Assembly (NCBI GenBank): GCA_002794035.1
Contig: PCXQ01000001.1
Location: 3,256-67,255 of the forward strand
From: Candidatus Yanofskybacteria bacterium CG10_big_fil_rev_8_21_14_0_10_36_16
Lineage (GTDB): Bacteria > Patescibacteriota > Minisyncoccia > 2-02-FULL-40-12 > IGHO2-01-FULL-4-A
Length of the DNA: 64,000 nucleotides
Reading direction: 5' to 3'
In this document: piece by piece, positions 1 through 64,000 of the stretch
How the letters are laid out: each line of letters starts with the position of its first letter
How positions within the stretch are numbered: the first letter of the stretch is position 1
Notes under the pieces: generated by a model
What the model was told of the DNA's origin: nothing
The model's input: only the letters and a program-made list of their open reading frames with translations
Databases searched by the model: none
Translations under genes and position numbers: made by a program

Positions 1-756
1 GTTTGAAATATTGGAATGAGCAACAATATTAGCATTTTGATCTACTATAAAAGTAATGCCTTCTTTACCTATTTTTATTTCTTCAATCCATTTTTGGAAT
101 TTACTCAGCTTTATTTGAAAGAGAAGTATGCCGGCAGGACTACCAAAAGAATTTTTTATAGGAAAAACAAAGGAGGCAACATTATAAGCTGGACTGGTTG
201 ATCTAGTATATATCTCAGAAAGATGGGGCTCCCAATCAGTTATGATATTACGATACCAATTTCTATGAATTAAGCTTGAGCCCAATATTCCGCTTTCAGG
301 GAAGGATGCTTTAGCTATTCCCTCAGTATCGGCAAGGCCTATCAATTCAATAGCTTCGTTGCTTTCTTGAATTGCGGGCGTTATTAATGAGGTTGCTTCT
401 TGCCATTTTCTTTCAATAACTAAATTTGTAATATCTCTGCGAGTAGAATAGTGGTTTCCTATAGTCTTAATTTTTTCTAATTGATTTCTTAGTACCTGAG
501 AAGCTAAAAGTGCTACTGTTTCATTTTTTGTAATAACAGCTGCACTTACGTTTATTCTGGAATGCTCATCTTCTGTGATTAATCCTCCTTCATCTTTTTC
601 TTTGTTAAGCAAAAAATAACTAATACCCACAGATGAAGCAGAAAGCAATATAAAAATTAAAACAGCAGACATTATTATCCCTGTTTTGCCTTTGGTTTTT
701 TCTGAATCGTTTGAGATTAGTGTAGAATTACTTTTTTGCTGACTCTGGTATTCCAT
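1..756 (-). CDS. Cache-like sensor domain protein, N-terminal part (gene runs off the left window edge)
   Basis: Not in ORF track. My reverse-strand translation from ATG at 756 stays open to base 1 (252 codons): MEYQSQQKSNST..., one TM helix (AVLIFILLSASSVGISYFLL), then Cache-like pattern (FVFPIKNSFGSPAGILLFQIKL, IGKEGITFIVDQNANIVAH). Confidence 0.6.
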   Translation of the reverse strand, partial: MEYQSQQKSNSTLISNDSEKTKGKTGIIMSAVLIFILLSASSVGISYFLLNKEKDEGGLITEDEHSRINVSAAVITKNETVALLASQVLRNQLEKIKTIGNHYSTRRDITNLVIERKWQEATSLITPAIQESNEAIELIGLADTEGIAKASFPESGILGSSLIHRNWYRNIITDWEPHLSEIYTRSTSPAYNVASFVFPIKNSFGSPAGILLFQIKLSKFQKWIEEIKIGKEGITFIVDQNANIVAHSNISN

Positions 757-892
757 TTAAATTTATTAATCTTTTACTAATCGACATTCCGACAATGCTT
801 TGTTTTTAAAGGGTTTGTCGGATGTTTTTACTTTAACATATTATTGCTTAAATACGTTATTAAATATTGTGGATATTAATAAAAAATGTTTA

Positions 893-2362
893 TTACAGTT
901 CATAACTATCTCCATCTTTTGGTACTACAGCATCAACTACTAGAATATCTTTTATTTTGCTTGCAAGAACTTCTGATACTTCTCTTTCCCCTTGAACCAC
1001 AAACACTTTTTTTAATCTATGTTCTCCTTCATCTTTATTTTGTTCATTTTGTCTTTGTGTTGTCTCATTAGAACAGCTTTCATCACTCTCAAGGTAGCTA
1101 TTTGCTGCTTTTACCCAGCGCAAAAGCCCTAGTTGGTCTGCATGTGCTGAATATCCTCCTATGGCCACAATGTTGCAGTTTACAGGGATTTCATTTCCAA
1201 AAATTCTTACAGAATTCGATTTTTTACCGACTTTTCTTTTGTCTTTTATTTCAAGAATTGCTCTGCCTAAGGTTCCTATTACCTGATATCCTACAAAAAG
1301 CATGGTTGATTTTGGATCGGGTAAGTATTTTCTTTCGTGGTGCAATATTCTTCCTCCAACACTCATTCCTGATCCTGCAATTATTATTTTGGGTGGAGGC
1401 ACTTCATTTATTGATTTTGATTCATTTACTGTTCTTGTCATCTTTAGTCCTGGGAAATGGAATATGTCATCTCCTGACTCAATAAGCTCTGATGCTTGTT
1501 TATTAAAGTTTTTCTGGTATTTTCTGTATACTTCTGTGATCTTTATTGCCAACGGGCTGTCAACAAATACAGGAATGCGGGGTATTCTTTTGTTTTCTAT
1601 TAATTCATTTAATTCAAAAAGAAGTTCTTGGGTTCTTTCAACTGCAAACGAGGGAATAATCAGTGCCCCGCCTTCCTTAACTGTATTTTCTACGGCGTCT
1701 TCTAGTTTCCCTTTCCTTAGCTCTCTGTCTTCGTGGACCCTATCACCATAAGCTGACTCTATAACCACATAATCAGCATTTCTGACTAATTCAGTAGGAT
1801 TTAAAAATGGTGTAGGCGGATTTCCTAGATCCCCTGAAAAATATATTCTTTTGTATTTCTCTCCTTCTTTCCACTTTATTTCAATTATAGATGACCCCAA
1901 AATATGTCCTGCGTCATGTAATTGTGCCTCGACATCTCCTTGTAAATCAACCTTTTCGTGGAAATCAAGACTTTGTACTAATTCAAGCATTCCTTTAATA
2001 TCTTTTCCTTCATAAAGAGGAGGATGTCCATCTTCTTTTGCTTCTCTTTCAATATGACTTAAGGAATCTGGCAAAGATGCAGTCATCAAGTCTTTTGCAG
2101 GGGTATTTGCATATATTTTACCTCTAAAGCCGTCTTTGTACAATTTGGGTAAGCGCCCCATATGATCTATGTGGCTGTGGGTTATGAAGACAAAATCTAC
2201 TTGGGAAGGATCATAAGAAAAATCTGCATAATTAAAATCTTCTGCGTATTTACTACCCTGGCTTAGACCGCAATCAATTACTATTTTTTGTCCGGAGTCA
2301 GTTTCAAGCAAATAATTAGCTCCAGTAACCTGACCAGCACCTCCGAAAAATGATAATTTCAT
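893..2362 (-). CDS. MBL-fold beta-CASP family hydrolase (RNA-processing nuclease-like)
   Basis: 489 aa. HSHIDH metallo-beta-lactamase motif near N-terminus; overall CPSF/RNase J-like layout. Confidence 0.8.
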   Translation of the reverse strand: MKLSFFGGAGQVTGANYLLETDSGQKIVIDCGLSQGSKYAEDFNYADFSYDPSQVDFVFITHSHIDHMGRLPKLYKDGFRGKIYANTPAKDLMTASLPDSLSHIEREAKEDGHPPLYEGKDIKGMLELVQSLDFHEKVDLQGDVEAQLHDAGHILGSSIIEIKWKEGEKYKRIYFSGDLGNPPTPFLNPTELVRNADYVVIESAYGDRVHEDRELRKGKLEDAVENTVKEGGALIIPSFAVERTQELLFELNELIENKRIPRIPVFVDSPLAIKITEVYRKYQKNFNKQASELIESGDDIFHFPGLKMTRTVNESKSINEVPPPKIIIAGSGMSVGGRILHHERKYLPDPKSTMLFVGYQVIGTLGRAILEIKDKRKVGKKSNSVRIFGNEIPVNCNIVAIGGYSAHADQLGLLRWVKAANSYLESDESCSNETTQRQNEQNKDEGEHRLKKVFVVQGEREVSEVLASKIKDILVVDAVVPKDGDSYEL

Positions 2363-2413
2363 TTACAAATCATATCGACATAACCAATAAAACAAGGGTT
2401 TGTCGGAATATTA

Positions 2414-3259
2414 TTAAATTATTATGTAAAAAATTAAGTAACCTATTATACTTAAAGCAGCAATTGGTGGCAGTGCTGCCATTGGCCGTTTTTTATTTTG
2501 GTTCGTGAATATTAGATGTGTTAAGAAAAGCCCCGCAAGTGAAAATATTAATACAATCACTGATCCTGCAAGTGATGTTTTGGCTACAGATGATGTGAGT
2601 ATCAAGGGCATTACTATATCCCCTGAACCTAATATCATAAAATTATCTCCTGGAGTAACGTTGTTTAATCTTTCTGTGACAAGATTTAATTTTGATGGAA
2701 TTACAAAACCAAATATTGCTTTTGATTCAATCATTGCTTTTGCCATGCTAATCATGTGTTTTGTTTTGTAAACAGCTATTATGTCATAAATTGAAAGAAC
2801 AGCTAGTAAAATAACGGCGAACAAAGGCGTCACAGTAAGGCCAAATAAGGCTCCTATTCCTGCAATAGCGATTACCATTACTATATTTTGAATTATAACA
2901 TTATTCCTATATAAAAATAATCCTATTAATACCAAAGAGACAATGAGAGAGATGTAAGGGTTTAGAAATGATCCTAGGGATAGCTGTAAACCGCTAAAGA
3001 CAGCTAGTGTTAAAAATACTTTAAAAAAAATAGTTCCTGCTTTGCCGCCCTTTTTACTAAAAAATATAAAAAGAACTAATATGACTGCCAATATGATTAT
3101 GTCTAAAAGATTAAAGCTTAGCCCTTCAGACATGGCAACTGTTTCTTCTGGGGGTAATGCCAGTAGTTTTAATGTTACGGCTAATCCGAGGATTTGAGTG
3201 GCCAAGAAAGGTATTAATTCTTTTATGTATGAGCCAAGGTTTAGGTTTATATCCTTCAT
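2414..3259 (-). CDS. Presenilin / signal-peptide-peptidase-like intramembrane aspartyl protease (A22-like)
   Basis: 281 aa polytopic membrane protein with YD (SIYDIIAVY), GxGD (LGSGDIVMPL, close to SPP GLGDIVMPG) and a PAL-like AALPP near the C-terminus. Confidence 0.65.
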   Translation of the reverse strand: MKDINLNLGSYIKELIPFLATQILGLAVTLKLLALPPEETVAMSEGLSFNLLDIIILAVILVLFIFFSKKGGKAGTIFFKVFLTLAVFSGLQLSLGSFLNPYISLIVSLVLIGLFLYRNNVIIQNIVMVIAIAGIGALFGLTVTPLFAVILLAVLSIYDIIAVYKTKHMISMAKAMIESKAIFGFVIPSKLNLVTERLNNVTPGDNFMILGSGDIVMPLILTSSVAKTSLAGSVIVLIFSLAGLFLTHLIFTNQNKKRPMAALPPIAALSIIGYLIFYIII

Positions 3260-3322
3260 AAAGGTTAATAATTATTATTATATTTTAACAAATTTAGACA
3301 AATAAATTTAGCATTATAAGTT

Positions 3323-3760
3323 TTATAAGTCTCTTACAATTACTGTACCCCTCTCTAATTCATTATAAAAATTGTGATAACTAAATATTCCTGATTTTGA
3401 AAATCTATAAATGTATGATTCTCCAACCTTGACATCATTTATGCTATCGAGGCCAGAGAGTACTTCCTCGCCGTTATCGCCAATGTCTGAAATAACTCGT
3501 AATGATGTTAGTCCATCGTTTTGAAATTTAACAGTATCGCCTACTCGTATTCTTAGGTTGGTTGGGCTAAAAACTCCTGCCTTATAAAAAACAGAATAAA
3601 TCCTCGGTTTCCTGTTGTTTATTAAAGAGCCATTCGCAGTAACGTTAGTTGTTTGAAGTTGTGAAGTGGTTTCTCCAAAGTGAATTAATGCCAAAATAAA
3701 AACTGCCAGCACTAGCATTATTTCAAACCACATTAATCCATTATTGGATCTTTGTTCCAT
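3323..3760 (-). CDS. Type IV pilin-like N-terminus fused to a small beta-sandwich (cupredoxin-like) domain
   Basis: 145 aa. MEQRSNNG|LMWFEIMLVLAVFILAL resembles a prepilin cleavage site with Glu at +5. C-terminal part resembles a cupredoxin fold (RIRVGDTVKFQNDG), but no clear Cu ligands. Confidence 0.45.
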   Translation of the reverse strand: MEQRSNNGLMWFEIMLVLAVFILALIHFGETTSQLQTTNVTANGSLINNRKPRIYSVFYKAGVFSPTNLRIRVGDTVKFQNDGLTSLRVISDIGDNGEEVLSGLDSINDVKVGESYIYRFSKSGIFSYHNFYNELERGTVIVRDL

Positions 3761-3810
3761 GTAATTATTTTAACACCTACTGCCTGAGTAAGCAAAAAAA
3801 AGCCCCGATA

Positions 3811-4287
3811 TTAATATCGAGGAAGAACATTGTTTATGGTTTTGATCAGATCTACAACTGAATCAGAATGGGTTGTTATGATTTTTATAATGAAGCTGTT
3901 GCACTGTACAACCCGCAGGTCTTGATTAAATGATAGTTTTGGTTGTGTTCTTTTTTTTCTTTTTGCATCCCATCCATTTTCTGCATCACGTAAGAAATTT
4001 TTATCTCTGGTGACTATAAAAAATTTAGTTTTCGGAGTTATTAGTTTAGGAGGAGTATGGGTTAGTTTCCATATAAAATCTAGAATTACTTGAAAGTCAG
4101 ATAAGTGGAGAAAGCTAAGCTCACCGGAATGTCGAAAGATTAGTGGATTAGGAGATCTCAAACGATGGCGGCACATGTATTCTTTGTTGTTTCGGCAACT
4201 GTTCGTACATGGTTTGAGTCTAGATGCACATGCATCAAAATATAATACTAAATCATAAGGTTGCTTTTTCTTTCCCCTGTTCCTCAA
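3811..4287 (-). CDS. Hypothetical protein, weak PIN-like signature
   Basis: 158 aa. TTG start preceded by AAGGAG at about 8 nt. YDLVLYFDAC and FFIVTRDKNFL resemble PIN N- and C-terminal acidic motifs. Confidence 0.35.
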   Translation of the reverse strand: MRNRGKKKQPYDLVLYFDACASRLKPCTNSCRNNKEYMCRHRLRSPNPLIFRHSGELSFLHLSDFQVILDFIWKLTHTPPKLITPKTKFFIVTRDKNFLRDAENGWDAKRKKRTQPKLSFNQDLRVVQCNSFIIKIITTHSDSVVDLIKTINNVLPRY

Positions 4288-4331
4288 GTATAATCTCCTT
4301 TTTAAAGATCTTTATTTCTGCTTTTATGTTA

Positions 4332-5570
4332 TCAATATTTAAGAAACTCTTCAACCACAGCCTTGTCAGACCACTGAATCTTCTTGTTATTTGATACTGC
4401 CATGGATGTTTCAGACCCTTTGCCTGTTATTATTACTGTATCGTCTTTTTTTGCTAGCGATAAAGCTTTTTTGATCGCATCTTGTCTGTTTATTATTAAA
4501 TTATAACCATTGTTCAAATTTGAAAAACCCGACACAATTTCTTGCAAAATTTCCTCAGGATTTTCATCGTAGGGATCCTCGTTTGTAAGTACGATTTCAT
4601 CACAATATTTTTCGGCAATGCGTCCAAAAGAGGATCTCTTCCATTTGTCTCTCCCTCCTCCTGCAGCTCCAAGTACACAAACAAGTTTAGAATTGTCCTT
4701 TTTGAGGGTCTGATAAACTTTTTCTAAACTGTCTGGTGTATGGGCGTAATCAACAACAACATCAAACGGTTGTCCCTTTTTTATGAATTCCATTCTACCG
4801 GGAACCTTTTCTATTTTTTCAAGTTCATTTTTCGCTTCTTTTGGGTTAATGCCATATGCTTTCGAGATGGCTAGTGCTGCCAGACCATTATAAATATTAA
4901 AATTGCCAACAAGTTTTAATTTGAGCTCAGTGTCTTTTTGATTGACATCTCCTTCTTGCATCCCGAAGGTTATTTTTTGGTCTGATTTAATTTCAATGAA
5001 GTCTTTAGATTGTTTGTCATCTATGTTTATTATATGTATAGCGTTTGTCTTAAAAAATAATTTTTGCTTTGCTTGCAAATAGTTTTCAAATGAGCCATGA
5101 CTCTCAATGTGTTCTTTGTGTATTCCTGTGAAAACAGCACAATTTACATTTATGCCTGCAAGACGATTTTGGGCCAGTCCCTCAGAAGTTGCTTCAAGTA
5201 TTACATATTTTGCTCCTGATTTTTTTGCATTATATAAAAATTTTTGCAACTTCATTCTGCCCGGCATCGTCATCTTTAGAGAGTTTGGCCATGTTTTATC
5301 CTTTATTTTAAAACCAAGTGATCCAATTGATGCGACGGGAATTCCAGCTTTTTCAAATATTCTTGTTGTCATATATACAACAGTTGACTTACCTTTTGTG
5401 CCGGTTACCGCTATTATTTTAAGGTTTTTTGAAGGAAATCCATAAAATATTCCTCCTAGTATAGATAAAAATCCATGGTAATATGGCTGAGTAAATTTAA
5501 ATATTGATCTAGGAATTAACTTACGTCCAATATCTAAAACCTTATTTAAGATATATAATTCTTTAAACAT
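4332..5570 (-). CDS. murE: Mur ligase, MurE-like (UDP-MurNAc-L-Ala-D-Glu:diamino acid ligase)
   Basis: 412 aa. P-loop VTGTKGKST, DYAHTPDSLEKV and NEDPYDENP motifs typical of MurE. Short N-terminal domain. Confidence 0.8.
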   Translation of the reverse strand: MFKELYILNKVLDIGRKLIPRSIFKFTQPYYHGFLSILGGIFYGFPSKNLKIIAVTGTKGKSTVVYMTTRIFEKAGIPVASIGSLGFKIKDKTWPNSLKMTMPGRMKLQKFLYNAKKSGAKYVILEATSEGLAQNRLAGINVNCAVFTGIHKEHIESHGSFENYLQAKQKLFFKTNAIHIINIDDKQSKDFIEIKSDQKITFGMQEGDVNQKDTELKLKLVGNFNIYNGLAALAISKAYGINPKEAKNELEKIEKVPGRMEFIKKGQPFDVVVDYAHTPDSLEKVYQTLKKDNSKLVCVLGAAGGGRDKWKRSSFGRIAEKYCDEIVLTNEDPYDENPEEILQEIVSGFSNLNNGYNLIINRQDAIKKALSLAKKDDTVIITGKGSETSMAVSNNKKIQWSDKAVVEEFLKY

Positions 5571-5593
5571 GTTATATTAATGATTATTAATGT

Positions 5594-6514
5594 TTATAAT
5601 ACCTTCTTGCCTATAATATAAAGCCAGTACCACAGCTTATTTATAGGTAAATCAAAAGAACCAAAATACTCAATTTCACTACCTCCCCAACCTTTTTTAA
5701 ATCTTGTAACTCCGGGCCACTTTTTTTCATCAATCCCCCAAAAATCATAATGTTTTAATCCTGCTGATTTTAAAAATTTTATAATTTCCCAATGAAGCAC
5801 GAAGGGTGCCATGGCGGCTCTCATATTATAGTCAGATGCTCCATGAAGATAATAGCCGGTTTCTTTAAAAATTAATATTAAAGCAGAAGCTACAGGTTTT
5901 GAATTAAATTCAGCCGTAAAGATTTTGATTTGTATATCATCACTATTTTTAAAGTAGTCTATAAGCTTATGGTAGTAATTTTCAGAATGAGTGCTGAATT
6001 TGTCTTTAATAGATGTTTTTTTGAGAAGTTGCCAAAAAGTTTCTACATTATTATGTTGCTCTACTATTATAGAATGTTTTTTAGCAACGCGAATGTTGTA
6101 ACGAGTTTTAGAGTGCATTTCTGATAAAAGCTCATCTTCAGTTTTTTCTAAATTTAAAATCTGGGTCTTGTTGGGTTGAATTTGTTTTTTTGATTTTCTA
6201 AAACCTGATTCAATAAGTTTATCCGAAATTTTTTTAGACAATGGTTCTGCTTTTATGTAAATATATTTTTTTTCTTTTGAAATTTTTTTTAAATAAGATA
6301 CAAAATTTTCCGGAGAGAATTTGTCCTCATTGACAGCTAATGGTCCATGGGGTATATATAAATAATTTTTATTGACATATGGCATGTCGTGTTCTATTAT
6401 TTCAGCCCTAATTTCTCCCTCATGGTATTCAAAAACATTCCTGCCAATGTGCCTTTGGAATTCTAACCACGATTTTGATTGTAAAAATGACTCCATGTTT
6501 GAATTGAACATCAA
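5594..6514 (-). CDS. FemAB-family peptidoglycan interpeptide-bridge peptidyltransferase
   Basis: 306 aa. N-terminal FLQSKSWLEFQ and overall FemX-like pattern. Directly upstream of murE on the same strand. Confidence 0.75.
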   Translation of the reverse strand: MMFNSNMESFLQSKSWLEFQRHIGRNVFEYHEGEIRAEIIEHDMPYVNKNYLYIPHGPLAVNEDKFSPENFVSYLKKISKEKKYIYIKAEPLSKKISDKLIESGFRKSKKQIQPNKTQILNLEKTEDELLSEMHSKTRYNIRVAKKHSIIVEQHNNVETFWQLLKKTSIKDKFSTHSENYYHKLIDYFKNSDDIQIKIFTAEFNSKPVASALILIFKETGYYLHGASDYNMRAAMAPFVLHWEIIKFLKSAGLKHYDFWGIDEKKWPGVTRFKKGWGGSEIEYFGSFDLPINKLWYWLYIIGKKVL

Positions 6515-6642
6515 TAAATATTTATTCCTAAGTTATTTTTAATAGTCTAGTTAAAATATGTTAAATATGCACGTATTTCCTTACTAGAATATCTTATTAA
6601 ATAGATAAATTGACCCTAGACAGGGTCAATTTTGGGAGGTTT

Positions 6643-7227
6643 CTACTTCCCTAATATTTTGAGTGCATTAGTTATTTTTTCTTCTATAGTAGTGGCTTCT
6701 TTTGATGATTTTAGGGCTTCTATCGCTTGGTGTTGAGAATATCCTAGAGTCATTAAGGCATCGGCTGCCTCTCCTTCAAGAGCTAGGTTTCTCCCCGACT
6801 CATTGCTTGATTCACCAATTGTGATGACTTTATTTTTAAGTTCTAGAATTAGTCTTTGGGCAGTTTTGAGTCCAATGCTTGCTGTCTTGCTTAAGTATTT
6901 ATGGTCTCCTTGTATTATGCCTAGTTGAAGCGTGGCAAGATCAACAGAAGATAATATTGATTGGGCAGACTTTGGACCTATGCCAGAAACCGTGGTCAGC
7001 AGTTCAAAGAAATTTAACTCTTCGGGCGTGTTAAAACCATAAAGCTCAACGCTCCCGTCTCTAGGATTTAGTGTAAAGTGGGTGTAAAACTTGACTTTGT
7101 CTCCTATATTTGATAGAATATTTCTGTTTTTTTCAGATATGGCCACTCTGTAGCCTACTCCATTTACGTCAATTATTGCATATTTTTCCCCTAAAGATAT
7201 TAATTTTCCTTCAACATAACCAATCAT
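6643..7227 (-). CDS. ruvA: Holliday junction branch migration protein RuvA
   Basis: 194 aa. MIGYVEGKL start, HhH region (VSGIGPKSAQSIL), C-terminal domain III. Confidence 0.9.
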   Translation of the reverse strand: MIGYVEGKLISLGEKYAIIDVNGVGYRVAISEKNRNILSNIGDKVKFYTHFTLNPRDGSVELYGFNTPEELNFFELLTTVSGIGPKSAQSILSSVDLATLQLGIIQGDHKYLSKTASIGLKTAQRLILELKNKVITIGESSNESGRNLALEGEAADALMTLGYSQHQAIEALKSSKEATTIEEKITNALKILGK

Positions 7228-7280
7228 GCTTTTATATTATCCCTTTTGGTTATATTTTTCAATCTATACAGAACTTACAC

Positions 7281-7350
7281 GCTTGAGCATAAGCCCCCAA
7301 AATAAAGGGCTTATCTTGCTCAAGCCACAAGGGTTTGGCCAAACGCGTAA
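7281..7350. repeat. Palindromic repeat unit (cttgagca-taagccc / gggcttatcttgctcaag) plus gtttggccaaac palindrome
   Basis: Imperfect hairpin in the ruvA-uvrB divergent intergenic region. The arm gggcttatcYtgctcaag recurs at 16529-16546. Confidence 0.5.
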
Positions 7351-7380
7351 GCCTTACTATAATAATTTAACCTTAAATAA

Positions 7381-9423
7381 TTGTTTAAATTAAGCTCAAA
7401 ATTTAAGCCTACAGGCGACCAGCCCCAAGCAATAGATAGGCTGATACGAGGAATTAAAACAGGCGAAAAACACCAGACGCTTTTAGGCGTGACGGGTTCC
7501 GGCAAGACCTTTACTATTGCAAACGTAATCGCGAATGTTAAAAAGCCAACTCTTGTAATATCTCATAATAAGACCCTTGCAGCCCAGTTATATCAGGAGT
7601 TTAAAGAGTTTTTTCCGGAAAATGCCGTTCATTATTTTGTTAGTTACTATGATTATTATCAGCCAGAGGCCTATATTCCCCATTCAGACACGTATATTGA
7701 AAAAGATGCCAAAATAAACGAAGAAATAGACCGTCTTAGACATGCTTCAACCCAAGCTCTTATAAGTCGAGACGATGTTATTGTTGTGGCCTCGGTTTCT
7801 TGTATTTATAACCTTGGTTCTCCTGAAGATTATGATAATTTGTGTTTGGATGTTGTTGAGGGTCAAAAAGTAAGGCCGGGAGAAATTGCTGGGCATCTTG
7901 CCAGATTGCAATACGGATATGAACTTGAGCTTAAAAGAGGTACTTTCAGGAAATCAACAAAAGAAATAGAAGTAGCATCAGCTACCGGCGATAGGATTAC
8001 AAAAATAAAATTTAAGGGCAATGTTGTAGAAAAAATATCAGTTGCTGACAACGTTGAATTAGATGACATATTTTATAAAGATCCTAAGTTTGAGAAGGTT
8101 GTTGAAACAAAAATATTCCCTGCAAAGTATTGGATTGCCACAAATGACAAAACTGATTTGGCTATACAAAACATAAGGGCAGAACTGCAAAAACACATTA
8201 AAAAACTAGACAAGGAGGGGCTTTATGTAGAAGCAGAGCGTCTTAAATCAAGAACCGAATATGATATGGATATGATCAAAACCGCCGGTTATTGTCATGG
8301 AATTGAAAACTACTCAAGCCATCTTGATTTTAGAAAACCCGGAGAACCTCCATATACACTATTGAACTTTTTTTCCGCCAAAGGTGGATCCGCCTCCGGA
8401 GGAAAGACTAAGGGAGATTTTTTAACAATAATAGATGAATCTCACATGACTATTCCTCAAATAAGAGGTATGTATGGCGGGGATCATTCAAGGAAGACAA
8501 CATTGGTTAAGCATGGATTCCGCTTGCCTTCTGCCATTGATAATAGGCCTTTAAAGTTTGATGAGTTTGAAAAAAAAATTGATCAGAGAATATATGTATC
8601 TGCGACCCCTGGTCCCTATGAGCTTAAAAAAACAAAGAAAAGCAACGTTGTGGAGCAGTTTGTTAGACCCACAGGACTTCTTGATCCAGTTGTAGAAATT
8701 AAGCCAACAAAAAACCAGATCCCCCATTTAATATCTGAGATAAAGAAAAGAAACGATAATAACCAAAGAACTCTTGTCACAACCATTACAAAAAGGATGG
8801 CGGAAGACTTGTCAGAACATTTGGCGGACGAAGGCATAAAAGTAAATTATATTCATTCGGAGATCAAAACTTTAGATAGGCTTGAAATCATAAGGGATTT
8901 GCGTCTTGGCAGATACGATGTTGTTGTAGGGGTTAATTTGTTGAGAGAGGGTTTGGATTTGCCCGAGGTATCTCTTATCGCTATTCTTGATGCAGACAAA
9001 GAGGGCTTTTTAAGAAATGCGACAACCCTGGTTCAGACAATGGGCAGAGCAGCAAGGCATATTGAGGGAAGAATCATAATGTATGCTGACAAGATAACAA
9101 AATCTATGCAATTTGCTATTGATGAGACAGAAAGACGTAGAAAAATTCAAGAGACCCATAATAAAAAACACGGAATAACGCCAAAAACTATCATAAAGGA
9201 GATAGGTCAAAATTATTTGCCGGCAGGAAAAGGAAAAAAAGAAAAGATAAGCCGTTGGACTAGTTATGATCCTAAAGACGAAGAAGAACCAGAGAAAATG
9301 CTTCCTGAACAGCGTCTTGAATATCTTGAAAAAGAGATGAAGAATGCGGCTAAAAGACTACAATTTGAAAAGGCTATGATTATGCGTGAAGAGGTTTTAA
9401 GGTTAAGAAAAGAAGTTGGCTAG
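7381..9423 (+). CDS. uvrB: Excinuclease ABC subunit B
   Basis: 680 aa. GVTGSGKTF Walker A, IIDESH, helicase motifs, C-terminal UVR domain (FEKAMIMREEV). TTG start. Confidence 0.95.
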   Translation: MFKLSSKFKPTGDQPQAIDRLIRGIKTGEKHQTLLGVTGSGKTFTIANVIANVKKPTLVISHNKTLAAQLYQEFKEFFPENAVHYFVSYYDYYQPEAYIPHSDTYIEKDAKINEEIDRLRHASTQALISRDDVIVVASVSCIYNLGSPEDYDNLCLDVVEGQKVRPGEIAGHLARLQYGYELELKRGTFRKSTKEIEVASATGDRITKIKFKGNVVEKISVADNVELDDIFYKDPKFEKVVETKIFPAKYWIATNDKTDLAIQNIRAELQKHIKKLDKEGLYVEAERLKSRTEYDMDMIKTAGYCHGIENYSSHLDFRKPGEPPYTLLNFFSAKGGSASGGKTKGDFLTIIDESHMTIPQIRGMYGGDHSRKTTLVKHGFRLPSAIDNRPLKFDEFEKKIDQRIYVSATPGPYELKKTKKSNVVEQFVRPTGLLDPVVEIKPTKNQIPHLISEIKKRNDNNQRTLVTTITKRMAEDLSEHLADEGIKVNYIHSEIKTLDRLEIIRDLRLGRYDVVVGVNLLREGLDLPEVSLIAILDADKEGFLRNATTLVQTMGRAARHIEGRIIMYADKITKSMQFAIDETERRRKIQETHNKKHGITPKTIIKEIGQNYLPAGKGKKEKISRWTSYDPKDEEEPEKMLPEQRLEYLEKEMKNAAKRLQFEKAMIMREEVLRLRKEVG

Positions 9424-9446
9424 ATATAAACAATAAACAAAACAAT

Positions 9447-9479
9447 CCCCCGCAATTGCGGGGGGTTTGTGTTTTTTTT
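9447..9479 (+). terminator. Rho-independent terminator after uvrB
   Basis: cccccgc-aatt-gcggggg stem-loop followed by a T-rich run. Confidence 0.7.
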
Positions 9480-9714
9480 ACTTTACTCTAATTAGAATAA
9501 TATCATCTGCTCTTTCAACTTCTCCAAGAATGGCGCTATTGCCTAGTTTTAATCTTAATCCTTCAACGGAATTTCCTCTGGATTCTTTGCAAGAAAAGCC
9601 ACAGCCTCTCTTTGTCTTTTTTTGGAGTACCCACATTTTAAGGTTTTCCTCGATTCCAACAGCAGCGTCTATTAAGTCGCCACAATGCCCTTGGTGTAAA
9701 ATTCCTGCATACAT
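9478..9714 (-). CDS. Small Cys-containing hypothetical protein
   Basis: AAGGAG 5 nt upstream of the ATG at 9714 (MYAGILHQGHCGD...GCG). CGD-x24-GCG spacing faintly recalls IscU/NifU scaffolds; not assignable. Confidence 0.45.
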   Translation of the reverse strand: MYAGILHQGHCGDLIDAAVGIEENLKMWVLQKKTKRGCGFSCKESRGNSVEGLRLKLGNSAILGEVERADDIILIRVK

Positions 9715-9797
9715 AAGCACTCCTTATAAAAAATATTCGCGAAAGGTGCTTGTTGTATAATAATACAAAATTATGTTTTGGTCAATACTATTGTTGT

Positions 9798-10946
9798 TTA
9801 ATCTAATTCTTCCGCTAGTTCTTCCACCAATTTCTTTGCTTTTTTATTTAATTTATTGGGCATTTTTATATTTACTTTGACTATCTGGTCACCGGCTCTA
9901 TACCCTCCAAATCCTGATTGGCCATAAATTCCCAAACCTTTTAGGCGTATTTCTTGACCATCGTGGGTCCCAGGTTCTATTTTAATTTTTGATTTGCCAT
10001 CAATTGTAGGAACGGTAGTTTCTGTGCCAAGAAGAGCGTCCGTTAGTTTGAGTGGCATTTCGTATAGGATATCATTGCCTACGCGTTTAAAGTTTTCATC
10101 GGTGGTTGCATTAATGTGTAAATATAGATCTCCTGCTGAAGCACCTCTCAATCCTGCTTGGCCGGCACCTTTAACTGCCAATACTTCGCCGTTTTTGATA
10201 CCTGCAGGAATATTTATTTCCAAGACTTGTTTTTCTTTGTTTTTACCTGTGCCTTTGCAATGAGGACATTTTTCTTTTGGTATTTTGCCGCTACCCTGAC
10301 ATGCCTCGCATGCGGTGACTCTTATAAAGTTGCCAAAAAATGAGCCGGTAGATTCCTTTACTTGCCCTCTTCCTTTACATGTTGGACACTCATCCAAGGG
10401 CGTGCCTTTTTTGGCGCCCAACCCGTCACATTCTTTGCATGCTATATCTTTTTTTATTTCTATTTTTTTAAGTCCACCTCTTGCTATATCGTAAAAACTA
10501 ACCGATAGATTTACGTGAATATCTTCTCCTCGGCCTGCTTGTTGCCTGCTTCCTCTTTGACGAAATCCAAAAGCATCTCCGAACATGTCAAAGATATCAT
10601 CAAAATCAACATTTTGATATTGCCTGTCCTGAGACCCTCCGAAGGGTTGACCTCCCTGAGCGCCTCTGAAGAAATCGCTAAAATCGCCTTGTCTGAAGTC
10701 GAAACCGCCAAAACCTCCTCCACCCCCAGGTTGGCCTCCTTCGTTGAATGTAGAGCCAAATTTATCGTATTGGGAGCGTTTTTGAGGGTTAGACAAGACT
10801 TGATAGGCCTCATTTACCTCTTTGAACTTTTTTTCGTCTCCGCCCTTCTTGTCAGGATGATATTTGTGGGCCATTTTTCTGTATGCCTTCTTTATTTCAT
10901 CCTGAGAAGCGGACCTGTCTATGTCTAGTATTTTGTAGTAATCCAT
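9798..10946 (-). CDS. dnaJ: Chaperone DnaJ
   Basis: 382 aa. J domain with HPD, G/F-rich region, four CxxCxGxG zinc-finger repeats. Confidence 0.95.
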
Positions 10947-11054
10947 GTTTTAAATTTCTAATTTCTCTCCCTACGGGAGATCTGCCGTAGGCATGATAAT
11001 TTTTAATTTCAAATACAATACGAAATTTTTAATTTTAAAATTTTGTTTTTTTAT

Positions 11055-11185
11055 TATCTAAAAATCCAAAGTCCAAAACCCAAAGCCCAAACCAGTATTG
11101 AAATCCAAAACGTTATTATGCCTTTTGGATTTTGTTTATTTTTAGATTTGGTTGGGATTTTGGATTTTAGATTTTGGATTTTCTA
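11055..11185. repeat. Long imperfect palindrome built of CCAAA / TTTGG units
   Basis: aaaatccaaagtccaaaacccaaagcccaaacc ... ggttgggattttggattttagattttggatttt, immediately upstream of dnaJ. Confidence 0.6.
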
Positions 11186-11971
11186 AAACTCTAACTGTTC
11201 TGCTTCAATTTGCACTATTTTGATTTTTGCTAGGCCGGTTCGTTTTGCCAGCCACACCCAAAACATGGTGATTGGTATTGTAAGCCACACGAATATAAAA
11301 CTCAATCCTTCAAGAACAAGAAATAAACCAAATGCTAAAATTGGAGGCATAAATTGGAAGTATGGCCCAACAAATTCTATGAACTGGTTTGTTACCTGCG
11401 TTATTAGTTGGTTTAGTGCCGATTCTCTTTCTTCTTCAGGCAACTCTCTTATTTCATCTCCCAAAAAAGTGCTTACAGTTCTTTCTATCACTTCATTTAC
11501 TGTGGGAGGAAGTTCTTTATTTGCTGCCTGGCTTTGTATTTTGGGGCTAAAGTAATATCCAAAAGATATCATAATAAAAAGAGGCATCATAACAATCGGC
11601 AACCCTCTTCTCATGATAAGGTGGGTATTTACTACATTTCTTTGTTCTTCCTCGTCTTTGATGATTTTGCCCGCATATAAATGGACCAAAAGGGATAACC
11701 CAACACCTATAAAGAAAAAGTAATTAAAGCCGAAAACTAAGAAAAATGGCAATACAACTGCAAGGGATATCCCTAGTCTTTCAAGGGACTTTCTCATTAA
11801 AAGAAAAGACATAGCTACTAGAGACGACAATACGAGGAGTCCCACTAGAGGTTGAATCCAAGCTTCAGCAACAGCAAAAAGAGATGAACCATAAAGCCAG
11901 GGTTTTGTAACAGCCCAAAACCAAGTAGATAGCGCAAGAATTATTATAAGTGTAATTGGTTTTTTATACAT
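11183..11971 (-). CDS. Polytopic membrane protein, unknown function
   Basis: 262 aa with several hydrophobic helices. No recognisable motif. Confidence 0.55.
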   Translation of the reverse strand: MYKKPITLIIILALSTWFWAVTKPWLYGSSLFAVAEAWIQPLVGLLVLSSLVAMSFLLMRKSLERLGISLAVVLPFFLVFGFNYFFFIGVGLSLLVHLYAGKIIKDEEEQRNVVNTHLIMRRGLPIVMMPLFIMISFGYYFSPKIQSQAANKELPPTVNEVIERTVSTFLGDEIRELPEEERESALNQLITQVTNQFIEFVGPYFQFMPPILAFGLFLVLEGLSFIFVWLTIPITMFWVWLAKRTGLAKIKIVQIEAEQLEF

Positions 11972-12111
11972 GCTTATATTTTAACACAATTTAATTTTTG
12001 CAGCTTCAACAATTACAACATTTTTATCAGCATCAGCGCCTTTATCGGTGAGTATGGTTTATAACATCCCAGCCCCGCCGAAGCAGAGCTGGGATGTTAG
12101 GGTTTTTTGTT

Positions 12112-14052
12112 TTATTCATTTTCTTGCCCTGGGTTTGTTTGTGGTGAGGAATCAGAATCTGTCGAAGGGTTTTCTTCTTTTGATGTTTTGGTTTCCTTAT
12201 TGCCTTCTGCCTCGCCATTTTTGGGCTCGGCATCTCCGGCACTTCCAGCACCTCCGGCATACATTGCTTGGCCTACTTTTTGAACTGATTGTGATAATTC
12301 TTCTGTAGTTTTTTTGATTTCATCTGTGTTATCGCTGTCCTTTGCTTTCTTTAGGGCCTCAATTTTTTCTTCAATTTCTTTTTTGTCTTCTTCTTTTAAT
12401 TTGTCGCCTGCGTCTTTAAGGGCTTTTTCAGACGAGTAAATCAAAGTTTCGGCCATATTTTTTGTTTCAACTGCTTCTTTTTTCTTTTTATCTTCCTCTG
12501 CGTGTTTTGCTGCTTCTTCTGTCATTCTTTTCTTTTCTTCATCAGTTAAACCTGATGAACCTTCAATCTTTATTGATTGTTCTTTGCCTGTGGCTTTGTC
12601 CTTTGCTTTTACGTTTAGTATTCCGTTGGCATCAATATCAAAGGATACTTCAATTTGAGGAACGCCACGAGGTGCTGGAGGAATACCGTCAAGAATAAAC
12701 CTACCTAAGGTTTTGTTATCAGCAGACATTGGTCGTTCACCTTGCAAGACGTGTATTTCAACAGACGGCTGATTGTCAGCGGCAGTTGAATAGGTTTGTG
12801 TTTTTGAAGTCGGCACAGTGGTGTTTTTCTCTATCATTCTTGTCATCACACCGCCCAATGTTTCAATACCAAGTGATAAAGGCGTAACATCAAGCAAAAG
12901 TACGTCTTTGACATCACCTTGCATAATTCCTCCTTGAATAGCTGCTCCCATTGCCACAACTTCATCAGGATTAATATCTTTGTGGGGCTCTTTGCCAAAA
13001 AGTTCTCTTACAGCACTAACTATTGCAGGCATTCTGGTTTGTCCCCCAACAAGTATCACTTCGTTAATATCTGATGGTTTAAATCCAGCGTCTTCAATTA
13101 CTTTATTGGTAATATCAATTGATTTTTTAATATGCCCCTCAACTAATGATTCAAGCTTTGCTCTTGTGAAATTAATGTTAAAATGCTTGGGTCCTGATGA
13201 ATCAGCAGTCAAGAAAGGTATATTGACGTCGCTTTGGTTTGTGGTTGATAGTTCGTGCTTGGCTTTTTCTGCAGCATCTTTTAAGCGCTGTAGAGCCATT
13301 TGGTCTTTTGAGACATCGATTCCTTGGTCTTTTTTAAATTCTTCAGCAAAATAATCAATTATGTGCTGATCAAAGTCATCTCCCCCAAGGTGAGTATCGC
13401 CTCCTGTTGATTTTACTTCTATTGTGTCTTCAGATACTTCAAGCACGGAAACGTCGAAAGTTCCTCCACCAAAGTCGTAAACAACTATTTTTTCATCTTT
13501 TTTCTTGTTAAAACCGTAAGCTAAAGCAGCGGCTGTTGGCTCGTTGATTACCCTTTTTACTTTAAGGCCTGCAATTTCGCCCGCATCTTTTGTGGCTTTT
13601 CTTTGAGAGTCGTCAAAGTATGCCGGTACAGTAATAATGGCTTCTTCTATTTTTTCACCTAGTTTGTCTTCGGCATCTGCTTTTAATTTTTGCAAAATCA
13701 TAGCTGATATTTCAGCAGGCTTGTAGTTTTTGTCAGCCATTTTTATTTCTACTGCACCATGAGAACCCTCATGGATGTCATAAGGTAATGTTTTCTTGTC
13801 ATGTTGGACTTCGGGGTCTGAAAATCTGCGTCCAATAAGGCGCTTGGCAGAAAATATAGTGTTAGTAGGATTTGTTACCGCCTGTCTTTTTGCTGTAATT
13901 CCTGCATAACGATCTCCGTTCTTACCTATGGCTACTATTGAAGGCGTTGTTCTCATGCCTTCCTTGTTTTCTAAAATTCTTGGCTGGCCTGCGTCTACTA
14001 TAGCCATGGCGCTGTTTGTTGTTCCTAGGTCTATTCCTAATATCTTGGGCAT
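12112..14052 (-). CDS. dnaK: Chaperone DnaK (Hsp70)
   Basis: 646 aa. [24 protein letters not shown]-type motifs. Long acidic/Lys-rich C-terminal tail. Confidence 0.97.
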
Positions 14053-14256
14053 ATGTTTTAAAAACTTCTTTATGTGGCGGACTAAATCCTTGTCCGCGAC
14101 GCAATTTCAGAAAGTTTTTTTGTTTAGTTTTTTGTTTAAGAAAGAGTCCCCTGCGGACGATGCTATACCATCCGCAGAAACTCTTTCCTTTGTTGACAAA
14201 TAATAGTTTTGGGGGTATTCTATAGTTAGTTATCCAAACAGAAGGAGTGTGCACCT

Positions 14257-14436
14257 ATGGGTTTAATGATCAATTCAGTGCTGGGTTCTTTTATTGCCGG
14301 CTATGCTTTTCATGGCTTGTTGGAAGCTATTTCTAGCACTGCCACTGCTTGGTATTCTATTGGTTTAATAATTGGTTTGTTTTATATGGTCATTAACATT
14401 TACTTATTTCATTGTCAGCAATTAAGTTTGGATTAA
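14257..14436 (+). CDS. Small hydrophobic protein (59 aa), below the ORF-track cutoff
   Basis: TTGACA-like -35 at 14194, AAGGAG RBS about 9 nt before ATG 14257. MGLMINSVLGSFIAGYAF...; two predicted TM helices. Confidence 0.45.
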   Translation: MGLMINSVLGSFIAGYAFHGLLEAISSTATAWYSIGLIIGLFYMVINIYLFHCQQLSLD

Positions 14437-14534
14437 CTATTTAATGGCTCGGTCCGGCAATATAGCTGGCCCGGGTTTTTTTATTTACAGATTTTTTCCT
14501 TGTTATTGGTTACTAATTTTTAAAACCAAAGATT

Positions 14535-14963
14535 TTATTTAACTTCTACGTCTATTTTTTTAGGTTCCTTAACCTCTGCCTTTGGAACCACAATTTTTAA
14601 TACTCCATCTTCGTGAGTTGCCTTAACCTCGGTTTCCTTTATTCCTGCAGGTAGAGAAATTGCTCTTGAGAAGTGGCCTCTCCTAATCTCTTTTCGGTAA
14701 TAATTTTTGCCCTCTTTTTCCTCTTCTTGTTCTGATCCGCCTTCAATTCTCAATACCCCATCTTCTACAGAAATGTTTACTTTGTCTGCTTCTGATTTTG
14801 GGATTTGTAGTTCTACAACAATATTGTTGTCTTTTTCATAGACATCTATTGCCGGCGCCCAATGTCTTTTTACTGCCGGCCAGAAGTTGAGGGGCGTAAC
14901 ATCATCCCAGTCGTCAAACAATCTTTCCATTTCTTTGAAGGGATCATATTTTATGATGGACAT
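14535..14963 (-). CDS. Small heat shock protein (Hsp20/alpha-crystallin)
   Basis: 142 aa. Alpha-crystallin domain (PAIDVYEKDN..., GVLKIVVPK). Confidence 0.9.
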   Translation of the reverse strand: MSIIKYDPFKEMERLFDDWDDVTPLNFWPAVKRHWAPAIDVYEKDNNIVVELQIPKSEADKVNISVEDGVLRIEGGSEQEEEKEGKNYYRKEIRRGHFSRAISLPAGIKETEVKATHEDGVLKIVVPKAEVKEPKKIDVEVK

Positions 14964-15049
14964 AAATTATATACTCATCACATGTCTTCGATACCAACCA
15001 CGCTCAAGGTGTTTGATAGAAGCCAGATGATAAGTGTTATGTTTTAAGG

Positions 15050-15175
15050 TCAAAACTCAAAATTCAAAATCTCAACTAAACCCAAATATTTAAAATTCAA
15101 ATACAGGAAAGCTTAACTTTAGTTTTGGATTTAAATATTGGTTTGGATTTTGGGCTTTGGATTTAGGATTTTTTA
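15050..15175. repeat. Second CCAAA / TTTGG palindromic array
   Basis: caaaactcaaaattcaaaatctcaactaaacccaaa ... tttggatttaaatattggtttggattttgggctttggattt, upstream of hsp20 and downstream of grpE. Confidence 0.55.
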
Positions 15176-15209
15176 AAGATAATTTAATTAAGATAACTTT
15201 TTTTCTAAT

Positions 15210-15686
15210 CTACTTGCTTATTCTTACTTTTGCTGCCCTTATTATTTTTCCTCCTATTTCATATCCCGGCTGAACTTCTTCAACGACTGTGCCAGATTTT
15301 CCTCCTTCAGATTCGCCTATCGACTCATGTCTTAAGGGATCAAAATCTTCACCAATTGTTTCAATCTTTGTGACGCCATTTTTACTTAGAAAACTTATAA
15401 ATTTGCTTTTTATGTTTTCAAGACCTGTTACCCATTCACTGTTTTCATCCCGCACTTTCTCAGGCAAATGACTAAGGGCAATATCAAATTCATCTATAAA
15501 TGATACAAGCTGGATGACCAAGTCTTCGTTTGCAAACTTTATAGCTGATTCAATTCTGCTGGACTCTTCTTTTTTGTAATTTAAAAGGTCAGCTTGGGCT
15601 CTTTTCCAACCGCCAAGATATTCCCCAGCTTGTTTTTCGCATTCCTCAAGTTTTTTTTGGTTTTTTTGAATTTCCTTTTCAGACAT
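15210..15686 (-). CDS. grpE: Nucleotide exchange factor GrpE
   Basis: 158 aa. RAQADLLNYKKE coiled coil and C-terminal beta domain (FDPLRHESI). Confidence 0.9.
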   Translation of the reverse strand: MSEKEIQKNQKKLEECEKQAGEYLGGWKRAQADLLNYKKEESSRIESAIKFANEDLVIQLVSFIDEFDIALSHLPEKVRDENSEWVTGLENIKSKFISFLSKNGVTKIETIGEDFDPLRHESIGESEGGKSGTVVEEVQPGYEIGGKIIRAAKVRISK

Positions 15687-15692
15687 AATTTT

Positions 15693-16487
15693 TTATTCCA
15701 ACAGTAATGGTCTATTAGCTGTTAGGTTTAAATATTTTGTTGCAAATTTTACAAGGCCTAAGTTTCTTTCATAATCCATTCTCATAGGTCCTACTAGAGT
15801 TAGTGATCCTATATAGTTTTGTGGCAAGAGATATCTGCTAATAATCACTGTTTCCCCGGACATTTCCTCTAGAGGGTTTTCTTTTCCTATTAGAATTTTT
15901 ATATCTTTTCCAATATCCCCTGTCCCTACGCGTATGGTCGGTATTATGTTTTCTGAACCAAATATTTCTCCGGCCATTTTTTCAAAAATTTCGTCAAATT
16001 CATCAAAAAAACTTGTAATATTAAATATCCTGTCTATTTCTCTAAATTCGGGTAATGACATTAGTGCTGAAATTCCCGTTTTGTGAAATTCATTTTTTCC
16101 GATAATGCCAGTCATTATCATGTTGCCCGAAAGTCCCGAGAGAACTTTAGCTAACGCCTTATTTATATCGGATGGGTTGTTGAAATTTTTTTCTAGCTCT
16201 TCCTGAATTAATTCAGCTTCATTAATATCTATGCGTGGTGTGTTCTGTATTATATTATCTACAAAATATCTGAAGGCTTTGTGAGTGGGCACTCTGCCTG
16301 AAGATGTGTGGGGGTGTGTTAGATACCCAAGATCTTCAAGGTCATGCATATCTGCCCTAATAGTTGCGGAACTTACGCCAAGATTACCTCTGTTTTCAAG
16401 AAGCTTAGAACCTACAGGTTCAGCTGTTTGGGTGTATTCACGTATAATTGTTGACAATATTGCCTCTTGGCGTCCTGTTAAATCCAT
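15693..16487 (-). CDS. hrcA: Heat-inducible transcription repressor HrcA (short form)
   Basis: 264 aa. N-terminal winged helix (RQEAILSTIIREYTQTAEPVGSKLL). 6 nt upstream of grpE. Confidence 0.9.
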   Translation of the reverse strand: MDLTGRQEAILSTIIREYTQTAEPVGSKLLENRGNLGVSSATIRADMHDLEDLGYLTHPHTSSGRVPTHKAFRYFVDNIIQNTPRIDINEAELIQEELEKNFNNPSDINKALAKVLSGLSGNMIMTGIIGKNEFHKTGISALMSLPEFREIDRIFNITSFFDEFDEIFEKMAGEIFGSENIIPTIRVGTGDIGKDIKILIGKENPLEEMSGETVIISRYLLPQNYIGSLTLVGPMRMDYERNLGLVKFATKYLNLTANRPLLLE

Positions 16488-16493
16488 AAAAAC

Positions 16494-16668
16494 AAATCAT
16501 CGCTTTCGCAGGAAGTCCCCTACACAAATGGGCTTATCCTGCTCAAGTCTAAGAAGGTTAGCTCAATTTCTTTGTTAGTCACTCCGGTACTCCCTCAACG
16601 TATTATATATATGCTTCGGTTCGTTCCTCGTGCCCGCCTCGAACTTGAGCAAACGATGATTTTTTTGT
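16494..16668. repeat. MITE-like palindromic element in the hrcA upstream region
   Basis: Ends aaatcatcg...tgctcaag (left) and cttgagcaaacgatgattt (right) are inverted copies. Interior carries gggcttatcctgctcaag, shared with the 7.3 kb locus. Confidence 0.5.
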
Positions 16669-16689
16669 TATATTCCTATTATATTACTG

Positions 16690-16716
16690 TTAGCACTCTC
16701 AAGTCAAGAGTGCTAA
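16690..16716. promoter_or_regulatory. CIRCE operator (HrcA binding site)
   Basis: Perfect TTAGCACTC-N9-GAGTGCTAA, about 200 nt upstream of hrcA-grpE. Confidence 0.9.
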
Positions 16717-16794
16717 TTTCATTATATACAGACGTTAAAATAATGCAAGGGGTTTCATATAAATAAAAACCCCGCTGTTGCGAGGTTGCGTTGT

Positions 16795-17139
16795 TTAATA
16801 ACGGCCTATTGAGAATTCTTCTATATATTTCATTAAATAATCCGATGCTGTAATTTGTTTTGATCGAAGTTCTGGGCAAAATTCTTTTACTCTCCTATCT
16901 ATGTGTTCACATGTTGGTATTAATTTTTTAAGTTCTTCCTGAACTGAATAATTTTCATCGTCAGTACAAACATCGTCTATTCTTTCTTTCAAGTCAAAAT
17001 ATTCGAATACAACTTGCAGTTTTCTTTCCAAAACCCGAACTTCATTATACAAAAAGAATATTGCTAATATTCCGATTGCTATGATGATTCCGAGGCTCAT
17101 GATCACCTCCTTGTAGGTGTGCTTGTTTAAAATTAACAA
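16795..17139 (-). CDS. Hypothetical membrane-anchored protein
   Basis: 114 aa with one N-terminal TM helix. No motif recognised. Confidence 0.45.
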   Translation of the reverse strand: MLILNKHTYKEVIMSLGIIIAIGILAIFFLYNEVRVLERKLQVVFEYFDLKERIDDVCTDDENYSVQEELKKLIPTCEHIDRRVKEFCPELRSKQITASDYLMKYIEEFSIGRY

Positions 17140-17169
17140 AACGTTAATTAACTTGCAATAAAAAAGGGC

Positions 17170-17454
17170 TTATTGCCCTTTTGGATATACTTCTACAGGG
17201 TACCAATTCTTCCCTATAACAGGATGACATACCTTACAATCACAGCATTGATATAGATCCCTGGATAACTGATAGAATTGAATTGAACCACAGATACAGC
17301 CAAGCTTGTGTTCTTTAGGATGTCCTAATTCAGATTTCCATACCACATATACTTTTAAGGGCGAGGATACTTCGGTGTGGAAGCCTTTTACCATTTCTGG
17401 ATCGTCTAGTATGCGTTGCCATCCTTCATCTGGTTGTATTAGTGCAAAATTCAT
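17170..17454 (-). CDS. Hypothetical Cys-rich small protein
   Basis: 94 aa. CICG...CCDCKVCH cluster. Confidence 0.45.
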   Translation of the reverse strand: MNFALIQPDEGWQRILDDPEMVKGFHTEVSSPLKVYVVWKSELGHPKEHKLGCICGSIQFYQLSRDLYQCCDCKVCHPVIGKNWYPVEVYPKGQ

Positions 17455-17518
17455 TTTGTTATCCTTCTTGTTTTTATATGTACTGACTAAAAAGTATCAA
17501 AATGGTAAAATAATATCA

Positions 17519-18796
17519 ATGCATGACAAGTTTAAAAAATTCTGGAAGTCATTAGGTCCCGGATTAATTACGGGAGCATCAGATGATGATCCTTCGGGAA
17601 TCGCTACATATTCTATTGCAGGAGCAAAGTTCGGGCTGTCTGTTTTGTGGATGGCCATTTTTACGCTTCCGTTCATGATAACGATTCAGAGAATGGCGGG
17701 CCGAATTGGTCTTATTTCCGGCAAGGGCATAGCGGGTAATATGAAAAAACATTATCCACGTTTTGTCTTGGTGTCTGTGGCTTTGATGGCCGTTGCTCAA
17801 AATATAATAAATATAGGCGCAGATATTTCGGGCATGGCAGCCACCTTTGTGCTAACTGTTCCAATATCACCCCTGCTTTATTCTGTCATATTGGTTGCCG
17901 GTATCGTGCTTGCTTTGGTTTTTATCCCCTATTATAAATTAGCTTCATATTTAAAATGGGTTGCAATCGTTATGTTTTCATACGTTATGGCGGCATTTTT
18001 TGTTCAGCATGACTGGTCAGAGGTGTTTAAGAGAACTGTTATTCCAGAAATTCATTTTTCTAAAGATTACTTTCTTATGATTATAGCTATTTTGGGCACA
18101 ACTATTTCTCCCTATCTTTTCTTTTGGCAGGCATCTGAACAGGTAGAGGAAGAAAGAGTCCATGTAGATAAAAAGCTGTCTCCTAAGCATCAGCATCACA
18201 AGAGACACCCTTCAAACATAGTGGTTGGAAGAGAGATTAATGTTATGTATAAGGATATAAAGTCAGGAATGTTTTTCTCTAATTTAATAATGTTTTTTGT
18301 AATTGTTATGGCCGCGTCTACTTTATTTAATACAGGCCATTTTGAAGTTGAGACCATGGAACAGGTGGCATCAGTCTTAAAGCCTCTTGCTGGTCAATAT
18401 GCTAATATATTATTTTTGATAGGCATAACAGCGGCAGGTGTCTTAGCGATACCTGTTTTGGCAGGGTCAGCTGCATATGTAATGGCAGAAACATTTGGCT
18501 GGAAAGATGGCCTGAATCATAGGTTTGACAAGGCAAAAGCTTTTTATACGGTTATAGCTGGGTCAACTGTTTTGGGTTTATTGATTCCTGTTTTTGGTTT
18601 TGACCCCGTTAAAGCATTGTTCTATACTGCTATTTTGCATGGTATAACAGCGCCTTTTTTGATTTTTGCCATAATTCATATGGCAAATAACCCCAAAATT
18701 ATGGGTAAATATATAAATAGGCACAGATCTAATGTTGTGGGATATATTTTATTTTTAATTATGTCTGCTTCAACTATTTTGTTATTTTTCCTGTAG
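17519..18796 (+). CDS. NRAMP-related divalent metal cation transporter
   Basis: Start moved to MHDKFKKFW (the track ORF has a 71-codon upstream extension overlapping the minus-strand gene). GLITGASDDDPSGIATYS motif; about 11 TM helices. Confidence 0.8.
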   Translation: MHDKFKKFWKSLGPGLITGASDDDPSGIATYSIAGAKFGLSVLWMAIFTLPFMITIQRMAGRIGLISGKGIAGNMKKHYPRFVLVSVALMAVAQNIINIGADISGMAATFVLTVPISPLLYSVILVAGIVLALVFIPYYKLASYLKWVAIVMFSYVMAAFFVQHDWSEVFKRTVIPEIHFSKDYFLMIIAILGTTISPYLFFWQASEQVEEERVHVDKKLSPKHQHHKRHPSNIVVGREINVMYKDIKSGMFFSNLIMFFVIVMAASTLFNTGHFEVETMEQVASVLKPLAGQYANILFLIGITAAGVLAIPVLAGSAAYVMAETFGWKDGLNHRFDKAKAFYTVIAGSTVLGLLIPVFGFDPVKALFYTAILHGITAPFLIFAIIHMANNPKIMGKYINRHRSNVVGYILFLIMSASTILLFFL

Positions 18797-18808
18797 TTAT
18801 TTATAAAT

Positions 18809-20239
18809 TTGAAAATATTTAACACTCTTACAAAGAAAAAGGAATCATTTAATTTACCCGATAAAAAAGTTCGGATGTTTGTTTGTGGTCCTACAGTTTA
18901 TGACTACCCTCATATAGGACACGCCCGTACTTATATAATGTTTGACGTTGTTGCTAAGTATCTTCGCCACGAAGGGTACGATGTTTTTTATTTACAAAAT
19001 ATCACAGATATTGATGATAAAATAATTGCCAGAGCTAAGGAGCAAGGCAGAGAGATAAAAGAACTTACAGAAGAATTTGAAAAAATATATATGGAGGATA
19101 TGGTAGCCCTTGGTATTAATTCAGTTGATAAATACGCCAGAGCCACAGAGCACATATCAGAGATTGTTGCGCAAGTTAAAAAGTTAATAGACAAAGGTCA
19201 TGCGTATAAAATAGATCCTTCGGCAGAGCTCAGGACAAGCGGCCTCGCTTCTTCAGACGGGGCAGGCGGTTATTATTTTGATTTATCTACTTTTGAAGAT
19301 TATGGTAAATTATCAGGCAGAACGGCGGCACAAGCCGAGGATTCAGTGTCTAGAATAGATGAAAGCGTGGGTAAACGAAACAAGGGTGACTTCGTGTTAT
19401 GGAAACTGTCTAAGGAGGGCGAATCTGGTTGGGAATCAGAATTGGGTTACGGTAGACCCGGTTGGCATATTGAAGATACTGCAATAAGCGAGAAGTATCT
19501 AGGAGATCAATATGAAATTCATTGTGGCGCACAGGATTTGATGTTTCCTCATCATGAATCAGAAATAGCCCAACAGGAAGCGGCTTCAGGCAAAAAGCCC
19601 TTTGTTAAGTATTGGTTGCATTCAGGACTGCTAACTGTAGAAGGAAAGAAGATGTCAAAGTCTCTTGGTAATTTTGTGACCATAAGAGATATATTAGAAA
19701 AATATCCTGCCGAAGCAGTTAGGATGATGTTCTTGATGAGTAATTATCGATCCCCTGTTGATTATAGTGAACAAAATTTAAAACAGGCAGAGGCAGCAGT
19801 TCAAAGAATTTCCGAATTTGTAAATAGGCTTAATTTATCTAGCAGCCCAGGTGATAGTGGTTTAGATCGCATCATCTTAAATGATTCAAAAGAGCAGTTT
19901 GAAAAAGAAATGGACGATGATTTTAATACGCCGAAAGCTGTAGCTGTAATTTTTGATTTGATTAAGAAAATTAATCCAATGATTGACGAAGGCAAAATTA
20001 GCAAAGATGATGCAGAAATAACCTTAGGTATATTAAATGAATTTAACGATGTTTTAGGGGTGGTTCCTGCAGAATATTCTAGTGTTCCTGATGAAATTAA
20101 AAAGCTTGCAAAAGAGCGCGAAGAATTAAGAAAAGACAAAAAATTTGAGGAAGCAGACAAAGCTCGGGATGAATTAAAAGAAAAAGGATTTAAAGTAGAA
20201 GATACAGAATGGGGCCCTTTGATTAAAAAGATTAAATAA
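18809..20239 (+). CDS. cysS: Cysteine--tRNA ligase
   Basis: 476 aa. HIGH (PHIGHARTY) and KMSKS motifs. TTG start. Confidence 0.95.
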   Translation: MKIFNTLTKKKESFNLPDKKVRMFVCGPTVYDYPHIGHARTYIMFDVVAKYLRHEGYDVFYLQNITDIDDKIIARAKEQGREIKELTEEFEKIYMEDMVALGINSVDKYARATEHISEIVAQVKKLIDKGHAYKIDPSAELRTSGLASSDGAGGYYFDLSTFEDYGKLSGRTAAQAEDSVSRIDESVGKRNKGDFVLWKLSKEGESGWESELGYGRPGWHIEDTAISEKYLGDQYEIHCGAQDLMFPHHESEIAQQEAASGKKPFVKYWLHSGLLTVEGKKMSKSLGNFVTIRDILEKYPAEAVRMMFLMSNYRSPVDYSEQNLKQAEAAVQRISEFVNRLNLSSSPGDSGLDRIILNDSKEQFEKEMDDDFNTPKAVAVIFDLIKKINPMIDEGKISKDDAEITLGILNEFNDVLGVVPAEYSSVPDEIKKLAKEREELRKDKKFEEADKARDELKEKGFKVEDTEWGPLIKKIK

Positions 20240-20289
20240 AAACCCCGTGCTTTTTATACAAAAAGTTCGGGGTGGGTGGATTCCGTAGT

Positions 20290-20526
20290 TTAAGGTTGTT
20301 TTTGTCTTTTAAGTAGTTTTTTTTCTAATTCCTGCAGATCATCTAAGGCCAATTCTAATTGTGGGAGTTCAAATTTTCTACCGCATTTGTTGCATTTATA
20401 ACCGTCACTGATGCCCGGTCCCATAACAAAGTCAAGCGGATTACTTGGCGGGGGTTGCACAACAAACACTTCCCAGATGTCACCGCCGCATTTACACTTT
20501 CCCCCATATTCTGGTTTCCTTGCCAT
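20290..20526 (-). CDS. Small zinc-ribbon protein
   Basis: Start at the second Met (MARKPEYGG), with AGGAGGAGG 3 nt upstream. CKCG...CNKCG pairs. Confidence 0.55.
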   Translation of the reverse strand: MARKPEYGGKCKCGGDIWEVFVVQPPPSNPLDFVMGPGISDGYKCNKCGRKFELPQLELALDDLQELEKKLLKRQKQP

Positions 20527-20544
20527 AATCCTCCTCCTTTTCAA

Positions 20545-22317
20545 ATGTTAAACATCAAAGTACAACTAATAGCTATAATTATAATAACAGCTTCTGTTGC
20601 TTTGTCAATGGCGTCTGTTTGGAATGATTCGGTGATTGTTGATGAAGTGCCTCACATTGGCGCTGGTTACTCATATCTTAAAAAGCAGGATATGAGAATT
20701 AATCCCGAACATCCCCCCCTAGTTAAAGACTTAGCTGCAATTCCGCTTTTATTTCAAGACATAAACCAAGATGCTTTTAAAGATCCTTCTTGGGCGGAGG
20801 CTTTAAACGGTCAGTGGGTGTTTGGCCGTAATGTTATATTTGGCCAGGGCAATGATTCTCAAAAAATAACTCGTAGTGCAAAAATGCCGATGCTTGTGTT
20901 CTTTGTGCTGTCAGCTATTTTAGTGTTTCAATGGAGTCGTAAGCTTTATGGAGACAAAGCTGGTCTAATGGCTTTGTTTTTATTTTCTTTTTCAACAACT
21001 ATAATGGCTCATTCTCGCTTTGTTACGACAGATGTGGCAGCTATGTTCGGTATCGTTTCAGCTACTTACTTCTATGTTAAATGGCTTGAAGAACACTCTA
21101 ATAAAAATTTATGGATTGCAGGTCTTGTTTTGGGTGTTGCTTTAATTACAAAATTTTCAACTTTTCTACTCCTTCCCTTCTTTTTTATCTTAGCTTTTAT
21201 TTACGGAATTTTATCAACAAATAGGTTTCATACTACCTGCTACTTACTGCTTGTTACCATGGTGATAATTATTATTGCTTTTGTCTTTATCGTTTGGCCT
21301 GTATATTATTTCCACACAATAGGCTATCCAACTGAACGCCAATTGTCTGATACCGTAGAAAACCTAAGCACATATGGTAATCGTAATTTTGCCGATATCG
21401 TGATTTGGATGGCGGATAAACCAGTTTTGCGAGCTTTGGGCCAGTATGGGCTCGGTCTTTTAATGGTTGTCCAGCGTTCTGTTGGAGGCAATACTACGTT
21501 TTTCCTTGGCGAAACATCAAAATATGGCTGGTGGTATTACTTCCCTGTTGTTTATTTCATAAAGGAAACTTTGGCATGGTGGGGACTCGTAATTATGGCT
21601 GTAATTACATTTGTAATAACTAAAACTCTAAGGCCTAGAATCGGACTTAAGGATTTTTTAAAGTCCAACTTCACTCAATTTGCGATGTTTCTTTGGCTCG
21701 TTGTTTATTGGTATACAAGTATGGACAGTACTTTAAATATTGGGGTCAGGCACTTATTACCAGTTTATCCATTTACGATTATTTTGGTGTCAGGACAAAT
21801 AAGCCAAATTGCAGGCAGAATTAAGAGAGAGACACAAACTTTGATTTTTACTTCTAACTTATTGATTATGATTTTGTTTACTTGGTATTTTGTTGAGAAT
21901 ATTCGTGTTTATCCTTATTATCTCACATACTTCAATCAAGCAGTTGGTGGTCCCTTAAATGGATATAAATATGTCGTTGATTCTAATCTTGATTGGGGTC
22001 AGGATTTGAAGCGACTTTCAGATTGGATTGAAAAAAATAATATTAAAAAAATTGAGGTTGATTACTTTGGTTGGGCTGATCAATCATATTATCTTGGTGA
22101 TAAAGTTGTGTGGCTTTCGTCTGAAAAATATGGAGGATATGATGATTTTATCGCTAGAAATAAAACCGACGGCTGGATAGCTGTATCTGCCTCGTTTCTC
22201 CAAGGATCAGAGGGTCCAAAAGAAGAAGGTTTTAAACAGCCAAATTATTTGTGGCTTCATGAGCTTAAGCCAGTAACTGTTATAGGAAATTCAATTTTGA
22301 TATACAATATTAAATAA
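20545..22317 (+). CDS. GT39/ArnT-like lipid-carrier-dependent glycosyltransferase
   Basis: Start moved to MLNIKVQL. N-terminal DEVPHIGAGYSY loop, many TM helices, large C-terminal periplasmic domain. Confidence 0.7.
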   Translation: MLNIKVQLIAIIIITASVALSMASVWNDSVIVDEVPHIGAGYSYLKKQDMRINPEHPPLVKDLAAIPLLFQDINQDAFKDPSWAEALNGQWVFGRNVIFGQGNDSQKITRSAKMPMLVFFVLSAILVFQWSRKLYGDKAGLMALFLFSFSTTIMAHSRFVTTDVAAMFGIVSATYFYVKWLEEHSNKNLWIAGLVLGVALITKFSTFLLLPFFFILAFIYGILSTNRFHTTCYLLLVTMVIIIIAFVFIVWPVYYFHTIGYPTERQLSDTVENLSTYGNRNFADIVIWMADKPVLRALGQYGLGLLMVVQRSVGGNTTFFLGETSKYGWWYYFPVVYFIKETLAWWGLVIMAVITFVITKTLRPRIGLKDFLKSNFTQFAMFLWLVVYWYTSMDSTLNIGVRHLLPVYPFTIILVSGQISQIAGRIKRETQTLIFTSNLLIMILFTWYFVENIRVYPYYLTYFNQAVGGPLNGYKYVVDSNLDWGQDLKRLSDWIEKNNIKKIEVDYFGWADQSYYLGDKVVWLSSEKYGGYDDFIARNKTDGWIAVSASFLQGSEGPKEEGFKQPNYLWLHELKPVTVIGNSILIYNIK

Positions 22318-22404
22318 ATCTATTTAATATTAGGCATATAAAAAACAACACTATGTGTTGTTTTTTGATAAATTCTGTAAAGATATTGTTACAATGGTCT
22401 GAAA

Positions 22405-22962
22405 CTAGGTTTTCATTAATTCATCTTCTTTCTTTTTTTCCATTTCTTCAATTTTTTTATTGTAGCTGTCTACCAATTCTTGCAAATCTTCTTTTGATTT
22501 GAACTTTTCATCTTCACCTATTTCCTTGTTTTTTTCTAACTTTTGTATTTCATTCCAAGCATCTTCCCTGATTCGTCTTATTTTGATTCGTGTTTCTTCA
22601 GTTTTATTTTTTAATACCTTAACAAATTCTTTGCGCCGTTCTTCTGTTAGGGGCGGAATGTTTAGGCGGATTGTTTGGCCGTCTACCGCAGGATTAAGGC
22701 CTAAATCGCTTTTAGATATGGCACCTCTTATGGCTTCAATTGCATTTGCATCCCATGGTTGAATCATTAATGTCCTAGGCTCAGGCGTTGTTATTGAAGC
22801 AAGCTCTTTTATGTGCATTTTTTGGCCATAAAAATCAACTTGTATATCTTCAACTAAAGACGGGGTTGCCCTTCCAGTCCTAACGGTGCCAACTTCTTTA
22901 TGATAGAAATCTACAGCAGATTCTAAGTTTTGTTTTGTTTTGGATAAAACTTCTTTTAACAT
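22405..22962 (-). CDS. frr: Ribosome recycling factor
   Basis: 185 aa with typical Frr pattern (TGRATPSLVEDIQVDFYG, PPLTEERRKE). Confidence 0.95.
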   Translation of the reverse strand: MLKEVLSKTKQNLESAVDFYHKEVGTVRTGRATPSLVEDIQVDFYGQKMHIKELASITTPEPRTLMIQPWDANAIEAIRGAISKSDLGLNPAVDGQTIRLNIPPLTEERRKEFVKVLKNKTEETRIKIRRIREDAWNEIQKLEKNKEIGEDEKFKSKEDLQELVDSYNKKIEEMEKKKEDELMKT

Positions 22963-22971
22963 GTTTGTAAA

Positions 22972-23850
22972 TTATAGTGTTAATACAAAATTTTCCATTG
23001 CTAGTCTCTTATTATAATGTGGGTTTGAAATCGTGTAGTGTAATTTTAACAAATTCTTTGCCATTCTGACAACATCGGCTTTGCTTTTGCCGTCATTGTC
23101 TTGTGTTAACTTTGGTCTTAAATAAAGCATCCAGTATAGTATTGTTTTTTCAAGCTCGCCAGCTTTTGATTTATCGACGATATTGGCTACAAACAAAAAT
23201 CTTTCATGGATGTCAGATGATATTAGATCTGATAATTTTTGAACAGCTTTTTTGATATCCTTAAATGAATTTTCTTTTAAAATATTAAAAACCATGCCCG
23301 TTCGGCCATTTGAGAAATCAGATACAAATTTTATCTGTTCTTCAGATAATCCAGTATTGTTATCGTTTAATATCTTGCTGATTACTTGTGGTGAGTGAGC
23401 CGGGAAATAAAATTTTTGGCATCGTGAGAGAATCGTCGGCAATATGGTGTCTGTTTTGTGGCTTATTAATATCATAATTGCGTATGATGGCGGCTCTTCT
23501 ATTATTTTGAGGATTGAGTTTTGGGCCTCCTCTTGCATTTCATGTGCATTGTCTATAATTACGAATTTTAGTTTACCTCCAAATGGGCTTAATGAAAGGA
23601 ATTTCTTTGCCTCCCTTATTTTATCAATGGAAATAGTTTGTCCGCTGTCGGAATGAGAGCTGTCAATAAAAAGAAGATCGTGGGTTGCTGATCCCCCGCT
23701 TCGGGTTATGTGTTTGTTTGCCAACTCCAAGGCTAGTGTTTTTTTGCCTATCATTTCTTGGCCATGAAACAAAAAACTCCCTGAAGGATATTCGGATTTA
23801 AAATAATTATCCAGTATCTTTTTTTGGTTGTTGAATCCAAATATGGTCAC
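22972..23850 (-). CDS. holB: DNA polymerase III delta-prime subunit-like clamp loader protein
   Basis: 292 aa. FHGQEMIGKKTLA P-loop variant, IIDNAHEM, AQNSILKIIEEPP, SRCQ sensor motif. Confidence 0.7.
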   Translation of the reverse strand: MTIFGFNNQKKILDNYFKSEYPSGSFLFHGQEMIGKKTLALELANKHITRSGGSATHDLLFIDSSHSDSGQTISIDKIREAKKFLSLSPFGGKLKFVIIDNAHEMQEEAQNSILKIIEEPPSYAIMILISHKTDTILPTILSRCQKFYFPAHSPQVISKILNDNNTGLSEEQIKFVSDFSNGRTGMVFNILKENSFKDIKKAVQKLSDLISSDIHERFLFVANIVDKSKAGELEKTILYWMLYLRPKLTQDNDGKSKADVVRMAKNLLKLHYTISNPHYNKRLAMENFVLTL

Positions 23851-24026
23851 TACTTTAATACTTTAGCACTTAAATATTCCGATATAAACCCCACCCTTGG
23901 AAATCCACCATAGATCTAGATTAGCAAGTGAAACTGAATTTTCAAGTACAGGTTGAGTACTTTTCTGTTTTTTAATATTGTGGTATATTCACGAAGGTTA
24001 TTTTAAAATTTTTGTGAAGGCTAACA

Positions 24027-24362
24027 ATGTTCACAATGACTGAAAAAGCTGTGGGGGTAGCTTTAAAAGTAATGGCAGAACATTATGTAAATCAGAAATA
24101 TTTACGGATCGGTGTTGTTGGCGGAGGATGTTCAGGATTTCAGTATAGTATGAAATTTGAAGATAAAAAAATTCCTCTTGATAAGGAATATAAATTTAAA
24201 AGCGGACAAAAGGTATTAAAGGTGTTGATTGATTCAGCAAGCATGGTTTTTTTAGAAAATTGTGAAGTTGATTATGTTGAGACACTTGAAAGTTCAGGTT
24301 TTAAGTTTAATAACATAAACGTTAAATCTACTTGCGGATGCGGAAGCTCATTCAGTATATAA
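24027..24362 (+). CDS. Iron-sulfur cluster insertion protein (IscA/HesB/ErpA family)
   Basis: 111 aa. GGGCSGFQY and C-terminal CGCGSSF motifs. Confidence 0.85.
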   Translation: MFTMTEKAVGVALKVMAEHYVNQKYLRIGVVGGGCSGFQYSMKFEDKKIPLDKEYKFKSGQKVLKVLIDSASMVFLENCEVDYVETLESSGFKFNNINVKSTCGCGSSFSI

Positions 24363-24417
24363 TATGCGCGACGTCCTGACACTGCTGTGGAATGGGCGGA
24401 AGCTCATTCAGTATATA
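24340..24417. repeat. 22-nt perfect direct repeat of the iscA-like 3' end flanking a 34-nt GC-rich insert
   Basis: gcggaagctcattcagtatata at 24340-24361 and 24396-24417. Insert is atatgcgcgacgtcctgacactgctgtggaatgg. Confidence 0.8.
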
Positions 24418-24481
24418 TTTTTTTTTTAATTTAAAACCCCTTGGGTAGTATCCAAGGGGTTTTGTGCTTTTGAGACAATAT

Positions 24482-24739
24482 TTAACTCATTGAAGGTGGT
24501 GTAGGACCTTGAGGAGAAGAATTGTTGTCATTCATTGATCCTTCGTCTGAAGAAGGTGTAGAGTCTTGAGGGGCTCCTCCCCCCATTGATTCCCCGCTTG
24601 ATGGAGGTTGCGTCATTGAAGACATGTCTGAAGATCCTGAGTCAGAATCTGAACTGCCGCCTCCTTTTTTGCTCTTTTTAAGCCAGAAATAAACTACTAT
24701 TAAAACGACCAACAGAACTAAACCAATTACAAGTTGCAT
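24482..24739 (-). CDS. Small membrane-anchored Ser/Gly/Pro-rich protein
   Basis: 85 aa. N-terminal TM helix, then a low-complexity tail. Confidence 0.4.
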   Translation of the reverse strand: MQLVIGLVLLVVLIVVYFWLKKSKKGGGSSDSDSGSSDMSSMTQPPSSGESMGGGAPQDSTPSSDEGSMNDNNSSPQGPTPPSMS

Positions 24740-24932
24740 AATTAAAAACTATAATCACACATAAGACCGGTATTTAAATAAATACACGGTTTATTAGTAA
24801 TTATAAGCCAAAAATCTAGTTATTAATTTAAAATTATAATTTAATATATGGCACTAAACCAAATATTAAATCCTTTTTAAGTATATCACTTTTTGTGGAT
24901 AATTTATCCACTTTTAACCTCATTTTTTATGG

Positions 24933-26060
24933 CTAAGCCATCGCAAGCAGTTTTTGGGCTATTATTTTTGCAGCTTCAGGCTTGGCGAAAGCTTTAATTC
25001 TAGATGCTAACTCTTCTTTCTTGCTTAAAACATTATCCACTGCGTTTATTAGCAGGTTTGTTGTTAGATTGTGTTCTTCTATTATAGTAGCTCCAAATTT
25101 AGATATTTCCATGGCATTTTTTAACTGGTGATTTGAGGGAGAATTCTTTATTGGTACAATTATTGCCGGTTTGCCTAAAAGAGCAATTTCAAAAAGGCTT
25201 CCTGCTCCTGCTCTGGAAACAACAATGTCTGATGCAGCATAAGCTAGTTTCATTTGGTCTGCATTAAAATACGGATAAAGGCGGTAATTACTTCTTACGC
25301 TTGGTGCATAAGTGTTTTCGCCTTCTTTAAGCATAAAATCAACCTGTTCCTGTACTTCTTTTGCCTTGTCTTGACCGCACTGGTGAATTATTTGATACTT
25401 GTAACTCATTTTTACTAGGGACAGCAATACTATCTTGTTTATTGCGCTTGCTCCCTGACTGCCACCCATAAAAAGTATTATGGGTTTTGAATTGTTTAAA
25501 CCAAATGATTTCATTGATCTTTCTTTATCCCCTTCTAGAAGATCTTTTCTAACAGGATTTCCAACAAGCTCTGTTCTTTTAGCCGGGAAATATCCATATG
25601 CTTCTTCAAATGACACAAATATTTTTTTAGCAAATTTAGCCGACCAAGTATTTACTTGTCCCGGTATCGAATCAGATTCGTGGATAACGACAGGAATAAA
25701 AAACAGCCGAGCAGCTAAAAGCGGGGGTACGGCATCATAAGCTCCTTTACTGAACACTATATCAGGCATGTATAGCCACATATAAAAAACAGATTGCAAA
25801 AATCCAAGAGGAAGTTTGATAAGGTCTAGAATGATTTTAATACCACGGTAACTTCTCAATTTACCGCTTAAAACTCTAAGAAAAGGAATTTTGTATTGTC
25901 TTGAAACTTCAGTAAGGTATCCTTTGTTATCGCCCATTAATATTAGTTCAATGTTTTGATTTTGGGACTCGCTTTCTTTTTGGAGTTCCTTAGCTACGGC
26001 AGCCAGAGGAAAAGCGTGTCCTCCGCTTGAGCCGCCAATTAAAAATATTCTTGTACTCAT
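24933..26060 (-). CDS. murG: Lipid II synthase MurG (UDP-GlcNAc transferase)
   Basis: 375 aa. GGSSGGHAFP N-terminal motif and C-terminal GT28 pattern. Confidence 0.9.
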   Translation of the reverse strand: MSTRIFLIGGSSGGHAFPLAAVAKELQKESESQNQNIELILMGDNKGYLTEVSRQYKIPFLRVLSGKLRSYRGIKIILDLIKLPLGFLQSVFYMWLYMPDIVFSKGAYDAVPPLLAARLFFIPVVIHESDSIPGQVNTWSAKFAKKIFVSFEEAYGYFPAKRTELVGNPVRKDLLEGDKERSMKSFGLNNSKPIILFMGGSQGASAINKIVLLSLVKMSYKYQIIHQCGQDKAKEVQEQVDFMLKEGENTYAPSVRSNYRLYPYFNADQMKLAYAASDIVVSRAGAGSLFEIALLGKPAIIVPIKNSPSNHQLKNAMEISKFGATIIEEHNLTTNLLINAVDNVLSKKEELASRIKAFAKPEAAKIIAQKLLAMA

Positions 26061-26150
26061 GTTTTAAATTATACTATAAAAAGTAATTATAATTAAGCGC
26101 ATAATTGAAAATAACCAATAAAAGTGATAGAATACATCTAATATTTTAAG

Positions 26151-26232
26151 GGGCGAGTGATGAAATTGGCAAACATGCACGACTCAAAATCGTGTGCCGC
26201 AAGGCTTGAGGGTTCGAGTCCCTCCTCGCCCA
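26151..26232 (+). tRNA. tRNA-Leu (anticodon CAA)
   Basis: Acceptor gggcgag/ctcgccc, anticodon stem cacga/tcgtg with loop ctCAAaa, 13-nt variable arm, T arm gaggg-ttcgagt-ccctc. No encoded CCA. Confidence 0.9.
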
Positions 26233-26283
26233 CTTTTTATAGCTTATCATAGGGTGCTTAAAATAAATTCAGACAGAAATTAG

Positions 26284-26388
26284 AGAGCATATGTAGCGGG
26301 GTTAGCCATCGGTGATGGTAATTTGTTTAACCCAAATGGTAGAGCGACAAGATTGAGAATAATTTTAGTAATTTTTCGTATTTTTTAA
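26284..26388 (+). pseudogene. Possible remnant of a LAGLIDADG homing endonuclease
   Basis: 34-codon start-less frame RAYVAGLAIGDGNLFNPNGRATRLRI... bounded by stop codons. VAGLAIGDG resembles the LAGLIDADG motif. Confidence 0.3.
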
Positions 26389-26428
26389 CAATAAAACAGC
26401 CCCGCCACGGCGGGGCTGTTTTATTGTT
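26387..26428. terminator. Bidirectional terminator, 19-bp perfect stem
   Basis: aacaataaaacagccccgc-cacg-gcggggctgttttattgtt. Confidence 0.8.
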
Positions 26429-26438
26429 AAAAAAGTTT

Positions 26439-28874
26439 TTATTGAATAGAGTAAATATATTTTAGTACAGCATTAGCTACTCTTTCTAGACTTTGGGCAC
26501 TACATTTATCAAGCGTATCGCCTGTGGTATGAAATGGCGGATAGTTAAAATCAATTACTAAAAAGCTTGGTATGCCAGCATTGTTAAGCGGTGTGTGGTC
26601 GTCTCTTATTGTTTGTTCCACTTTATCACCAAAAGATTCATTACTTATGTTTTTCGCTATATTCCAAAAGAATTCTACTTGTTTTGGAGCGTTTTTAACT
26701 GATGATTCTTCTTTATATATTTTTAAGTTTTTATCGCATACCATATCAAGAACAAGTGCAGATGTTGGTTTGTTGTTTTTGTATGTACCATTTAAGTGTT
26801 CCGAAAAATATGTAGAGCCAAGGGGTACCCAGTTTCTGTAATTGCCGTTTTGTTTTATGTCCCCTTCCTCCCCATCAAAGAAAACTATATCAATACCAAT
26901 ACTCGGTATTTTGTTGTTATTGTTTAATATCCTTGCAATCTCTACAAGAACGGATACTCCTGAGGCTGAATCATTAGCTCCCGGTACCGGCTTGTCTTTA
27001 TGCATTAAGTCTAAATCGGCAAACTCTTTGCTGTCATAATGTGTTGCCAAGATAAGGCGTTTTTCTTTGTTTGGATAAAAACGGCCGATAATATTCATTA
27101 ATCCATAATTGTTTTTATCCTTATCTTCGTGGTTCCACGATTGTATTATTGTTTCGTGGGCCAGTTCTTTTATTTCAGCATTTAAAAAATCCTGGGTTTT
27201 TTTGTGGCCGGTAGATCCTATATAACGTGGCGCATAGCTTAGTTGTTGTTCTATTGTGGCCAGCATTTCGTCGCCATCGACTAGTTCGGGTTCATTAAAT
27301 GTTCGCTGTATGATGTCTGCTGTCATATAATCAACCGGGGCATAATTATCTGTAAGTATTGGATATAAATCTAAATTATATCTATCAAGGTTAATTAATT
27401 TATCCCCCATCGAACTGATTATGGGGTTTTTGTTTTGTAAAATTTGATTGGCACTTAGATCAATTTGCTTATCGCTGTTATGTCCTACAAAAATAATATT
27501 TTGTGAACCTGTTTTATTTGGGTTTTCGGTTGCAAAAAAGTAGCTGTTAGGAAAAACGCTTCTGAATGTTCTTATTTCCGAAAAAATAAGAGAAGGTTTT
27601 TGTCTTGATAAATTGCCAATCAAATTAGCTATAAATACGCCATTATCAGATAGTTTTTCTTTTGCTGTAATAAAAAATTCCTGCGTGGTGAAGTGAGCAG
27701 GAATGGAAAAAAGTGAATAATACACGTCGCTGAATATCAAGTCATATTTTTTATTAGAATCTCGCAGTAATCGCCGGCCATCCTCGGTGTAGTTATGAAA
27801 ATTGAGATTGTCTTTAAGATCGAAATATTGTTTAGCAAGATTGAAAAGCGATGGTTCTATTTCAGAAATATCAATTGTTGCATTTGGTAATTCTGCAGAA
27901 AGTGCTTTTGGTATAGAATATGCACCGCCTCCTATGACTAAGGCATTTTTGACTTCAGGATTGAATATTTTGTACAGAGAGTAGTATCTGGTGTAGTTAT
28001 ATACCAAATCAGTGGGGTCATTTGAATCAAGAAACATTGCCCCCGATAAACTTTTGTCCTGCTTGAAAACTCTTATTGGTCTTCCTCCGCTTAAGGTGTC
28101 AAAAATGGTTATATTTTCATATATGCCATCTTTGCTGTATAAAACATCTGCTTTAGTTTGGTTAATGATAAAAATGGTGGCCCCGGTTAAAGATATAACT
28201 GCAACAATAGATTTTATTATCCACTTTTTATTAATTCCTAAAAAAACAAGTGGTATAAAACCTAATAAAAATAGAGCTATTCCTGTGCCAATGAAAATAT
28301 AATCAATACCAAAATTTGGTATAAGAACAAATCCTGCAAGCAAGCTTCCCAGAATACTACCAAGTGTAGACCAAAAAAACACTTTGCCTGATATGCTGCC
28401 GATACCCTGTTCGGGCACTTGGACGCTTTGTAATTTTATTGCGTAAGGCGATAGCGTGCCCAACAGAAGAGCTGGTATAAGAAAAAGCAACAAAGAGGAA
28501 ATCAGAGGCCCAGTTATAAGAGAAAAATTGACGCTTAAAATCGGTAAAATTATAGCACCTATAAAATGTATAGTAATAACTAGCAAGCCACTGACAAGAA
28601 TTATTCCAAAAAACCACCTTAATACAGGATATTTGTCGGCAAATTTACCGCCTATGTAATATCCAATGCTTAAAGCTGCCAATATAACGCTTATAACACT
28701 TGATACGGTAAAAATAGTATTGCCATAATGAGGAGACAAAACACGTACAGCAACAACCTCAATGATTAATACGCAAGCTCCTGTAATAAAAACAGAAAGT
28801 GGGAGTAAATTTTGTTTTAGGAATTTATTCATGTATCTTGTTGTAATTGTAACAGGTTGCAAATATTTGCTCAA
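26439..28874 (-). CDS. Fusion protein: polytopic membrane domain + spermidine-synthase-like domain + M28 peptidase / glutaminyl-cyclase-like domain
   Basis: 811 aa. N-terminal multi-TM region, Rossmann-like ALVIGGGAYSIP and DLIFSDVY, C-terminal HYDS...GANDSASG...FFDGEE zinc-peptidase motifs. Confidence 0.75.
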   Translation of the reverse strand: MSKYLQPVTITTRYMNKFLKQNLLPLSVFITGACVLIIEVVAVRVLSPHYGNTIFTVSSVISVILAALSIGYYIGGKFADKYPVLRWFFGIILVSGLLVITIHFIGAIILPILSVNFSLITGPLISSLLLFLIPALLLGTLSPYAIKLQSVQVPEQGIGSISGKVFFWSTLGSILGSLLAGFVLIPNFGIDYIFIGTGIALFLLGFIPLVFLGINKKWIIKSIVAVISLTGATIFIINQTKADVLYSKDGIYENITIFDTLSGGRPIRVFKQDKSLSGAMFLDSNDPTDLVYNYTRYYSLYKIFNPEVKNALVIGGGAYSIPKALSAELPNATIDISEIEPSLFNLAKQYFDLKDNLNFHNYTEDGRRLLRDSNKKYDLIFSDVYYSLFSIPAHFTTQEFFITAKEKLSDNGVFIANLIGNLSRQKPSLIFSEIRTFRSVFPNSYFFATENPNKTGSQNIIFVGHNSDKQIDLSANQILQNKNPIISSMGDKLINLDRYNLDLYPILTDNYAPVDYMTADIIQRTFNEPELVDGDEMLATIEQQLSYAPRYIGSTGHKKTQDFLNAEIKELAHETIIQSWNHEDKDKNNYGLMNIIGRFYPNKEKRLILATHYDSKEFADLDLMHKDKPVPGANDSASGVSVLVEIARILNNNNKIPSIGIDIVFFDGEEGDIKQNGNYRNWVPLGSTYFSEHLNGTYKNNKPTSALVLDMVCDKNLKIYKEESSVKNAPKQVEFFWNIAKNISNESFGDKVEQTIRDDHTPLNNAGIPSFLVIDFNYPPFHTTGDTLDKCSAQSLERVANAVLKYIYSIQ

Positions 28875-28925
28875 TTTATTGAATAAAAAACGGCCTGTTG
28901 GCCGTTTTTTGACAGTGGGTATATT

Positions 28926-29711
28926 TTAAGACAATAAGAATTTGATTAGTTTTTTAGTATCCTTTGTATCCTTAACTTTATAAGCAGGAACGGTGGTTTT
29001 AAGTACTGCGCTATCATTTCCTCCTTCAAACAATGCATCACCGACAAACAGCATGCTGTCATAAGGAATTTTTAGGGTTTTCTTTATTTGTTCAATGCCA
29101 TATTTTTTATCAATTCCCTCTCTTGTTACATCTATGGAGGTTAACCCACCTGCCTTAACTTCCATCTTGGGAAGTTCTTTTTGCAGCATTTTGATCATTT
29201 TCATCCTGGTTTTATTATTTTTTTTCTTCCAATCTTCTTTTGCTTTTACAGGAGCTTTTTGACCAACAGCGGAGAATGTAATTTGAGTTCCTCTGTCTTC
29301 TATTACTTTTCCGTATGCTTTTTTAGGATTTGAGTATCCCAGATCCTCAAATACTTTTTTAAATGCACTAAAAATCTTTTCTTTTTGATCCGGTGTAAAA
29401 TCATAAGAATAAATTTGCTTCCATTTGTTGCCTAAATAACGATAAAAAGTAGTTGAGGTTGTTGGGAATAAAAATAACTTTTCGAGTAATTTTTCGGGGG
29501 CTTTTAGCCTTGATACTAACTGATCACTGAACTGTTTATAGGTTCCTCCTCCAATAACCGCAACATGTTTAGATTCTAAAAGCTTTTTTAGTAATTCCGC
29601 CATTTCTTTATCTAGATTAGATTTGCTCACAGTCAGTGTGCCGTCTAAATCAAAAACAATCAAACTTTTATCTTTTGGTACCTCGCTTAGCTTTATAATT
29701 GGTTTTTTCAT
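28926..29711 (-). CDS. HAD-IIB hydrolase, phosphomannomutase-like
   Basis: 261 aa. DLDGTLT motif I, VIGGGTY, C-terminal GDALFEGGND. Confidence 0.7.
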   Translation of the reverse strand: MKKPIIKLSEVPKDKSLIVFDLDGTLTVSKSNLDKEMAELLKKLLESKHVAVIGGGTYKQFSDQLVSRLKAPEKLLEKLFLFPTTSTTFYRYLGNKWKQIYSYDFTPDQKEKIFSAFKKVFEDLGYSNPKKAYGKVIEDRGTQITFSAVGQKAPVKAKEDWKKKNNKTRMKMIKMLQKELPKMEVKAGGLTSIDVTREGIDKKYGIEQIKKTLKIPYDSMLFVGDALFEGGNDSAVLKTTVPAYKVKDTKDTKKLIKFLLS

Positions 29712-29773
29712 TTTATTTTTGCTATCTTTTTCTTAATGATATTAATTAATAATCTTTAAGAAAAAATAAGTTT

Positions 29774-31255
29774 ATGGATAAAAAAATAATAGATTTAAGC
29801 AAAATTAGAAATATTTACATGATAGGTATTAAGGGTACTGGAATGGCGCCTTTGGCGGTTAATCTTAAAAATATGGGCAAAATAATTACTGGCTCAGATA
29901 GCAGTCAGGTATTTTTTACAGATGAATTGCTTAAAAAACAAAAGATAAACATACTTTCCCCTTTTAAGGCCGGCAATATTCCTAGTGATGTAGATTTGGT
30001 AATTACCTCTACCGCATATGATAGCAAAAACCCGGAAATAAAAGAAGCTGAAACAAGAGGCCTTTCTGTTTTGGGATATCCCGAAGTTATTGGACTTCTA
30101 AGTAATTCAATGAAATCTGTGGCAGTGTGCGGAAGTCACGGAAAAACCACAACAACTGCTGTCCTTTCATATATATTATCAAGGTCAAACATCGGTGTTC
30201 TGCCAAATGTCGGTTCAATAGTTCCCCAACTTATCAATTACAAACCGGATTTCCCTTCAGGGCTTATTAATTTGGAAAAGTCCGAGGCAAAATCAAGCAT
30301 TGATACGAGGCGTACAGATGGTACGTCGAGTGTTAATGCGAAGATTTTAACGAAGGAATTCGTCAAACCCGAAGGGATTGGCTCAAAAGATCTTGCTTTA
30401 GCAGGTCATAATTTGAGCCAAGTTAATATGCCGTGGTTTGTGTTTGAGGCTGATGAATATCAAAACAAACTAAGGCATTATAGTGCCGACATTGTAATAC
30501 TCACTAATATTGATTATGACCACCCTGATTTTTTTAAGACGCTAAATGAGTATAAAAAGGTTTTTGTTGATTTTGTAAAAAGAATTCCCAAGGACGGACT
30601 TTTGATATATTGTTCGGATGATAAAGAGGCATCAAAGATTTCCATATACGCAAAATGTCCCAAAATTGCTTATAATTTAGAATTATTAGATTTAAGTAAG
30701 TGGGAAATAAAACTTGCGGGCCAGCATAATATTCTTAATACAATGGCAGCTATTTTGGCTGCCAAACATCTCGGTGTAGATGAGGATACAATTAAAAAAG
30801 CTGTGGCAAATTTTCAGGGTGTTAAACGCCGTCTTGAGTTTATAAAAAATACCCGCATAAACGGGCAGGACTGTGTTTTAATAGATGATTATGGCCACCA
30901 CCCTACTGAGATCAAGGCTTCAATAAAAGCCATTAAAGAAAAATATCCCAACAAAGTTTTGTGGACTGTTTTTCAACCGCATACTTTTAGCAGGACAAGC
31001 GCATTGTTTGATGATTTTGCAAAATCATTTAAAGAATCTGATAAGACAGTTGTTTTGGATATTTATACTTCTGCAAGAGAAAAAAGTGGTTCTATACATT
31101 CTCGAGACTTGGTTAAACAAATGAATAGTTCAAATGTTTTTTATAAAAAAGACATTCAGCAAACAGCTAAATTTTTAAAACAAAAAATAAATTCTCCCAG
31201 TGTCATAATGACAATAGGAGCAAGCAATGTCTGGGAATTGCATGAGTTGGTTTAG
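29774..31255 (+). CDS. murC: UDP-N-acetylmuramate--L-alanine ligase
   Basis: 493 aa. GIKGTGMAPLA, GSHGKTTTT P-loop, EADEY, DDYGHHP. Carries an internal insertion of about 65 aa. Confidence 0.9.
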   Translation: MDKKIIDLSKIRNIYMIGIKGTGMAPLAVNLKNMGKIITGSDSSQVFFTDELLKKQKINILSPFKAGNIPSDVDLVITSTAYDSKNPEIKEAETRGLSVLGYPEVIGLLSNSMKSVAVCGSHGKTTTTAVLSYILSRSNIGVLPNVGSIVPQLINYKPDFPSGLINLEKSEAKSSIDTRRTDGTSSVNAKILTKEFVKPEGIGSKDLALAGHNLSQVNMPWFVFEADEYQNKLRHYSADIVILTNIDYDHPDFFKTLNEYKKVFVDFVKRIPKDGLLIYCSDDKEASKISIYAKCPKIAYNLELLDLSKWEIKLAGQHNILNTMAAILAAKHLGVDEDTIKKAVANFQGVKRRLEFIKNTRINGQDCVLIDDYGHHPTEIKASIKAIKEKYPNKVLWTVFQPHTFSRTSALFDDFAKSFKESDKTVVLDIYTSAREKSGSIHSRDLVKQMNSSNVFYKKDIQQTAKFLKQKINSPSVIMTIGASNVWELHELV

Positions 31256-31547
31256 TTAAAAATTAATAAGACTTTGTTTGTATTCTCATAGATTTCTGCT
31301 ACTATATTTCCATGCTTAGTATAGGTATGGTATGAACGCAATAGAACACAAGGAGGCCAAGTTTATTCCCTTCTCTTTTGTTATAAACCTGCCAAAACCG
31401 CGTTATGAGCGTATTATTGTAAACAGAGACCGGCAAGGTAGAATATTGAGATCAATGGCTCCCAAATAAAAGTTTGTAGCTCAAGAATTAAACTAACTGG
31501 GCTAAATTGAAAAATATGGTTCAGAAAATTTAATTCTTGTTTATATT

Positions 31548-31745
31548 ATGGAGACCTGTAACAGGTGTGACAAAGAATACCCCAAAGATTCAGAAAAGTG
31601 GCATCAAAGCACCGGTGGCATACAAACCGGTGGTGGCGATACGGATGAAAAAGGAGACTACACAGTGAAACCGGCAAAAATGTGCCACGAATGTTTTGAG
31701 AAACTACCAGAAGACCAAAAACATAGCTGGCCAGAAATAAACTAA
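31548..31745 (+). CDS. Small zinc-ribbon protein
   Basis: 65 aa. CNRC...CHEC pairs. Confidence 0.4.
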   Translation: METCNRCDKEYPKDSEKWHQSTGGIQTGGGDTDEKGDYTVKPAKMCHECFEKLPEDQKHSWPEIN

Positions 31746-31809
31746 CATGATTTAGGCAATATAAAATACTCCGGCAAGAGTATTTTATATTTTTATTATT
31801 TGAACTAGC

Positions 31810-32115
31810 TTACGCTATTCTGATTTCAAACTTCCTTCTGGTTGGAGCTAATGCCGCCCATCTCATGAAGGCAGTTTTTTGGAGCAAGGCATGGCTAGAA
31901 TTTAATGAATCAGATGTTTCTATCTCTACTACATATTCATAACCATTATGGGTTGCATAAACATCCGGTAGATGGCCATTAATTAGCGGCGGTTTGACAT
32001 TGCCCGGTAAATCTGACCAGACATTACTCCATCCGGCCGCAGTTATTTGTCTTGCCCAAGAAGCTACACCAGCATCGTGTTTTTGCTGATTAGCTTTCAA
32101 TCTTATATATGGCAA
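31810..32115 (-). CDS. Hypothetical protein, possible restriction-endonuclease-like fold
   Basis: 101 aa. LPDVYA...YVVEIET resembles a degenerate PD-(D/E)xK core. Confidence 0.35.
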   Translation of the reverse strand: MPYIRLKANQQKHDAGVASWARQITAAGWSNVWSDLPGNVKPPLINGHLPDVYATHNGYEYVVEIETSDSLNSSHALLQKTAFMRWAALAPTRRKFEIRIA

Positions 32116-32252
32116 TTTAAATTAAAAAGGGGTCTCTTGACTATAAATTTAATGGATGATAAGTTTCTGGGAACTGTTTATAACTTATTTTCATAATAAC
32201 TTATAAGTAGTTATAATTATTATTACTTACGTAAAAAGCTAAAAACTTTTGT

Positions 32253-32286
32253 AAAACATGCCTTTTGCCGAAGGCGTGTTTTATTT
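32253..32286 (-). terminator. Strong stem-loop terminator closing the defence operon and its tail
   Basis: aaaacatgcctt-ttgccg-aaggcgtgtttt, a 12-bp stem with A/T runs on both sides. Confidence 0.7.
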
Positions 32287-32671
32287 TCACATGGCTTCCA
32301 GACATTCTACTTATCGTCTTGAGCCCCCTCCCTTTCTTGGCCCTAATTTTAACAATTACTGCTTTGCAATTCTGCTTGCGATTTGGCCATTTTCACAAAC
32401 TGAAAAACAAAAAATCCTTTGGCCGAGACTTAAACGAGAACTGCAATAAGTTTCCTTATTGGTGTTCCCATCCAGATGGACATCTAGCTGGAACAACTAG
32501 TGCTCCCGCTAAAGTCCCTGCCAAAGGATTTCAAGGCTTTATTGTCTCGGCCGCTCTTTTAATGTCCGGCTGTCCAAACCGAACGAGCATTTTACTAATT
32601 ATTAAGTCTTAAACTAATTTCATTATAGGTTACCGTAAGATAGATTCAAGTAGCCCTTTTGTGGATAACGC

Positions 32672-33718
32672 TTATTTCTTTAACATTTTTTCAGCAAGCG
32701 CTTTTAGGGCTTCTTCGCCTTCTACGCCGCGGAGGCGGCCGGCAAGAAAGCCGAGTTTGTAATTTATATCATCGGCTATTAAACGCCAATTTGTGTCAGC
32801 TAAGGTTTTTTTGAGTAACCTGCGAAGATCATATACACTACTCCGATCTTGCCGACCGGGTTTATTATCCTGCAATGAAAAACCCACGGTTAAATCCCGC
32901 CCTGCTTCCGGCTTATCAAAATCAAGTTTAGAATACCCAGCTTTTTTAATAGCGGGGTTGAGGTGATTCTGTAGTTCTACAATGGTAAGTTTTTTAATTT
33001 TAGCAACAGCATCATAAATCTCCTTGTTCTCCTCGTGGTCTTTCATCCATTCCGCTATTTCTTTAAGGTTGGCAGTCCATGAAATGTAATCCGTACCCTC
33101 TTTGTCAGATATACAATATTTTCTTCTATTTGCCTCAAAGTTTGGATCAACCTCTTCTCTCTTGTCTAAATCCCAGGTATCAGTTTCTTTCTGGCCACAC
33201 CCCGGACAATTATAAGCTGTCGTTATGATATTACCCTTCCGGTTATGGACGGATGTTCTATTCGCATGGCACTTAGGACAAGGGTTTTTATATTCCCACT
33301 CTTGACCGTTTTCCCAGTAAGCACGTCGGCTATTACAGTTACTGCAGTCAAAGAAAAAGAGAACCCTGTCGTTTTTATCATTAATATCGGTATGTAAGTC
33401 TTTAGATTCTACTTGCATTAAATGGCTACAACTAAGGCAGCGGATTCCTTTCGGCTCAATGGCGTTATTAATCCTATCGTCTTTGTCCTGATCGCGTTCC
33501 ATCCATTTATGTATGGTTTCTGATTTATTTCTATATCGCTCTCCTTTTTTGAAATATAGGCCAATTTCTGTAAAAGCACCGGTTATTGAGCCGGCTTTTT
33601 TATACTTATCTCTTGAAGAGATATGATTCACAGAGTTAACCCATTCTTCGCATTCTTTAATGGTTAGGCGGTCATAAAGTTCGTGATAATAACTTTCGTC
33701 TTTTAGATACTTATACAT
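32672..33718 (-). CDS. Hypothetical protein with four CxxC pairs (two zinc ribbons)
   Basis: 348 aa. CLSC, CSNC, CPKC, CPGC in the central region. 3 nt downstream of the NERD gene. Confidence 0.6.
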   Translation of the reverse strand: MYKYLKDESYYHELYDRLTIKECEEWVNSVNHISSRDKYKKAGSITGAFTEIGLYFKKGERYRNKSETIHKWMERDQDKDDRINNAIEPKGIRCLSCSHLMQVESKDLHTDINDKNDRVLFFFDCSNCNSRRAYWENGQEWEYKNPCPKCHANRTSVHNRKGNIITTAYNCPGCGQKETDTWDLDKREEVDPNFEANRRKYCISDKEGTDYISWTANLKEIAEWMKDHEENKEIYDAVAKIKKLTIVELQNHLNPAIKKAGYSKLDFDKPEAGRDLTVGFSLQDNKPGRQDRSSVYDLRRLLKKTLADTNWRLIADDINYKLGFLAGRLRGVEGEEALKALAEKMLKK

Positions 33719-33721
33719 TTA

Positions 33722-34366
33722 TTAAGAATCGTTTAATCTTTTGAGGCCCTTGGCGCTTTCAATATGTGACCTCCGGCTCTTTTTGTCCTTTATATCGGCG
33801 TTTTTGATAATGCTACAAATCTCGTCCCTTTCACTGTCAGACAATACCAAATCAGTATATTGTCTGATTTTTTCTACAGTATCCCTGCCATTACCGACTG
33901 TATCCGTACCAGTAATTTTAAGCTTATCCGCAGACGGGAAAATTATAAATGAATAAATGGGAGTATTTTGAAATCGCGGCTTTATTAGTGCCTCTATTGC
34001 TTTGGTGTGGGCGTAATTTTGCCTTAATGGATTATAGAATCTGCTCTTTCGTCTATAAATAACTTGGGTCCAGTATTGATCGCTGGCTTTACCGAAAATC
34101 CATCCAGAATAATCTTTCGTTTCAATGCAAAAAATTCCAAATCTTGAAACTATGATGTGATCAATTTGAGTTGTGCTTGTATTGCCGGTTGAAGGCAACA
34201 AAACGTCGCTTAGATTTATATACTGTTTAGGATCCAGCCCTGTCAGTTTTTTGTTTACAAATCTTTCGCCTAGCCAACCTTTCCATTGCGGAAACTTATA
34301 TTTAACCCACTGAACAATGAGATAAAGAAATCCAAACCAAATTAGTAAATATATAATGTTTTTCAA
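33722..34366 (-). CDS. Membrane-anchored NERD (nuclease-related domain) protein
   Basis: 214 aa. N-terminal TM helix, then GERFVNKKL...QIDHIIVSRFGIFCIETKDYSGWIFG...WTQ pattern typical of NERD. Confidence 0.8.
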   Translation of the reverse strand: MKNIIYLLIWFGFLYLIVQWVKYKFPQWKGWLGERFVNKKLTGLDPKQYINLSDVLLPSTGNTSTTQIDHIIVSRFGIFCIETKDYSGWIFGKASDQYWTQVIYRRKSRFYNPLRQNYAHTKAIEALIKPRFQNTPIYSFIIFPSADKLKITGTDTVGNGRDTVEKIRQYTDLVLSDSERDEICSIIKNADIKDKKSRRSHIESAKGLKRLNDS

Positions 34367-34389
34367 TTTATAGTTATTGATGTATTTAG

Positions 34390-35724
34390 TTAGAAGGCAT
34401 GTCGCTCATTTTTTGTGATTTTTTGTAAAAACATTTTTTGTTGTTTTTTCTTTTGTAACCAACCCAACTTACACAAATCAGTTACTACTGACTGGGATAT
34501 TTTATATAGTTGTTTATCTAAATCAATCACCGTATTATCAACTTGTAATGCCAAATCATTCAAGCCCATTAATTTGATACCATTTAGTGTTCTAACGCGG
34601 GATAGAGCCACATAACCCATCCCGTAAGTAAATGACTTGCTAAGGTCAATTTCTGCAGCGTCTAAGCTCATCCCTTGGCTCTTGTGGACCGTAATAGCCC
34701 AAGCAAGCCGCAGGGGTACTTGGCTTATCTCCGCTTTTATAAGGTCATTTTCTTCAACGGTCCAACTTGTTGGCCGAGCTGCCACTTCTTTGCCTTTAAT
34801 TGTTTTGATAATAGGATAACTATCACCATCAAAATCAATTACTTTGCCCAATGTTCCATTAACATATCCTTTATCAAAATTGTTCTTTACAAACATTACT
34901 ACGGCATCCTTTTTTAAGGTAAGCTCTTCCGGAGCCAAGCAGCCTTTTTTCAATGATTCTACAAGATATTTTTCACCCCTGCATTGCATTTTATAAGTTT
35001 TTGGTTCGCTTTCAATTTTATTAAGTTCAAAGTTATTAATTGCATCCACATCAACATTATGAGTATAAAGTTTGGTAGGAGTTATATTAGTAACGGCCGG
35101 TTTGTTAAACCGGCTTGTTAAAAGACCAAGTGATGTGTCAGATGTTTTGCCAGCTCTTATATCATTTAACACATTAAGAAAATTAAGATCTTGTTGCCGG
35201 TATTGTTCTGTCAGATAGCAAATCTTTATATTCATGTTCTCCCAAGCTTTAGATGTGTGTATAAAACTATCATCTTCACCATTTTTTGATACTGGCGGTA
35301 ATTGAAAAAAGTCTCCGGATAAAATTACCTGCAAACCGCCAAATGGCAAATCATTTTTCTTAAACGCTTTGCAAACCTTATCTACCATGTCTAATCGGAA
35401 TGAGTGAAGCATTGAAACCTCGTCTATTATTAAAACTTTTGTTTTTAGGAATCTTGCTCGGAAGTTAATATTTTTAAGTAACTTTGATAAATGATCATCG
35501 GTAATCTCGTTTTGTATTCCTAATCCCGCCCAAGAGTGTATTGTCCGGCCATTCATATGAGTTGCGGCAATGCCGGTTGAGGCGGTTATACCAACGCCAA
35601 TATTTTTCCCTTTCAGAAAGTTGATATACTTGTTTAATAAAAAAGTTTTCCCGCTTCCAGCGGGACCAGTTAGATACACATTATGTCCAAGTTTTAATAT
35701 ATCTAAAGCTTCCTGTTGGGTCAT
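34390..35724 (-). CDS. SF1 helicase, PIF1/RecD-like
   Basis: 444 aa. GPAGSGKTF, TIHSWAGLG, LIIDEVSM, GDFFQLPPV, ITVHKSQGMSLD. Confidence 0.85.
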   Translation of the reverse strand: MTQQEALDILKLGHNVYLTGPAGSGKTFLLNKYINFLKGKNIGVGITASTGIAATHMNGRTIHSWAGLGIQNEITDDHLSKLLKNINFRARFLKTKVLIIDEVSMLHSFRLDMVDKVCKAFKKNDLPFGGLQVILSGDFFQLPPVSKNGEDDSFIHTSKAWENMNIKICYLTEQYRQQDLNFLNVLNDIRAGKTSDTSLGLLTSRFNKPAVTNITPTKLYTHNVDVDAINNFELNKIESEPKTYKMQCRGEKYLVESLKKGCLAPEELTLKKDAVVMFVKNNFDKGYVNGTLGKVIDFDGDSYPIIKTIKGKEVAARPTSWTVEENDLIKAEISQVPLRLAWAITVHKSQGMSLDAAEIDLSKSFTYGMGYVALSRVRTLNGIKLMGLNDLALQVDNTVIDLDKQLYKISQSVVTDLCKLGWLQKKKQQKMFLQKITKNERHAF

Positions 35725-35743
35725 AAATTAAAAACTTAAAAAC

Positions 35744-37531
35744 TTAAAAACTTTGATAATACTCCCTTATCATATTAGCCATTAATTTTTGTCTTTCTTC
35801 CAGAAATTTTTGATAATCAGTAACTTCCATATCTAACACACTTACTGGTATGGCATTTTCTTTCAAGTTGTTTTCAAGCTCATTCTTGTCTTTAATGCCA
35901 CTGTATTTGAAAACCCCATTTTCAAGATGTTCCAATATTTCAGTAAAGTATTGTTTGGGTGATTTTGCTCCGATTTTGATATTAATTTCACTTTGTGTGT
36001 AGGCAAAATTGGCTATTTGGTTGTAATCTCTCTGTTTTAGCTTGTTGCTTTCAAGATATTTTTTGGGAAATATATGGTGTATATCTCCACGATGTATAAT
36101 CATATCTCGTACTTTTATATCAGTGGAAAGAAAACCTCTTTTTCCTAATTTTACTTGTGCTGCCCAAAAAAGTTTTAAGTACGGACTGGATATACTAGAT
36201 TTAACTAAATCGCGCACCAGACCTTCTGACCAGAATGTATCTGATAATTCAGCCCTCTCTATTCCTTCAAGATATTTTTCAGCACGCTGCTCAACGATGT
36301 TTCTTATATCTGTATCAAATTGGCTTTCGGGAGACCCAGAGTATCTTCCTATTAGCAGCGACATTATGAGCCACTTGCTAACTATACGCTCTATTTCAGA
36401 ATCATTGTATTCTTGTGATCTCAATTTGAGATATAAAATATAAGCAAAGTTTAAAGCATTTTTTGAACGAATTAACCCGCTTACTTCAAACCCCGCTGCC
36501 TTAACTATCATAGAAAAGCGTTCATAATGAGTTTTGTTTACAAAATCTAATACGCCGTTTTTTAATTTATTATAAGAATCCTCAACGATGGCTTCTTCGT
36601 AAGCCCTTGTTTCAAAGTTTCTACCAGATAGTAAACTTACCAAATCCCTCAACCTTCCGCGATTAAACTCTTTAGTAAAGCCAACCCTAATAATATCGGT
36701 ATAATCTGGTTGATAAATGTCATCCTGCAAGTTTTTGGCCCAAAGTATTTTTTGATAATATTCTGTATTAGTAAAGTCATCACTGGCGGATTTAATATTT
36801 TCAATAAACTCCGGATGTCGCAGAGTATGCGCAAAGTAATCTATTGCTTTTCTTAGATTTATCCCAAAATCTCCAAATGCTGCGATTCGTGACATTGCAA
36901 AGTCGGCCTGACTTAACACAACCCCCTCGGAGTTAATCCTGATAAATATTTCAGTAACCGTTTCTATATCAAGATTTTCTTTTAACTCTATAAATCCGAG
37001 CTGCTTATCTTTGATAGAATAAAGCTTGTCAATGTTGTTTTGAATGGTTTGTAAGTCTGCTTTTGGATTTCTTTTTTTGTATTCGTCTACAAGCGCAAAA
37101 ATACCTCCCTCATTTTTCAAAAACTCCGAAATATCACCAATCCAATTAACATCTTTTTCAATCGCGGGTGTTAATGTTTCAAACTTTTCCTCAATGGGAT
37201 TGAAGGCAATCCTGATTCTCATTTTTCTATATTCCTTGTCTAAAACTTCTTCTCCGAGAATGGCTGCTCTTAGTGCCGTAATTCGCTGCTGTCCGTCTAT
37301 AACAATTTTTTTACCGGATGATAAACTGCCATCTTTTAGACGAATAGATGGGTTACGCCATACAATTATGTAGCCAACAGGAAAGCCTTTATAGATAGAA
37401 TCCATCAAATCCCTCACTTTAATTGAACTCCACACAAAGGGTCGTTGAATCTCTGGTATAGCAATTTCATTGGACTGAACCCAGCTTAAAATGTCTTTAA
37501 TAAAATATTGATTTATAATGTATTGTTGCAT
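35744..37531 (-). CDS. DUF262/DUF1524 protein (GmrSD-like Type IV restriction family)
   Basis: Start moved to MQQYIINQ, 4 nt after the res stop. EIQRPFVW and IDGQQR (ParB-like NTPase) N-terminal; HRGDIHHIFPKKYL His-Me finger C-terminal. Confidence 0.85.
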   Translation of the reverse strand: MQQYIINQYFIKDILSWVQSNEIAIPEIQRPFVWSSIKVRDLMDSIYKGFPVGYIIVWRNPSIRLKDGSLSSGKKIVIDGQQRITALRAAILGEEVLDKEYRKMRIRIAFNPIEEKFETLTPAIEKDVNWIGDISEFLKNEGGIFALVDEYKKRNPKADLQTIQNNIDKLYSIKDKQLGFIELKENLDIETVTEIFIRINSEGVVLSQADFAMSRIAAFGDFGINLRKAIDYFAHTLRHPEFIENIKSASDDFTNTEYYQKILWAKNLQDDIYQPDYTDIIRVGFTKEFNRGRLRDLVSLLSGRNFETRAYEEAIVEDSYNKLKNGVLDFVNKTHYERFSMIVKAAGFEVSGLIRSKNALNFAYILYLKLRSQEYNDSEIERIVSKWLIMSLLIGRYSGSPESQFDTDIRNIVEQRAEKYLEGIERAELSDTFWSEGLVRDLVKSSISSPYLKLFWAAQVKLGKRGFLSTDIKVRDMIIHRGDIHHIFPKKYLESNKLKQRDYNQIANFAYTQSEINIKIGAKSPKQYFTEILEHLENGVFKYSGIKDKNELENNLKENAIPVSVLDMEVTDYQKFLEERQKLMANMIREYYQSF

Positions 37532-37535
37532 AAAT

Positions 37536-40217
37536 CTATTTTTCCCAAAGTCGGGCCGCTTCATCAAAGCTTTTCGGCTTCTGTGATAGCTTATCCCAAT
37601 CTTCTTGTTTAATATAAAGCATTTTGTATTTAACGTCGTTCTGAATACTATTAACATCTTTTATCCATTGTTCCAAGCGTTTTATTTTCTCAACATCGTC
37701 TAAGTCTTCGCGGCCTTTGGTTTCTATGATGTACACTTCTTTTTCTGAAACCTTTACGAAAAAGTCCGGGTAGTAATTTGAAATATCACCACTGGCATTT
37801 CGGTAATCAATCCTAAAATTAACTGCGAAGTAGTTTTTAGCATAAGAAATTATATCTTCCACTCCATCAAGAAAACCGGCAAACTCAAGTTCAAAATGCC
37901 CATCTCCAACTATTTTATTAAATGCGCTTTTCTTCGGTACAAGATATGCTTGATCCTTCACGACAAATGGTCGGCTCTTACTAATCTTAATATAATTTTG
38001 GATCTCGGCCTCGCCCTTATCTACCACGGTCAATTCGTTTATCTTCTTCTTAAATGTTTCTGTTACTGTTTTGCTGGCTTCAAGCTCTGACAAATTACGC
38101 AAAGCATTAAGATCGTCCAACTGTATTTTTTTATCAAAAAGGTTGTTTTCAATAAACTCTTTTACTTGGCCGTATAGAATATCATAACCGCTAAATAACC
38201 GAAGCTCTTTCATAATAACATTGGTAAAATACCCTATAACACTTTGGTAATCTGGTATGAAATTACTATCTAACTCTGTCTTGTGAGTTATATCACCGCT
38301 GGTAATATCCCTGAATATAATTTCGCGCTTTTCTTCTTCTGAAAACTCCTTTAATTTAACTTTCTTGTGACCAAATGTTGAAACATCAAGGTCTGAAAGG
38401 TTTTTATATTCCCGATAAATACGCGGTGTAAGAATGGGTATTTGAATATCTAACCTCGGTATATCTTTTTTGGTGTTTTCATTATCAACCTCAACAACCA
38501 AAGGAGCTTTAGGTTCTGTGCCTTCTCCCATTTTTCTGTGCTCAAGCTCAACACCTTCACTTTTAATAGATTCCACAAAATCCATAAAAGCATCTGTGCC
38601 CACTACACTAACTAATTCCGGCACTTCTTCGTTGCGATACATTCGTCTTAACCCTCTTCCAAGTGTTTGTTCTGGCAATATGTTGCTCTTTGAAGAATAA
38701 GGCCGCAATCCAACAATGGTTGTAACATTACGGACATCCCAACCTTCTTTAAGCATTAACACGGAAACTATGGCCTTATAAGGATTATCAAAATTATCAA
38801 TCTTGTTTGCTGCTTCCCGCAGCTTTTTTAATTCCTCCTCATTTTTCCCAGTTGCGCTTTCGGATATTTCACCGTTATTTTTTGTATGAATTACTAATAC
38901 AGAGTTTTTAAACTCCGGATAAGTATTTTCAAGATATTCAGCAACTTCATCACCGTTCTTAGTATCGTCGGTCATTAAAAACAAAACTGCTTTTTTGCCC
39001 AGTTTTATATGTTCATCATAAACCTTTTTCCACTCCAAATAACCGAGATGGACATAGTCCTTGTATTTCTCACTGAACTTTGAACTTTTATGCTCTTGTA
39101 GCTTGGCTCGGCTTGCAGAATCGGGCAGGACCGGACGCTTTACTACGTTTTGGTGAATGGCTTCAACCAATGGGTAATCGCTTATTGTTTGAACAAATAT
39201 AGCTCCGTTATTATGTCTTGGGGTAGCTGTTACATCAATTTGTAAAGATAATTCTTTGCCTTTCATCTTGAGACGATTGTGTATATCTTCTATGGACTTA
39301 AACCACGCTAAACGGCCATCGTGGATATGGTGCGCTTCATCATTTAGTACAACCAGCTCATCTATATCTCTAACTATTACCCCAAGATCAACTTTTGATT
39401 CATTTGTTGCGCCAACTGGTTTTTCGCCAAGAAAATATCGGGCCGTGTTTTCATCTTCAAAACTCGCAGCACTGCTATTACTCTCATAAACCCGATGAAT
39501 GTTAGTTAGAAAAATGTTTCCAGTTTTTTTAACTACACCTATTTCGTCTTGAATATGCAAAGTTAATTGAAAATCATCCCGCCAATTTTGGCCTGCAAAA
39601 CCATTATCCGGAAGTACCGGGTCTTCAAAAAATATCTTTAAGCCGTCAAAATCAGACCTGATACGGTCTAAAACAATAATGTTGGGGGTGATAACCAAAA
39701 AGTTTCGGGCTAATTTTGAATCCTCTTCATAAAGTTTATGAAAGAAGCTCCAAGCAAGAAGTAAACTTAACACCTTTGTCTTGCCGCTTCCGGTTGCCAT
39801 TTTTATTACGAAACGTAACCAGGATTCTTCAAACATTCCTGCTGAAACTGCTCCGGAACTATCAAATCTTATAAGGTCGTATTTATCTTTTACTTTTGCT
39901 ACTTCGTGGAGATAAATGGTTGTTTCTACTGCTTCTCTCTGTCCAAAATAGTATTGAAAAAGAAAGGTCTCTCCATCTGTATTTTCTCTTGGGTGGTCTA
40001 TTTTAAACCACCATTTAAGTAACGCTTTACTTGTTTCACTTGCCCCTTCATAATCAGCATCTCGCCATTCTTTGACCTTCCTACGAAGTTGATCCACTAA
40101 AGGCGGTAAAAGCCGAGCATAGCCCTGTTCTCTTAATGTCTCGTCTGCCGGAAACCACCGGAGGTCCGGGTTTAAAATCTCGTGAGGTGATTGTGGAAAC
40201 TTAGGGTGTAGTGCCAT
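37536..40217 (-). CDS. res: Type III restriction enzyme Res subunit
   Basis: 893 aa. MATGSGKTKV, LNDEAHH (DEAH), helicase C motifs, C-terminal YYPDFFV...YIIETKG PD-ExK nuclease. Confidence 0.9.
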   Translation of the reverse strand: MALHPKFPQSPHEILNPDLRWFPADETLREQGYARLLPPLVDQLRRKVKEWRDADYEGASETSKALLKWWFKIDHPRENTDGETFLFQYYFGQREAVETTIYLHEVAKVKDKYDLIRFDSSGAVSAGMFEESWLRFVIKMATGSGKTKVLSLLLAWSFFHKLYEEDSKLARNFLVITPNIIVLDRIRSDFDGLKIFFEDPVLPDNGFAGQNWRDDFQLTLHIQDEIGVVKKTGNIFLTNIHRVYESNSSAASFEDENTARYFLGEKPVGATNESKVDLGVIVRDIDELVVLNDEAHHIHDGRLAWFKSIEDIHNRLKMKGKELSLQIDVTATPRHNNGAIFVQTISDYPLVEAIHQNVVKRPVLPDSASRAKLQEHKSSKFSEKYKDYVHLGYLEWKKVYDEHIKLGKKAVLFLMTDDTKNGDEVAEYLENTYPEFKNSVLVIHTKNNGEISESATGKNEEELKKLREAANKIDNFDNPYKAIVSVLMLKEGWDVRNVTTIVGLRPYSSKSNILPEQTLGRGLRRMYRNEEVPELVSVVGTDAFMDFVESIKSEGVELEHRKMGEGTEPKAPLVVEVDNENTKKDIPRLDIQIPILTPRIYREYKNLSDLDVSTFGHKKVKLKEFSEEEKREIIFRDITSGDITHKTELDSNFIPDYQSVIGYFTNVIMKELRLFSGYDILYGQVKEFIENNLFDKKIQLDDLNALRNLSELEASKTVTETFKKKINELTVVDKGEAEIQNYIKISKSRPFVVKDQAYLVPKKSAFNKIVGDGHFELEFAGFLDGVEDIISYAKNYFAVNFRIDYRNASGDISNYYPDFFVKVSEKEVYIIETKGREDLDDVEKIKRLEQWIKDVNSIQNDVKYKMLYIKQEDWDKLSQKPKSFDEAARLWEK

Positions 40218-40218
40218 A

Positions 40219-40614
40219 TTAGGTCAATCTGTAGATATATGCGTCTTTAATAAAAATACCGTTAATGATGTTTGATTTAAATCTAATACCTGCTTTTGAC
40301 TGTTTTGATGTTTTTATCATTGTTCTCAAAAGTTTCAGAAAGTCATTATCGTGATGAAGTATTGTTATATTTGAAAGTCCGATGTCTTTTACTGTTTTTT
40401 CTTCCCCGAATTGATTGATGAAATCATTATAATTTTGCCGCGTATTTTTAATACGGTCATATTTTTTTGATGAAATTAATAATCTCCAAGCATCTGACTC
40501 GGGAACAAGTATCCAAAGAAAAACCGTTGGATTTATTTTTTGTTTATCCATCAAATCTAATAAGGTTTTTCCACTTTCAATTTTTGGTTCTTCTACCATA
40601 ATTTTTTTATCCAA
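40219..40614 (-). CDS. 131-aa orphan protein paired with HEPN (no nucleotidyltransferase motif)
   Basis: Overlaps the HEPN gene by 22 nt and ends 1 nt before the res start. No GSx10DxD MNT signature. Confidence 0.55.
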   Translation of the reverse strand: MDKKIMVEEPKIESGKTLLDLMDKQKINPTVFLWILVPESDAWRLLISSKKYDRIKNTRQNYNDFINQFGEEKTVKDIGLSNITILHHDNDFLKLLRTMIKTSKQSKAGIRFKSNIINGIFIKDAYIYRLT

Positions 40615-41030
40615 ACTAAAATACCCTTACGCCTATCTTTTATTGAGTTGATTAAAGCTTCTGCGTCAGTTTTCTTGCATATTCCATATCTGCTTTCTTC
40701 GGTCCAATCTTTAACCGTGCTCCAATTTGACTCAAAGCCCTTATCTTTGCCTGCTCTCTTATCAAAGGCCCACTTGATACCACTTACACTCAATAAGTCG
40801 TTTAAATCGTGACTATAGAGTTTCTGATAAACACTCTTTTTTGGAGGGAAGCTCTTTTCTTTGACATTTTTGCAATAGCAAGCCTTGAGGGCAAGTTCAA
40901 CGGCATAACCTGCTAAATAGTAAGCACCACTATACTCCTTATTATTAAAAAGGGTTATCGCTTCTCTGATGCGCCTCAATGCTAACTTTTTAAAATCACC
41001 GTATTCTGGATTGTCCCAAAATAAAGCCAT
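40593..41030 (-). CDS. HEPN domain protein
   Basis: 145 aa. AYYLAGYAVELALKAC...SHDLNDLL...EESRYG pattern of HEPN (PF05168-like). Confidence 0.7.
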   Translation of the reverse strand: MALFWDNPEYGDFKKLALRRIREAITLFNNKEYSGAYYLAGYAVELALKACYCKNVKEKSFPPKKSVYQKLYSHDLNDLLSVSGIKWAFDKRAGKDKGFESNWSTVKDWTEESRYGICKKTDAEALINSIKDRRKGILVWIKKLW

Positions 41031-41033
41031 ACT

Positions 41034-43283
41034 TTATATACTAATCTCAATTATTTTCATTGTATCGTTACCGAAAATATCTACGACCTTTATGGCAATT
41101 TTACGTCTGCCTTTTGGTAATTCTTTATAAGCGGTTATAAACTCAAGGTTTCTGTCCTTTTTGGTTCTAAATGATTGCCATTCGTTTTCAAAAATGTAAT
41201 CGCCGGTCCATTGTTCTTCAATTTCTTCCTTTTCGTTTTTTATAGCCACAACTTCTTTTTTGCTTTCAAAGTTAAAGTCAACGGACCAGTAATCAATCCA
41301 ATCACTCCATTTTTCAGTCAAAACATCCCTTGTAACTACACCCTCTTTGTCTTTTGAGATTTTAATAATTTTACCATTTTCTACTACAAGCTTTTTGCTG
41401 CCGTTTTTGAGGCTTTCTTCTACCTCTTTAATTGAATCTTGATTATAAAAAACTGAAAAATCAGTTAACTCAATGGCCAATGAGTTCTTTTTTATATGAG
41501 GCTTAACTTCAATGTAAGATACGTCGTGAAAAACAACTTGGTTTTTTTCTACAGCCCGTTTGTCAAATACATCTCGTGGAATATATTTAAGGGCCAAATC
41601 AACACCTTGATTTTTGGCATCTTCTTGTATTCTCGGAAATAATCCCATTTCAAACTCAAAAGCCAATATGTCTACTTTAGTTATTTTCTTTTCAACTGCT
41701 TCTTTAATTACTTCTTCAACAAATAACCGAGTAACTGGCAAGTTAATTGGGCCAACAGATACTAATCTTGCAGATTTTTTACCGAAAAAGGTTTTGAAAT
41801 TATTAATTGGTTCTGCTTTGTATGCTGACAGGATTAAAGAAACAAAATCTTTTTCTTTCTGTGCGATTTGTTTTTGCTTTTGCTCGTCCCGAAGATTGGG
41901 GTTTATACCAACGTAATGCTGCCTTTCATATTTACCAAGATTTAATACTTCAAATGCCCGATAATCTTTCCCAGTCTTTTTAAGTTCTCGTTGCACTCCA
42001 ATCATTCTCTTGCGTGTTGTGTGAATTGAGAACTTACCCAAGTCAGAACCAATCCATTTGCGGCTTAGTTTTTCAGCTGCAGCAAGGGTGGTACCAGAAC
42101 CGACAAAGAAGTCGGCAACAAGATCGTCCTCGTTTGAAGAGGCCTTTATTATGCGCTCAAGTAAGGACTCTGGTTTTTGGGTTGGATAATTATTACGTTC
42201 TTTAGCCATTGGATTAACTGGATTTATATCTAGCCAAATATCTTCAGAAACATTTCCTTTAGTATCTTCGTAAAACCTTTTTACATATGGTAACCCACTT
42301 TCAGAAAAAACAATAAGTCCCCGTTTCATTCCTTCATCTATTCTTTCTTGAGACCATATCCAGTGTTTGCCTGCCGGTGGATACAGCAACTTTTCACCGA
42401 ATTTTTTTGCTTCACCTTGTCCCTTTTGAGTAAAATCAGCCAAAGAATATCTTTTTCCCGTTTGCTCATCGGTGTACCTGTAATGAGTTTTTAATAATTT
42501 TTCCGATTTCGGTAAAAATTGAGTATTAAAAATAGTCTTCTCTTTATCTTTTGAATAAAAGAAGACTGTATCATGTACGTTTGGATAAGTTTTTGACTGT
42601 GGCTTAGCCGATGTCAGTTTTTGCCAAATAATTTCATTTTTAAAATTATTAGTTCCAAATATCTCATCTAATACCAACCTCATGTAGCTGTTAACCCTCC
42701 AATCACAATGTACATAAATACTCCCGTTTGCGGCCAACAAATCTCGCATCAGTGAAAGTCGCTCGTAAATCATAGAGATAAAACTATCTGCTCCCTTGCC
42801 CCAAGTATCCCGATATGCTAATTCCTCTAATACTGTTGGTTGTTTCTTAAACTCTTCGCCCCCAACCTCAATATCCATAGAAAAATCTGCCCCAACATCA
42901 AAAGGCGGATCAATGTAGATAAGTTTAATGCCCCCATTAGCTTCAATTTCTTCTCGTAGGGGTCCATTTTTTAAGCTTGATAGGATTAGTTTGTTGTCAC
43001 CCCAAATAAGTTTATTAGTCCAGCCCTTGATTTGGCGGCCGCGCTGGTCAAAATCAAACAACACCTGCTGGCGCTTTACTTCCTTCTCACTTCTCGGCTC
43101 ATCAACCTGTTCAATAACCTGAAATGGCAAGATAACATTGGTGACTTCATTTGTCTTGCCGTTCCAGACAAGCTCAACCTCTCGTTTGTCCTCAAACAAA
43201 AGAAACCGGTACTTATCGGGAAGAGGTTTACCGGCTTCAATAAACTTTATAGCATCGCGTTTTTCATTGTCAGTTAGATCCAT
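41034..43283 (-). CDS. mod: Type III R-M Mod subunit (beta-class N6-adenine/N4-cytosine DNA methyltransferase)
   Basis: 749 aa. IYIDPPFDVGADF (motif IV) precedes DFFVGSGTTLAAA (motif I). C-terminal extension of about 330 aa. Confidence 0.9.
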   Translation of the reverse strand: MDLTDNEKRDAIKFIEAGKPLPDKYRFLLFEDKREVELVWNGKTNEVTNVILPFQVIEQVDEPRSEKEVKRQQVLFDFDQRGRQIKGWTNKLIWGDNKLILSSLKNGPLREEIEANGGIKLIYIDPPFDVGADFSMDIEVGGEEFKKQPTVLEELAYRDTWGKGADSFISMIYERLSLMRDLLAANGSIYVHCDWRVNSYMRLVLDEIFGTNNFKNEIIWQKLTSAKPQSKTYPNVHDTVFFYSKDKEKTIFNTQFLPKSEKLLKTHYRYTDEQTGKRYSLADFTQKGQGEAKKFGEKLLYPPAGKHWIWSQERIDEGMKRGLIVFSESGLPYVKRFYEDTKGNVSEDIWLDINPVNPMAKERNNYPTQKPESLLERIIKASSNEDDLVADFFVGSGTTLAAAEKLSRKWIGSDLGKFSIHTTRKRMIGVQRELKKTGKDYRAFEVLNLGKYERQHYVGINPNLRDEQKQKQIAQKEKDFVSLILSAYKAEPINNFKTFFGKKSARLVSVGPINLPVTRLFVEEVIKEAVEKKITKVDILAFEFEMGLFPRIQEDAKNQGVDLALKYIPRDVFDKRAVEKNQVVFHDVSYIEVKPHIKKNSLAIELTDFSVFYNQDSIKEVEESLKNGSKKLVVENGKIIKISKDKEGVVTRDVLTEKWSDWIDYWSVDFNFESKKEVVAIKNEKEEIEEQWTGDYIFENEWQSFRTKKDRNLEFITAYKELPKGRRKIAIKVVDIFGNDTMKIIEISI

Positions 43284-43371
43284 GGGCCATAGTAAGATAA
43301 CTTTTACTTAAAGGGTATCACTTTTGTGCTGTTTTTTAAAGGTCTGAAAAAGAGCGTTGAGGGCGTTGACA

Positions 43372-43785
43372 CTAAACGAGAAATTGAGCGACAAACCAGA
43401 TGCCGGCAGTAATTAAAAACCATATCAACTGATTGGCTTCCCTAAAATCTCCGGAGCGGTAGTAGCGGCCAACTTGGGTTACGGTAAATATCGCGGCAGT
43501 CATCGGGATAAAGTTAAATGGAATATCAAATCTAAAGGACACGAGATAATATACGATTATTAAAGCTACCGCTTCGGAAAAACCCGAAAAGCGTGATTTT
43601 AAAATATCGCTATGTTTATCTAACAACCCTTTGAATGGGGCATAAATGAACATAGCAATAATTGGACTAATGGCTGCGATATAAAACAATGAGAATAAGG
43701 CCCATAAGAATGGCAAAAATATAAAAGAAGAAATAATAACTATACCCCATAGCAGTAAACTAATTTTTGATTTTATTACATCCAT
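43372..43785 (-). CDS. Small four-helix membrane protein, unknown function
   Basis: Start moved to MDVIKSKISLLLWG (137 aa). 88 nt upstream of mod on the same strand. Confidence 0.55.
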   Translation of the reverse strand: MDVIKSKISLLLWGIVIISSFIFLPFLWALFSLFYIAAISPIIAMFIYAPFKGLLDKHSDILKSRFSGFSEAVALIIVYYLVSFRFDIPFNFIPMTAAIFTVTQVGRYYRSGDFREANQLIWFLITAGIWFVAQFLV

Positions 43786-43810
43786 AAAATTACAAAACCC
43801 GCCGCTAGGC

Positions 43811-43897
43811 GATGGATTTCTCCACCTGTTACCCTTTCGGGTAACAACCACTGCTGGTGCTCCTAAACGACGGGTTTAGTACCCAGCAGTGGTTTTT
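43811..43897. promoter_or_regulatory. Cluster of GC-rich hairpins (candidate structured leader or small RNA)
   Basis: gatgga-tttc-tccacc, gttaccc-tttc-gggtaac (GAAA loops on the minus strand), and a 10-bp stem ccactgctgg/ccagcagtgg enclosing ctaaac-gacgg-gtttag, then TTTTT. Confidence 0.4.
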
Positions 43898-44012
43898 ACG
43901 TCATACCTCAAATGTTGACATTTTGAGGGTTAGGCAATTTTTAGTTGTTAGACCAATATTATCACAAAACCTTGAAAATCTCCATAATTTTCGTTTTACT
44001 TAAATTAATACT

Positions 44013-44768
44013 ATGGCCTTAATTAACGACAAACAATTTAAACAATTTTTAGAACTCCTAATAAATAAGGTTGAATTAAGAAACGATATTCATTTGGGAA
44101 TACAATACCGTGAATTAATCCAAATATTTTTAGATGATAACGCTATCAAAGATTATTTGCGCTATTCTGAAAATAAGAAGTTGTTAAAATTAATAGGCAT
44201 ATCTAAATATAAAGAAAAGGAAGATCCTTACCCTGATGATTATTATATAAACGAGATAACGCCTAACAATGATTTTATAGGCCCGAAAAGATATTATGCC
44301 GTAAAGAGGTATATACGGTATAATTTCTACCCAAAGGACAACTTTATACTTGATGTGTCTGATAAAAAAATTAAAGGTTTTTATAAGCAGTATCAAAAAG
44401 AAGGTCCGGGGCAAGACCCAAAACGGCTAATTTCCAAAAATAAAAGTGCTTATTTTTATAAATCAAAACAAATAGTTTTTGACAGTGAAGAAACTGACTA
44501 CTTCAGAGTATTTGATGTCCTTTACGAAAATAGTGGGCAAGACAACTTTTTGTCATATGAAAATATAGATAAAGAAATGGTCCGAAGGGGCTCGCCAAAA
44601 CTTATAGATGATCAACAAAAAATTAAACGTATTCATAATGCAGTTAAGAACTTATTTTTATATTCTCGTTGCGGAAGTGAAAAGCTAAAAAATACTACGC
44701 CCAATAAAACTGAACTAATAAAAAAGGTTAGAGGGAGAGGGTGTGTTTTCAATAACCCTCTAATTTAA
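44013..44768 (+). CDS. Hypothetical protein, possible C-terminal winged-helix
   Basis: 251 aa. C-terminal KKVRGRGCVFNNP resembles OmpR/PhoB-type wing endings. Confidence 0.45.
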   Translation: MALINDKQFKQFLELLINKVELRNDIHLGIQYRELIQIFLDDNAIKDYLRYSENKKLLKLIGISKYKEKEDPYPDDYYINEITPNNDFIGPKRYYAVKRYIRYNFYPKDNFILDVSDKKIKGFYKQYQKEGPGQDPKRLISKNKSAYFYKSKQIVFDSEETDYFRVFDVLYENSGQDNFLSYENIDKEMVRRGSPKLIDDQQKIKRIHNAVKNLFLYSRCGSEKLKNTTPNKTELIKKVRGRGCVFNNPLI

Positions 44769-44899
44769 TAAGTTATCTCTCAATTTCTTGTGGACAGCCA
44801 AATATCGGCTGTCTTTTTTTCTTTTTTTACTTGGTTTTAGCGGCCAAAGAGATAAACGGAGAAATTAAAAGATATTAAATATTGATTCAAAATTAAATT

Positions 44900-45526
44900 A
44901 TGCAACCAATAATTAAAACTTTTACTGAACCGGATTGGGATTATCTGTTTTGGACTTGGGATTTAGAAAAACAATGGCAGGAGTCATTGCCAAGGCCAAC
45001 TGAACGAGAGTTGTTAGGTATTTTCCCGGAAGCAAAAAAGATATTGCCGGCATTATTAAGGGACTGGCAACAAAGAAAAAGTGAATTAACCAAAGAACTG
45101 GCTCGGAAATTAAAAATAGTAAAACTTGGCGCGGATAGCGACAGCGAAAGATTTTTCTGGACTGAATGGCTGAAAACAAAATATTTAGGAGAAATTACTG
45201 AAATCGTTAATGACATTAAAAAGTTCAAGAGAATGATGGCTATATCAAACAACCGGGGCCGAGCCTTACGAAGCGAAGAGTCATTGCAAAAGGCTTTAGC
45301 TGTGCCAATAGCATCGGCTATCCGAATTAAACTAAGAAAATTGGGTAATAAACTTGTTGGGCTGTGTCCCCTACATAACGAGAGTAACCCATCATTTTAT
45401 ATCTATACCGATACTAATTCCTTTTATTGCTACGGATGTGGCAAGGGTGGAAATGTAATCAACTTGGTTAGATTTCTACACGATTACACATTCCCAGAAG
45501 CAATAAAGTATTTAACTAATTTATAA
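44900..45526 (+). CDS. CHC2 zinc-finger protein (DnaG-primase-type finger)
   Basis: 208 aa. CPLHNESNPSFYIYTDTNSFYCYGCGKGGNVINLVRFL. Confidence 0.65.
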   Translation: MQPIIKTFTEPDWDYLFWTWDLEKQWQESLPRPTERELLGIFPEAKKILPALLRDWQQRKSELTKELARKLKIVKLGADSDSERFFWTEWLKTKYLGEITEIVNDIKKFKRMMAISNNRGRALRSEESLQKALAVPIASAIRIKLRKLGNKLVGLCPLHNESNPSFYIYTDTNSFYCYGCGKGGNVINLVRFLHDYTFPEAIKYLTNL

Positions 45527-45609
45527 CTTTTGTTTCTTGTTCGGGCTCTTGGCAAAGGCCATAGTAAGCTCCGGCCAGGAGCTCAAACAAGAAACGCGGA
45601 GCTTACTTT

Positions 45610-47154
45610 ATGTCAAACAACCAAAACAATGAAAAACAAAATAAGGAAGGGCGGAAACCACAAGCAACCAAAATCGTAGAATTGGTCAGTGAAAGCAACA
45701 TAACCCTATTCCATAACGAGTTAAAACAGCCCTATGCCTATATTGAAATAAATAACCATAGCGAAATATGGCCCTGTGAAAGCAGGCAATTTAAGGACTG
45801 GCTGGGACACATATTTTGGAATAACGAAGGAAAATCTGCCTATCCTAATGCGATAAACGGTGCGCTATCAACATTAAGAGCCAAGGCGCTTTACGAAGGA
45901 CAGAAGTATAAACTAAACAACCGAGTAGCAATCAAAGACGGTGCAATTTGGTATGACCTTTCTAACAATAACTGGGAAGCGGTCCGTATAAGCAAAAATG
46001 GATGGCGAATCATAGGCAACCCTCCTATCATATTTCAGCGCTTTTCTCATCAGCAAGAACAATTAACCCCGGTACCAGAAGGAAATATAAAGGATGTCTT
46101 ATCGCTAATCAATGTAAAAAAAGAACACCAACTGCTTTTATTGGTTTACTTAGTATCCTGTTTTATTCCGGACTTTCCCCATCCGATATTGGTGGTTCAC
46201 GGGCCTCAAGGCTCATCAAAATCAATGCTATCCAAAGTTCTTAAAAGCTTAGTTGATCCATCTGTATTAGAAACTTGCGACTTCCCTGCAAGTAAAGCGG
46301 AACTGGCTCAAATACTATCCCACCATCACTATGTTGTCTTTGATAATCTCTCGTACCTATCAGATTCAAATTCCGACATTCTATGCCGTGCTGTTACCGG
46401 AGGAGGATTTTCAAAACGGGAACTCTACACGAACGACGAAGACGTAATACACCTATTTAAGCGTTGCATAAACCTCAACGGCATAAATCCGGTGGCAACA
46501 AAACCAGACCTGCTAGAACGAAGCATATTACTGGAATTAGAAAGGATACCCAATGAAAAAAGGAAAAAAGAGACAGATATTTTGCAGCAATTTGAAACCA
46601 AGAGACCAGAAATATTAGGGGCAATCCTAAACACAGTTGCCAAAGCAATGGAGATTAAAGAATCAATAAAAGTAACTGGATTGCCGCGGATGGCGGATTT
46701 TACAGAGTGGGGTTGCGCTATCGCTGAAGCAATAGGACATCCAAAAGAAGAGTTTTTATCTTCTTATTTTGAAAACATAAAGTCGCAAAATGACCAGGTT
46801 ATTTATGATAGCCCTGTTTGCAGTACTCTTTTGAGCTTAATGAAGGAGCGAGAGCAATGGAATGGAACAGCAACGCAACTTTTATCTGAGTTAATTGAAG
46901 AGGCGGAAAGGTTAAATATCAACACAAAAGAAAAAGGCTGGCCCAAATCAGCAGCGTCATTAAGCGGTAAATTAAATAACTATAAAACCAATCTTGAAGA
47001 AGCCGGTATAAAAATAAATCGTTTTGATGAAAACAGGCAAAGACAATTATCTATCAGCAATGATTCTGCTATTGAGAGCCAGGCCGGCAACGGATTAGCC
47101 GAAGAAGACGATAGAGACGCTGCAACGCTCTCAACGCTCTTTCCCGAGCATTAA
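45610..47154 (+). CDS. P-loop NTPase, putative element replication helicase (phage/plasmid primase-associated type)
   Basis: 514 aa. VVHGPQGSSKSMLSKVL Walker A and VVFDNLS Walker B-like. Follows the CHC2 gene. Confidence 0.55.
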   Translation: MSNNQNNEKQNKEGRKPQATKIVELVSESNITLFHNELKQPYAYIEINNHSEIWPCESRQFKDWLGHIFWNNEGKSAYPNAINGALSTLRAKALYEGQKYKLNNRVAIKDGAIWYDLSNNNWEAVRISKNGWRIIGNPPIIFQRFSHQQEQLTPVPEGNIKDVLSLINVKKEHQLLLLVYLVSCFIPDFPHPILVVHGPQGSSKSMLSKVLKSLVDPSVLETCDFPASKAELAQILSHHHYVVFDNLSYLSDSNSDILCRAVTGGGFSKRELYTNDEDVIHLFKRCINLNGINPVATKPDLLERSILLELERIPNEKRKKETDILQQFETKRPEILGAILNTVAKAMEIKESIKVTGLPRMADFTEWGCAIAEAIGHPKEEFLSSYFENIKSQNDQVIYDSPVCSTLLSLMKEREQWNGTATQLLSELIEEAERLNINTKEKGWPKSAASLSGKLNNYKTNLEEAGIKINRFDENRQRQLSISNDSAIESQAGNGLAEEDDRDAATLSTLFPEH

Positions 47155-47186
47155 TAAAACAAGGGGTACTACCCATAACTTAAGTT

Positions 47187-47558
47187 ATGCAGTGTAAATA
47201 CATAAAAAATAATAAAAAACAGTGCGGAGCAAACGCAATGCTCAAAAACAGTTATTGCTTTTATCATAATCCGGATGTCAAAAAAGCAGATAAAAAAGAG
47301 GCTCAATCAAGAGGTGGTAAGGGCAATAAAAGTAGAGTTAGTGAAACTCTTCCGCCAATAACTTTCAAGAAGTCCCGAAACGTCGTCGGATTGCTTGAGG
47401 AAACTATTAATTTGGTTAGGGCAGGAAAAATGGAAATACGAGTTGCTAACTGCATAGGATACTTGTCGGGCCACATCATCAAGGCAATTGAGGTTTCAGA
47501 GCTTACGCAACGCCTACAGGAAGTTGAGAAAAAAATAGAAATAAAATGGCAGGAATAA
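47187..47558 (+). CDS. Hypothetical protein (mobile-element small ORF)
   Basis: 123 aa, basic N-terminus with Cys pairs. Overlaps the next ORF by 13 nt. Confidence 0.5.
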   Translation: MQCKYIKNNKKQCGANAMLKNSYCFYHNPDVKKADKKEAQSRGGKGNKSRVSETLPPITFKKSRNVVGLLEETINLVRAGKMEIRVANCIGYLSGHIIKAIEVSELTQRLQEVEKKIEIKWQE

Positions 47559-47836
47559 CTTTATCTACAATAAAAAGATTAGAGAAAAAAGCCGAAGAAT
47601 TAAGGGCGGCAAATCCAATAGTGGACCGGGTCATAACTGTTCCTTGGCCTTTAGAGATTTATAGCGAAGAGGGAGAAAGATTTATCCAAGAGGAAATTGA
47701 GCGGCGAAATCAAATTAGGAAAGAATCCGGTATTTATTCCGAAGGTCCTTTCTACGTGATTATGCCGGGTAGAATGCCTCAATGGGTGGCCGAAGAAGAA
47801 TGGAGGAAACAAGAAGAGGCAGAGAAACTTAAATAA
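47546..47836 (+). CDS. Hypothetical protein (mobile-element small ORF)
   Basis: 96 aa, charged. Translationally coupled to the upstream ORF. Confidence 0.5.
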   Translation: MAGITLSTIKRLEKKAEELRAANPIVDRVITVPWPLEIYSEEGERFIQEEIERRNQIRKESGIYSEGPFYVIMPGRMPQWVAEEEWRKQEEAEKLK

Positions 47837-47866
47837 TTTCCAATTTTAAGTTATAATGAGTAAACT

Positions 47867-47959
47867 ACACAAAAACCCAAATAGTAGTCAAGACCTTGAA
47901 CATAACGAGGGGCAACGAGGGTTTTTGTGTAGTAACAAAACTTCTTGTCGTTGCCCCTC
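47867..47959. promoter_or_regulatory. Two interlocked perfect 12-bp inverted repeats upstream of the recombinase gene
   Basis: A: acacaaaaaccc (47867-47878) pairs with gggtttttgtgt (47919-47930). B: gaggggcaacga (47907-47918) pairs with tcgttgcccctc (47948-47959). Confidence 0.6.
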
Positions 47960-48058
47960 TTTGTGCTATAAGGCGTCCTCTGTTTTAGATCCCAAGTCAT
48001 TAGAACAAGCATATTTTAGAATTTTTGACTGGGTTTTAGAAAACAAGGACAGTAAATT

Positions 48059-49702
48059 ATGGAAAAAACAAAAAGATTAGCTGCTCTATATGGTAGAGTA
48101 AGCACATCAAACCAAGAGGACCAGAAAACAATTGAGAACCAAGTTGATGCTCTTAATGAGTTAGCGAACAAAAATGATTTTACCATTGTTCAAGAATATA
48201 AAGATGATGGTTGGTCCGGAGATATTTTAGCCAGACCGGCCCTTGATCAGCTAAGGCAAGATGCAAAAAGTAAAATATGGGATACTTTGTTAATTTACGA
48301 TCCGGATAGGTTGGCCCGAAGATACTCATACCAGGAGTTGATTATGGACGAGTTAAAAGAGGCCGGGGTTGAAGTGATATTTATTACTGTATCTGCACCA
48401 AAAAATCCTGAAGATAAGATTTTGCATGGAGTTCGGGGGTTATTTGCAGAATATGAGAGGGTACGGATTACAGAACGTTTTCGTTTAGGAAAGCTCCGCA
48501 AGGTAAAAAACGGCCATGTATTAACAACGGAAGCCCCTTATGGCTATAACTACATAAGAGGAGACAGAGAAAGGCAAATACACGGTTATTATAAAATTAA
48601 CCCCGAGGAAGCAGAGGTTGTAAAAAAGATTTTTCAGTGGATTGGGGATGAAAAACTAAATATCAGAGCTGTTGTAAGAAAATTAAAAGAAGTAGGAATT
48701 AAACCAAGAAAAGCCAAAAGAGGTGTTTGGGCTACGAGCACAATATCAACAATGCTAAAAAACGGGGCTTATATTGGAGAGGCACATTGGGGTAGTTCGT
48801 ATGCAGTAGTACCCGAAAATCCAATCAAAAAAGAGAAGTATAAAAAAATGAAAAAAAGTAGCCGGAGAATAAAACCGAAAGAAGATTGGATAGCATCTAA
48901 AATACCTGTACCTGCCATAATAACCAAGGAGCTGTTTGCAAAGGTACAAAAACAACTAAAAACAAATTCCTCTCTATGTCCAAGAAATAAAAAATATACA
49001 TATCTACTAGGCGGCAAAATACATTGTGTATGCGGTAAAACCAGAAGTGGAGTAGGCCCACAGCGCGGTAAGCATCTATACTATCGCTGTAATGACAGGA
49101 TTTATAGCTTTCCTATACCTCCTACCTGTAAAGAACAAGCCATCAATGCAAGGATAGCTGATGAATTAGTTTGGAATAAAATAGCAAATCTTATGAGTTC
49201 ACCGGAATTGTTAAAAAACCAAGCAGAAAAATGGTCTGATTCTCGCAAGGTGGGGGCAAGATCTCATATTGGCGATATAGAAACAACAGAAAAGGAAATA
49301 TTAAAGTTAAAAGCACAGGAGGATCGCTATAATAAAGCATATGGTGCCGGGGTGTTTGATATAAACCAATTAAAAGAGTATGTTGCTCCGGTAAGAGAAC
49401 GAATAGAATTGTTAAAATCCCAAATAGTCAAAATCAAACAGGAAGAAAACCAGTCGCAAGACAATGCCCTCCCCTCGCTAGATGAAATCCGGTCATTTAC
49501 GAAAGTAACAAGAAATGCTTTATTTAACTTGAATTTTGAAATGAAAAGAGCCACAATTTTAAATGTTATAGATAAAATTATCGGTACACAAAAACAATTG
49601 AAGGTGTATGGTCAAGTGCCGATAACACAAAATTATGTCACATACAAAACTAGCTATCGGTATAGTCGGGTTGCCCAATGTTGGAAAATCAACATTATTT
49701 AA
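48059..49702 (+). CDS. Large serine recombinase (integrase)
   Basis: 547 aa. N-terminal resolvase domain (AALYGRVSTSNQ), recombinase domain, Cys-rich zinc ribbon (CVCG...YYRC), coiled coil. The last 68 nt overlap ychF. Confidence 0.9.
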   Translation: MEKTKRLAALYGRVSTSNQEDQKTIENQVDALNELANKNDFTIVQEYKDDGWSGDILARPALDQLRQDAKSKIWDTLLIYDPDRLARRYSYQELIMDELKEAGVEVIFITVSAPKNPEDKILHGVRGLFAEYERVRITERFRLGKLRKVKNGHVLTTEAPYGYNYIRGDRERQIHGYYKINPEEAEVVKKIFQWIGDEKLNIRAVVRKLKEVGIKPRKAKRGVWATSTISTMLKNGAYIGEAHWGSSYAVVPENPIKKEKYKKMKKSSRRIKPKEDWIASKIPVPAIITKELFAKVQKQLKTNSSLCPRNKKYTYLLGGKIHCVCGKTRSGVGPQRGKHLYYRCNDRIYSFPIPPTCKEQAINARIADELVWNKIANLMSSPELLKNQAEKWSDSRKVGARSHIGDIETTEKEILKLKAQEDRYNKAYGAGVFDINQLKEYVAPVRERIELLKSQIVKIKQEENQSQDNALPSLDEIRSFTKVTRNALFNLNFEMKRATILNVIDKIIGTQKQLKVYGQVPITQNYVTYKTSYRYSRVAQCWKINII

Positions 49703-50783
49703 TGCCCTGACTAAAAAACAAGTAGATATTTCTAATTATGCTTTTACAACGATCGACCCAAATGTCGGGGTTGTTGGGGTACCTGATGAAAGATTAGATA
49801 AATTGGCCAAGATGTCTAATTCCGAGAAAATTACCCCTACGGCCATTGAATTTATTGATATCGCAGGTCTTATTAAGGGCGCAGCAGAAGGAGAAGGGTT
49901 GGGTAATAAGTTTTTAGCTAATATTCGTGAAGTAGATGCCATTGCTCACGTAGTAAGGGTTTTTCCCGCCGGAGGCGGGTCCGCTCATGGCGGAGAAATA
50001 CAGCATGTGCACAAAAATATTGATCCGGTAAATGATATTGAAATAATCAATCTGGAATTAATAATGGCTGATTTGCAGACTATTGAAAGAAGATTAAGGG
50101 AGACAAAAGGCAATGACCCTGCCAAGACTTTTGAAAAAGAGGTGTTAAACAAACTTAAAGAAAATTTAGAAAAAGAAATTCTTGCAATAAACATTTTATT
50201 TACTGAAAAAGAACAAGAAATTGTTCGTGGGTTACATCTTTTAACCAACAAAAAAGTTATATATGCCTTTAATGTGGCAGAACAACAGTTGAAAGACAAT
50301 TGGCAGCCTAACAAAGAATTGCTTGATGTTATAAAAAACAATGAATTTGTTGTTGTCTCAAATACGTTTGAACAATTGCTATCTGAATCAGACCCTGAAG
50401 AAAAAAAGGTTTATCTTGAAGAACTAGGTTTAAAATATAGCGGTTTAGATCAGCTTATAAAAAAAGGATACAAGGCTCTTGGTTTAATTACATTTTTGAC
50501 AACTGGTCCTAAAGAAACACGTGCTTGGACAGCTCATGAGGGTGATTCTATCCCCCGTGCGTCATCTGCTATCCATACTGATTTTGAAGAAAAATTTATT
50601 AAAGCCGATGTGATAAATTGGCAAACACTTTTAGATGTAGCGGTCCATTCGGCGGATTCGGGTTCCTCATCACAAGCAGGCTCAGGCCAAGCTTGGTCTA
50701 AAGCAAAAGAGCTTGGCAAGATGAGAACAGTTGGTAAAGATTACATAATTCAAGAAGGTGATGTAGTCGAGATTAAAATTTGA
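49635..50783 (+). CDS. ychF: Ribosome-binding ATPase YchF
   Basis: 382 aa. GIVGLPNVGKSTLFNALT, DIAGLIKGA, C-terminal TGS-like domain. Two GC-rich in-frame insertions. Confidence 0.95.
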   Translation: MSHTKLAIGIVGLPNVGKSTLFNALTKKQVDISNYAFTTIDPNVGVVGVPDERLDKLAKMSNSEKITPTAIEFIDIAGLIKGAAEGEGLGNKFLANIREVDAIAHVVRVFPAGGGSAHGGEIQHVHKNIDPVNDIEIINLELIMADLQTIERRLRETKGNDPAKTFEKEVLNKLKENLEKEILAINILFTEKEQEIVRGLHLLTNKKVIYAFNVAEQQLKDNWQPNKELLDVIKNNEFVVVSNTFEQLLSESDPEEKKVYLEELGLKYSGLDQLIKKGYKALGLITFLTTGPKETRAWTAHEGDSIPRASSAIHTDFEEKFIKADVINWQTLLDVAVHSADSGSSSQAGSGQAWSKAKELGKMRTVGKDYIIQEGDVVEIKI

Positions 50784-50841
50784 TCTTGACTACATCACTG
50801 TAAGAAGGCCGAACATTTTCTTGGTTTTTTGTAGAAAATGT

Positions 50842-50897
50842 GAAGGTGTCGAAATAATTCAATTATTTCGACAGATGTTGTTGAAATTAAAATATAG
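50842..50897 (+). pseudogene. Displaced remnant of a second ychF 3' end, split by a 26-nt palindromic insert
   Basis: Removing tcgaaataattcaattatttcgacag leaves gaaggtgatgttgttgaaattaaaatatag (EGDVVEIKI*). This differs from the functional end (50754-50783) only at synonymous/stop positions. Confidence 0.6.
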
Positions 50898-50914
50898 AAT
50901 AAACAGTAGTTTTT

Positions 50915-50945
50915 AAAAACCCCGCCAAGGCGGGGTTTTTGATTT
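50915..50945. terminator. Bidirectional terminator
   Basis: aaaaaccccgcc-aa-ggcggggttttt. Confidence 0.8.
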
Positions 50946-50970
50946 TATTTAAGATTTGAACTCTTTATAA

Positions 50971-51513
50971 TTATAATTCATTACAGTAATTTTTTGTATT
51001 GCAGGAACCGGTTAAGTCCTGGAATTGCTTACATTTATCACCGTCTTTAGAAAACAGTTGGCAAAAACCTAAATAGTTTCCTTGATTATCAAAATGATAT
51101 ACTCCACCTTCAGATATGGGGCTTTCTACAACTTTCCAAATTGGGCTGCCATCTACTTCAACACAAAAAAATGCACTTTGCGATCCTCCTTGAAACAAAT
51201 GTGTTATGTTGTTTTGGTCCTTGAATTCATGTTCTCCCGATCGAGTGCACAATGTTTTAACAATTAAAGGCATTTTGTCGCCGACAATTTGTTGGCTGGT
51301 GCTTGCAGAAGTTTTATCTAGATGCCATCCAAAAGGTGTGTTTAGTGGCCAGATATTTTCGAGAAAAGCAAAAGCAAGCCAAGCAATAACAAAACCAGAA
51401 AGCAACAATAAAAATGATTCTAGTTTTGCACGTTGAACCTGCTCAAAACTATATCCGTCTTGAGGGAGGTTAGCAGAGGAAGAGCTTTCTTTTTGAGGAT
51501 TTTGATTATCCAC
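50971..51513 (-). CDS. Membrane-anchored Cys-rich hypothetical protein
   Basis: 180 aa with one TM helix. Extracytoplasmic domain has 6 Cys. Confidence 0.5.
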   Translation of the reverse strand: MDNQNPQKESSSSANLPQDGYSFEQVQRAKLESFLLLLSGFVIAWLAFAFLENIWPLNTPFGWHLDKTSASTSQQIVGDKMPLIVKTLCTRSGEHEFKDQNNITHLFQGGSQSAFFCVEVDGSPIWKVVESPISEGGVYHFDNQGNYLGFCQLFSKDGDKCKQFQDLTGSCNTKNYCNEL

Positions 51514-51893
51514 TTTATAAATGGCTAAAACACTTTAACAAAAGTGTGCATTAAATTAAAATAACCACTTGTGTTAAAGCGTTAGATTACTAATTAAAGT
51601 GTCAAAGTATCTTTTATACGAAAGGTGAGGCAAATGGCCACAGGTTGTTTATGTATGCGAATGCTACGTATGCGATCGCAAAACTGGTCAACATGAGCAT
51701 AAAAAACTCTGTTTTTATTCTCTTCGTGTTGTTTTGGGATTGGACCATGTAATTATTACTCAATATATTTGCATGATGCAAAATAAATAAAGAGCAGATT
51801 AGGAACTTTTTATTACTACTAATATTATATCACTAATATTTCAAAATATTATAAACAGTTATTAAAAAACCCGCTAAGGCGGGGTTTTTAATT

Positions 51894-52496
51894 TTATATT
51901 TTTAATTCTTGTGCTTTCCTAAATAATTCATTTGCTGCTTCCCAATTTAAATTCTTAAAGAAGTTGTCTATATAAGTTTTTCTATCAGAACCAGTATCCA
52001 TGAAGTATGAGTGTTCGTATACATCGCAGGTTATTATTGGTATTGCCCCCCATATTCCCCCATGGTTGTGGGCGTCACAGTTGAATACTCTAAGCTCGCC
52101 AACATTAGCGTCCCAAGCAAGAATTGTCCAACCTCGGGCTGCCATAGCACAGGCAGTAAAGTACTTTTGAAACTGTTCAACTGACCCATATTTAGCAGAA
52201 ATTGCTTCAGCTAGCTCCCCCGTTGACTTGCCATCGCCTCCCAAAATATCAAAATATTTTTCATGAAGGTAAACTCCGTTATTTGCAAAACTCTCGCCAT
52301 TTTTTAGAGAGCGCAGTTCGCTATAAGTTTGATTTCCTTCAGGGTTATCACTTTTGGCAATATCTGTCAGACGTTCTTTTATAGAATTGCTTTTATCAAC
52401 ATAGCCTTTGTATAGTTTGCCGTGGTGAGTTTCTATTGTTTTTGAGGAGATACCTTCTAGCTCTTTATCAAAAGGCAGTGGTTTGTGATTGTACAT
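51894..52496 (-). CDS. Fe/Mn superoxide dismutase
   Basis: 200 aa. HHGKLYKGY and DVYEHSYF motifs. Confidence 0.9.
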   Translation of the reverse strand: MYNHKPLPFDKELEGISSKTIETHHGKLYKGYVDKSNSIKERLTDIAKSDNPEGNQTYSELRSLKNGESFANNGVYLHEKYFDILGGDGKSTGELAEAISAKYGSVEQFQKYFTACAMAARGWTILAWDANVGELRVFNCDAHNHGGIWGAIPIITCDVYEHSYFMDTGSDRKTYIDNFFKNLNWEAANELFRKAQELKI

Positions 52497-52565
52497 GCTA
52501 ATTTGTCCAAGGGTATATCGATTGGGTAACTGTCTGTTCCCGTTCGTTTTATTGCGCTCGGACAG

Positions 52566-52805
52566 TTAGTTGGTTATGCCGAGGGCTTTATTTACTCTTT
52601 CTTTATCAAATCCTACTATAACTTTGTCATCTATAACTATTACGGGTACGGCCATTGAACCGCTTTTTTCTACCATTTCTTGCCTTTTTTGTGCATCTGA
52701 AACAACATCATATGCTTCATATGCAATATTTTTTTCATTGAAATATTCTTTTGCCATTTTGCAAAAATGACATGTAGGGGTGGTGTAAATTTGAACCTTA
52801 GCCAT
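52566..52805 (-). CDS. Glutaredoxin-like protein (NrdH/YruB type)
   Basis: 79 aa. TPTCHFCKMAKEYF active site and VPVIVIDDKVIVGF. Confidence 0.8.
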   Translation of the reverse strand: MAKVQIYTTPTCHFCKMAKEYFNEKNIAYEAYDVVSDAQKRQEMVEKSGSMAVPVIVIDDKVIVGFDKERVNKALGITN

Positions 52806-52979
52806 AATAAAATATTAGCCAACGAATTTTGTGTATATACTACAAGCTTAGTATAAACTTGCAATTCGTGGACATTAATTAAGTTTATTAATTATATCAC
52901 AGCTATCCTATTGTTGCCAAAAAGCAGTAAATGGGCAATAATACATCAATGTTCCTTAACACATATAGGTGGTATACAA

Positions 52980-53891
52980 ATGAAGACAAAGCTTGGTTTA
53001 TTGATTATATTAATTTGTTTTTTTAAAAATACTGTTTGGGCTATGACTGAAAGCGAAAGAGATAATAAAATAGATGAATTTGTGGTTCATTTTGGTAACA
53101 GTGAAGCTGAACTTGCCCTTGAGATAGCTGAAGATCTTTCCGCATCTTTTCCTGAAGATCCTTATTTTAATATTTTAAAATCAAGGGCTATAGGCCAACT
53201 GATTAAAAATAAGATTTTAGAGGGATACAAACTTAAGAACATAAGAAATGGTCCATATTTCCAAGAATTAAGTACAAGATTTTATGCGGAAATAGATAGT
53301 GGATTAAAAAAGTTAGAAGGAGACAATAGCGTAAAAGGCAAATATCTGAGAGGGGTTTTGTTGGGATCCAAAGGAACTTTTGTTCAAATATTTATTGCTG
53401 AATTTAATATATTATCTCCTATTAAATCGCGTAATAATTATCAGGCAGCAGATAAGCTTGGCGCTAATGGCTTGGAGTTAATAATGGAAGCCCTTGAGGA
53501 AGATCCTTCGCTTTGTCCTGCTAAGTTTGTGATAGCAAAGACAAAATATGAGATGTCCAAACTAGGTTTTGTTGAGAGAACAATAATAAGCAATTCTAAC
53601 TCCTTGACCTTTAAACTTCTAGGAAGAAATTTTGATGTAGGAGAGGCTTGGGATTGGATAAACCAAACTTATTGGTGTGCCTCCCCGTATTATTACCAGA
53701 AAGAAATTAATTGGGATAAAATATTTGTTTATAAAGAAATGACGATGGATTACTGTATTAATGGCAATTTAGACAAAGATGGCCATAAAAGGCTGTTAGA
53801 GATACTAGATGTGCTTTGCAATAAGTTTCCCAAGAATAACCAAATAAGGAAAGAGAAAAATATTGTTGAATTTCATCTTGATAGATTTTAA
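52980..53891 (+). CDS. Secreted hypothetical protein
   Basis: Start moved to MKTKLGLLIILICFFKNTVWA (signal peptide). Confidence 0.5.
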   Translation: MKTKLGLLIILICFFKNTVWAMTESERDNKIDEFVVHFGNSEAELALEIAEDLSASFPEDPYFNILKSRAIGQLIKNKILEGYKLKNIRNGPYFQELSTRFYAEIDSGLKKLEGDNSVKGKYLRGVLLGSKGTFVQIFIAEFNILSPIKSRNNYQAADKLGANGLELIMEALEEDPSLCPAKFVIAKTKYEMSKLGFVERTIISNSNSLTFKLLGRNFDVGEAWDWINQTYWCASPYYYQKEINWDKIFVYKEMTMDYCINGNLDKDGHKRLLEILDVLCNKFPKNNQIRKEKNIVEFHLDRF

Positions 53892-53974
53892 AATGTTAAA
53901 CCCGTCAAGGACACATTGGCGGGTTTTTGTTATAATTATATTTATTTTAGTGGTTTTTTATTAATGTAAAAATT

Positions 53975-54382
53975 ATGGGTTGGATAATTAAAATCGTTGC
54001 TTTTGTTGCCGTGGTTTCTTTAACTAGTGGTTTTGTTATAACTAAAGTTCCTGATCTAAAGCAAAAAGTGGTTGAATATATAAACCCAGCAGAAAAAGAA
54101 AGACGTATATTGGGAGAACTGGACCAGGTGCTTGAAGATTTGGAAGATACAGCAATGCAAGTAAGCGATTTTGACAGCCCTGAAGAGGTTCGGGAAAAAA
54201 TTTCTAAGGCGGCAGAACTTATAAACAAGGCTCAAGATTTAAGATTGCAGGCTCAGGAAGCAAATGATAAGGATCAAGGTCTTGTAAGATCCGGAATGAC
54301 TCGAATTATTGATTCCTTTACTAGCAAGACAATTCCTGAAATTACAGATGAGTTGAAAGCCGAGATATGCAAAGAGCAGTAG
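53975..54382 (+). CDS. Membrane-anchored coiled-coil hypothetical protein
   Basis: 135 aa. N-terminal TM helix, then a charged helical region. Confidence 0.5.
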   Translation: MGWIIKIVAFVAVVSLTSGFVITKVPDLKQKVVEYINPAEKERRILGELDQVLEDLEDTAMQVSDFDSPEEVREKISKAAELINKAQDLRLQAQEANDKDQGLVRSGMTRIIDSFTSKTIPEITDELKAEICKEQ

Positions 54383-54464
54383 TAAGTAGCATGTAGCAAG
54401 TATTATGCAAAAAAATCTAGATTTTAATCTAGATTTTTTATTCTTGCTACTGACTACTGGCTAC

Positions 54465-54763
54465 TAAAACAATAGTGGTGGGATTTTTGAGTCTACTAAA
54501 AATATTATAAGTCCGATTATCGCGCCAACGGCCGATATCAACACAAAAGTCGCGGGCCCCTCCCTCGCTGGCTAGGGATCCACTCCCGCTCCTTGAAACC
54601 TTGCGGTTTCAATACTTCCACTATGGGGAAACACCCAGTTTCCCCAGCCCCCCTTCTGATTTCGGATGATATCAGTTTTTTGTTGATTAAAACAATAGTG
54701 GTGGGATTTTTGAGTCTACTAAAAATATTATAAGTCCGATTATCGCGCCAACGGCCGATATCA
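54465..54763. repeat. 76-bp perfect direct repeat of the mraY 3' end flanking a 147-bp GC-rich insert
   Basis: Copies at 54465-54540 and 54688-54763. The insert (54541-54687) contains hairpins gaaacc-ttgc-ggtttc and ggggaaac-accca-gtttcccc. Confidence 0.85.
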
Positions 54764-55760
54764 TCCAAAATCTCATGGTGATTTGGGTTTCATGCCAGCC
54801 CTTGGCCTCGAAATGGTGGTGTATGGGAGTAGATAGGAAAATCTTTTTGCCTCGTAATTTTTTTGAGGTTATTTGAACTATCACAGATAAAGATTCACCA
54901 ACAAACACTAGGGCTATAATTGGTAAAAGCAAAGCGGTATTGGTTAGCATGGCAATAATACCCAGAACAACCCCCAAAGACATTGACCCCGTGTCGCCCA
55001 TAAAAAATTTGGCAGGATAAATATTGAACCACAAAAATGCTACAAGAGCTCCCATGATGGATGCTATAAACACAACGAGATCCATCCTTTCTTGAACAAA
55101 AGCTATTGCGCCATAAGCGGCAAACATGGTTAAGAAGGTTCCACCAGCAAGTCCATCAAGGCCATCAGTTTCATTTGCTGAAAATGCAGTCGCTACGATA
55201 ATAAATATAAAGAATGGAATGTACCACCACCCTATTGCCATGTCTCCTGCAAAAGGTATGTTTATTGAATTAAAGTCCAATTTAAAGAAGAACCACCATG
55301 CACCTCCTGTAGCAACAAGGAGGTAAAGACCTATTCTGTGGCGCATTTTAAGGCCTCCTCCGTTAGGTCCTATTCGAAATACTCCAAAAAGATCATCTGC
55401 CAACCCAAACATTGCAGCAACAAAAAGAGCGCCTAATGGCAACAGTGTCTGTGCACGAGATAGAAAATTCCAATCAGACCAAGTTCCGTTGTAAAGGCTG
55501 GCAAAAAAAGAAAAACCAAGAGTTACGATTATTACAGTTGCCCAAACTACTACCCCGCCCATAGTGGGTGTTCCTTCTTTTTTTTTGTGCAGTTTATTAA
55601 AAATGGGTGCCGAATCGCTTCCTTTTAATTGCTTGCCAAGATTGTTTTTTTGGATAACTTTATTCCATGCGGGTGTTAATATTATTGCAATAAAAAAAGA
55701 TAGTGTCGCCACCACGAAAACTCTGACAACGTTAAAAACAGTAAATGTTTCGCCTATCAA
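54687..55760 (-). CDS. mraY: Phospho-N-acetylmuramoyl-pentapeptide transferase
   Basis: 357 aa. Typical MraY motifs (NETDGLDGLA, GDTGSMSLG, PIHHHFE). Confidence 0.95.
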   Translation of the reverse strand: MIGETFTVFNVVRVFVVATLSFFIAIILTPAWNKVIQKNNLGKQLKGSDSAPIFNKLHKKKEGTPTMGGVVVWATVIIVTLGFSFFASLYNGTWSDWNFLSRAQTLLPLGALFVAAMFGLADDLFGVFRIGPNGGGLKMRHRIGLYLLVATGGAWWFFFKLDFNSINIPFAGDMAIGWWYIPFFIFIIVATAFSANETDGLDGLAGGTFLTMFAAYGAIAFVQERMDLVVFIASIMGALVAFLWFNIYPAKFFMGDTGSMSLGVVLGIIAMLTNTALLLPIIALVFVGESLSVIVQITSKKLRGKKIFLSTPIHHHFEAKGWHETQITMRFWMISAVGAIIGLIIFLVDSKIPPLLF

Positions 55761-55847
55761 TTAAGAAATATCTATACAAAAATAAAAATTTATACAAATA
55801 TACCGGTTTCAGTCTATATATTTGTAACAGATTTGTAATTTCGTAGA

Positions 55848-56831
55848 TTAATTATCCCACTTGTGAGCTGCTTTGCCCCATTCAATTAACTTCTCTGTTT
55901 CTCCGAATCTGTCATTGCTTCCAAGAACTATACTTAATAAAGTGTTTCCAGAGTGCCTTACCAACAAAAGCATTGATTCCCCCGCTCCATCAGTAAACCC
56001 AGTTTTGCCTCCGATTATGTTTTCTATTTTGGCAAGCAATTTATTCGTGTTGGTTAAGGGATGAATTATCAAACCATCAGTTGATTTAACTTCTGCAGAC
56101 TCAGTAAGTGTTGTTTTCCATATAGTATCATACCTTTCTGAATATTTCACTAGTTTTATTAGATCTGAAACCGTTGAGAACCCTTCGTCGTTTAAACCTG
56201 CTGGGTCTAAAAATCGAGTATCTATCATTCCAAGATCAAGGGCTTTCTTGTTCATTTCTAGCACAAAATCAATACTTTTTTTGTTAAGCATATCAGCAAG
56301 CGCCAGAGCCGAGTCATTTGAAGATTTAATCAATAACATTTTGAATAAATTTTCGGCACTTATTTCCTCGCCTTTATAAAGGTCAGCACCATTACCATCA
56401 ACATTTGTGTCTTCTGCTTTTATGGTTGTTGTTTCATCCAAGTTTAGGTGTTCCAACACTATAATCGCAGTCATTATTTTTGTTATGGAGGCTATCGGTA
56501 AGTGTTGTCCGATGTTTTTTTGAAATAAAAATTTGCCTGTATTAATATCATAAAGAGCTGCTGCTTTGGCGTTAATTTCGGGCAAAGGTATGTTAAAATC
56601 TCTTATTGGATAATAATTGGGTTCAGATGATGAAGTCAAATAAGTCGATGTTTCAGAAGGTGTGTTAGGGGCTATGCTTGTTTTGTTAGTATCTGCCGTT
56701 GTGTCAATTTCTTCTGCTATCGATGCTTTTAATCCTGTTTCCAATTGACTATTGTCATCCCAAATTAAAAAAACGGCCAGTCCCGTTAGTAATACCACAA
56801 GAGTTGTAAGAAATATTATGCGTTCAGGCAT
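55848..56831 (-). CDS. D-alanyl-D-alanine carboxypeptidase (S11, PBP5/6-like)
   Basis: 327 aa. SITK (SxxK), SSND (SxN), KTGFT (KTG). Confidence 0.85.
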   Translation of the reverse strand: MPERIIFLTTLVVLLTGLAVFLIWDDNSQLETGLKASIAEEIDTTADTNKTSIAPNTPSETSTYLTSSSEPNYYPIRDFNIPLPEINAKAAALYDINTGKFLFQKNIGQHLPIASITKIMTAIIVLEHLNLDETTTIKAEDTNVDGNGADLYKGEEISAENLFKMLLIKSSNDSALALADMLNKKSIDFVLEMNKKALDLGMIDTRFLDPAGLNDEGFSTVSDLIKLVKYSERYDTIWKTTLTESAEVKSTDGLIIHPLTNTNKLLAKIENIIGGKTGFTDGAGESMLLLVRHSGNTLLSIVLGSNDRFGETEKLIEWGKAAHKWDN

Positions 56832-56891
56832 TAATAAAATATCAAAATTTTAGATTTGTTGAGATTCTTATAAACAATTATTGTTTTATGT

Positions 56892-58307
56892 CTATTTTTT
56901 TTTAGACACTTGCAGATGCAATTCTTTTAATTGTTCTGATGTTAAGTCGCTTGGTGCGTCCATCATAAGGTCTCGGCCATCTCCGGTTTTGGTAAAAGCT
57001 ATGACTTCTCTAATGTTTGGTTCATTGGTAAAAATTGATATTAACCTATCAAAACCCCAAGCTATACCACCGTGGGGTGGAGCACCATATTCAAATGCTT
57101 CAAGCATGTGTCCGAAATTTTTAGATGCGGTATCAGCATCAAGGCCTATTATTTCAAAAACTTTTCTTAATATTTCAGGTTTGTGGCTTCTAATGCTTCC
57201 TCCCCCAATCTCAAGTCCGTTTAGAACAATGTCGTATTGGCTTGTGAGTATTTCGCCTATTTTTTCTTTTTTAAGTAGCCAATTCGTATGTGCTTTATTT
57301 GGCATTGAAAACGGATTATGAGTAAAAGTCCATTTCTTTTCCCCGCCAGAGTCGGGTCCGCCTTCGGCGGAAAAAAATGGGAAATCAATTACCCAACAAA
57401 AAGCCAAAAGATTTGGGTCTTCTTTGTCTTTGCGCAAATCAGGTCTGTCTGAATTATACTTTTCCATAGCTTCTTTATATGATATGCGCGGGAAAGGAAT
57501 CTCTTGAATTTTTTTGTCTGGTAGAAGATTTTTTACTATTTCAATTAACAGTTCCTCATTGACTTGCATAACATCTTCGCGTTCGACAAAAGACATTTCC
57601 ATGTCCATTTGGGTGAATTCGGGTTGTCTGTCCCCTCTGGTATCTTCGTCCCTGAAACATCTTGCCATTTGAAAATATTTTTCAATACCGGCGACCATTA
57701 AAAGTTGTTTATATTGCTGGGGTGCTTGGGGCAGAGCGTAAAATTTTCCTTCATGAACACGAGAAGGCACAACATAGTCTCGTGCTCCCTCCGGTGTAGA
57801 TTTTGATATTATCGGTGTTTCTACTTCTATAAAACCTTTCTCCGTTAGCCAATTTCTTATAAATTGACTGGTCTTGTGTCTTAATTGTAAATTTTTTCTC
57901 ATTCTTTCACGGCGTAAATCAAGATAGCGGTATTTCATTCTGTTTTCTTCTCCGATTTCTTTGCCATCAGAATCAATTTCAAAAGGCGGGGTTTTTGATT
58001 CGGAAAGTACTTCAAGCTCAATTGGTTTAAGTTCAACTTTGCCTGTTTCAATTTCTGGATTTACCATTTTTTCAGGCCTTTCAGTCATTTTGCCTTTTAT
58101 TTTGATAACCCATTCTGGTCTTAATTTCTCTGCTTTTTTATGGAGTTCCTCATCCTTGGGCGTAAAAACAACCTGAAGCAAACCGCTTCGGTCTCTAAGA
58201 TCAATAAAAATTAGTTTGCCGTGATCCCTTCTGGTGTGGACCCAGCCAGCAACCTCAACTTCTTTGTCTATGTTTTGGATTGTGTCCAATATAGAAATAC
58301 GTGTCAT
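56892..58307 (-). CDS. aspS: Aspartate--tRNA ligase, bacterial-type core without the GAD insertion domain
   Basis: 471 aa. OB anticodon-binding domain and class II motifs (FRDED, GGGSIR). SDRPDLR is followed almost directly by VIDFPFF. Confidence 0.9.
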   Translation of the reverse strand: MTRISILDTIQNIDKEVEVAGWVHTRRDHGKLIFIDLRDRSGLLQVVFTPKDEELHKKAEKLRPEWVIKIKGKMTERPEKMVNPEIETGKVELKPIELEVLSESKTPPFEIDSDGKEIGEENRMKYRYLDLRRERMRKNLQLRHKTSQFIRNWLTEKGFIEVETPIISKSTPEGARDYVVPSRVHEGKFYALPQAPQQYKQLLMVAGIEKYFQMARCFRDEDTRGDRQPEFTQMDMEMSFVEREDVMQVNEELLIEIVKNLLPDKKIQEIPFPRISYKEAMEKYNSDRPDLRKDKEDPNLLAFCWVIDFPFFSAEGGPDSGGEKKWTFTHNPFSMPNKAHTNWLLKKEKIGEILTSQYDIVLNGLEIGGGSIRSHKPEILRKVFEIIGLDADTASKNFGHMLEAFEYGAPPHGGIAWGFDRLISIFTNEPNIREVIAFTKTGDGRDLMMDAPSDLTSEQLKELHLQVSKKK

Positions 58308-58418
58308 AAACTTAATTTTAATACAATATTACACACAAATCAAAATCCCGCACTTCTTGACTTAATTAGACAATACATGCAGGATTTTTTAAATATTACA
58401 CTAAGTTTTAAAAAATTT

Positions 58419-58859
58419 TTAAATGAGGTTTAATAATTGTGTCGGGCTATCTTTTAAATACATGCCCCTTATCTCCTTCTTTATTTTGTCTCTTAATTGT
58501 TTGGGCAACTCATTTTTAAACTGGTTGATAATCTCGGGTGCACAAAATAGATATATTTCGTTTATGGCTCCTTTTTTGTCTACTTCTAATATATAGCTAG
58601 CTGCTTTTTTTATAAACTCTTTATGTATCTTTTCTTTTGGTATTTCGCGGGAAGAACCGCTTGAAATAATCCCAGCAGTTTTTGATCTAATTTCTGAAAA
58701 CCCTTCGTTATCTGAATATTTGGGAGTTATTACTTCTATCTTATTTACTTCCTCTATTAAACCATTCTCTGCTAAATAAAAAATGCCGCTTTGATTGCCG
58801 AAAACAGCTAATAGTGTTGGGTTATTTTTAAATTGTTGAAATTGTTTTGGAATTTGCAT
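58419..58859 (-). CDS. Hypothetical protein
   Basis: 146 aa. No confident motif. Confidence 0.45.
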   Translation of the reverse strand: MQIPKQFQQFKNNPTLLAVFGNQSGIFYLAENGLIEEVNKIEVITPKYSDNEGFSEIRSKTAGIISSGSSREIPKEKIHKEFIKKAASYILEVDKKGAINEIYLFCAPEIINQFKNELPKQLRDKIKKEIRGMYLKDSPTQLLNLI

Positions 58860-58880
58860 TATATAAATTTTAAATTAATT

Positions 58881-59246
58881 TTAAAAACTATAGTCTGGTG
58901 CTACTATTGGTGCGGGTGTAATTATGGGTTTTGGTGTGACGCTTTCATCTTTGAGGGGGTCTGTCCCTGCTTTTATTTCTTCCCCATCAAGAAATCCATC
59001 ACCATCGCTGTCAGGATTAAATGGGTCTGTATTATAATTAGATTCTTCAAAATCAGCAATGCCGTCAAAATCAGAATCTTTTGCTAGGGGGTTGTTGATA
59101 TTAGTCGTAGGGGTTTTGTTTAAGTTTAAATTGGTATTTGTGGCTTTATTGATTGTGTTATTGCTGGGTTTTTGTACTGCATCTGATACAAACAAAATAG
59201 CTACAAAAATGATCCCAGCCGATATTGTTATTAATATCCCCTTCAT
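58881..59246 (-). CDS. Secreted protein with thrombospondin type-3-like calcium-binding repeats
   Basis: 121 aa. Signal/TM helix, then DSDFDGIADFEE...DPFNPDSDGDGFLDGEE. Confidence 0.6.
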   Translation of the reverse strand: MKGILITISAGIIFVAILFVSDAVQKPSNNTINKATNTNLNLNKTPTTNINNPLAKDSDFDGIADFEESNYNTDPFNPDSDGDGFLDGEEIKAGTDPLKDESVTPKPIITPAPIVAPDYSF

Positions 59247-59330
59247 GTAATAAATATGCCAAAAATTAAGCTAAATTTCAAGTCACTCTAAATATTTATT
59301 ATGTTCTTATAACATTAAATTATGGTTAAG

Positions 59331-59364
59331 AAAAAGTAATGGCCCCGCACTTCTTGGTGCGGGG
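59331..59364 (-). terminator. Terminator of the GC-rich cassette
   Basis: ccccgcac-ttcttg-gtgcgggg, with a T-run on the minus strand. Confidence 0.65.
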
Positions 59365-59388
59365 CACGGGGTTGGAGGTTGGGGTCGC

Positions 59389-59619
59389 CTAGTGAAGGCG
59401 GCCGGCGTGAATGGGTTCAAACCGGATCGGATGAGCCCACAGAGATTCGATCGCGACGCTCCCAAGAGCTCGCGCCTCCTCGGACGAGATTGCCAGAAGC
59501 CCCAAGGGAACCTCCGGAAAAGACTGTTCCTCCTCCTCTGGAGTTCTTCGGCCTCGCCGTTTCTCGTTTCCCCTGACCTTGCGAGGCCAGGAGACATCAT
59601 CTCTCTGCATCTTCTGCAT
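59389..59619 (-). CDS. 76-aa ORF inside a ~60% GC island (unknown function; coding status uncertain)
   Basis: AGGAGG 7 nt upstream of the ATG. MQKMQRDDVSWPRKVRGNEKRRGRRTPEEEEQ...LAISSEEARALG... Three other ORFs overlap it because of the high GC. Confidence 0.4.
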   Translation of the reverse strand: MQKMQRDDVSWPRKVRGNEKRRGRRTPEEEEQSFPEVPLGLLAISSEEARALGSVAIESLWAHPIRFEPIHAGRLH

Positions 59620-59640
59620 GGGAAATCCTCCTACTATTTA

Positions 59641-59669
59641 AGTGTAGCATAATTAAAATGGCTTGTCAA
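59641..59669 (-). promoter_or_regulatory. Sigma-70-like promoter for the GC-rich cassette
   Basis: Minus strand reads TTGACA-17 nt-TACACT, about 20 nt upstream of the RBS. Confidence 0.5.
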
Positions 59670-59739
59670 ATATTAAAAAATGTGGTATTTTAAAATAATT
59701 AAAAAACCAGCCTCTTTTTAAAAAGCTGGTTTTTATCGA

Positions 59740-60108
59740 TTATTCCCATATATTTTCTAATTCTGCCAATATCTCATCAGGAATAGGTATTGCTTTGCCC
59801 ACAGGACTTATGCCGGGGTATCTCCATGCAGATATTATTGTTTTTTTATTTGTTAATGGTATTTCATTTTGTATTTTTCGTTTTAAATTTTTATTTTCCT
59901 GATACATTACCCAAATTTCCTGAGGAGTTTTGCTTGTAGCTTTTTGCATAACCGCCGTGGTCCCAGTCGCTACCCCCTCTTCAGTGCGATGAGGATGTCT
60001 TACCACTCTTTTTATTAAGCTTTCTGATATACCATAATAAACCATCTTGTCTTTAACATGGTTGGTCCACTTATATTTTTCGTTGTCTTTAGGTAATTTA
60101 AATTGCAT
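59740..60108 (-). CDS. Hypothetical protein, DUF4258-like (toxin-like) signature
   Basis: 122 aa. NHVKDKMVYYGISESLIKRVVRHP resembles the H-x3-RM-x2-RGI pattern of DUF4258. Confidence 0.4.
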   Translation of the reverse strand: MQFKLPKDNEKYKWTNHVKDKMVYYGISESLIKRVVRHPHRTEEGVATGTTAVMQKATSKTPQEIWVMYQENKNLKRKIQNEIPLTNKKTIISAWRYPGISPVGKAIPIPDEILAELENIWE

Positions 60109-60210
60109 GTTGTTGGGGTCTTTAATAGTAAATAGATAAATATAGATTAAATGATTTTGTTGTTTTCGTAAACTTAATAATTAAAAACCCCGCCTAGGCG
60201 GGGTTTTTGT

Positions 60211-60699
60211 TCAATCACAATACTCATATGAAAGATTATTATATTCTTCAGTGGTGTAAAGATAAATACCGTCTTTATGCCACAAAACAAAATTCGATAT
60301 GCCCGAATCAAGAGCCAGCTTACTGCAAATTGTGCAATATGGTTTGCCTGATCTTAATATGTTGCCGTTATTATCAATCCTGACAAAAAAGATGGTAGAG
60401 TTTCTAAGCGCTTTCTGTGAATGGCTGTTTATAGCTTCAAATATTGCTCTTTGTTCGGCATGCATACAGCACGTTTTGTCGGTTACCTTTTTATGCAACT
60501 TTGTTTTATCGCAAGAACATCTGCGTTGCGAATCAATATTCCCCGGAGGAGAATTATATCCTTGTCCTATAACTATGCCGCATTTTACAATTACGCTCCC
60601 GCATTTTGATCGCGAGCACGTTGATTTAGTAGCCACACTAGCGGCAGCTTCAAACCATTTTTTTAATGGCATTTCTTCTTCTTTGCTTAGTTTTTTCAT
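60211..60699 (-). CDS. Deoxycytidylate (dCMP) deaminase family protein
   Basis: 162 aa. CMHAEQRAI (HAE) and PYCTICSKL (PCxxC) zinc motifs. Confidence 0.85.
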   Translation of the reverse strand: MKKLSKEEEMPLKKWFEAAASVATKSTCSRSKCGSVIVKCGIVIGQGYNSPPGNIDSQRRCSCDKTKLHKKVTDKTCCMHAEQRAIFEAINSHSQKALRNSTIFFVRIDNNGNILRSGKPYCTICSKLALDSGISNFVLWHKDGIYLYTTEEYNNLSYEYCD

Positions 60700-60779
60700 T
60701 TCACACCTCTTGTTGATTTTAAAAAAGCTGGAATTATATTGCCATAAATAATAATAAATTTAAAGTAATTCAAATTAAT

Positions 60780-60836
60780 CCCCACACTCATGCATGAGTG
60801 TGGGGATTAAAAACCCCGCCTAGGCGGGGTTTTTAA
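60780..60836. terminator. Tandem hairpins: a 26-nt perfect palindrome plus a ccccgcc/ggcgggg terminator
   Basis: ccccacactcatgcatgagtgtgggg followed by aaaaaccccgcctaggcggggttttt. Confidence 0.7.
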
Positions 60837-60853
60837 TGATTTTATTTTAAGGA

Positions 60854-61885
60854 TTAAGGAGTGAAATATATAATCTTTCCATTTTCATAAACATGAAGGT
60901 CATTGGTTTCCTCTGAAACGGTAAAGACCGTTGTGCCTTTAAAGACATAAGATGCGCTTATTGCAGATAGGTGTCGTGTGTGGACTTTGTGCTGGAAGCC
61001 GAATTGGTCAGATAAATCTTTGAATTTGCCCGGGCTTACTTTATTGGCGACTGTTCTGGGGCGCATACCTTCCACCATAACCCCGGAATGTAAAATGTCT
61101 CCGCGCTCATCTATCAATATAGCGCCATCAAAATTTATGGTGGTTTCAATGTCGTGCCCTTTTGTTTTTTTATGTCCGAGATCTAATATACTAATTTTAT
61201 TTTTATCAAAAATATCTTGTTCGCTATCGGATATGTCTGTGTAATTGTTCCATTTATTTTTCCACCCTAAAATAATAAACAGGCCGAAATTTTTCTTACG
61301 ATTCGTGAGATCTATTATAAAATCAATCAATTTCATTTTAAAGTCATAAGGAAGTTTGGTTTTTGACTCTTTTAATGTTTTTGAACTTTCTGATAATTTT
61401 TTTACGGTTTGTGTTTTGATTGGGTTTTTTTTGCTACTGCCCATTATTTTGCCGTATCTATCAAGGAGCCATGAGCTTGATTGTATTTTACCGCCTGCTC
61501 CGGCATTGAATACCATTTTGCATCCTATCTCATTGCATACTTGGACTTCTGGGATGTTGTTTTTAAATCGGTCTCCCCCATTTACAAATATATCAGGCTT
61601 AATTGTTGCAAGCTCACTACACACACTCATGTCTTTAGGATTTTTTTTGTGCTTTGATAGGACAACCTCATCTACGCAGTTTATCGCTTCTATCATTTCG
61701 CGTCTTTCATTTTGGGGCATAAAAACAAAGCCCTTCTTTTTTTTGAGCCAGTTATCGTTATTTAAAATAACAACAAGCTTGTCGCCGAGTTTTTTTGCTG
61801 ATCGGAATAACCTTACGTGACCTATGTGTAGAGGGTCAAAACCCCCGCTGACTGTTACTACTTTTTTATTGCTTGATTTTTTCAT
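60854..61885 (-). CDS. Fusion: cytidylyl/adenylyltransferase (HIGH-type) domain + diadenylate-cyclase-like (DAC/DisA_N) domain
   Basis: 343 aa. N-terminal SGGFDPLHIGHVRLF. C-terminal FDGAILIDERGDILHSG and HTRHLSAISAS...FTVSEETNDLHVYENGK match DAC motifs (DGA; RHR changed to RHL). Confidence 0.7.
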   Translation of the reverse strand: MKKSSNKKVVTVSGGFDPLHIGHVRLFRSAKKLGDKLVVILNNDNWLKKKKGFVFMPQNERREMIEAINCVDEVVLSKHKKNPKDMSVCSELATIKPDIFVNGGDRFKNNIPEVQVCNEIGCKMVFNAGAGGKIQSSSWLLDRYGKIMGSSKKNPIKTQTVKKLSESSKTLKESKTKLPYDFKMKLIDFIIDLTNRKKNFGLFIILGWKNKWNNYTDISDSEQDIFDKNKISILDLGHKKTKGHDIETTINFDGAILIDERGDILHSGVMVEGMRPRTVANKVSPGKFKDLSDQFGFQHKVHTRHLSAISASYVFKGTTVFTVSEETNDLHVYENGKIIYFTP

Positions 61886-62358
61886 TGATTATTCTTAATA
61901 ATTTTTTGTCTTAGTGGTTCCAATCTTGAACCTATACTAATTGCCAGTGCTATCATAACTAGGTTTTTAATTATGTATTGTCCTTCAAGAGTTGGTGTCA
62001 TAAATTGTTGCCATGTAAATTTCGGTAGAAATATCAGTGGCATAAATGTGGTACCCATGTGCAATACTAATATGAATATTGCTATTCTTGTAAGTTTAGG
62101 AATTAAAAACATTACGCCTATTACCATTTCTAGGTATCCAAAAAACGCTATAAATGAAGACGGTTCAAGGAACGGTAGGGTTTTCATTTGAAGTTCTTGA
62201 ACCAAGGGATTTGCCGGGCTTGTGCTTATAACTTTTAGCAATCCGAACCAGAAAAAAATTATGCCAATAGATATCCGTGAAAGCCAAGGATTTATCTTTC
62301 TGATAAATTTCAAAATTTTTAGATCCGCATTGATTATGAAGTTGTTATACATATGCAT
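61882..62358 (-). CDS. DoxX-like small membrane protein
   Basis: 158 aa with four TM helices. ISIGIIFFWFGLLKV resembles the DoxX N-terminal motif. Overlaps the upstream gene end by 4 nt. Confidence 0.5.
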   Translation of the reverse strand: MHMYNNFIINADLKILKFIRKINPWLSRISIGIIFFWFGLLKVISTSPANPLVQELQMKTLPFLEPSSFIAFFGYLEMVIGVMFLIPKLTRIAIFILVLHMGTTFMPLIFLPKFTWQQFMTPTLEGQYIIKNLVMIALAISIGSRLEPLRQKIIKNNQ

Positions 62359-62469
62359 TTAATATATCATAAATAGTAAGAAATATTTAAGTAAAATGTA
62401 TATTGACTTAAACCAAAGTACTTATTATTCTGTTTAGTATAGTTATTTAAAAAATAATAAGGAGAATAT

Positions 62470-62685
62470 ATGACATTGAAACTTGCAGAAAATGGATGTA
62501 TTCAAAAATTCCTACTTTCACAGCCAGAAAGTGGAATGGGTTATCAAGAGATAAAACTTAAGTTAAGGGATGGGCGTGAAATTCCAAATCTTGTTGTAGT
62601 GAACGCAGAGTTAATTGAAATTCCAGATGAATATGGAAATGTAATGGAAGACGACATTCAAGCTGTTTATTTTAAAATTGTTTAA
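62470..62685 (+). CDS. Hypothetical small protein
   Basis: 71 aa. AAGGAG RBS upstream. Confidence 0.45.
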   Translation: MTLKLAENGCIQKFLLSQPESGMGYQEIKLKLRDGREIPNLVVVNAELIEIPDEYGNVMEDDIQAVYFKIV

Positions 62686-62708
62686 TCGGGAAATTCAAGG
62701 AACAGGCA

Positions 62709-62960
62709 ATGTCTAGAACAACTTCACAAGATCGAATGAATCAACTTCTTATAAAGCATTACCAAGGTCTTATGACAACAAGTGAACGTTTTGAGCTTCA
62801 TCGGTTATTGAAAGAAAAGTATGCATACGGGGTGCAAATGCTCGAGTATCGTTGTCCTAAATGTAACACACCATTAACCTTTTCTTGGGCTGATGGCCCA
62901 GCTTGTATGTGGTTTACCGGTGGTTGTGGGTGGACTCCTCACCGTGAAGATTTAGTTTAA
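62709..62960 (+). CDS. Hypothetical zinc-ribbon protein
   Basis: 83 aa. CPKC...GGCGW. Followed by the terminator ccccgc-tttc-gcgggg. Confidence 0.45.
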   Translation: MSRTTSQDRMNQLLIKHYQGLMTTSERFELHRLLKEKYAYGVQMLEYRCPKCNTPLTFSWADGPACMWFTGGCGWTPHREDLV

Positions 62961-63052
62961 ACCCCGCTTTCGCGGGGTTTTAATTTGCCATAATAATTAT
63001 TGCTCTCATGCTCCATGACACTTTGGGTTTTTATTCACTGTCACACATGATA

Positions 63053-63337
63053 TTAAGATTCTAATCGTGAAAGGATATCTAACATTTCCTGCGAAATTGG
63101 CCTTTGTCGTTCCCGCGTTTCAATTGTTTCCGCTGGAGTTTTTGCGTCCGTCTCCTTAGACGATTCTGATAATAGATATTCAGCGGTTCCTTGAAGTTGT
63201 TCTGTGATTTCTGGATTGTCTTGAACCAACTTTTTTAATTCAACTATTCTTTCTGCGACTTCTCTTAACAATTGATTTCCTTTTTGATATTCAGGCGACG
63301 GCTCTCTTGTATAATCTTTTTCAAATTCTTCTGACAT
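63053..63337 (-). CDS. Hypothetical acidic helical protein
   Basis: 94 aa. No motif recognised. Confidence 0.45.
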   Translation of the reverse strand: MSEEFEKDYTREPSPEYQKGNQLLREVAERIVELKKLVQDNPEITEQLQGTAEYLLSESSKETDAKTPAETIETRERQRPISQEMLDILSRLES

Positions 63338-63399
63338 AAATTTGTATTTTAATTTATTGTTTATTTAATTTCGACCTTCTCTCAAGGTATCACTTTTCC

Positions 63400-63590
63400 G
63401 CAAGAATTTCTATTCCTGCGTCATGTGGCACTTTTTATCCATTCGACTCCTCCTCGACAAGCTCGGAGCCGCTCAGGATAAACGTTGTCTCGGTCTAACG
63501 CTCGTGACAACGTTTATATCCCAGTACCAGAACCTGCGGTTCGGTACGGGACTGCACTCGCTAAATGTAGCTATATAAAATTTCAGCTCG
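63400..63590. repeat. Cluster of GC-rich palindromic repeat units downstream of secA
   Basis: ggataaacgttgtc...gacaacgtttatatcc and cccagtaccagaacc-tgc-ggttcggtacggg hairpins. The segment tccattcgactcctcctcgacaagctcggagccgctcagg resembles the in-frame inserts in ychF and cysS. Confidence 0.6.
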
Positions 63591-63598
63591 CTTGTTTT

Positions 63599-64000
63599 TT
63601 ATCCTTTATGATGAGGAGCATTTATCATTCCGCACTTTTTCCATTTATATAGTTGTCCTGTATTAGGATTGGTTGCTCCGCATGGACAGGGATCGTTTCG
63701 GCCTACCTTTTGAGTATTTTTGATCGGTTTAGAATTGTTTTGGTTTTGGTTGTTTGGATTTTGAGTTTGGGGTTTTGGATTTTCAAAAATGTTTGCTCTC
63801 CCTTCCTTTGTCTCTTGTCTCTGGGGTTTTTTTAATATTGTTACCTTAAATATTGTATTTGCGACTTGAGTACTTATTGTTTGTTGTAATTCTTTAAACA
63901 ATCTTTGCCCTTCAACTTTATACTCAACCAGAGGATCTTTTTGGCCATAAGCACGAAGGCGAACAGAATCACGAAGCTGTTCCATTGTTTCAATGTGATC
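63599..64000 (-). CDS. secA: Preprotein translocase SecA, C-terminal part (gene runs off the right window edge)
   Basis: DHIETMEQLRDSVRLRAYGQKDPLVEYK matches the SecA helical scaffold. C-terminal KVGRNDPCPCG zinc-finger motif. Frame is open to base 64000. Confidence 0.9.
   Translation of the reverse strand, partial: DHIETMEQLRDSVRLRAYGQKDPLVEYKVEGQRLFKELQQTISTQVANTIFKVTILKKPQRQETKEGRANIFENPKPQTQNPNNQNQNNSKPIKNTQKVGRNDPCPCGATNPNTGQLYKWKKCGMINAPHHKG

Follow-up and report, generated by a model that had tools for sequence, protein, structure and literature searches.

Presenilin-family proteases have been studied almost entirely in eukaryotes and in one archaeal model enzyme. This enzyme, PSH (MCMJR1) of Methanoculleus marisnigri, is represented by the structures 4hyc, 4hyg and 4y6k and belongs to Pfam family PF06550 and MEROPS family A22. 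To our knowledge and in the papers that could be searched, PSH has no known natural substrate, nor is a native substrate known for any prokaryotic PSH. The signal peptide peptidases (SPP/SPPL, PF04258) are marked by the local motif GLGDIV.PG. Prepilin peptidases (PilD/FlaK, family A24) are likewise GxGD aspartyl proteases; they are polytopic prokaryotic enzymes whose cleavage site lies close to the cytoplasmic end of a membrane helix at the N-terminus of the substrate. Presenilin acts on type I and SPP on type II substrates, the two enzymes having opposite orientations in the membrane, and archaeal PSH needs no homologues of accessory subunits (PMC2947513). In the literature searched, we found no paper on presenilin homologues of the CPR or on a link between cupredoxins and presenilins. 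A 2026 preprint describes a novel CPR pilus, which is unrelated to the gene pair treated here.

The locus described here belongs to a bacterium of the Patescibacteria/CPR with a very small genome, related to Yanofskybacteria, and was found in the window, i.e. the whole 64-kb stretch of DNA that was analysed. The ORF calls place both genes of the pair where the original prediction had them, on the same strand and with a 63-nt gap between them. The upstream gene encodes a single-pass membrane protein, termed CUP in the following, and the downstream gene the protease. Coordinates of both genes and of their parts are listed in Table 1.

Table 1. Features of the CUP/protease locus (positions are those of the window).
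Feature	Position	Strand	Basis
PSH-type (presenilin/SPP, MEROPS A22) intramembrane aspartyl protease gene, 281 aa	2414..3259	-	ORF, Pfam, PDB, AF2/Foldseek
Spacer between CUP and protease genes, 63 nt; ORF-S absent at this position	3260..3322	-	sequence, terminator scan
CUP gene, 145-aa single-pass membrane protein	3323..3760	-	ORF, homologue alignment, AF2 model, cupredoxin fold matches
CUP cupredoxin-fold ectodomain codons, residues 54-143	3332..3601	-	pLDDT >90, Foldseek
CUP membrane-anchor codons, residues ~9-29, LMWFEIMLVLAVFILALIHFG	3674..3736	-	helix 7-35 in model; Trp11 invariant, Glu12 non-conserved
GC-rich, terminator-like hairpin with subsequent T-run, immediately ahead of the CUP start	3803..3822	-	consensus scan only

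The assignment of the 281-aa protein to family A22 was borne out by Pfam, by its PDB match, by invariant motifs and by a nine-helix model. It matches PF06550 with 91.1 bits (cut-off 23.9, E = 1.1e-25) and, partially, PF04258 (Peptidase_A22B) with 34.8 bits (cut-off 23.3, E = 1.9e-8), and its best PDB sequence match is PSH (4hyc, E = 3.4e-20). The YD motif (Y158-D159, Asp159 codon at 2783-2785) is located at the end of helix 145-166 (TM6), and the GxGD motif (L-G-S-G-D214, Asp214 codon at 2618-2620) at the start of helix 212-226 (TM7); in the AF2 model, a 45-residue loop joins the two helices. A PAL-type motif, P-M-A-A-L-P-P at 259-265 (AALPP 261-265), precedes TM9, and this region aligns with Q-A-G-L-P-P of PSH. 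YD, GSGD and AALPP were invariant when 30 protease homologues were aligned. The AF2 model (pLDDT 91.8) has nine long helices, and its top Foldseek matches are the PSH structures 4y6k, 4hyg and 4hyc (E ~1e-6, TM-score 0.6-0.7), followed by presenilin-1 and SPPL2a. With matches this far above chance, the protein is a genuine member of the presenilin/SPP (A22) family and closest to archaeal PSH. With 104.4 bits it stays under the cut-off of 125 of the NCBIfam PSH equivalog model NF041679, and by this measure is a divergent bacterial branch and not an equivalog of the archaeal enzyme. In NCBI records, the relatives from the CPR are called "presenilin family intramembrane aspartyl protease", and the term "PSH" does not appear in this name.

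PSH (301 aa) and the window protease (281 aa) are alike in length; both carry the YD and GxGD aspartates on neighbouring helices linked by a long loop, and the sequence xLPP before the last helix. They differ in that the window protease has a bacterial host, shares only ~22-23% identity with PSH over the fold alignment, carries GSGD instead of GMGD, and is encoded behind a cupredoxin-like gene in a conserved block, whereas the archaeal genes examined lack this gene. With regard to SPP, the window sequence GSGDIVMP comes close to the SPP-type motif, and Foldseek matched the model to SPPL2a as well; by analogy with SPP, the enzyme may act without partner subunits. However, its match to the SPP profile is weaker than that to the PSH profile, and its predicted orientation is opposite to that of SPP and presenilin-like (PMC2947513). 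The comparison with PilD and FlaK, which the original prediction had also called for, gave neither a profile nor a fold match: Peptidase_A24 was not matched in Pfam at E <= 0.1, and FlaK or PilD chains were absent from the 83 Foldseek matches of the protease. Helix number and arrangement differ as well.

The predicted orientation derives from the distribution of Lys and Arg residues, counted from the sequence with the helices of the AF2 model, which is 16 versus 2 between the two membrane faces. The TM6-7 loop contains five and the TM8-9 loop three such residues, while the TM1-2 loop has none, but three acidic residues. This points to a presenilin-like orientation with the N-terminus and the large TM6-7 loop inside and the C-terminus outside. 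Such an orientation predicts clients of the N-out/C-in (type I-like) kind, and the type II preference of SPP is not simply transferable, because the predicted orientation is the opposite one. By analogy with the family, the enzyme would be catalytically competent: Asp159 in TM6 and Asp214 in TM7 would face each other in a water-accessible intramembrane cavity and would jointly hydrolyse the transmembrane helices of single-pass proteins entering laterally.

CUP starts with a short N-terminal tail and a transmembrane helix, which are followed by a Pro/Ser/Thr linker without ordered structure and by a C-terminal cupredoxin beta-sandwich. In its AF2 model (pLDDT 84 overall, above 90 for the beta-sandwich 54-143), helix 7-35 is followed by a disordered stretch (33-47) and then by the sandwich. 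By sequence, the likeness to cupredoxins is weak: plastocyanin and amicyanin were hit with E-values of 1e-4 to 1e-2, and Pfam Cupredoxin_1 (PF13473) with 15.4 bits at a cut-off of 27 (E = 0.02). Since the window protein is sub-threshold, while a precomputed PF13473 match exists for 8 of 17 close homologues, we regard the CUP family as a divergent relative of Cupredoxin_1. The predicted structure confirms the likeness, as the Foldseek matches are exclusively cupredoxins, with 5fc9 (the purple cupredoxin of Nitrosopumilus) at E = 2.9e-8 and a target-normalised TM-score of 0.79, and amicyanin/plastocyanin at 0.7-0.8 (E ~3e-8). CUP shares with the blue copper proteins (amicyanin, plastocyanin, 5fc9 and 4hcf of Bacillus anthracis) the Greek-key beta-sandwich, ~20-26% identity and a conserved core F-S-P-x-x-L-x-I-x-x-G-D-x-V. 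Unlike these, it is predicted to be anchored by an uncleaved N-terminal helix with a P/S/T stalk, and its copper ligands are replaced. Arg88, Asn130, Asn133 and Glu136 occupy what was once the copper site. Of 132 CUP-family domains, 95% have Asn at the position of the Cys ligand and none has Cys there; a Cys anywhere in the domain is found in fewer than 1%, and the His and Met ligand positions are mostly Arg and Glu. Because the copper site became Arg/Asn/Glu, CUP is not a blue copper protein, and a function as type 1 copper protein was rejected on this family-wide replacement. A family of membrane-anchored cupredoxins without copper is by itself of minor interest.

The N-terminal flank of the CUP helix contains on average 2.9 Lys and Arg residues, the C-terminal flank 1.1, and the N-terminal flank has the larger number in 118 of 146 homologues; CUP is thus predicted to be a signal anchor with N-in/C-out topology. 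The original prediction had taken CUP for a pilin-like protein with a cupredoxin-like domain, of which the cupredoxin fold stood the Foldseek comparison and the pilin part did not. Literally, the motif is there: the N-terminus reads MEQRSNNG-LMWFE, with Glu at +5. Yet among 130 distinct homologous N-termini, Glu occurs at this position in 2, whereas the Gly ahead of the helix is found in 71% and Trp11 in 100%. The prepilin look of G-LMWFE arose by chance in this single sequence. CUP had no N_methyl or pilin match in Pfam or NCBIfam, and its model does not show a pilin fold, in which a long alpha-1 helix would lie against a beta-sheet. CUP is not pilin-like, and its reading as a prepilin or pilin was rejected on motif non-conservation, profiles and fold. 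Neither a canonical PilD nor type IV pilus genes were detected within the 64-kb window (Pfam, ~55 ORFs).

The adjacency of the two genes is conserved in many related genomes, so that the missing conservation which the original prediction had named as refuting was not observed. Of about 150 informative loci, 129 have CUP and protease genes side by side in the same orientation, where all such counts refer to presence at the locus and an absent partner may lie elsewhere in the same genome. In about half of the loci, a third gene for a small membrane protein (ORF-S) lies between them. The surroundings are cytoplasmic housekeeping genes of the syntenic block RuvA-FemAB-MurE ... beta-CASP, among which CUP, ORF-S and protease stand out as three membrane-protein genes specific to the lineage; beta-CASP follows downstream in 69 and MurE precedes upstream in 64 of 81 loci. 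Start and stop codons of CUP and protease overlap as ATGA in 12 loci and as TAATG in 2. Such junctions are typical of translational coupling, by which the two genes would be linked in some of the relatives. The pair stays together and overlapping where both flanks differ (L058, L068), or where the downstream flank differs (L011, L027, L029, L039). On the other hand, 14 loci have CUP(-ORF-S)-beta-CASP without the protease, two to three have MurE-PSH-beta-CASP without CUP (among them L021 and L056), and the protease gene also occurs without CUP in other contexts, namely behind an FtsQ-POTRA gene in L033 and L037 and flanked by secY and adk in L079. In this lineage, the two genes are often found as a pair, but the pairing is not obligatory.

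In the window, CUP and protease are probably co-transcribed. No terminator-like hairpin was found in a scan of the 63-nt spacer between them, and the one just upstream of CUP weakly suggests that the two genes start a transcription unit apart from MurE and a 158-aa ORF. This hairpin is weak evidence, because terminator-like sites are no more common in the region than expected by chance in the consensus scan. Promoter matches were not above shuffled expectation either.

Taken together, we hold it for reasonably probable that the locus encodes a competent PSH-type protease next to CUP as a separate surface protein, and that their adjacency is mainly lineage-specific synteny and does not mark an obligate enzyme-substrate pair. 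CUP would then expose its cupredoxin-fold ectodomain on a Pro/Ser/Thr stalk, held by the N-in/C-out signal anchor. The likeliest job of the protease would be the general clearance of membrane proteins or transmembrane stubs, or the regulated cleavage of other clients; a housekeeping role is the default here and not a demonstrated function.

The strongest competitor, to which we give a smaller but appreciable chance, is a dedicated module in which CUP (and ORF-S in the relatives) serves the protease as its specific client. As a substrate, CUP would have its membrane anchor cleaved, and the ectodomain would thereby be set free or inactivated. As a non-catalytic partner, CUP might gate or regulate the protease, in loose analogy to nicastrin, the single-pass ectodomain subunit of gamma-secretase. 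The same-strand adjacency in most loci, the 14 start/stop overlaps, the persistence of the pair in altered contexts, the restriction of all three membrane proteins to this lineage and the position of the hairpin ahead of CUP, with none between the genes, speak for such a module. Against it, both genes also occur independently, within the same block as well as, for the protease, elsewhere, and the synteny reaches out to unrelated housekeeping genes. Moreover, both proteins are predicted to be N-in, a pairing that does not suit intramembrane cleavage under the rule of type I substrates for presenilin and type II for SPP (PMC2947513). The substrate-protease link of the original prediction, for which the conserved adjacency still speaks, is weakened by the wider syntenic block, by independent occurrence and by predicted orientations that deviate from this rule.

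Co-evolution does little to change this balance. In a mirror-tree analysis, the partial correlation between CUP and protease was 0.23, small but above permutation (p ~0.007) and thus weakly positive for a dedicated module, whereas CUP-MurE reached 0.63 and protease-beta-CASP 0.62. With the residual so far below that with flanking housekeeping genes, we discarded mirror-tree co-evolution as support for the pair. A deep association of PSH with cupredoxins was rejected too, and this likewise counts against the module: in Methanoculleus, Methanofollis and a Methanomicrobiaceae genome, three PSH loci from the single archaeal order Methanomicrobiales, no cupredoxin neighbour was found, and the PSH genes examined sit alone between AF_1457-family and NOG1-GTPase genes.

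A role like that of eukaryotic SPP, in which the protease would remove signal peptides remaining in the membrane after secretion and its neighbour would be irrelevant, appears improbable to us. The Pfam family name and the partial Peptidase_A22B match would fit such a role, as would the gene position in L079, a distant relative from the Patescibacteria, where secY and adk are part of a ribosomal-protein/secretion operon; in addition, halophilic archaeal homologues have been put forward as SPP candidates (PMC8305020). However, cleaved signal peptides are N-in (type II), while the predicted protease orientation favours N-out clients (PMC2947513). Finally, the original idea of an SPP-like enzyme serving as a prepilin-peptidase-like maturase, which removes a class III leader after Gly8 of CUP, can draw on the Glu at +5 in the window sequence, on the fairly conserved Pro-Gly just ahead of the membrane helix and on the GxGD type shared with prepilin peptidases, but appears close to refuted by the missing conservation of the motif and of other class III leader features in CUP, and with a disordered linker between helix and sandwich, cupredoxins as the only fold matches, neither a pilin profile for CUP nor an A24 profile or fold for the protease, and a window devoid of type IV pilus genes, we deem it highly improbable.

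A clear presenilin homologue, which NCBI records already annotate as such, is encoded throughout a large clade of ultra-small bacteria, and its gene is usually preceded by one or two genes for lineage-specific single-pass membrane proteins. CUP and ORF-S might be its native clients, a prospect we consider rather unlikely; they would then be the first natural prokaryotic substrates of the presenilin family, or minimal gamma-secretase-like partners with a gating beta-sandwich ectodomain. If the neighbours are clients, the presenilin family would gain a natural enzyme-substrate or enzyme-partner pair that is simple and can be tested. Otherwise, the protease would be an ordinary family member within a conserved gene block.

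The 281-aa protease matched Pfam PF06550 (SPP, presenilin aspartyl protease; E = 1.1e-25) and, as a second family, PF04258 (E = 1.9e-8). Against the NCBIfam PSH model it scored 104 bits, which is below the equivalog cut-off of 125 bits. Among solved structures, only the Methanoculleus PSH is related to it by sequence (E = 3.4e-20). All of 30 homologues (43-57% identity) keep D159 (YD), D214 (LGSGD) and MAALPP unchanged. AlphaFold2 gave a confident model (pLDDT 91.8) with nine long helices, which has PSH (4y6k, 4hyg, 4hyc) as its best PDB match, next presenilin-1 in gamma-secretase and next SPPL2a; prepilin and preflagellin peptidases were absent among these fold matches. Profile, PDB, motif and model evidence therefore identify the protein as a presenilin/SPP family member, as the original prediction had it, in a bacterial branch nearest to archaeal PSH. 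At database level the family is not new in these bacteria: there are hundreds of relatives, and those in MAGs of Paceibacterota, Yanofskybacteria and Parcubacteria carry the NCBI name 'presenilin family intramembrane aspartyl protease'. A sequence count against the model helices placed 16 Lys and Arg residues on one face versus 2 on the other; of the loops, TM6-7 and TM8-9 are basic and TM1-2 is acidic. This charge pattern points to the orientation of presenilin, with the N-terminus and large loop predicted inside and the C-terminus outside. On one metagenome contig, two tandem presenilin-homologue genes (249 and 179 bits) follow a cupredoxin-like gene.

Apart from a defence/mobile island, the window (G+C ~35%) carries housekeeping genes of the kind usual in reduced genomes. 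Upstream of the protease gene lies that of a membrane-anchored cupredoxin-fold protein (CUP); the coordinates, intergenic gap and motifs reported earlier for the pair were all correct. An identical copy of the locus is present on JGI metagenome contig Ga0066639_10002660. The 158-aa ORF, which has many Cys, His, Lys and Arg residues and is followed by the hairpin, is a gene call on the JGI contig and keeps its position in 19 related loci.

Features of the window and of related loci (L numbers, own coordinates)
Feature	Coordinates	Strand	Remark
Mur-ligase gene	4332-5570	-	first in minus-strand gene order
158-aa ORF	3811-4287	-	TTG start; without family match
Terminator-like hairpin	3822-3803	-	between 158-aa and 145-aa ORFs
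CUP, 145-aa ORF	3323-3760	-	
CUP cupredoxin domain, with residues 88, 130, 136	3332-3601		ex-copper-site positions
Spacer	3260-3322		63 nt between CUP and protease ORFs; ORF-S absent
Protease, 281-aa ORF	2414-3259	-	
beta-CASP/metallo-beta-lactamase RNase gene	893-2362	-	last in order
811-aa fusion	26439-28874	-	unusual; spermidine-synthase-like domain and C-terminal M28 peptidase domain
Defence/mobile island	~33700-49700		NERD nuclease, PIF1-like helicase, GmrSD, HEPN, ResIII helicase with TnsA-like endonuclease domain, N6/N4 DNA methylase, CHC2 zinc-finger primase-like protein, large serine recombinase
ORF-S examples	L003:3869-4153, L004:5708-5998, L036:5706-5984		
Weak second cupredoxin-like paralogue	L033:11653-12123, L039:12036-12608		54 bits to CUP profile
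Tandem presenilin homologues	L153:468-2129		

At sequence level CUP resembles plastocyanin, amicyanin and Cupredoxin_1 only weakly. In the predicted model, a helix (residues 7-35) and a disordered stretch (33-47) precede a beta-sandwich (54-143, pLDDT > 90), for which Foldseek returned cupredoxins only (best: Nitrosopumilus purple cupredoxin 5fc9, amicyanin and plastocyanin; target-normalised TM-scores 0.7-0.8), so that the proposed cupredoxin-like domain is borne out at the level of fold. The copper site, judged by 132 distinct family members, is gone: Asn replaces the Cys in 95% and none retains it, Arg stands in for the first His in 74%, Met has given way to Glu (80%) or Gln (20%), and less than 1% contain any cysteine at all. 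An Arg/Glu pair at the former site, with Asn at the Cys position, occurs in 76 of the 132 homologues, and a minority have His and/or Gln there; the pair could form a salt bridge in place of the metal, or a subclade could hold another metal site. Lys and Arg average 2.9 in the 15-residue stretch preceding the membrane helix versus 1.1 after it (146 homologues), and Pro, Ser and Thr abound in the stalk that follows. CUP is thus predicted to be an N-in/C-out signal-anchor protein whose copper-less cupredoxin domain is displayed on the outside of the cell. In one sublineage, the weak second paralogue is found ~5.6-6 kb downstream of the protease gene; of its two loci, one belongs to those without an upstream CUP gene.

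The suggestion that CUP carries a prepilin-like cleavage motif did not hold. Its N-terminus reads NNG-LMWFE, and the Glu occurs in only two of 130 distinct CUP N-termini, that of the window protein and that of its nearest relative; what is conserved is a Pro-Gly ahead of the helix (Gly in 71%) and, where the helix starts, a Trp that never varies. No pilin profile of Pfam or NCBIfam matched, the disordered stalk and cupredoxin fold are unlike a pilin, within the 64-kb window there is neither a prepilin peptidase gene nor a pilus gene, and we rejected this reading.

With a single genome taken for each species, the protease profile found 80 loci, all in Patescibacteria MAGs; gene calls in these and the other related loci come from our own ORF scripts. 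Of these 80, 73 have a CUP gene directly upstream and in the same orientation. The adjacency is thus strikingly conserved, and its lack would have counted against the original proposal. Searching metagenomes with the CUP profile added another 80 loci; in the pooled set of 161, window included, which combines two possibly overlapping samples, each biased toward its search gene, 47 have the CUP-protease order of the window and 82 the order CUP-ORF-S-protease. ORF-S is a single-pass protein of ~93 aa without a Pfam match, encoded between the two genes in roughly half of the loci. Its N-terminus reads M-[RK]-N-P-L-T-x-x-[IV]-E-S, and its C-terminal part bears the motif G-Y-R-Y-x-I-x-x-Y-P-[DS]-[KR]-P-W.

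Conserved adjacency is no proof of a functional pair. That CUP and ORF-S are specific clients of the protease, as substrate or partner, we consider possible yet rather unlikely. Besides the conserved adjacency, the gene junctions speak for it: the protease ATG overlaps the CUP TGA (ATGA) in 12 loci and two more have TAATG, which suggests translational coupling, and the overlapping pair is kept in loci with a change of both flanking genes (L058, L068) or of the downstream gene (L011, L027, L029, L039). On the other hand, the synteny spans a whole neighbourhood, RuvA-FemAB-MurE-(x)-CUP-(ORF-S)-(protease)-beta-CASP, with beta-CASP downstream in 69/81 loci and MurE upstream in 64/81, and every gene combination was found within this block. 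Absence here refers to the locus, not the whole genome: ten loci have CUP, ORF-S and beta-CASP without the protease (e.g. L097, L106, L125, L145), ORF-S staying with CUP; four have CUP-beta-CASP (L111, L136, L141, L159); the protease occurs without CUP between MurE and beta-CASP (L021), after MurE with another downstream gene (L056), and, outside this block, after an FtsQ-type POTRA gene (L033, L037). In a distant Patescibacteria MAG (L079:4507-7473), the presenilin-homologue gene (33% identical) is flanked by secY and adk, in a ribosomal-protein/secretion operon without a cupredoxin-like neighbour, and none of three archaeal PSH loci examined has a cupredoxin neighbour.

A mirror-tree test on 52 loci also weighs against specific clients. 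The partial r was only 0.23 for CUP with protease, compared with 0.63 for CUP with MurE and 0.62 for protease with beta-CASP. By these distances CUP tracks MurE and the protease tracks beta-CASP, both far above the coupling of MurE with beta-CASP (0.08), a pattern suggesting that recombination or replacement has often had its boundary between the CUP and protease genes. Finally, presenilin, which is N-in, cleaves type I proteins, and SPP, of inverted topology, type II ones (PMC2947513); the protease, CUP and ORF-S are all predicted N-in, which would be the wrong combination for classical intramembrane cleavage. Signal-peptide clearance by the protease appears very improbable, and so does pilin maturation.

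Our literature search found no paper on presenilin homologues of CPR bacteria or on a cupredoxin link. The picture that we favour, with moderate confidence, is that of a predicted-active PSH-type protease, probably co-transcribed with an unrelated or loosely related surface protein whose likeness to pilins would be accidental, their adjacency largely reflecting lineage-wide synteny.

Follow-up and report, generated by a model that had tools for sequence, protein, structure and literature searches.

Attenuators and riboswitch expression platforms, of which the trp leader, the pyrBI leader and the T-box leaders are examples, set a terminator hairpin against an antiterminator hairpin. To our knowledge, almost no regulatory RNAs have been characterised in CPR bacteria, and we know of no function for LOOT RNA. 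The element analysed here belongs to a Candidatus Yanofskybacteria (CPR) genome, whose 348-aa 4xCxxC protein is identical to NCBI COV29_00185, and lies within a window of 64,000 nucleotides (the whole stretch of DNA that was analysed, to which all positions refer). It lies just downstream of the 4xCxxC gene, it folds into either of two alternative structures, one of which places a long stem directly before a U-tract, and it may work as a conditional terminator.

The 4xCxxC gene closes a minus-strand row that runs from a type III methyltransferase through a HEPN protein, a 131-aa protein, a type III Res subunit, GmrSD, a PIF1-type helicase and a NERD nuclease. The row lies between murC, which ends at 31255, and ychF, which starts at about 49650. 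Since murC is directly followed by ychF in two of the three relatives fetched (L084 and L086; in the third, L085, a 613-aa gene stands between them), the intervening 31256-49649 is an insertion of about 18.4 kb and a putative integrative mobile element of this CPR genome. Besides a type III restriction-modification system with HEPN, GmrSD, PIF1 and NERD, this stretch encodes a large serine recombinase, a protein with a primase-type CHC2 zinc ribbon, a LOOT RNA and one 514-aa protein that had no relative among viral contigs, and the defence gene row is cargo of the insertion. The RNA element therefore lies inside this integrated element; about 1.1 kb separate it from the end next to murC, about 12 kb from the primase-type gene and about 13 kb from the 514-aa gene beside the latter. 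The features of the window and of the compared loci (designated L) are collected in Table 1.

Table 1. Positions of the RNA element, its signals and neighbouring genes in the window, and of related features in other loci (positions preceded by an L number are those of the locus named).
Feature	Position	Strand	Remarks
p101, ~100-aa PD-(D/E)xK AHJR-like nuclease	31810-32115	minus	TTG start at 32115
Bidirectional terminator-like hairpin	32252-32286	both	T-runs on either side; more stable on plus
U-tract	32401-32411	minus	Directly after 28-bp stem; with the stem's last U reads UUUUUUGUUUUU; predicted 3' end of short RNA
28-bp stem, 3' arm	32412-32439	minus	Holds a' (32421-32429) and switch segment GUCUCGGCCAAAGGAUU
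Inner domain, 64 nt	32440-32503	minus	Sub-hairpins including GAAA-tetraloop hairpin; from inverted-repeat and fold analysis
28-bp stem, 5' arm	32504-32531	minus	Fold B; inner half pairs locally with 32478-32500 in fold A
Segment a, GGCCGAGAC	32544-32552	minus	Fold A partner a' (32421-32429), 9/9; ensemble probability 0.28
Hairpin H1 (5'), GCUC GUUCGGUU UGGAC AGCCGGAC ... GAGC	32553-32588	minus	Common to both folds; two U.G pairs
Promoter-like site TTGAAT-16-TATAAT	32622-32649	minus	10/12 consensus matches; starts 23 nt past 4xCxxC stop codon
4xCxxC gene, 348 aa	32672-33718, stop codon included	minus	Upstream of RNA element; last of row
Type III methyltransferase	41034-43283	minus	Head of gene row
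LOOT RNA	43811-43936 (43805-43942 in the LOOT model comparison)	minus	Found by Rfam model and own LOOT model R1; inside insertion
Protein with primase-type CHC2 zinc ribbon	44900-45526		Insertion gene
Large serine recombinase	48059-49702		Insertion gene; 3' end overlaps ychF start
Motif TTTAAAGGTCG(A/C)AAA	L101 2960-2985, L103 25-45, L104 295-315, L105 210-235, L106 315-340		Upstream of p101 homologs
LOOT near 4xCxxC genes	L014 5201-5333, L028 5200-5333, L022 5146-5288, L083 5150-5277, L038 5194-5317	all plus	
LOOT within 4 kb of 4xCxxC genes	L072 3243-3385, L063 359-486, L078 302-441, L075 3432-3562	minus in L072	Four more of the 84 loci
Element 2	L004 5033-5292, L005 5038-5307, L006 5038-5298 and 5836-6090, L007 5033-5285, L043 5019-5276, L082 5061-5318, L081 5007-5226, L062 1992-2243, L071 5073-5320, L049 3159-3374, L056 5053-5289, L039 6893-7146		Plus about 17 weaker matches

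The structured core spans 32401-32592 and the whole minus-strand unit comprises about 215 nt (about 32615 to 32401). An earlier note on this DNA had listed two pairings in the region, and both are present: GGCCGAGAC (32421-32429) complements GTCTCGGCC (32544-32552) at all nine positions, while the 11-nt pairing proved to extend inwards into an inverted repeat of 28 nt (32412-32439 with 32504-32531). This repeat is 82% complementary as DNA, and since three of its five DNA mismatches become G.U on the minus strand, 26 of its 28 positions pair in the minus-strand RNA, the outermost 12 bp being perfect. By our own arithmetic, about 0.5 inverted repeats of nine nucleotides are expected by chance in 521 nt, and a lone 9-mer is not significant; the 28-bp stem and the two-fold arrangement exceed chance, unlike the 9-mer repeat alone. 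Other elements that had been pointed out are likewise in the sequence, namely the GAAA-tetraloop hairpin in the inner domain (32444-32461; arms at 32438-32450 and 32455-32467), a 17-mer that runs into a T-run (TTTTTTGTTTTT), and a hairpin at about 32253-32286.

Folding of the minus-strand RNA from 32620 to 32400 gave -77.1 kcal/mol (z = -6.07; 0 of 200 shuffles as good), against z = -3.24 for the plus strand of the same region, and a sliding 160-nt scan across 30800-33500 picked out 32400-32559 as the one place with a strong minus-strand signal (z = -6.0). It is the minus strand to which this signal is specific, since G.U pairs number 12-13 in the helices of the two model folds and A.C mismatches are lacking altogether, a wobble pattern that would be expected if selection acted on a minus-strand transcript. 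Folded as single-stranded DNA, the minus strand reached z = -4.8. The GC content across 32300-32600 is 0.40-0.44, compared with 0.24-0.29 for neighbouring intergenic DNA, in agreement with the enrichment reported before. The claim of about 385 nt of structure (32287-32671) was borne out for 32401-32592 but not for 32287-32400, the spacer between the U-tract and the next hairpin, which is not significantly structured (z -1 to -2.7) and holds no credible ORF. Within these folding models, the strand-specific RNA structure and its two designed-looking states are real.

The two pairings had been described as mutually exclusive or pseudoknot-type, and each proves to be part of a different complete fold; the two folds differ little in energy, fold A lying at -77.1 kcal/mol and fold B at -76.2 kcal/mol. 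In fold A, GGCCGAGAC (32552-32544) pairs with GUCUCGGCC (32429-32421) and the 28-bp stem is fully broken, the inner half of its 5' arm pairing with 32500-32478 and the inner part of its 3' arm with 32474-32464, so that the 3' arm is divided between segment a and the strand 32464-32474; no strong hairpin precedes the U-tract in this fold, only a weak predicted 6-bp hairpin inside the U-run. Fold B is the 28-bp stem formed at the U-tract, that is, a terminator stem with a large branched loop. The ensemble gave the pairs of fold A a share of 0.28 and those of fold B one of about 0.7. As a control for bistability, both stem arms were kept and the remainder was shuffled with dinucleotide content preserved (n = 300). 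The best stem-less fold of the shuffles was worse than the stem fold by 18.0 kcal/mol on average (sd 4.7), against a native difference of -0.9; only 3 of the 300 came within 5 kcal/mol and none within 1 kcal/mol. The sequence outside the arms is therefore specifically complementary to them. An attenuator is expected to possess a terminator-excluding alternative fold of comparable stability, and such a fold is present here. When folding was followed along the growing chain, local hairpins formed first and fold A followed once a' emerged (lengths 199-203); the kinetic default would therefore be read-through, with fold B needing help. Read by eye, the topology would also permit both helices to form at once, in a pseudoknot whose linker would measure 12 nt and whose long loop would hold about 90 nt.

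If the region is transcribed on its own, the minus-strand promoter-like site would place the transcript start at about 32615. The site is a consensus match only, and equally good ones turn up on each strand of the window about every 3.2 kb; by our own arithmetic, the chance of finding one within about 60 nt of the structure is roughly 2%. At the other end, a run of 12 nucleotides with at least 11 T occurs only four times along the minus strand of the whole 64 kb, once exactly at the foot of the stem. The arrangement is that of an intrinsic terminator in that a stable, G+C-containing stem runs directly into a U-rich tract (UUUUUUGUUUUU); it departs from the compact, short-loop form, since the stem encloses 64 nt, and a consensus scan (loop 3-8 nt) did not report it. 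A small-RNA gene would have its own promoter, a discrete transcript and a terminator; of these, promoter and terminator are present here as consensus matches.

The stem with its U-tract is the first terminator-like site past the 4xCxxC gene, 260 nt separating the stop codon from the U-tract. The earlier note had assigned the first convincing terminator to 32253-32286, which we do not uphold: the 28-bp stem and the U-tract ending at 32401 come first, and the later hairpin is better on the plus strand, where it has G.U in place of the C.A of the minus strand and where the window containing it gives z = -6.0 (minus strand, -3.3). Two plus-strand promoter-like sites, TTCATA-16-TATAAT and TTTTCA-18-TATAAT (ending at 32217; region 32188-32291), were also observed about 35 nt before the hairpin at 32252-32283, and together with it they could yield a tiny plus-strand RNA or serve as an insulator against transcription antisense to the structured element.

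Downstream on the same strand, the next gene, p101, starts 285 nt past the U-tract, with another hairpin in between. It was an orphan in a word-indexed protein search, yet an exhaustive search found 196 homologs of about 100 aa, and PF18743, the AHJR-like restriction-endonuclease fold, matched in 21 of the 40 homologs scanned. Against its own family profile p101 scored E = 2e-39, with a conserved HD...PDVYA...EVET, and its N-terminus fixes the start at the TTG codon given in Table 1. On this family evidence, p101 is a real small nuclease gene.

Our leading, although tentative, reading treats the minus-strand element of about 215 nt as an attenuator, an intrinsic terminator whose action is conditional and which would gate read-through towards p101. 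In fold B, the 28-bp stem and the U-tract (11 of 12 residues) would act as an intrinsic terminator and end transcripts begun at the promoter-like site (32649-32622) or arriving from the 4xCxxC gene row, while in fold A the stem arms would be captured by the local hairpins and segment a, and transcription would read through towards p101. Because the predicted default of the growing chain is fold A, that is, read-through, termination would be turned on by a factor blocking segment a or the local hairpins. Such a trigger might be a protein, a second RNA, or a ribosome translating the 19-codon ORF 32590-32531, the sole candidate for a leader peptide, which has neither a ribosome-binding site nor a codon run; upstream of the switch, Rfam gave no aptamer or T-box match. 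Several points count against the attenuator. The element is an orphan in all collections searched, and a stem enclosing 64 nt is atypical for a terminator. A second hairpin and an AT-rich stretch, possibly the own promoter of p101, lie between the U-tract and p101. Besides, there is no ligand-binding domain, T-box or convincing leader peptide, and the p101 homologs have no shared leader.

Genomic contexts were fetched for eight p101 homologs, several of which lie near restriction-modification or methylase genes (L098, L101, L105, and L108). Non-coding leaders of about 250-365 nt precede the homologs in L098, L101, L105, and L106 (those of L105 and L106 reach the contig end) and close with a terminator that lies about 45 nt ahead of the start codon; alternative hairpins were seen by eye in L098 and L105. 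Other homologs have no leader, and the leaders found show no similarity to the RNA element. A p101-family leader was considered and rejected: the best covariance-model match, at L098 478-570 in the nearest homolog, reached E ~0.013, and it was treated as a generic terminator because its alignment score of 20 was no better than that of shuffles (19.2 +/- 3.3). A separate observation concerns the motif TTTAAAGGTCG(A/C)AAA, which lies 30-45 nt upstream of the start codon in one subgroup of p101 homologs and is absent from the window; it directly follows a terminator-like hairpin and T-run in L101, L105, and L106, occurs without one in L103 and L104, and may be a promoter or operator.

The search for relatives covered 80 genome loci and four viral loci encoding 4xCxxC homologs. 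Similar sequence or structure was found downstream of the homolog in none of these 84 loci by blastn, nhmmer or covariance model, and the RNA is thereby ruled out as a conserved partner of the 4xCxxC gene. The earlier note had held that a lack of the region at homologous loci would count against its proposal of a non-coding RNA or 3' regulatory element of the defence operon, and for the CxxC family this lack is what we observed; the part of the proposal that concerns a 3' or terminator-type RNA survives, but a component of the operon does not. Three further assemblies with the same 4xCxxC protein and the metagenome contig L093 are 100% identical across the region, represent the same population and contribute no variation. 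The nearest 4xCxxC homolog is 58% identical and the nearest MurC 52-59%. A covariance model of this RNA in fold B (R2) found just two ordinary terminators in 827 kb, a 17-mer scan of viral contigs gave two chance matches only, a 19-mer scan of metagenome contigs returned the identical same-organism contig L093 and three chance matches, and blastn against phages and plasmids found no relative. Rfam 15 gave nothing at the gathering score and, at E <= 10 on 441 nt, only chance-level matches to unrelated eukaryotic or small RNA models. For LOOT (RF03000; four hairpins with CCUAAA and GCAUGG motifs), neither the Rfam model at E <= 10 nor our own model R1 found anything at 32287-32671. Housekeeping RNAs (6S, SRP, RNase P, and tmRNA) were also rejected, with no Rfam or ARAGORN match and the region lying in an insertion that is missing from relatives. 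Overall, the element appears to be an orphan of one population, with no detectable relatives in the collections searched.

A different function that we consider possible, yet rather unlikely, is that of a small RNA with which the mobile element would act in trans. With a length of about 215 nt, its own promoter and the 28-bp stem and U-tract as terminator, it would regulate genes of the element or of the host by base pairing or protein binding; the second fold would then be incidental or self-regulatory, as in P4 CI and P1 c4. The promoter-like site, the structured body and the U-tract do form a compact unit within a mobile element, and the 3' segment of the RNA complements two or three upstream segments of the same RNA. 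However, duplex energies with the 73 start regions in the window were no better than those of shuffled RNAs (-42.3 vs. -40.3 +/- 3.4 kcal/mol), and such a small RNA would be one with no homolog and with a promoter that is a consensus match only.

It is less likely still that the structure is a plain, oversized 3' UTR and terminator of the 4xCxxC row, protecting the mRNA 3' end or providing an RNase III site in the manner of lambda sib retroregulation, with no functional switching. A near-perfect duplex of 28 bp is long enough for RNase III, and the length of the stem, its place as the first terminator-like site past the stop codon and the location in a mobile element are all compatible with this explanation. 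It is harder to reconcile with an alternative fold far more stable than chance (0 of 300 shuffles), with the 260 nt that separate the stop codon from the U-tract, and with the promoter-like site between the gene and the structure.

We regard as improbable an antitoxin-like RNA that would be the partner of p101. The order of promoter, RNA, U-tract, hairpin and nuclease gene is that of type III toxin-antitoxin systems, and non-coding leaders also occur at the p101 homologs of L098, L101, L105, and L106. Nevertheless, those leaders are dissimilar, other homologs are leaderless, and the fold of p101 is that of a DNA nuclease, unlike the endoribonucleases of the ToxN type. Type III systems are also marked by tandem direct repeats of about 34-45 nt, which are missing here: Tandem Repeats Finder gave only a 12-nt, 2-copy palindromic artefact, and a separate repeat analysis showed no direct-repeat family.

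An element acting as a DNA hairpin, such as a single-strand origin, a transfer or packaging site or a recombination site, is given even less credence. It would account for a long inverted repeat in a mobile element with CHC2 primase-type and recombinase genes and for the z of -4.8 obtained for single-stranded DNA, but the 12-13 wobble pairs favour RNA, the U-tract and promoter-like site fit a transcription unit, and the repeat lies about 12 kb from the primase-type gene and 1.1 kb from the insertion end. Least probable of all is a functionless chance structure or decayed-gene remnant, as might be suspected of an orphan that is not conserved outside one population and is 100% identical in four assemblies, given the z of -6, the two states matched by 0 of 300 shuffles, the wobble pairs confined to one strand, and the lack of protein similarity to ORFs of 80 related loci or to the p101 family.

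The coding tests behind this last point agree with the earlier description of the region as non-coding, with junk-like ORFs, and do not bear out the decayed protein gene that the earlier note had named as a refutation. The ORFs of the region, including those of the plus strand, had no Pfam match, tblastn of all ORFs of at least 50 aa from the 80 related loci against 31250-32700 gave noise only, and the p101 family profile run over the region found p101 alone. These results support a non-coding RNA element and led us to discard a decayed gene.

The 4xCxxC genes themselves provide a wider context. In most of the loci the next gene lies less than 100 nt downstream of the 4xCxxC homolog, the median downstream gap being small, and neither NERD nor PIF1 is a conserved partner in the 84 loci, PIF1 occurring only in L061. 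The recurrent neighbours lie upstream on the opposite strand and comprise a ParB-N/DNA-methylase fusion (28 loci), a protein with an HTH_Tnp_1_2 domain, which we read as small-terminase-like (19 loci), and LexA-like repressors (7 loci). Given these neighbours and the several 4xCxxC copies in some genomes, the family looks phage- or prophage-associated in CPR bacteria. Additionally, a conserved small ORF of about 66 aa (MATDASGMKGYRSRNQDGELRDKRDDTHMGTIEEKYG...) was observed within a long structured region downstream of two 4xCxxC homologs (L033 5300-5500 and L049 2850-3050; fold z of -7.7 and -9.6, respectively).

Two further non-coding elements were found beside genes of this family. In five loci, LOOT RNA follows a 4xCxxC-family gene on the same strand at a distance of about 55-120 nt (Table 1). 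Since it adjoins these genes and also sits in the same 18.4-kb insertion as the present element, a link of LOOT to mobile elements or phages of CPR bacteria is suggested. The other, which we call element 2, is a conserved non-coding stretch of about 170-250 nt on the same strand as the 4xCxxC genes, 0-4.5 kb downstream of them in about 30 of the 84 loci. It has the motifs TGTCCCATTTGTCCCATT, CAGACCCCGACCCACaTGCCTCAA, and GCTAtAATACCCTTATAA and a hairpin CTCGGG..ACTTAACCCGAG followed by TGTCCCGCC, had no Rfam match in the six loci scanned, is absent from the window, and could be a phage promoter/operator region or an undescribed RNA. LOOT and element 2 are the more tractable leads, with homologs enough for comparative work, unlike the single-population orphan described here, which is nonetheless valuable as a lead.

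A bolder reading, and in our estimate a long shot, would make the element the first representative to be seen of an RNA switch class not yet described, carried by CPR mobile elements, either a factor-sensing two-state terminator that decides the expression of an AHJR-like nuclease beside restriction-modification cargo, or an RNA that directly neutralises the nuclease. Were this true, the slot after the 4xCxxC-family phage genes would be occupied by at least three unrelated structured RNAs, LOOT and element 2 being the others, and a genuine switch would be a rare instance of RNA-based gene control in CPR bacteria, in a mobile element with restriction, GmrSD, PIF1, and NERD cargo.

Compared with described systems, the element resembles several in part. 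Type III toxin-antitoxin loci such as ToxIN have the same order of promoter, structured RNA, terminator and nuclease gene, and differ from the present locus, which lacks tandem repeats, encodes a nuclease with a PD-(D/E)xK AHJR-like fold and has a long spacing. The phage immunity RNAs P4 CI and P1/P7 c4 also contain a short segment that complements at least two others of the same transcript and is coupled to termination, and the insertion, too, encodes a protein with a primase-type zinc ribbon alongside its recombinase; Rfam gave no match to these RNAs in sequence or structure. In lambda sib/tI retroregulation, a long hairpin 3' of a mobile-element gene overlaps a terminator and the outcome hinges on stop versus read-through, as may be the case here, although the upstream gene is not the recombinase and the site is not beside the attachment site. 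LOOT shares the genomic niche directly after 4xCxxC-family genes (in five related loci) and occurs elsewhere in the same insertion, but it consists of four simple hairpins, whereas the present element is a long stem with a U-tract and gave no LOOT-model match at E <= 10.

In its predicted working, the element is most like terminator/antiterminator expression platforms. It differs from them in having no recognisable sensor, in a 28-bp terminator stem that encloses 64 nt, in a competing helix that takes the 3' strand of the terminator and not its 5' strand, in its place after a gene row and 285 nt ahead of the next gene, and in belonging to no family. What it shares with attenuators and riboswitch platforms is the underlying arrangement, two exclusive folds built from overlapping segments, one of which puts a stable stem directly before a U-tract.

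Follow-up and report, generated by a model that had tools for sequence, protein, structure and literature searches.

The nine minus-strand genes at positions 32672-43785 of the window (the whole 64,000-nucleotide stretch of contig PCXQ01000001.1 that was analysed) probably represent the cargo array of an integrative element of ~18 kb in the chromosome of a Candidatus Yanofskybacteria, a tiny bacterium of groundwater; in this array separately mobile modules have been concatenated. We assign this reading a probability of about 80%. The original prediction had taken the block to be a single system in which all nine genes were functionally coupled. Its annotations, its description of the genes as defence-type and its placing of the block in a mobile insertion were borne out, but the inference of a single system fails, since the genes assort independently elsewhere. 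The modules would be an RNA leader (LOOT) with g1, Mod-Res, HEPN-g4, GmrSD, Pif1, NERD and g9, and the ends of the element would be marked by a large serine recombinase at the ychF side and by g9, a backbone gene, at the murC side.

Organization of the block and of the inserted element

The open reading frame listing and its translations gave nine minus-strand ORFs spanning the block. From g1 to g9, the junctions recomputed from the coordinates were +88, +3, -22, +1, +4, +19, +23 and +3 nt, in agreement with the values first given for this co-directional set. The overlap between HEPN and g4 becomes -7 rather than -22 nt if g4 begins at its ATG codon. Every domain called earlier held under Pfam or PADLOC, and the motifs DPPF/FxGxG (Mod), GSGKT/DEAH (Res), DGQQR/HHIFP (GmrSD) and GSGKT/DEVSM/QLPPV/VHKSQG (Pif1) were all legible in the translations.

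The block is packed more tightly than the remainder of the window, where the median co-directional gap was 102 nt and 19% of gaps were 25 nt or shorter (ATG-only calls, outside the block). The near-zero spacing had been taken as a sign of functional coupling, a deduction undermined by the independent assortment of the genes in other genomes and by the existence of equally tight arrays with other contents. Co-directional arrays upstream of g9 homologues in 80 related loci showed a median gap of 6 nt, with 78% of gaps at or below 25 nt, and the median for all co-directional pairs in these loci was 20 nt. Cargo arrays of this kind are tightly spaced as a rule, irrespective of the genes that they carry. 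Promoter and terminator scans over 31200-45000 returned matches at chance level, and were uninformative on operon structure. Co-transcription of the nine genes is plausible as a prediction, and would proceed from one promoter near LOOT.

We confirmed murC (29774-31255, plus strand) and ychF (49635-50783, plus strand) as the flanks of the insertion, and this, together with an arm carrying a recombinase, upheld the view that the block is part of a mobile insertion in a Patescibacteria (CPR) genome of low GC content. The arm diverges from the block and occupies 44013-49702 on the plus strand, with a 251-aa ORF, a CHC2 protein, a 514-aa ORF, three small ORFs and the recombinase. The CHC2 protein (44900-45526, plus strand) has a DnaG-type zinc finger (Zn_ribbon_DnaG, 4.6e-20). 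The large serine recombinase (48059-49702, plus strand) contains Resolvase, Recombinase and Zn_ribbon_recom domains and matched a PHROG integrase at 2.5e-97; its last 68 nt overlap ychF in the region of the start codon. A search between the insertion ends for att-type direct repeats or a displaced ychF fragment yielded no match above 13 nt, a length in keeping with chance, and the lack of a direct repeat is expected for serine recombinases. The 251-, 514-, 123-, 96- and 74-aa ORFs of the arm had no match in Pfam, PHROG or NCBIfam and no homologue in the g9 loci described below, and the window element is without the terminase and methylase genes that many of those loci have in their backbone. 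The window element is therefore tied to the terminase/methylase backbone only by g9, LOOT and the serine recombinase.

g9 marks a variable slot for defence genes

g9 (32672-33718, minus strand) encodes a protein of 348 aa with no Pfam, PADLOC or NCBIfam family match. The four CxxC pairs described for it originally are present, and are invariant in 27 homologues. The family is Patescibacteria-wide, and 80 loci with a homologue were examined. Element architecture was counted in the 78 loci where the g9-homologue gene was called; genes recurring near it were an N6_N4 methylase (42 loci), a small HTH protein (31), Terminase_6C (22), a large serine recombinase (22) and an S24 LexA-like protein (13). 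No capsid genes were seen within 10 kb. Between zero and eight co-directional genes make up each array ahead of g9, and 47 of the 61 co-directional junctions upstream of it measure 42 nt or less. At least eight loci have g9 and the methylase side by side in divergent orientation, without any cargo between the two. Shedu SduA, Hachiman HamB, a CBASS cyclase, Gabija GajB, KAP NTPase, Macro and REases of types IIG and IV were among the genes lying directly upstream of g9, and type I R-M was also found in the arrays ahead of it.

A family of integrative elements in Patescibacteria has g9 in its backbone, where the gene marks the downstream end of a variable defence-cargo slot; in the window g9 would belong to the backbone of the element and not to any defence system. 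Backbone genes flank the slot, and an integrase is present in the window and in 22 loci. In P2/P4 satellite hotspots and PICI accessory regions, variable and unrelated defence systems occupy a fixed slot between backbone genes. The g9 loci likewise hold differing defence systems in a fixed slot of an integrative, phage-related element; they differ in their Patescibacteria host and in a backbone composed of the serine recombinase, Terminase_6C, the N6_N4 methylase, the 4xCxxC protein and LOOT.

The contents of the window slot were rarely seen next to other members of the g9 family. None of the 80 loci carried a homologue of the window HEPN, g4 or GmrSD, and none carried a homologue of the window NERD detectable by tblastn (E <= 1e-5). 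A distant Pfam NERD domain occurs in two genes immediately upstream of g9 homologues, among clearly defensive neighbours. A Pif1 homologue directly precedes g9 at a single locus of the 80 (L061), and a distant Mod and Res pair lies 5 kb from a g9 homologue at another single locus. The full nine-gene set was seen only in the window's own organism, from three samples. Conservation of gene order had been proposed as a check on the single-system idea, and no second locus shared more than two of the nine genes; in the loci examined the genes assorted independently, the outcome named beforehand as refuting that idea.

A LOOT RNA lies at the head of the array

An unexpected find, which formed no part of the nine-gene claim, was a LOOT RNA (RF03000) on the minus strand at 43811-43936, at the head of the array and 25 nt upstream of the g1 ATG. 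A short hairpin followed by a U-tract is present at 43799-43812, and may be a conditional terminator. Rfam cmscan matched it at full length (model positions 1-121) with 86.2 bits against a gathering score of 46.4. The motif comes from the screen of Weinberg et al. (2017; PMC5737381), the main text of which is silent on LOOT. Rfam classes it as an sRNA and gives no function for it. Using our own covariance model, we found LOOT in 32 of the 80 loci with a g9 homologue, and in none of the control loci (0.83 Mb). In an alignment of 33 related copies, 94% of cells were paired, compared with at most 44% once the partners were slid, and 25 of 29 pairs showed compensatory (double) changes. The RNA described here has the same helices as the Rfam entry, backed by covariation, and adds to that entry a link with a single family of mobile elements in Patescibacteria.

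In the g9-family loci LOOT nearly always precedes a co-directional gene for a membrane protein, at a median distance of 63 nt. Of the 29 genes that come directly after LOOT, 25 code for proteins with one or more TM-like segments, against a background of 26% (Fisher p = 4e-11). In the window this position is held by g1 (43372-43785, minus strand; 137 aa, with the ORF reaching 43851 if a GTG start is used). The earlier description of g1 as a 4-TM protein agrees with the four hydrophobic segments that we found in it, and it had no Pfam, PADLOC or NCBIfam match. g1 is most plausibly the membrane protein that goes with the LOOT leader, rather than part of the R-M.

Type III-like R-M genes and the HEPN cassette between them

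Mod (41034-43283, minus strand) is a type III-like beta-class N6-adenine methyltransferase (N6_N4_Mtase, 1.9e-47 in Pfam; MTase_III, 2e-117 in PADLOC), in which DPPF (near residue 125) comes before FVGSG (near residue 388), the order of the beta class. Its nearest solved structures are the type III Mod proteins 6k0w and 4zcf (EcoP15I Mod). Res (37536-40217, minus strand) combines an SF2 helicase (ResIII, 1.7e-15) with a C-terminal PD-ExK domain (TnsA-like_N, 8.6e-6 at residues 787-848; both Pfam). Its best NCBIfam match was the BPTD_3080 family restriction endonuclease (5.9e-81), at 272.7 bits and thus below the curated equivalog cut-off of 800, and a PDB sequence search gave no match. The pair resembles type III R-M of the EcoP15I type in its beta-class Mod with motif IV before motif I, in a Res with SF2 helicase motifs and a C-terminal PD-ExK domain, and in having mod upstream of res. 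It differs in the long C-terminal extension of Mod (~320 aa) and in the two-gene HEPN cassette of 0.8 kb that parts the co-directional mod and res.

On the alphaproteobacterial plasmids pANY103c and pSMED02, mod and res directly abut as an operon of two genes, and no other gene of the block is present. The window Mod shares 61.6% identity over its full length with that of the Aminobacter plasmid pANY103c; Res matches the mod-abutting gene of pANY103c at 66.8% identity, with 99% of its length covered, and that of pSMED02 at 65.8%. The genomic contexts of Res, like those of GmrSD below, were sampled on plasmids only and not in Patescibacteria.

HEPN (40593-41030, minus strand; 145 aa) matched PF05168 in Pfam at 29.1 bits against a cut-off of 22, and had no match in a PDB sequence search. 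Among its homologues HDL, SRY and R114 are conserved. The Rx4-6H RNase motif is not intact, as no His occurs four to six residues past R114 in any of five homologues. g4 (40219-40614, minus strand) encodes 131 aa from a TTG start or 126 aa from the ATG at 40599, the latter being the version used by gene callers. Its predicted fold best matches minimal nucleotidyltransferases (MNT), though the resemblance is weak. The HEPN-g4 pair recurs with an overlapping junction and without Mod or Res on five other contigs (L085-L089), which are 1-3 kb long, such that R-M genes farther away are possible; the neighbours of the pair there are a 181-aa ORF or a DUF3800 gene. In one further locus (L084), a g4 homologue lacks a HEPN neighbour.

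HEPN genes embedded in R-M operons have been described for at least 16 clades, for which a PrrC-like logic of silencing and release was proposed (Anantharaman et al., 2013; PMC3710099). The window HEPN is like PrrC-EcoprrI in lying inside an R-M operon, but it is small and of the PF05168 type, comes with a partner gene and is not fused to an ABC-ATPase. It differs from the R-M-embedded HEPN genes in that pairs of the window type are also found away from R-M genes and in its incomplete Rx4-6H motif. As a small HEPN overlapping an MNT-fold-like partner, it also resembles HEPN-MNT type II/VII toxin-antitoxin pairs such as SO_3166/SO_3165 (PDB 5yep, 8xeh).

GmrSD, Pif1 and NERD

GmrSD (35744-37531, minus strand) starts at an internal ATG of a 637-aa ORF and was recognized by GmrSD_N in Pfam (5e-33) and by HEC-05 in PADLOC (8e-32). 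The match to GmrSD_C was weak (0.005, 17.2 bits against a cut-off of 23). DGQQR of the N-terminal DUF262 domain and HHIFP of the C-terminal DUF1524 domain (HNH-like/His-Me finger) occur in one protein. Type IV enzymes of the GmrSD kind cleave modified DNA, such as DNA containing glucosyl-hmC. The window protein is like these DUF262-DUF1524 enzymes and HEC-05 in having both domains in one polypeptide and in being widely transferred as a single gene, and differs in its sub-threshold GmrSD_C match. Plasmids of Priestia, Meiothermus and Pseudomonas carry full-length homologues (52-54% identity) in contexts that are unrelated: that of Meiothermus lies within a type I R-M operon, and that of P. putida beside unrelated genes. 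We regard GmrSD as a stand-alone module and as a candidate for a modification-dependent nuclease of type IV.

Pif1 (34390-35724, minus strand) is an SF1B helicase (PIF1, 1.7e-40 in Pfam) from a family that is very large in Patescibacteria, with at least 8000 candidates at E <= 1e-20 (all those scored passed). The best 120 of these at least 8000 candidates were all at least 59% identical to the window protein. Among the matches listed, the closest two homologues (81% and 76% identity) were in ordinary chromosomal surroundings without other genes of the block, NERD, g9 and GmrSD included, and the 76%-identical one lies between dnaK/dnaJ and grpE. We considered whether Pif1 could be a housekeeping copy of the host, with the element boundary inside the block; this is not favoured, because g9 sits on the far side of Pif1 and is part of the element in other genomes.

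NERD (33722-34366, minus strand; 3.5e-33 in Pfam) is membrane-anchored and related to PD-(D/E)xK-type nucleases, and its family comprises 6995 cluster representatives at E <= 0.001. None of 80 metagenome loci with NERD held a homologue of g9, GmrSD or Res, and one of the 80 held a strong Pif1 match, 1.5 kb away and on the opposite strand. Single-protein pattern scans of IMG/VR for NERD and Pif1 gave no match, the patterns being overly specific. We regard NERD, too, as a stand-alone module. In Nhi (nuclease-helicase immunity), a NERD-like nuclease and an SF1 helicase are joined in one fused protein. The block resembles Nhi in pairing such a nuclease with an SF1 helicase, but the genes here are separate, stand in the order helicase-nuclease and do not co-occur elsewhere, and a split Nhi-like system was rejected on this last ground.

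Discussion

It is very improbable that the nine genes together make up a single new, functionally integrated defence system with the type III R-M at its core. They are all co-directional, seven of the eight junctions are 23 nt or less and tighter than the window background, and every recognizable domain is known from defence contexts; however, each component tested occurs without the others, the composition is limited to the window's own organism, and equally tight arrays of entirely different content precede g9 homologues. A narrower coupling is possible but doubtful, in which HEPN-g4 and the type III R-M would constitute a two-layer unit like PrrC-EcoprrI, with HEPN silenced by the intact R-M and freed when phage inhibit it, and with the other genes independent. 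The exact position of the cassette between mod and res, at junctions of 3 and 1 nt where the plasmid homologues abut, would suit such a unit, as would the same logic proposed for the R-M-embedded HEPN clades (PMC3710099). Its occurrence without Mod or Res on the five other contigs and the absence of an intact canonical Rx4-6H motif argue against it, and the likeness of g4 to an MNT antitoxin fold means that the pair could be self-contained. Some functional interplay among the genes of the block, and of HEPN with the R-M in particular, may nevertheless exist.

We also think it rather unlikely that Pif1, NERD and g9 are not immune genes and instead serve the replication, maintenance or transfer of the element, for example as a helicase, a nuclease and a DNA-binding zinc-ribbon protein. 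The great size of the Pif1 family in Patescibacteria, with the nearest relatives of the window protein among housekeeping genes, is in keeping with such a role, and so are the presence of g9 even where no cargo separates it from the methylase, the primase-like genes on the other arm of the element and the lack of a strong PADLOC system-model match for any of the three. Against it, a NERD protein stands directly upstream of g9 in two other loci with clearly defensive neighbours, NERD domains are part of BREX PglW and MADS MAD6, and the Pif1 homologue directly before g9 in L061 fits an occasional cargo gene.

On the preferred reading, that of a cargo array of separately mobile modules, the resulting immunity would be additive, or layered, with biochemical activities as predicted here. 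Type III R-M enzymes require two inversely oriented unmethylated sites for ATP-dependent cleavage, and Mod hemimethylates its sites. In the window, Mod would methylate the sites of the host, and unmodified invading DNA would be cut after ATP-dependent communication along the DNA; GmrSD would cut modified phage DNA that escapes the R-M. The HEPN and MNT-fold-like pair could provide a toxin-antitoxin or abortive-infection back-up, possibly restrained by the R-M in the fashion of PrrC. As the cassette is set precisely between mod and res, with junctions of 3 and 1 nt, coupled expression would be preserved.

A broader proposal, to which we give about even odds, is that g9 and LOOT are hallmarks of an undescribed family of integrative, phage-related elements widespread in Patescibacteria and characterized by an N6_N4 methylase, a gene resembling terminases and a large serine recombinase. 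The defence slot just upstream of g9 would then be the CPR counterpart of the P2/P4 and PICI hotspots. LOOT would be a cis-acting 5' leader, and not a free-standing sRNA, for diverse membrane or exported proteins, possibly with a function in superinfection exclusion, and in the window would lead the whole array as well.

To our knowledge, little is known of self-defence in the CPR/Patescibacteria. The evidence presented here speaks against a new composite immune system, and shows that these ultra-small bacteria gain standard defence modules by horizontal transfer, as indicated by the 62-67% identity of Mod and Res to genes of alphaproteobacterial plasmids, and stack them in an integrative element's cargo slot. 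The g9 anchor and the context of LOOT are more useful than the nine-gene claim from which the analysis began: the latter is the first genomic context for an orphan RNA motif, and the former is a conserved anchor with which defence cargo, unknown genes included, may be mined across hundreds of Patescibacteria genomes.

Composition of the nine-gene block

We confirmed nine minus-strand open reading frames at 32672-43785, with junctions of +88, +3, -22, +1, +4, +19, +23 and +3 nt; the overlap between HEPN and the 131-aa gene shrinks from -22 to -7 when the latter is given the ATG start of the gene callers. Profile searches (Pfam, PADLOC and NCBIfam) bore out, gene by gene, the domains of the original prediction. 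A 137-aa four-TM protein (g1, 43372-43785) is followed by a type III-like Mod (N6_N4_Mtase, 1.9e-47; PADLOC MTase_III, 2e-117), a small HEPN protein (PF05168), a 131-aa protein without family (g4, 40219-40614), Res (ResIII with a C-terminal TnsA-like PD-ExK domain), a GmrSD-like DUF262/DUF1524 protein (PADLOC HEC-05, 8e-32), a Pif1 helicase (1.7e-40), a NERD protein with an N-terminal anchor (3.5e-33) and the 348-aa g9 (32672-33718), whose four CxxC pairs are unchanged across 27 homologues. The top NCBIfam match of Res was the BPTD_3080 restriction endonuclease family (5.9e-81, under that model's curated cut-off). Identical proteins carry the source annotation Candidatus Yanofskybacteria bacterium CG10_big_fil_rev_8_21_14_0_10_36_16. 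Mod extends about 320 aa past the methyltransferase domain (residues about 430-749; 41034-42000, minus strand); this extension gave no Pfam match and is kept in the plasmid homologues, which align over residues 3-749.

Spacing and linkage of the genes

The near-zero spacing had been read as evidence that all nine genes are functionally coupled in one defence system around type III R-M. Gaps are 23 nt or less at seven of the eight junctions, and the co-directional median outside the block is 102 nt in the window (conservative ATG-only gene calls). The block is therefore tighter than its surroundings, and co-transcription is plausible. In 80 loci, the genes of co-directional arrays (0-8 genes) upstream of g9 homologues were separated by a median of 6 nt, 78% of these gaps measured 25 nt or less, and the median over all co-directional pairs in those 80 Patescibacteria loci was 20 nt. 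Since related loci are equally tight whatever their genes, spacing cannot distinguish a functional system from packed cargo.

Nor was the expected linkage conserved, as the components separate in other genomes; the full set was met only in the same organism, from three samples. The g9 protein has 149 full-length homologues (40-59% identity) and 282 relatives in GTDB genomes, almost all Patescibacteria bins. Eighty g9 loci with 10-kb flanks were searched by tblastn with the other window proteins, and no homologue of NERD, GmrSD, HEPN or g4 was found. One locus had a neighbouring Pif1 (L061, 60% identity) and another a distant Mod and Res 5 kb off, with mod and res adjacent. On the 3.5-kb L061 contig, binned as Omnitrophota, the Pif1 homologue abuts the g9 homologue without NERD between (61-2174), the sole other Pif1-g9 adjacency in the 80 loci.

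The NERD family comprises 6995 cluster representatives; g9, GmrSD and Res were absent from 80 metagenome NERD loci, and the single strong Pif1 match there lay 1.5 kb distant on the opposite strand. For Pif1, 8000 of 8000 scored candidates had E <= 1e-20, and the 120 listed were each at least 59% identical. A 76% identical homologue, which in five contigs (L091-L095; 10001-11365 in L091) has dnaK/dnaJ on one side and grpE on the other, seems to have been inserted into the chaperone cluster, and an 81% identical one adjoins HARE-HTH and HI_0787_N genes; the neighbours of both included no NERD, g9 or GmrSD. The copy in the chaperone cluster is in opposite orientation and is accompanied by an ORF of 142 aa in four of the five contigs and of 115 aa in L094.

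The mod and res genes abut on the plasmids Aminobacter pANY103c and Sinorhizobium medicae pSMED02 (L176, L177 6887-11649), with neither a HEPN cassette nor any other block gene there. Full-length identity to the pANY103c pair is 61.6% for Mod and 66.8% for Res, with near-identical values on pSMED02. This high identity implies horizontal transfer of the R-M pair and indicates a fairly recent passage between phyla. Values of 61-67% are strikingly close for Patescibacteria versus Alphaproteobacteria. Homologues of the GmrSD-like protein (52-54% identical) were found on Priestia, Meiothermus and Pseudomonas plasmids. The Meiothermus gene lies between hsdM and hsdS within a type I R-M operon, and that of P. 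putida adjoins a 5'-nucleotidase and a VWA/PP2C/kinase set. As a DUF262 homologue sits inside a type I operon, the GmrSD-like gene lodges repeatedly beside or within different R-M systems. The order on Meiothermus taiwanensis pMtWR-220 (L178 5992-7791, 53% identical) is hsdM-DUF262-hsdS-DUF4433-macro-AAA-DUF4276-hsdR.

The HEPN cassette

Only four sequence relatives of g4 were found. In the g4 loci L085-L089, a HEPN homologue (48-68% identity) precedes g4 with an overlapping junction as in the window; these contigs are short (1-3 kb), and what flanks the cassette (a 181-aa ORF or a DUF3800 gene) is neither Mod nor Res. HDL and SRY motifs are conserved in the HEPN protein, and no His was found 4-6 residues past the Arg, which makes canonical RNase chemistry doubtful. 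For the pair, HEPN/MNT-fold-like cassette is the most fitting description. HEPN genes within R-M operons are well documented, in at least 16 clades with PrrC as the paradigm (PMC3710099); a HEPN pair splitting a type III R-M thus adds one more example to a familiar theme.

A probable integrative element with g9 in its backbone

The region between murC and ychF is probably an insertion, as originally proposed, and both flanking genes were confirmed. In the divergent arm between the block and ychF, one gene encodes a protein with a DnaG-type zinc finger and another a large serine recombinase of 547 aa (PHROG integrase, 2.5e-97). The ORF of the latter extends 68 nt into ychF (49635-49702), which suggests integration at the extreme 5' end of ychF. 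The recombinase-bearing arm and this overlap mark the region as a probable integrative mobile element. The overlap covers the YchF P-loop codons, read in another frame. An att repeat was sought at the two insertion ends, murC end included, and none was found. Five other ORFs of this arm (251, 514, 123, 96 and 74 aa; 44013-47836, plus strand) had no Pfam, PHROGs or NCBIfam match and no homologue in 80 related loci; in the arm's 208-aa ORF the DnaG-type CHC2 zinc finger alone was recognised.

Clustering of every ORF of the 80 g9 loci revealed recurrent genes: an N6_N4 DNA methylase (42 loci), a small HTH protein (31), a Terminase_6C protein (22), a large serine recombinase (22), an S24 LexA-like protein (13) and type I R-M genes. 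The usual order is recombinase, terminase, HTH and methylase on one strand, then variable genes and g9 on the other; in at least eight loci, methylase and g9 are divergent direct neighbours with no gene between. In 61 of 76 loci, g9 and the gene directly upstream run in the same direction, and in 47 of these 61 the two lie no more than 42 nt apart. Genes in this position encode Shedu SduA, Hachiman HamB, a CBASS cyclase, Gabija GajB, type IIG and type IV restriction enzymes, Mrr, Eco57I, KAP NTPase, Macro, Schlafen and caspase domains, DUF4238, QatA and, in two loci, NERD; downstream neighbours are recombinases or ordinary housekeeping genes. Given the recurrent backbone and the variable defence genes upstream, g9 belongs to the backbone, where it bounds the defence-cargo slot on its far side, and is not partnered with NERD or Pif1. 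In IMG/VR, g9 was found on only four of 2.9 million contigs; these share the architecture described above, and no capsid genes were found on them. The g9 homologue lies at about 10001-11070 in most of the g9 loci (L004-L083), and several genomes have two or three copies, such as JBAXYM01 (L014, L021, L022).

LOOT RNA at the head of the block

A full-length LOOT RNA (Rfam RF03000; 86 bits, gathering score 46) was found upstream of g1 at 43811-43936 (minus strand), at the block head and separated from the g1 ATG by 25 nt. A covariance model built on six copies detected LOOT in 32 of the 80 g9 loci (L004, L005, L007, L014, L018, L022, L024, L026, L028, L033, L034, L038, L039, L041, L044-L047, L051, L052, L055, L060, L063, L064, L066-L068, L071, L074, L077, L081, L083), and no copy in control loci totalling 0.83 Mb (plasmids and the NERD and Pif1 loci); Rfam directly confirmed five copies. 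Across 33 aligned copies, 94% of cells were paired, with compensatory changes in 25 of 29 pairs, and sliding the pairing partners lowered paired cells to 44% or less.

LOOT lies beside the recombinase, directly past g9 or heading the cargo. The next gene was co-directional in 28 of 30 cases (median distance 63 nt) and nearly always codes for a membrane or exported protein; this orientation and spacing suggest that LOOT may be a cis-acting leader. TM-like segments were present in 25 of 29 downstream proteins against a background of 26% (Fisher p = 4e-11), and Pfam matches included DUF4352, PG_binding_1, SNase, bPH_2, PspC-TM and Pmp3. On this membrane-protein bias, the four-TM g1 goes with LOOT and not with the R-M genes; the two form an element module, 'LOOT + membrane protein', that recurs. 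The last LOOT helix is directly followed by a short hairpin rich in GC and then by a stretch rich in U (43799-43812, minus strand); together these lie 13 nt before the g1 start codon and could be a terminator or attenuator.

Interpretation

The observation and annotation of the block stand, and the single nine-gene system does not, as its genes assort independently elsewhere. Instead, the block is a defence island packed into the cargo slot of a probable integrative element. Its parts are a membrane protein headed by LOOT, a type III-like R-M that arrived by horizontal transfer and has the HEPN cassette embedded in it, a GmrSD-type nuclease that stands alone, the Pif1 helicase, the NERD protein and the element's own g9. 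Immunity is most likely layered and additive: R-M would act on unmodified DNA and GmrSD on modified DNA, and HEPN would serve as back-up. As a kind, the nine-gene 'system' is not novel. What is potentially new is the g9/LOOT-marked element family with its cargo slot in Patescibacteria, and potentially the first genomic context for LOOT RNA, an orphan Rfam motif.

Follow-up and report, generated by a model that had tools for sequence, protein, structure and literature searches.

A full-length LOOT RNA at the head of a cargo block in an integrated element of Candidatus Yanofskybacteria: a candidate leader with two competing folds

Genomic Context of the Hairpin Cluster

The DNA analyzed here is a single stretch of 64,000 nucleotides (hereafter the window) from Candidatus Yanofskybacteria, of the CPR/Patescibacteria. 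It is chromosomal, with genes for DnaK, UvrB, MurC, AspS, and YchF, and it contains an integrated element of approximately 17 kb. The DnaK shows 100% identity to its counterpart in a Candidatus Yanofskybacteria bacterium MAG (CG10_big_fil_rev_8_21_14_0...). Within this element a cluster of hairpins, identified below as the RNA LOOT, heads an 11-kb defence block on the minus strand, with a divergent backbone on the plus strand. The layout is as follows.

32672..43283, minus strand: co-directional cargo (type III methyltransferase, HEPN protein, 131-aa ORF, type III restriction subunit, GmrSD-like, RecD-like, and others)
43372..43785, minus strand: first gene downstream of LOOT, 137 aa, four TM-like segments
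43811..43936, minus strand: LOOT core, helices P1-P6 (covariance-model match)
44013..49702, plus strand: divergent backbone (251-aa unknown protein, CHC2 zinc-finger primase-like protein, 514-aa unknown protein, small ORFs)
48059-49702, plus strand: large serine recombinase gene, abutting ychF at the right end of the element

LOOT is internal to the element, about 4 kb from the recombinase gene, and the 137-aa protein encoded just downstream of it has no match in Pfam, PADLOC, or PHROG.

Identity and Relatives of the Element

A preliminary description of this DNA, made from the letters alone, reported stable hairpins directly upstream of 43785. All of them are present on the minus strand, where they correspond to P6, P5, and P3 enclosing P4, and the 163-nt minus-strand RNA has a fold of -71.1 kcal/mol (z = -8.1 against 200 shuffles). 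The Rfam scan proposed at that time (cmscan, here over the 64-kb window) assigns minus-strand positions 43811-43936 to LOOT RNA (RF03000), with 86.2 bits against a gathering score of 46.4 and E = 6.6e-15. The match is full length, spanning model positions 1-121 of 121 and all six helices. Apart from it, the whole window yields a single other match, a tRNA, and no further Rfam family, c4 included, appears in 43600-44100 at E up to 1. The window copy departs from the model in four non-standard pairs, two each in P1 and P4, and the conserved nucleotides of the family (CCUAA, AUG, AAAAAC, GU, GAAA, and GAAA) are all in place. The element is thus a regular member of the LOOT family; this explains its identity and refutes its novelty. 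The extent first assigned to the cluster, 43786-43900, took in the conserved tail described below (43786-43810) at its 3' end and was incomplete at the other, missing P1/P2 up to 43936 (about 43966 if the upstream motif and the -10 box are counted). In 5' to 3' order along the minus strand, the parts of the RNA and its flanks are the following.

43958..43966, minus strand: putative extended -10 promoter box TGTGATAAT, read from the sequence
43940..43948, minus strand: conserved leader/start-site motif ACAACTAAA, family consensus ACAAYTNAAT (from the sequence)
43899..43936, minus strand: P1/P2 domain, P1 enclosing P2 (alignment to the Rfam model)
43893..43898, minus strand: conserved A-rich linker UAAAAA (sequence and model alignment)
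43848..43892, minus strand: P3 stem of 10 bp (43892-43883 with 43857-43848) around the P4 region, 43882-43858
43862..43881, minus strand: 5' strand of a long-range helix, in the P3 loop and overlapping the P4 hairpin of Rfam
43828..43845, minus strand: P5 hairpin with GAAA tetraloop, guuaccc-GAAA-ggguaac (sequence and model alignment)
43811..43826, minus strand: P6 hairpin with GNAA tetraloop (GAAA here), ggugga-GAAA-uccauc (sequence and model alignment)
43791..43809, minus strand: 3' tail, the 3' strand of the long-range helix, outside the Rfam model
43786..43797, minus strand: U-rich run UUUUGUAAUUUU, reaching up to the start codon

The LOOT motif stems from Weinberg et al. 2017 (PMC5737381). 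It is depicted in the Rfam 14 paper as a "metagenomic-based RNA" (PMC7779021), two covarying pairs were added to it in Rfam 15, and the CaCoFold paper describes about 43 base pairs, six helices, and many cross-covariations. Rfam gives its type as "Gene; sRNA", lists it from metagenomes, and has held it since release 14 as an orphan metagenome RNA. To our knowledge, LOOT has so far been recorded from marine metagenomes alone and not from any classified organism. With the window, a full-length copy can be assigned to a named lineage, Candidatus Yanofskybacteria, where it heads a cargo block within an integrated element bearing a serine recombinase. We found no function for LOOT in the literature searched, which included the main text of Weinberg et al. 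2017, the two Rfam papers, and the CaCoFold paper. The family itself is already known; as far as could be checked, these papers do not describe the promoter-like box and its motif, the helix formed by the tail and the U-run after it, the placement as a leader, or the association with envelope genes.

Relatives of the window copy were collected with a DNA pattern built on conserved positions of the Rfam consensus, which retrieved at least 119 further metagenome loci. All of the matches listed, at least 119, look LOOT-like, and an Rfam scan of 14 related loci found exactly one LOOT in 14/14, at 85-97 bits. The loci listed have a median G+C of 37.5% and come, among other sources, from groundwater and sediment as well as from digester or landfill samples. 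The covariation alignment consists of 93 LOOT sequences with <88% identity, and the orientation counts given below use 109 distinct sequences among the matches listed. Since the search pattern is limited to the Rfam-modelled region, observations on the flanks are free of pattern bias. The same pattern that succeeded on metagenomes found no LOOT in the viral contigs of IMG/VR, and BLAST found none in GenBank phages or PLSDB plasmids; we thus found no support for LOOT elements as recognised phages or plasmids. Two other patterns were discarded. A first one, with 22 specified bases, had given 42 matches in viral contigs, all of them A-rich chance matches, and a strict 3' pattern gave no viral match and one chance match (L043) in the GTDB genome collection.

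The covariation in relatives by which the preliminary description proposed to judge the element is clearly present. Among the 93 sequences, 47 of 53 pairs have changed on both sides, and 90.1% of cells are paired, a value as high as which is seen in 0/500 shuffles. Nine of the 11 P3 pairs have changed on both sides; in P5, 98.5% of cells are paired and 8/8 pairs covary. The P6 loop is GCAA in 63, GAAA in 30, and GUAA in 16 of the matches listed. As for the unpaired nucleotides, AAAA-C is highly conserved in the Rfam consensus, and in our homologue alignment the AAAA linker is invariant by construction, AAAANC having been part of the search pattern. Likewise, the invariance of the P5 GAAA among the homologues carries no weight, being required by the pattern, and the Rfam consensus is independently highly conserved at that site.

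A further feature of the core lies in its P1/P2 domain. The internal loop reads CCUAAC...UAUGA in the window, resembling the 11-nt GAAA-tetraloop receptor, and CCUAA(A/C)...(C/U)AUGG in the family, with the variable positions strictly linked: among the matches listed, CCUAA(A) occurs with (C)AUGG in 63 and CCUAA(C) with (U)AUGG in 37, with 1 exception. The receptor sequence is CCUAAG/UAUGG, as in the P4-P6 domain of a group I intron (PMC11381326). As with the receptor, the LOOT loop lies between helices and a GAAA loop (P5) is available in the same RNA. In contrast, the closing G-U of the receptor is replaced in LOOT by A-C or C-U, which covary strictly, and the window copy has UAUGA instead of UAUGG. 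The likeness suggests that P5 may dock onto P1/P2, clamping P3 shut. A mini-ORF starting at the AUG of this motif is not conserved among the LOOT relatives whose sequences were inspected.

Leader Position and Downstream Genes

The flanks of LOOT provide additional clues on its likely role. On the 5' side, the ACAAYTNAAT motif lies 8-25 nt from the Rfam 5' end in 53/104 loci under a strict pattern, and it can be made out in most of the remaining ones (matches listed). A TATAAT-like hexamer with at least five of six positions matching accompanies it in 37 of the 53 loci with the strict ACAAY motif (matches listed), and in the loci listed the end of the hexamer is mostly 7-8 nt 5' of the motif. 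No pairing partner for the motif was found in the LOOT loci listed. A closing helix between this conserved 5' motif and the U-rich region, which appeared in a single-sequence fold, was rejected, with -3.7 kcal/mol in the own locus and -3.6 kcal/mol across loci.

On the 3' side, the next gene at a distance of up to 600 nt shares the strand of LOOT in 93/95 cases and lies on the opposite strand in 2/95; of the upstream neighbours, 65 are divergent and 27 co-oriented (109 distinct LOOT sequences among the matches listed). The first plausible start codon is a median of 54 nt past the Rfam 3' end in 103 loci among the matches listed, where it falls at no more than 80 nt in 86, no more than 45 nt in 33, and no more than 35 nt in 21; in the window, the AUG of the 137-aa gene is 25 nt 3' of the LOOT core. 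Start codons so near the 3' end of LOOT leave no room for a separate promoter in most loci. Together, the co-orientation and the close start codons thus indicate that LOOT is the 5' leader of the next gene, and the promoter-like box, the motif, and their spacing place it at what we infer to be the very start of that gene's transcript. This is the 5'-UTR placement of a riboswitch or attenuator. Among the possibilities raised in the preliminary description, a minus-strand leader or riboswitch-like sequence is therefore the one backed by the promoter-like box, the 93:2 co-orientation, the close start codons, and the two covarying alternative pairings described below. Nine of the matches listed have the start codon more than 110 nt downstream, and three of these have a promoter-like site in the spacer; in such loci LOOT may be a separate unit. 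By eye, a few more promoter-like sites were seen in spacers among the LOOT flanks.

The genes that follow do not compose a functionally coherent regulon. Among the 94 first-gene proteins, 43 Pfam families are represented, none in more than five (matches listed), and they include zinc-ribbon proteins, DNA methylases, Mrr, GmrSD, SNase, DUF805, DUF6804, Ltp, and superinfection immunity protein. A defence-specific leader was considered and rejected, few first genes having a PADLOC match. An unexpected link is found instead to membrane or secreted proteins: under a simple hydropathy rule, 69 of the 94 first genes (73%; matches listed) have a TM-like or signal-like segment, in 64 within the first 70 residues, against 29% of the other ORFs of the same loci (odds ratio 6.9, p = 1e-16) and 13% of upstream neighbours. 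Such a predicted segment is the only trait common to the first downstream genes, and the putative four-TM protein of the window fits it. LOOT heads co-directional runs of up to 12 genes in the loci listed. A large serine recombinase is encoded in 19/32 LOOT loci with at least 8 kb of sequence, mostly upstream and divergent (matches listed), and excisionase-like HTH proteins and primases also occur in LOOT loci.

The 3' Tail and the Long-Range Helix

Directly 3' of the Rfam 3' end, the loci listed have a conserved tail with the consensus GCUGGCGGNGAGCUUUNUG, followed by more U; positions +14 to +24 past the Rfam 3' end are 51-85% T, after which the value is 15-30%. The tail is complementary to the P3 loop, which Rfam draws as hairpin P4. 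In the loci listed, the P3 loop forms a duplex of -24.8 kcal/mol on average with its own tail and of -14.1 kcal/mol with the tails of other loci; the local P4 hairpin amounts to only some -5 kcal/mol. The window duplex has -25.2 kcal/mol. In the 93-sequence alignment (<88% identity), 16/16 pairs of this long-range helix show compensatory change on both sides, and RNAalifold prefers it over P3. Its cells are paired at 90.8%, compared with 75.7% in shuffles, 0/500 of which reach the observed value, and with 44-53% when the partner is slid, a control that is inflated by the derivation of the helix columns from the same sequences. In the GC-rich part of the helix, 96.5% are paired. Many of the pairs are U-G, which would be A-C on the other strand, and thus the covariation signal belongs to the minus-strand RNA.

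With a GC-rich stem and an immediate U-run, the loop-tail helix has the makings of an intrinsic terminator. It is not, however, a compact short-loop hairpin, its strands being separated by 5-10 nt, the unpaired 3' strand of P3, and the 39-41 nt of P5 and P6. A terminator scan also flagged a small local hairpin with a T-run in the window tail.

The geometry of the P3 loop bears on whether both helices can form at once. The 16-nt pairing strand starts 1 nt after the 5' strand of P3 and ends 5-10 nt before its 3' strand. A helix of about 1.5 turns with such short linkers could not form within the P3-closed loop without strand threading. Loop geometry and RNA topology, as for kissing-loop antisense complexes, thus make the full loop-tail helix and P3 probably mutually exclusive. 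P3 could possibly coexist with a partial pseudoknot extending over at most one helical turn; the RNA may then have one fold only, without a switch. In mean energy, fold A (P3 plus P4) has -21.0 and fold B (the long-range helix) -25.0 kcal/mol in the loci listed; constrained folds of the whole window RNA give -59.9 for A and -57.1 kcal/mol for B.

Additional pairings compete with these helices in part of the family. Among the matches listed, 15-17 of 105 loci have a second copy of the P3 5' strand, 28-55 nt past the core, with its end on the start codon or immediately before it; a copy of the linker often precedes it as well. Pairing of the P3 3' strand with this ribosome-binding site (RBS) copy at -14 kcal/mol or below is found in 15/105 loci (14.3%; matches listed) and in 3/2041 cross-locus controls (0.15%), the control rate spanning 0.15-0.8%. 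The RBS copies match their own P3 in 12 different P3 sequences. In the window this pairing is marginal, at -10.9 kcal/mol, and lies inside the ORF. Furthermore, a segment immediately 3' of the U-run offers an alternative partner to the 5' half of the tail in 36% of loci, against 14% of controls (matches listed). Both additions fit a leader toggling between an "on" state (P3, P4, tail-downstream) and an "off" state (loop-tail, P3 3' strand-RBS); in the window copy they are marginal at best. In the neighbouring sequence no trans target of LOOT was found, the sole complementarity being that to the cis RBS of the next gene.

Proposed Mechanism and Alternative Scenarios

In this context, we put forward that LOOT is a promoter-proximal leader with two competing folds that would control read-through or translation of mobile-element cargo, a reading to which we give a probability of roughly 0.55 on the strength of the sequence comparisons. 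The leader would be about 165 nt long, from roughly 43948 to 43786 in the window, on a transcript running on into the 137-aa gene and the defence block. Fold A would be the Rfam structure, with P3 closed around P4 and with P5 and P6 probably docking back to clamp P3. The 3' tail would then be free, RNA polymerase would read on, and the ribosome site would be open. In fold B, P3 would be open and 16-20 nt of its loop would pair with the tail (about -25 kcal/mol), creating together with the U-run an intrinsic terminator. As the AUG of the window gene is 5 nt past this helix, its ribosome-binding region would be blocked as well, and in about one locus in six the opening of P3 would also silence translation through the RBS copy. 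A role for tertiary contacts in such a decision has a parallel in the Mg2+-sensing M-box, in which tertiary compaction decides terminator formation. Several considerations count against the proposed switch. During transcription P3 forms first, and it shares no nucleotides with the tail helix, which speaks against fold B terminating in time, and the conserved LOOT core looks architectural. The lack of a coherent regulon, the limitation of the RBS copy to about 16% of loci, and the sRNA type given by Rfam also count against it.

A bolder version, which we regard as tentative, is that LOOT may represent a new class of cis-acting RNA switch gating the envelope, superinfection-exclusion, and defence cargo of serine-integrase elements in CPR/Patescibacteria, in some lineages with a c4/CI-like RBS arm. 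If so, LOOT would join the small number of regulatory RNAs reported from CPR bacteria and from the mobile elements they carry, and both the Rfam model and the "sRNA" type would need extending. The comparison with at least 119 other loci turns an "unknown sRNA" into a hypothesis that mutations can test, that of two covarying competing folds. Should the switch hypothesis be wrong, the element stays an ordinary member of a known family.

In an alternative scenario, LOOT would be a free-standing, trans-acting sRNA with its own promoter and an unusual long-range or pseudoknotted terminator, the downstream genes being expressed by leak or from promoters of their own. This agrees with the Rfam type, with the promoter-like box on the 5' side and the strong helix and U-run on the 3' side, and with the promoter-like spacer sites in 3/9 loci whose start codon is more than 110 nt away (more by eye). 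Moreover, RNAs cut from leaders can act in trans, as c4 of P1 and CI of P4 do. Nevertheless, the 93:2 co-orientation, the location of 83% of start codons within 80 nt of the Rfam 3' end (33 within 45 nt; matches listed), and the finding in neighbouring sequence of complementarity to the cis RBS only, with no trans target, make it unlikely. Somewhat less probable still, in our estimation, is a constitutive leader with one fold and a partial pseudoknot, which would protect or insulate the cargo mRNA (from 5' exonucleases or Rho loading) or provide put-type antitermination. The invariant nucleotides, in the receptor-like loop, the GNRA loops, and the A-rich linker, look architectural as such a leader would have it, and a generic expression module would suit both the very diverse cargo and the position at the head of long co-directional runs. 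What it accounts for poorly is that all 16 long-range pairs covary, that linkers of 1 nt and 5-10 nt are too short for a closed P3 loop, that the extra competing elements (the RBS copy and the tail-downstream hairpin) covary with their partners, and that the energies of the two folds are balanced.

Two further readings, both raised in the preliminary description, fare worse than these. According to one, LOOT would work as DNA: the serine recombinase would use it for recombination or attachment at the junction between cargo and recombinase backbone, where it indeed lies. In some loci the recombinase gene is its immediate divergent neighbour, and one locus (L061) resembles a recombinant of two LOOT variants. 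However, the one-strand G-U/U-G covariation, the GNRA loops, and the receptor-like motif are features of RNA. In addition, the window copy is inside the element, about 4 kb from the recombinase gene and not at the end adjoining host DNA, each of the 14 scanned loci has one copy rather than two flanking ones, no identical LOOT was seen at empty sites or element ends, and L061 may be an assembly chimera. We thus consider a recombination site very improbable. The other is a small plus-strand RNA ending at TTTTT (43893-43897). The plus strand does fold better than its shuffles (-60.3 kcal/mol, z = -5.3), and a T-run follows the large stem. Yet hairpin sets fold whichever strand is taken, and the minus-strand fold has an advantage of 11 kcal/mol; the Rfam match is on the minus strand only, the GNRA loops and U-G pairs are meaningful only there (the latter becoming A-C mismatches on the other strand), and the T-run is the complement of the conserved A-linker. 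Virtually no weight is left for this plus-strand transcript.

Relation to Known Systems

Returning to the proposed two-fold leader, it resembles riboswitches and attenuators in being a conserved structured leader that follows a promoter, with two alternative pairings, one of them with a U-run, and a gene on the same strand. In contrast to these, LOOT is without a known ligand and the genes it would control are incoherent. Its competing helices also share no nucleotides, their probable exclusion being a matter of topology, which is unusual. Membership of the riboswitches cannot be claimed. With the c4 (P1/P7) and CI (P4) RNAs it has in common a structured leader RNA in a mobile-element operon and, in about 16% of LOOT loci, direct repeats plus a complementary segment within the RNA, one repeat being on the RBS. 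It has no sequence or structure similarity to them, and it is followed by cargo and envelope genes rather than by genes for antirepressors or replication.

A third comparison concerns layout. In the integron platform, intI, attI, and Pc face a cassette array. LOOT elements are alike only in that the recombinase gene is transcribed away from a fixed promoter region driving variable cargo. The recombinase of LOOT elements is a serine rather than a tyrosine enzyme, their cargo is without attC-like repeats, and the conserved element is an RNA and not a recombination site. In some LOOT loci, a block resembling a terminase large subunit, a small HTH protein, and a methylase was also recognized, as judged by eye.

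Insertion Site and Upstream Region

The integrated element seems to have entered directly at the 5' end of ychF, because the ORF of its recombinase overlaps the longest ychF ORF, by at most 68 nt (window 49635-49702):

48059-49702, large serine recombinase ORF
49635-50783, longest ychF ORF

Among the immediate upstream neighbours in the other LOOT loci, two match MMR_HSR1, a GTPase domain, and one matches YchF-GTPase_C. These neighbours hint at a recurrent insertion site.

The family consensus motif ACAAYTNAAT, found at 43940-43948 in the window and at the equivalent position in most loci, holds its spacing to the -10-like box and not to the LOOT core. A search for an RNA pairing partner of this motif found none. 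It may mark the region of transcription start, or a DNA-binding regulator may use it as its operator. Upstream of LOOT lies a divergent gene:

44013-44768, divergent neighbour of LOOT, 251-aa protein

Only 76 nt separate this gene from the LOOT core, and therefore the promoters of the two must overlap. The protein itself has no match in Pfam, PADLOC or PHROGs.

Genes Downstream of LOOT

A TM-like or signal-like segment, as called by a simple hydropathy rule rather than a dedicated predictor, is present in approximately 73% of the proteins encoded directly downstream of LOOT, versus 29% of the remaining ORFs of the same loci (window gene 43372-43785 together with loci L044-L162, the metagenome loci carrying LOOT). 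Apart from this trait, the protein families of these first genes show no relation to one another. Further into the cargo block of the window, between the type III methyltransferase and restriction genes, an HEPN-domain protein of 145 aa and an overlapping ORF of 131 aa occupy 40219-41030. The 131-aa protein is without significant family match; the two could form an HEPN/MNT-like toxin-antitoxin pair nested in the restriction-modification operon.

Composite LOOT of Locus L061

One metagenome locus, L061, carries a LOOT of mixed type:

L061 2438-2552, minus strand, LOOT

The 5' half of its helix P3 is of the type seen in locus L096 and the 3' half of that seen in L123 and L125, and the two do not pair with each other. 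The change of type falls in the conserved P4 region, and the downstream RBS copy agrees with the 3' half. Either natural recombination of LOOT variants or a chimera of metagenome assembly would account for this arrangement.

Other RNA Genes near LOOT

Of the 14 loci covered by the Rfam scan, 5 have tRNA genes no more than a few kb from LOOT (L050, with three such genes, L085, L092, L097 and L132); this proximity may be a trace of insertion sites of LOOT elements. The window has a tRNA gene approximately 17.6 kb from LOOT, and L045 a group I intron at approximately 5.5 kb:

26151-26233, tRNA-Leu(CAA)
L045 9429-9632, minus strand, group I intron (Rfam RF00028, 60.2 bits)
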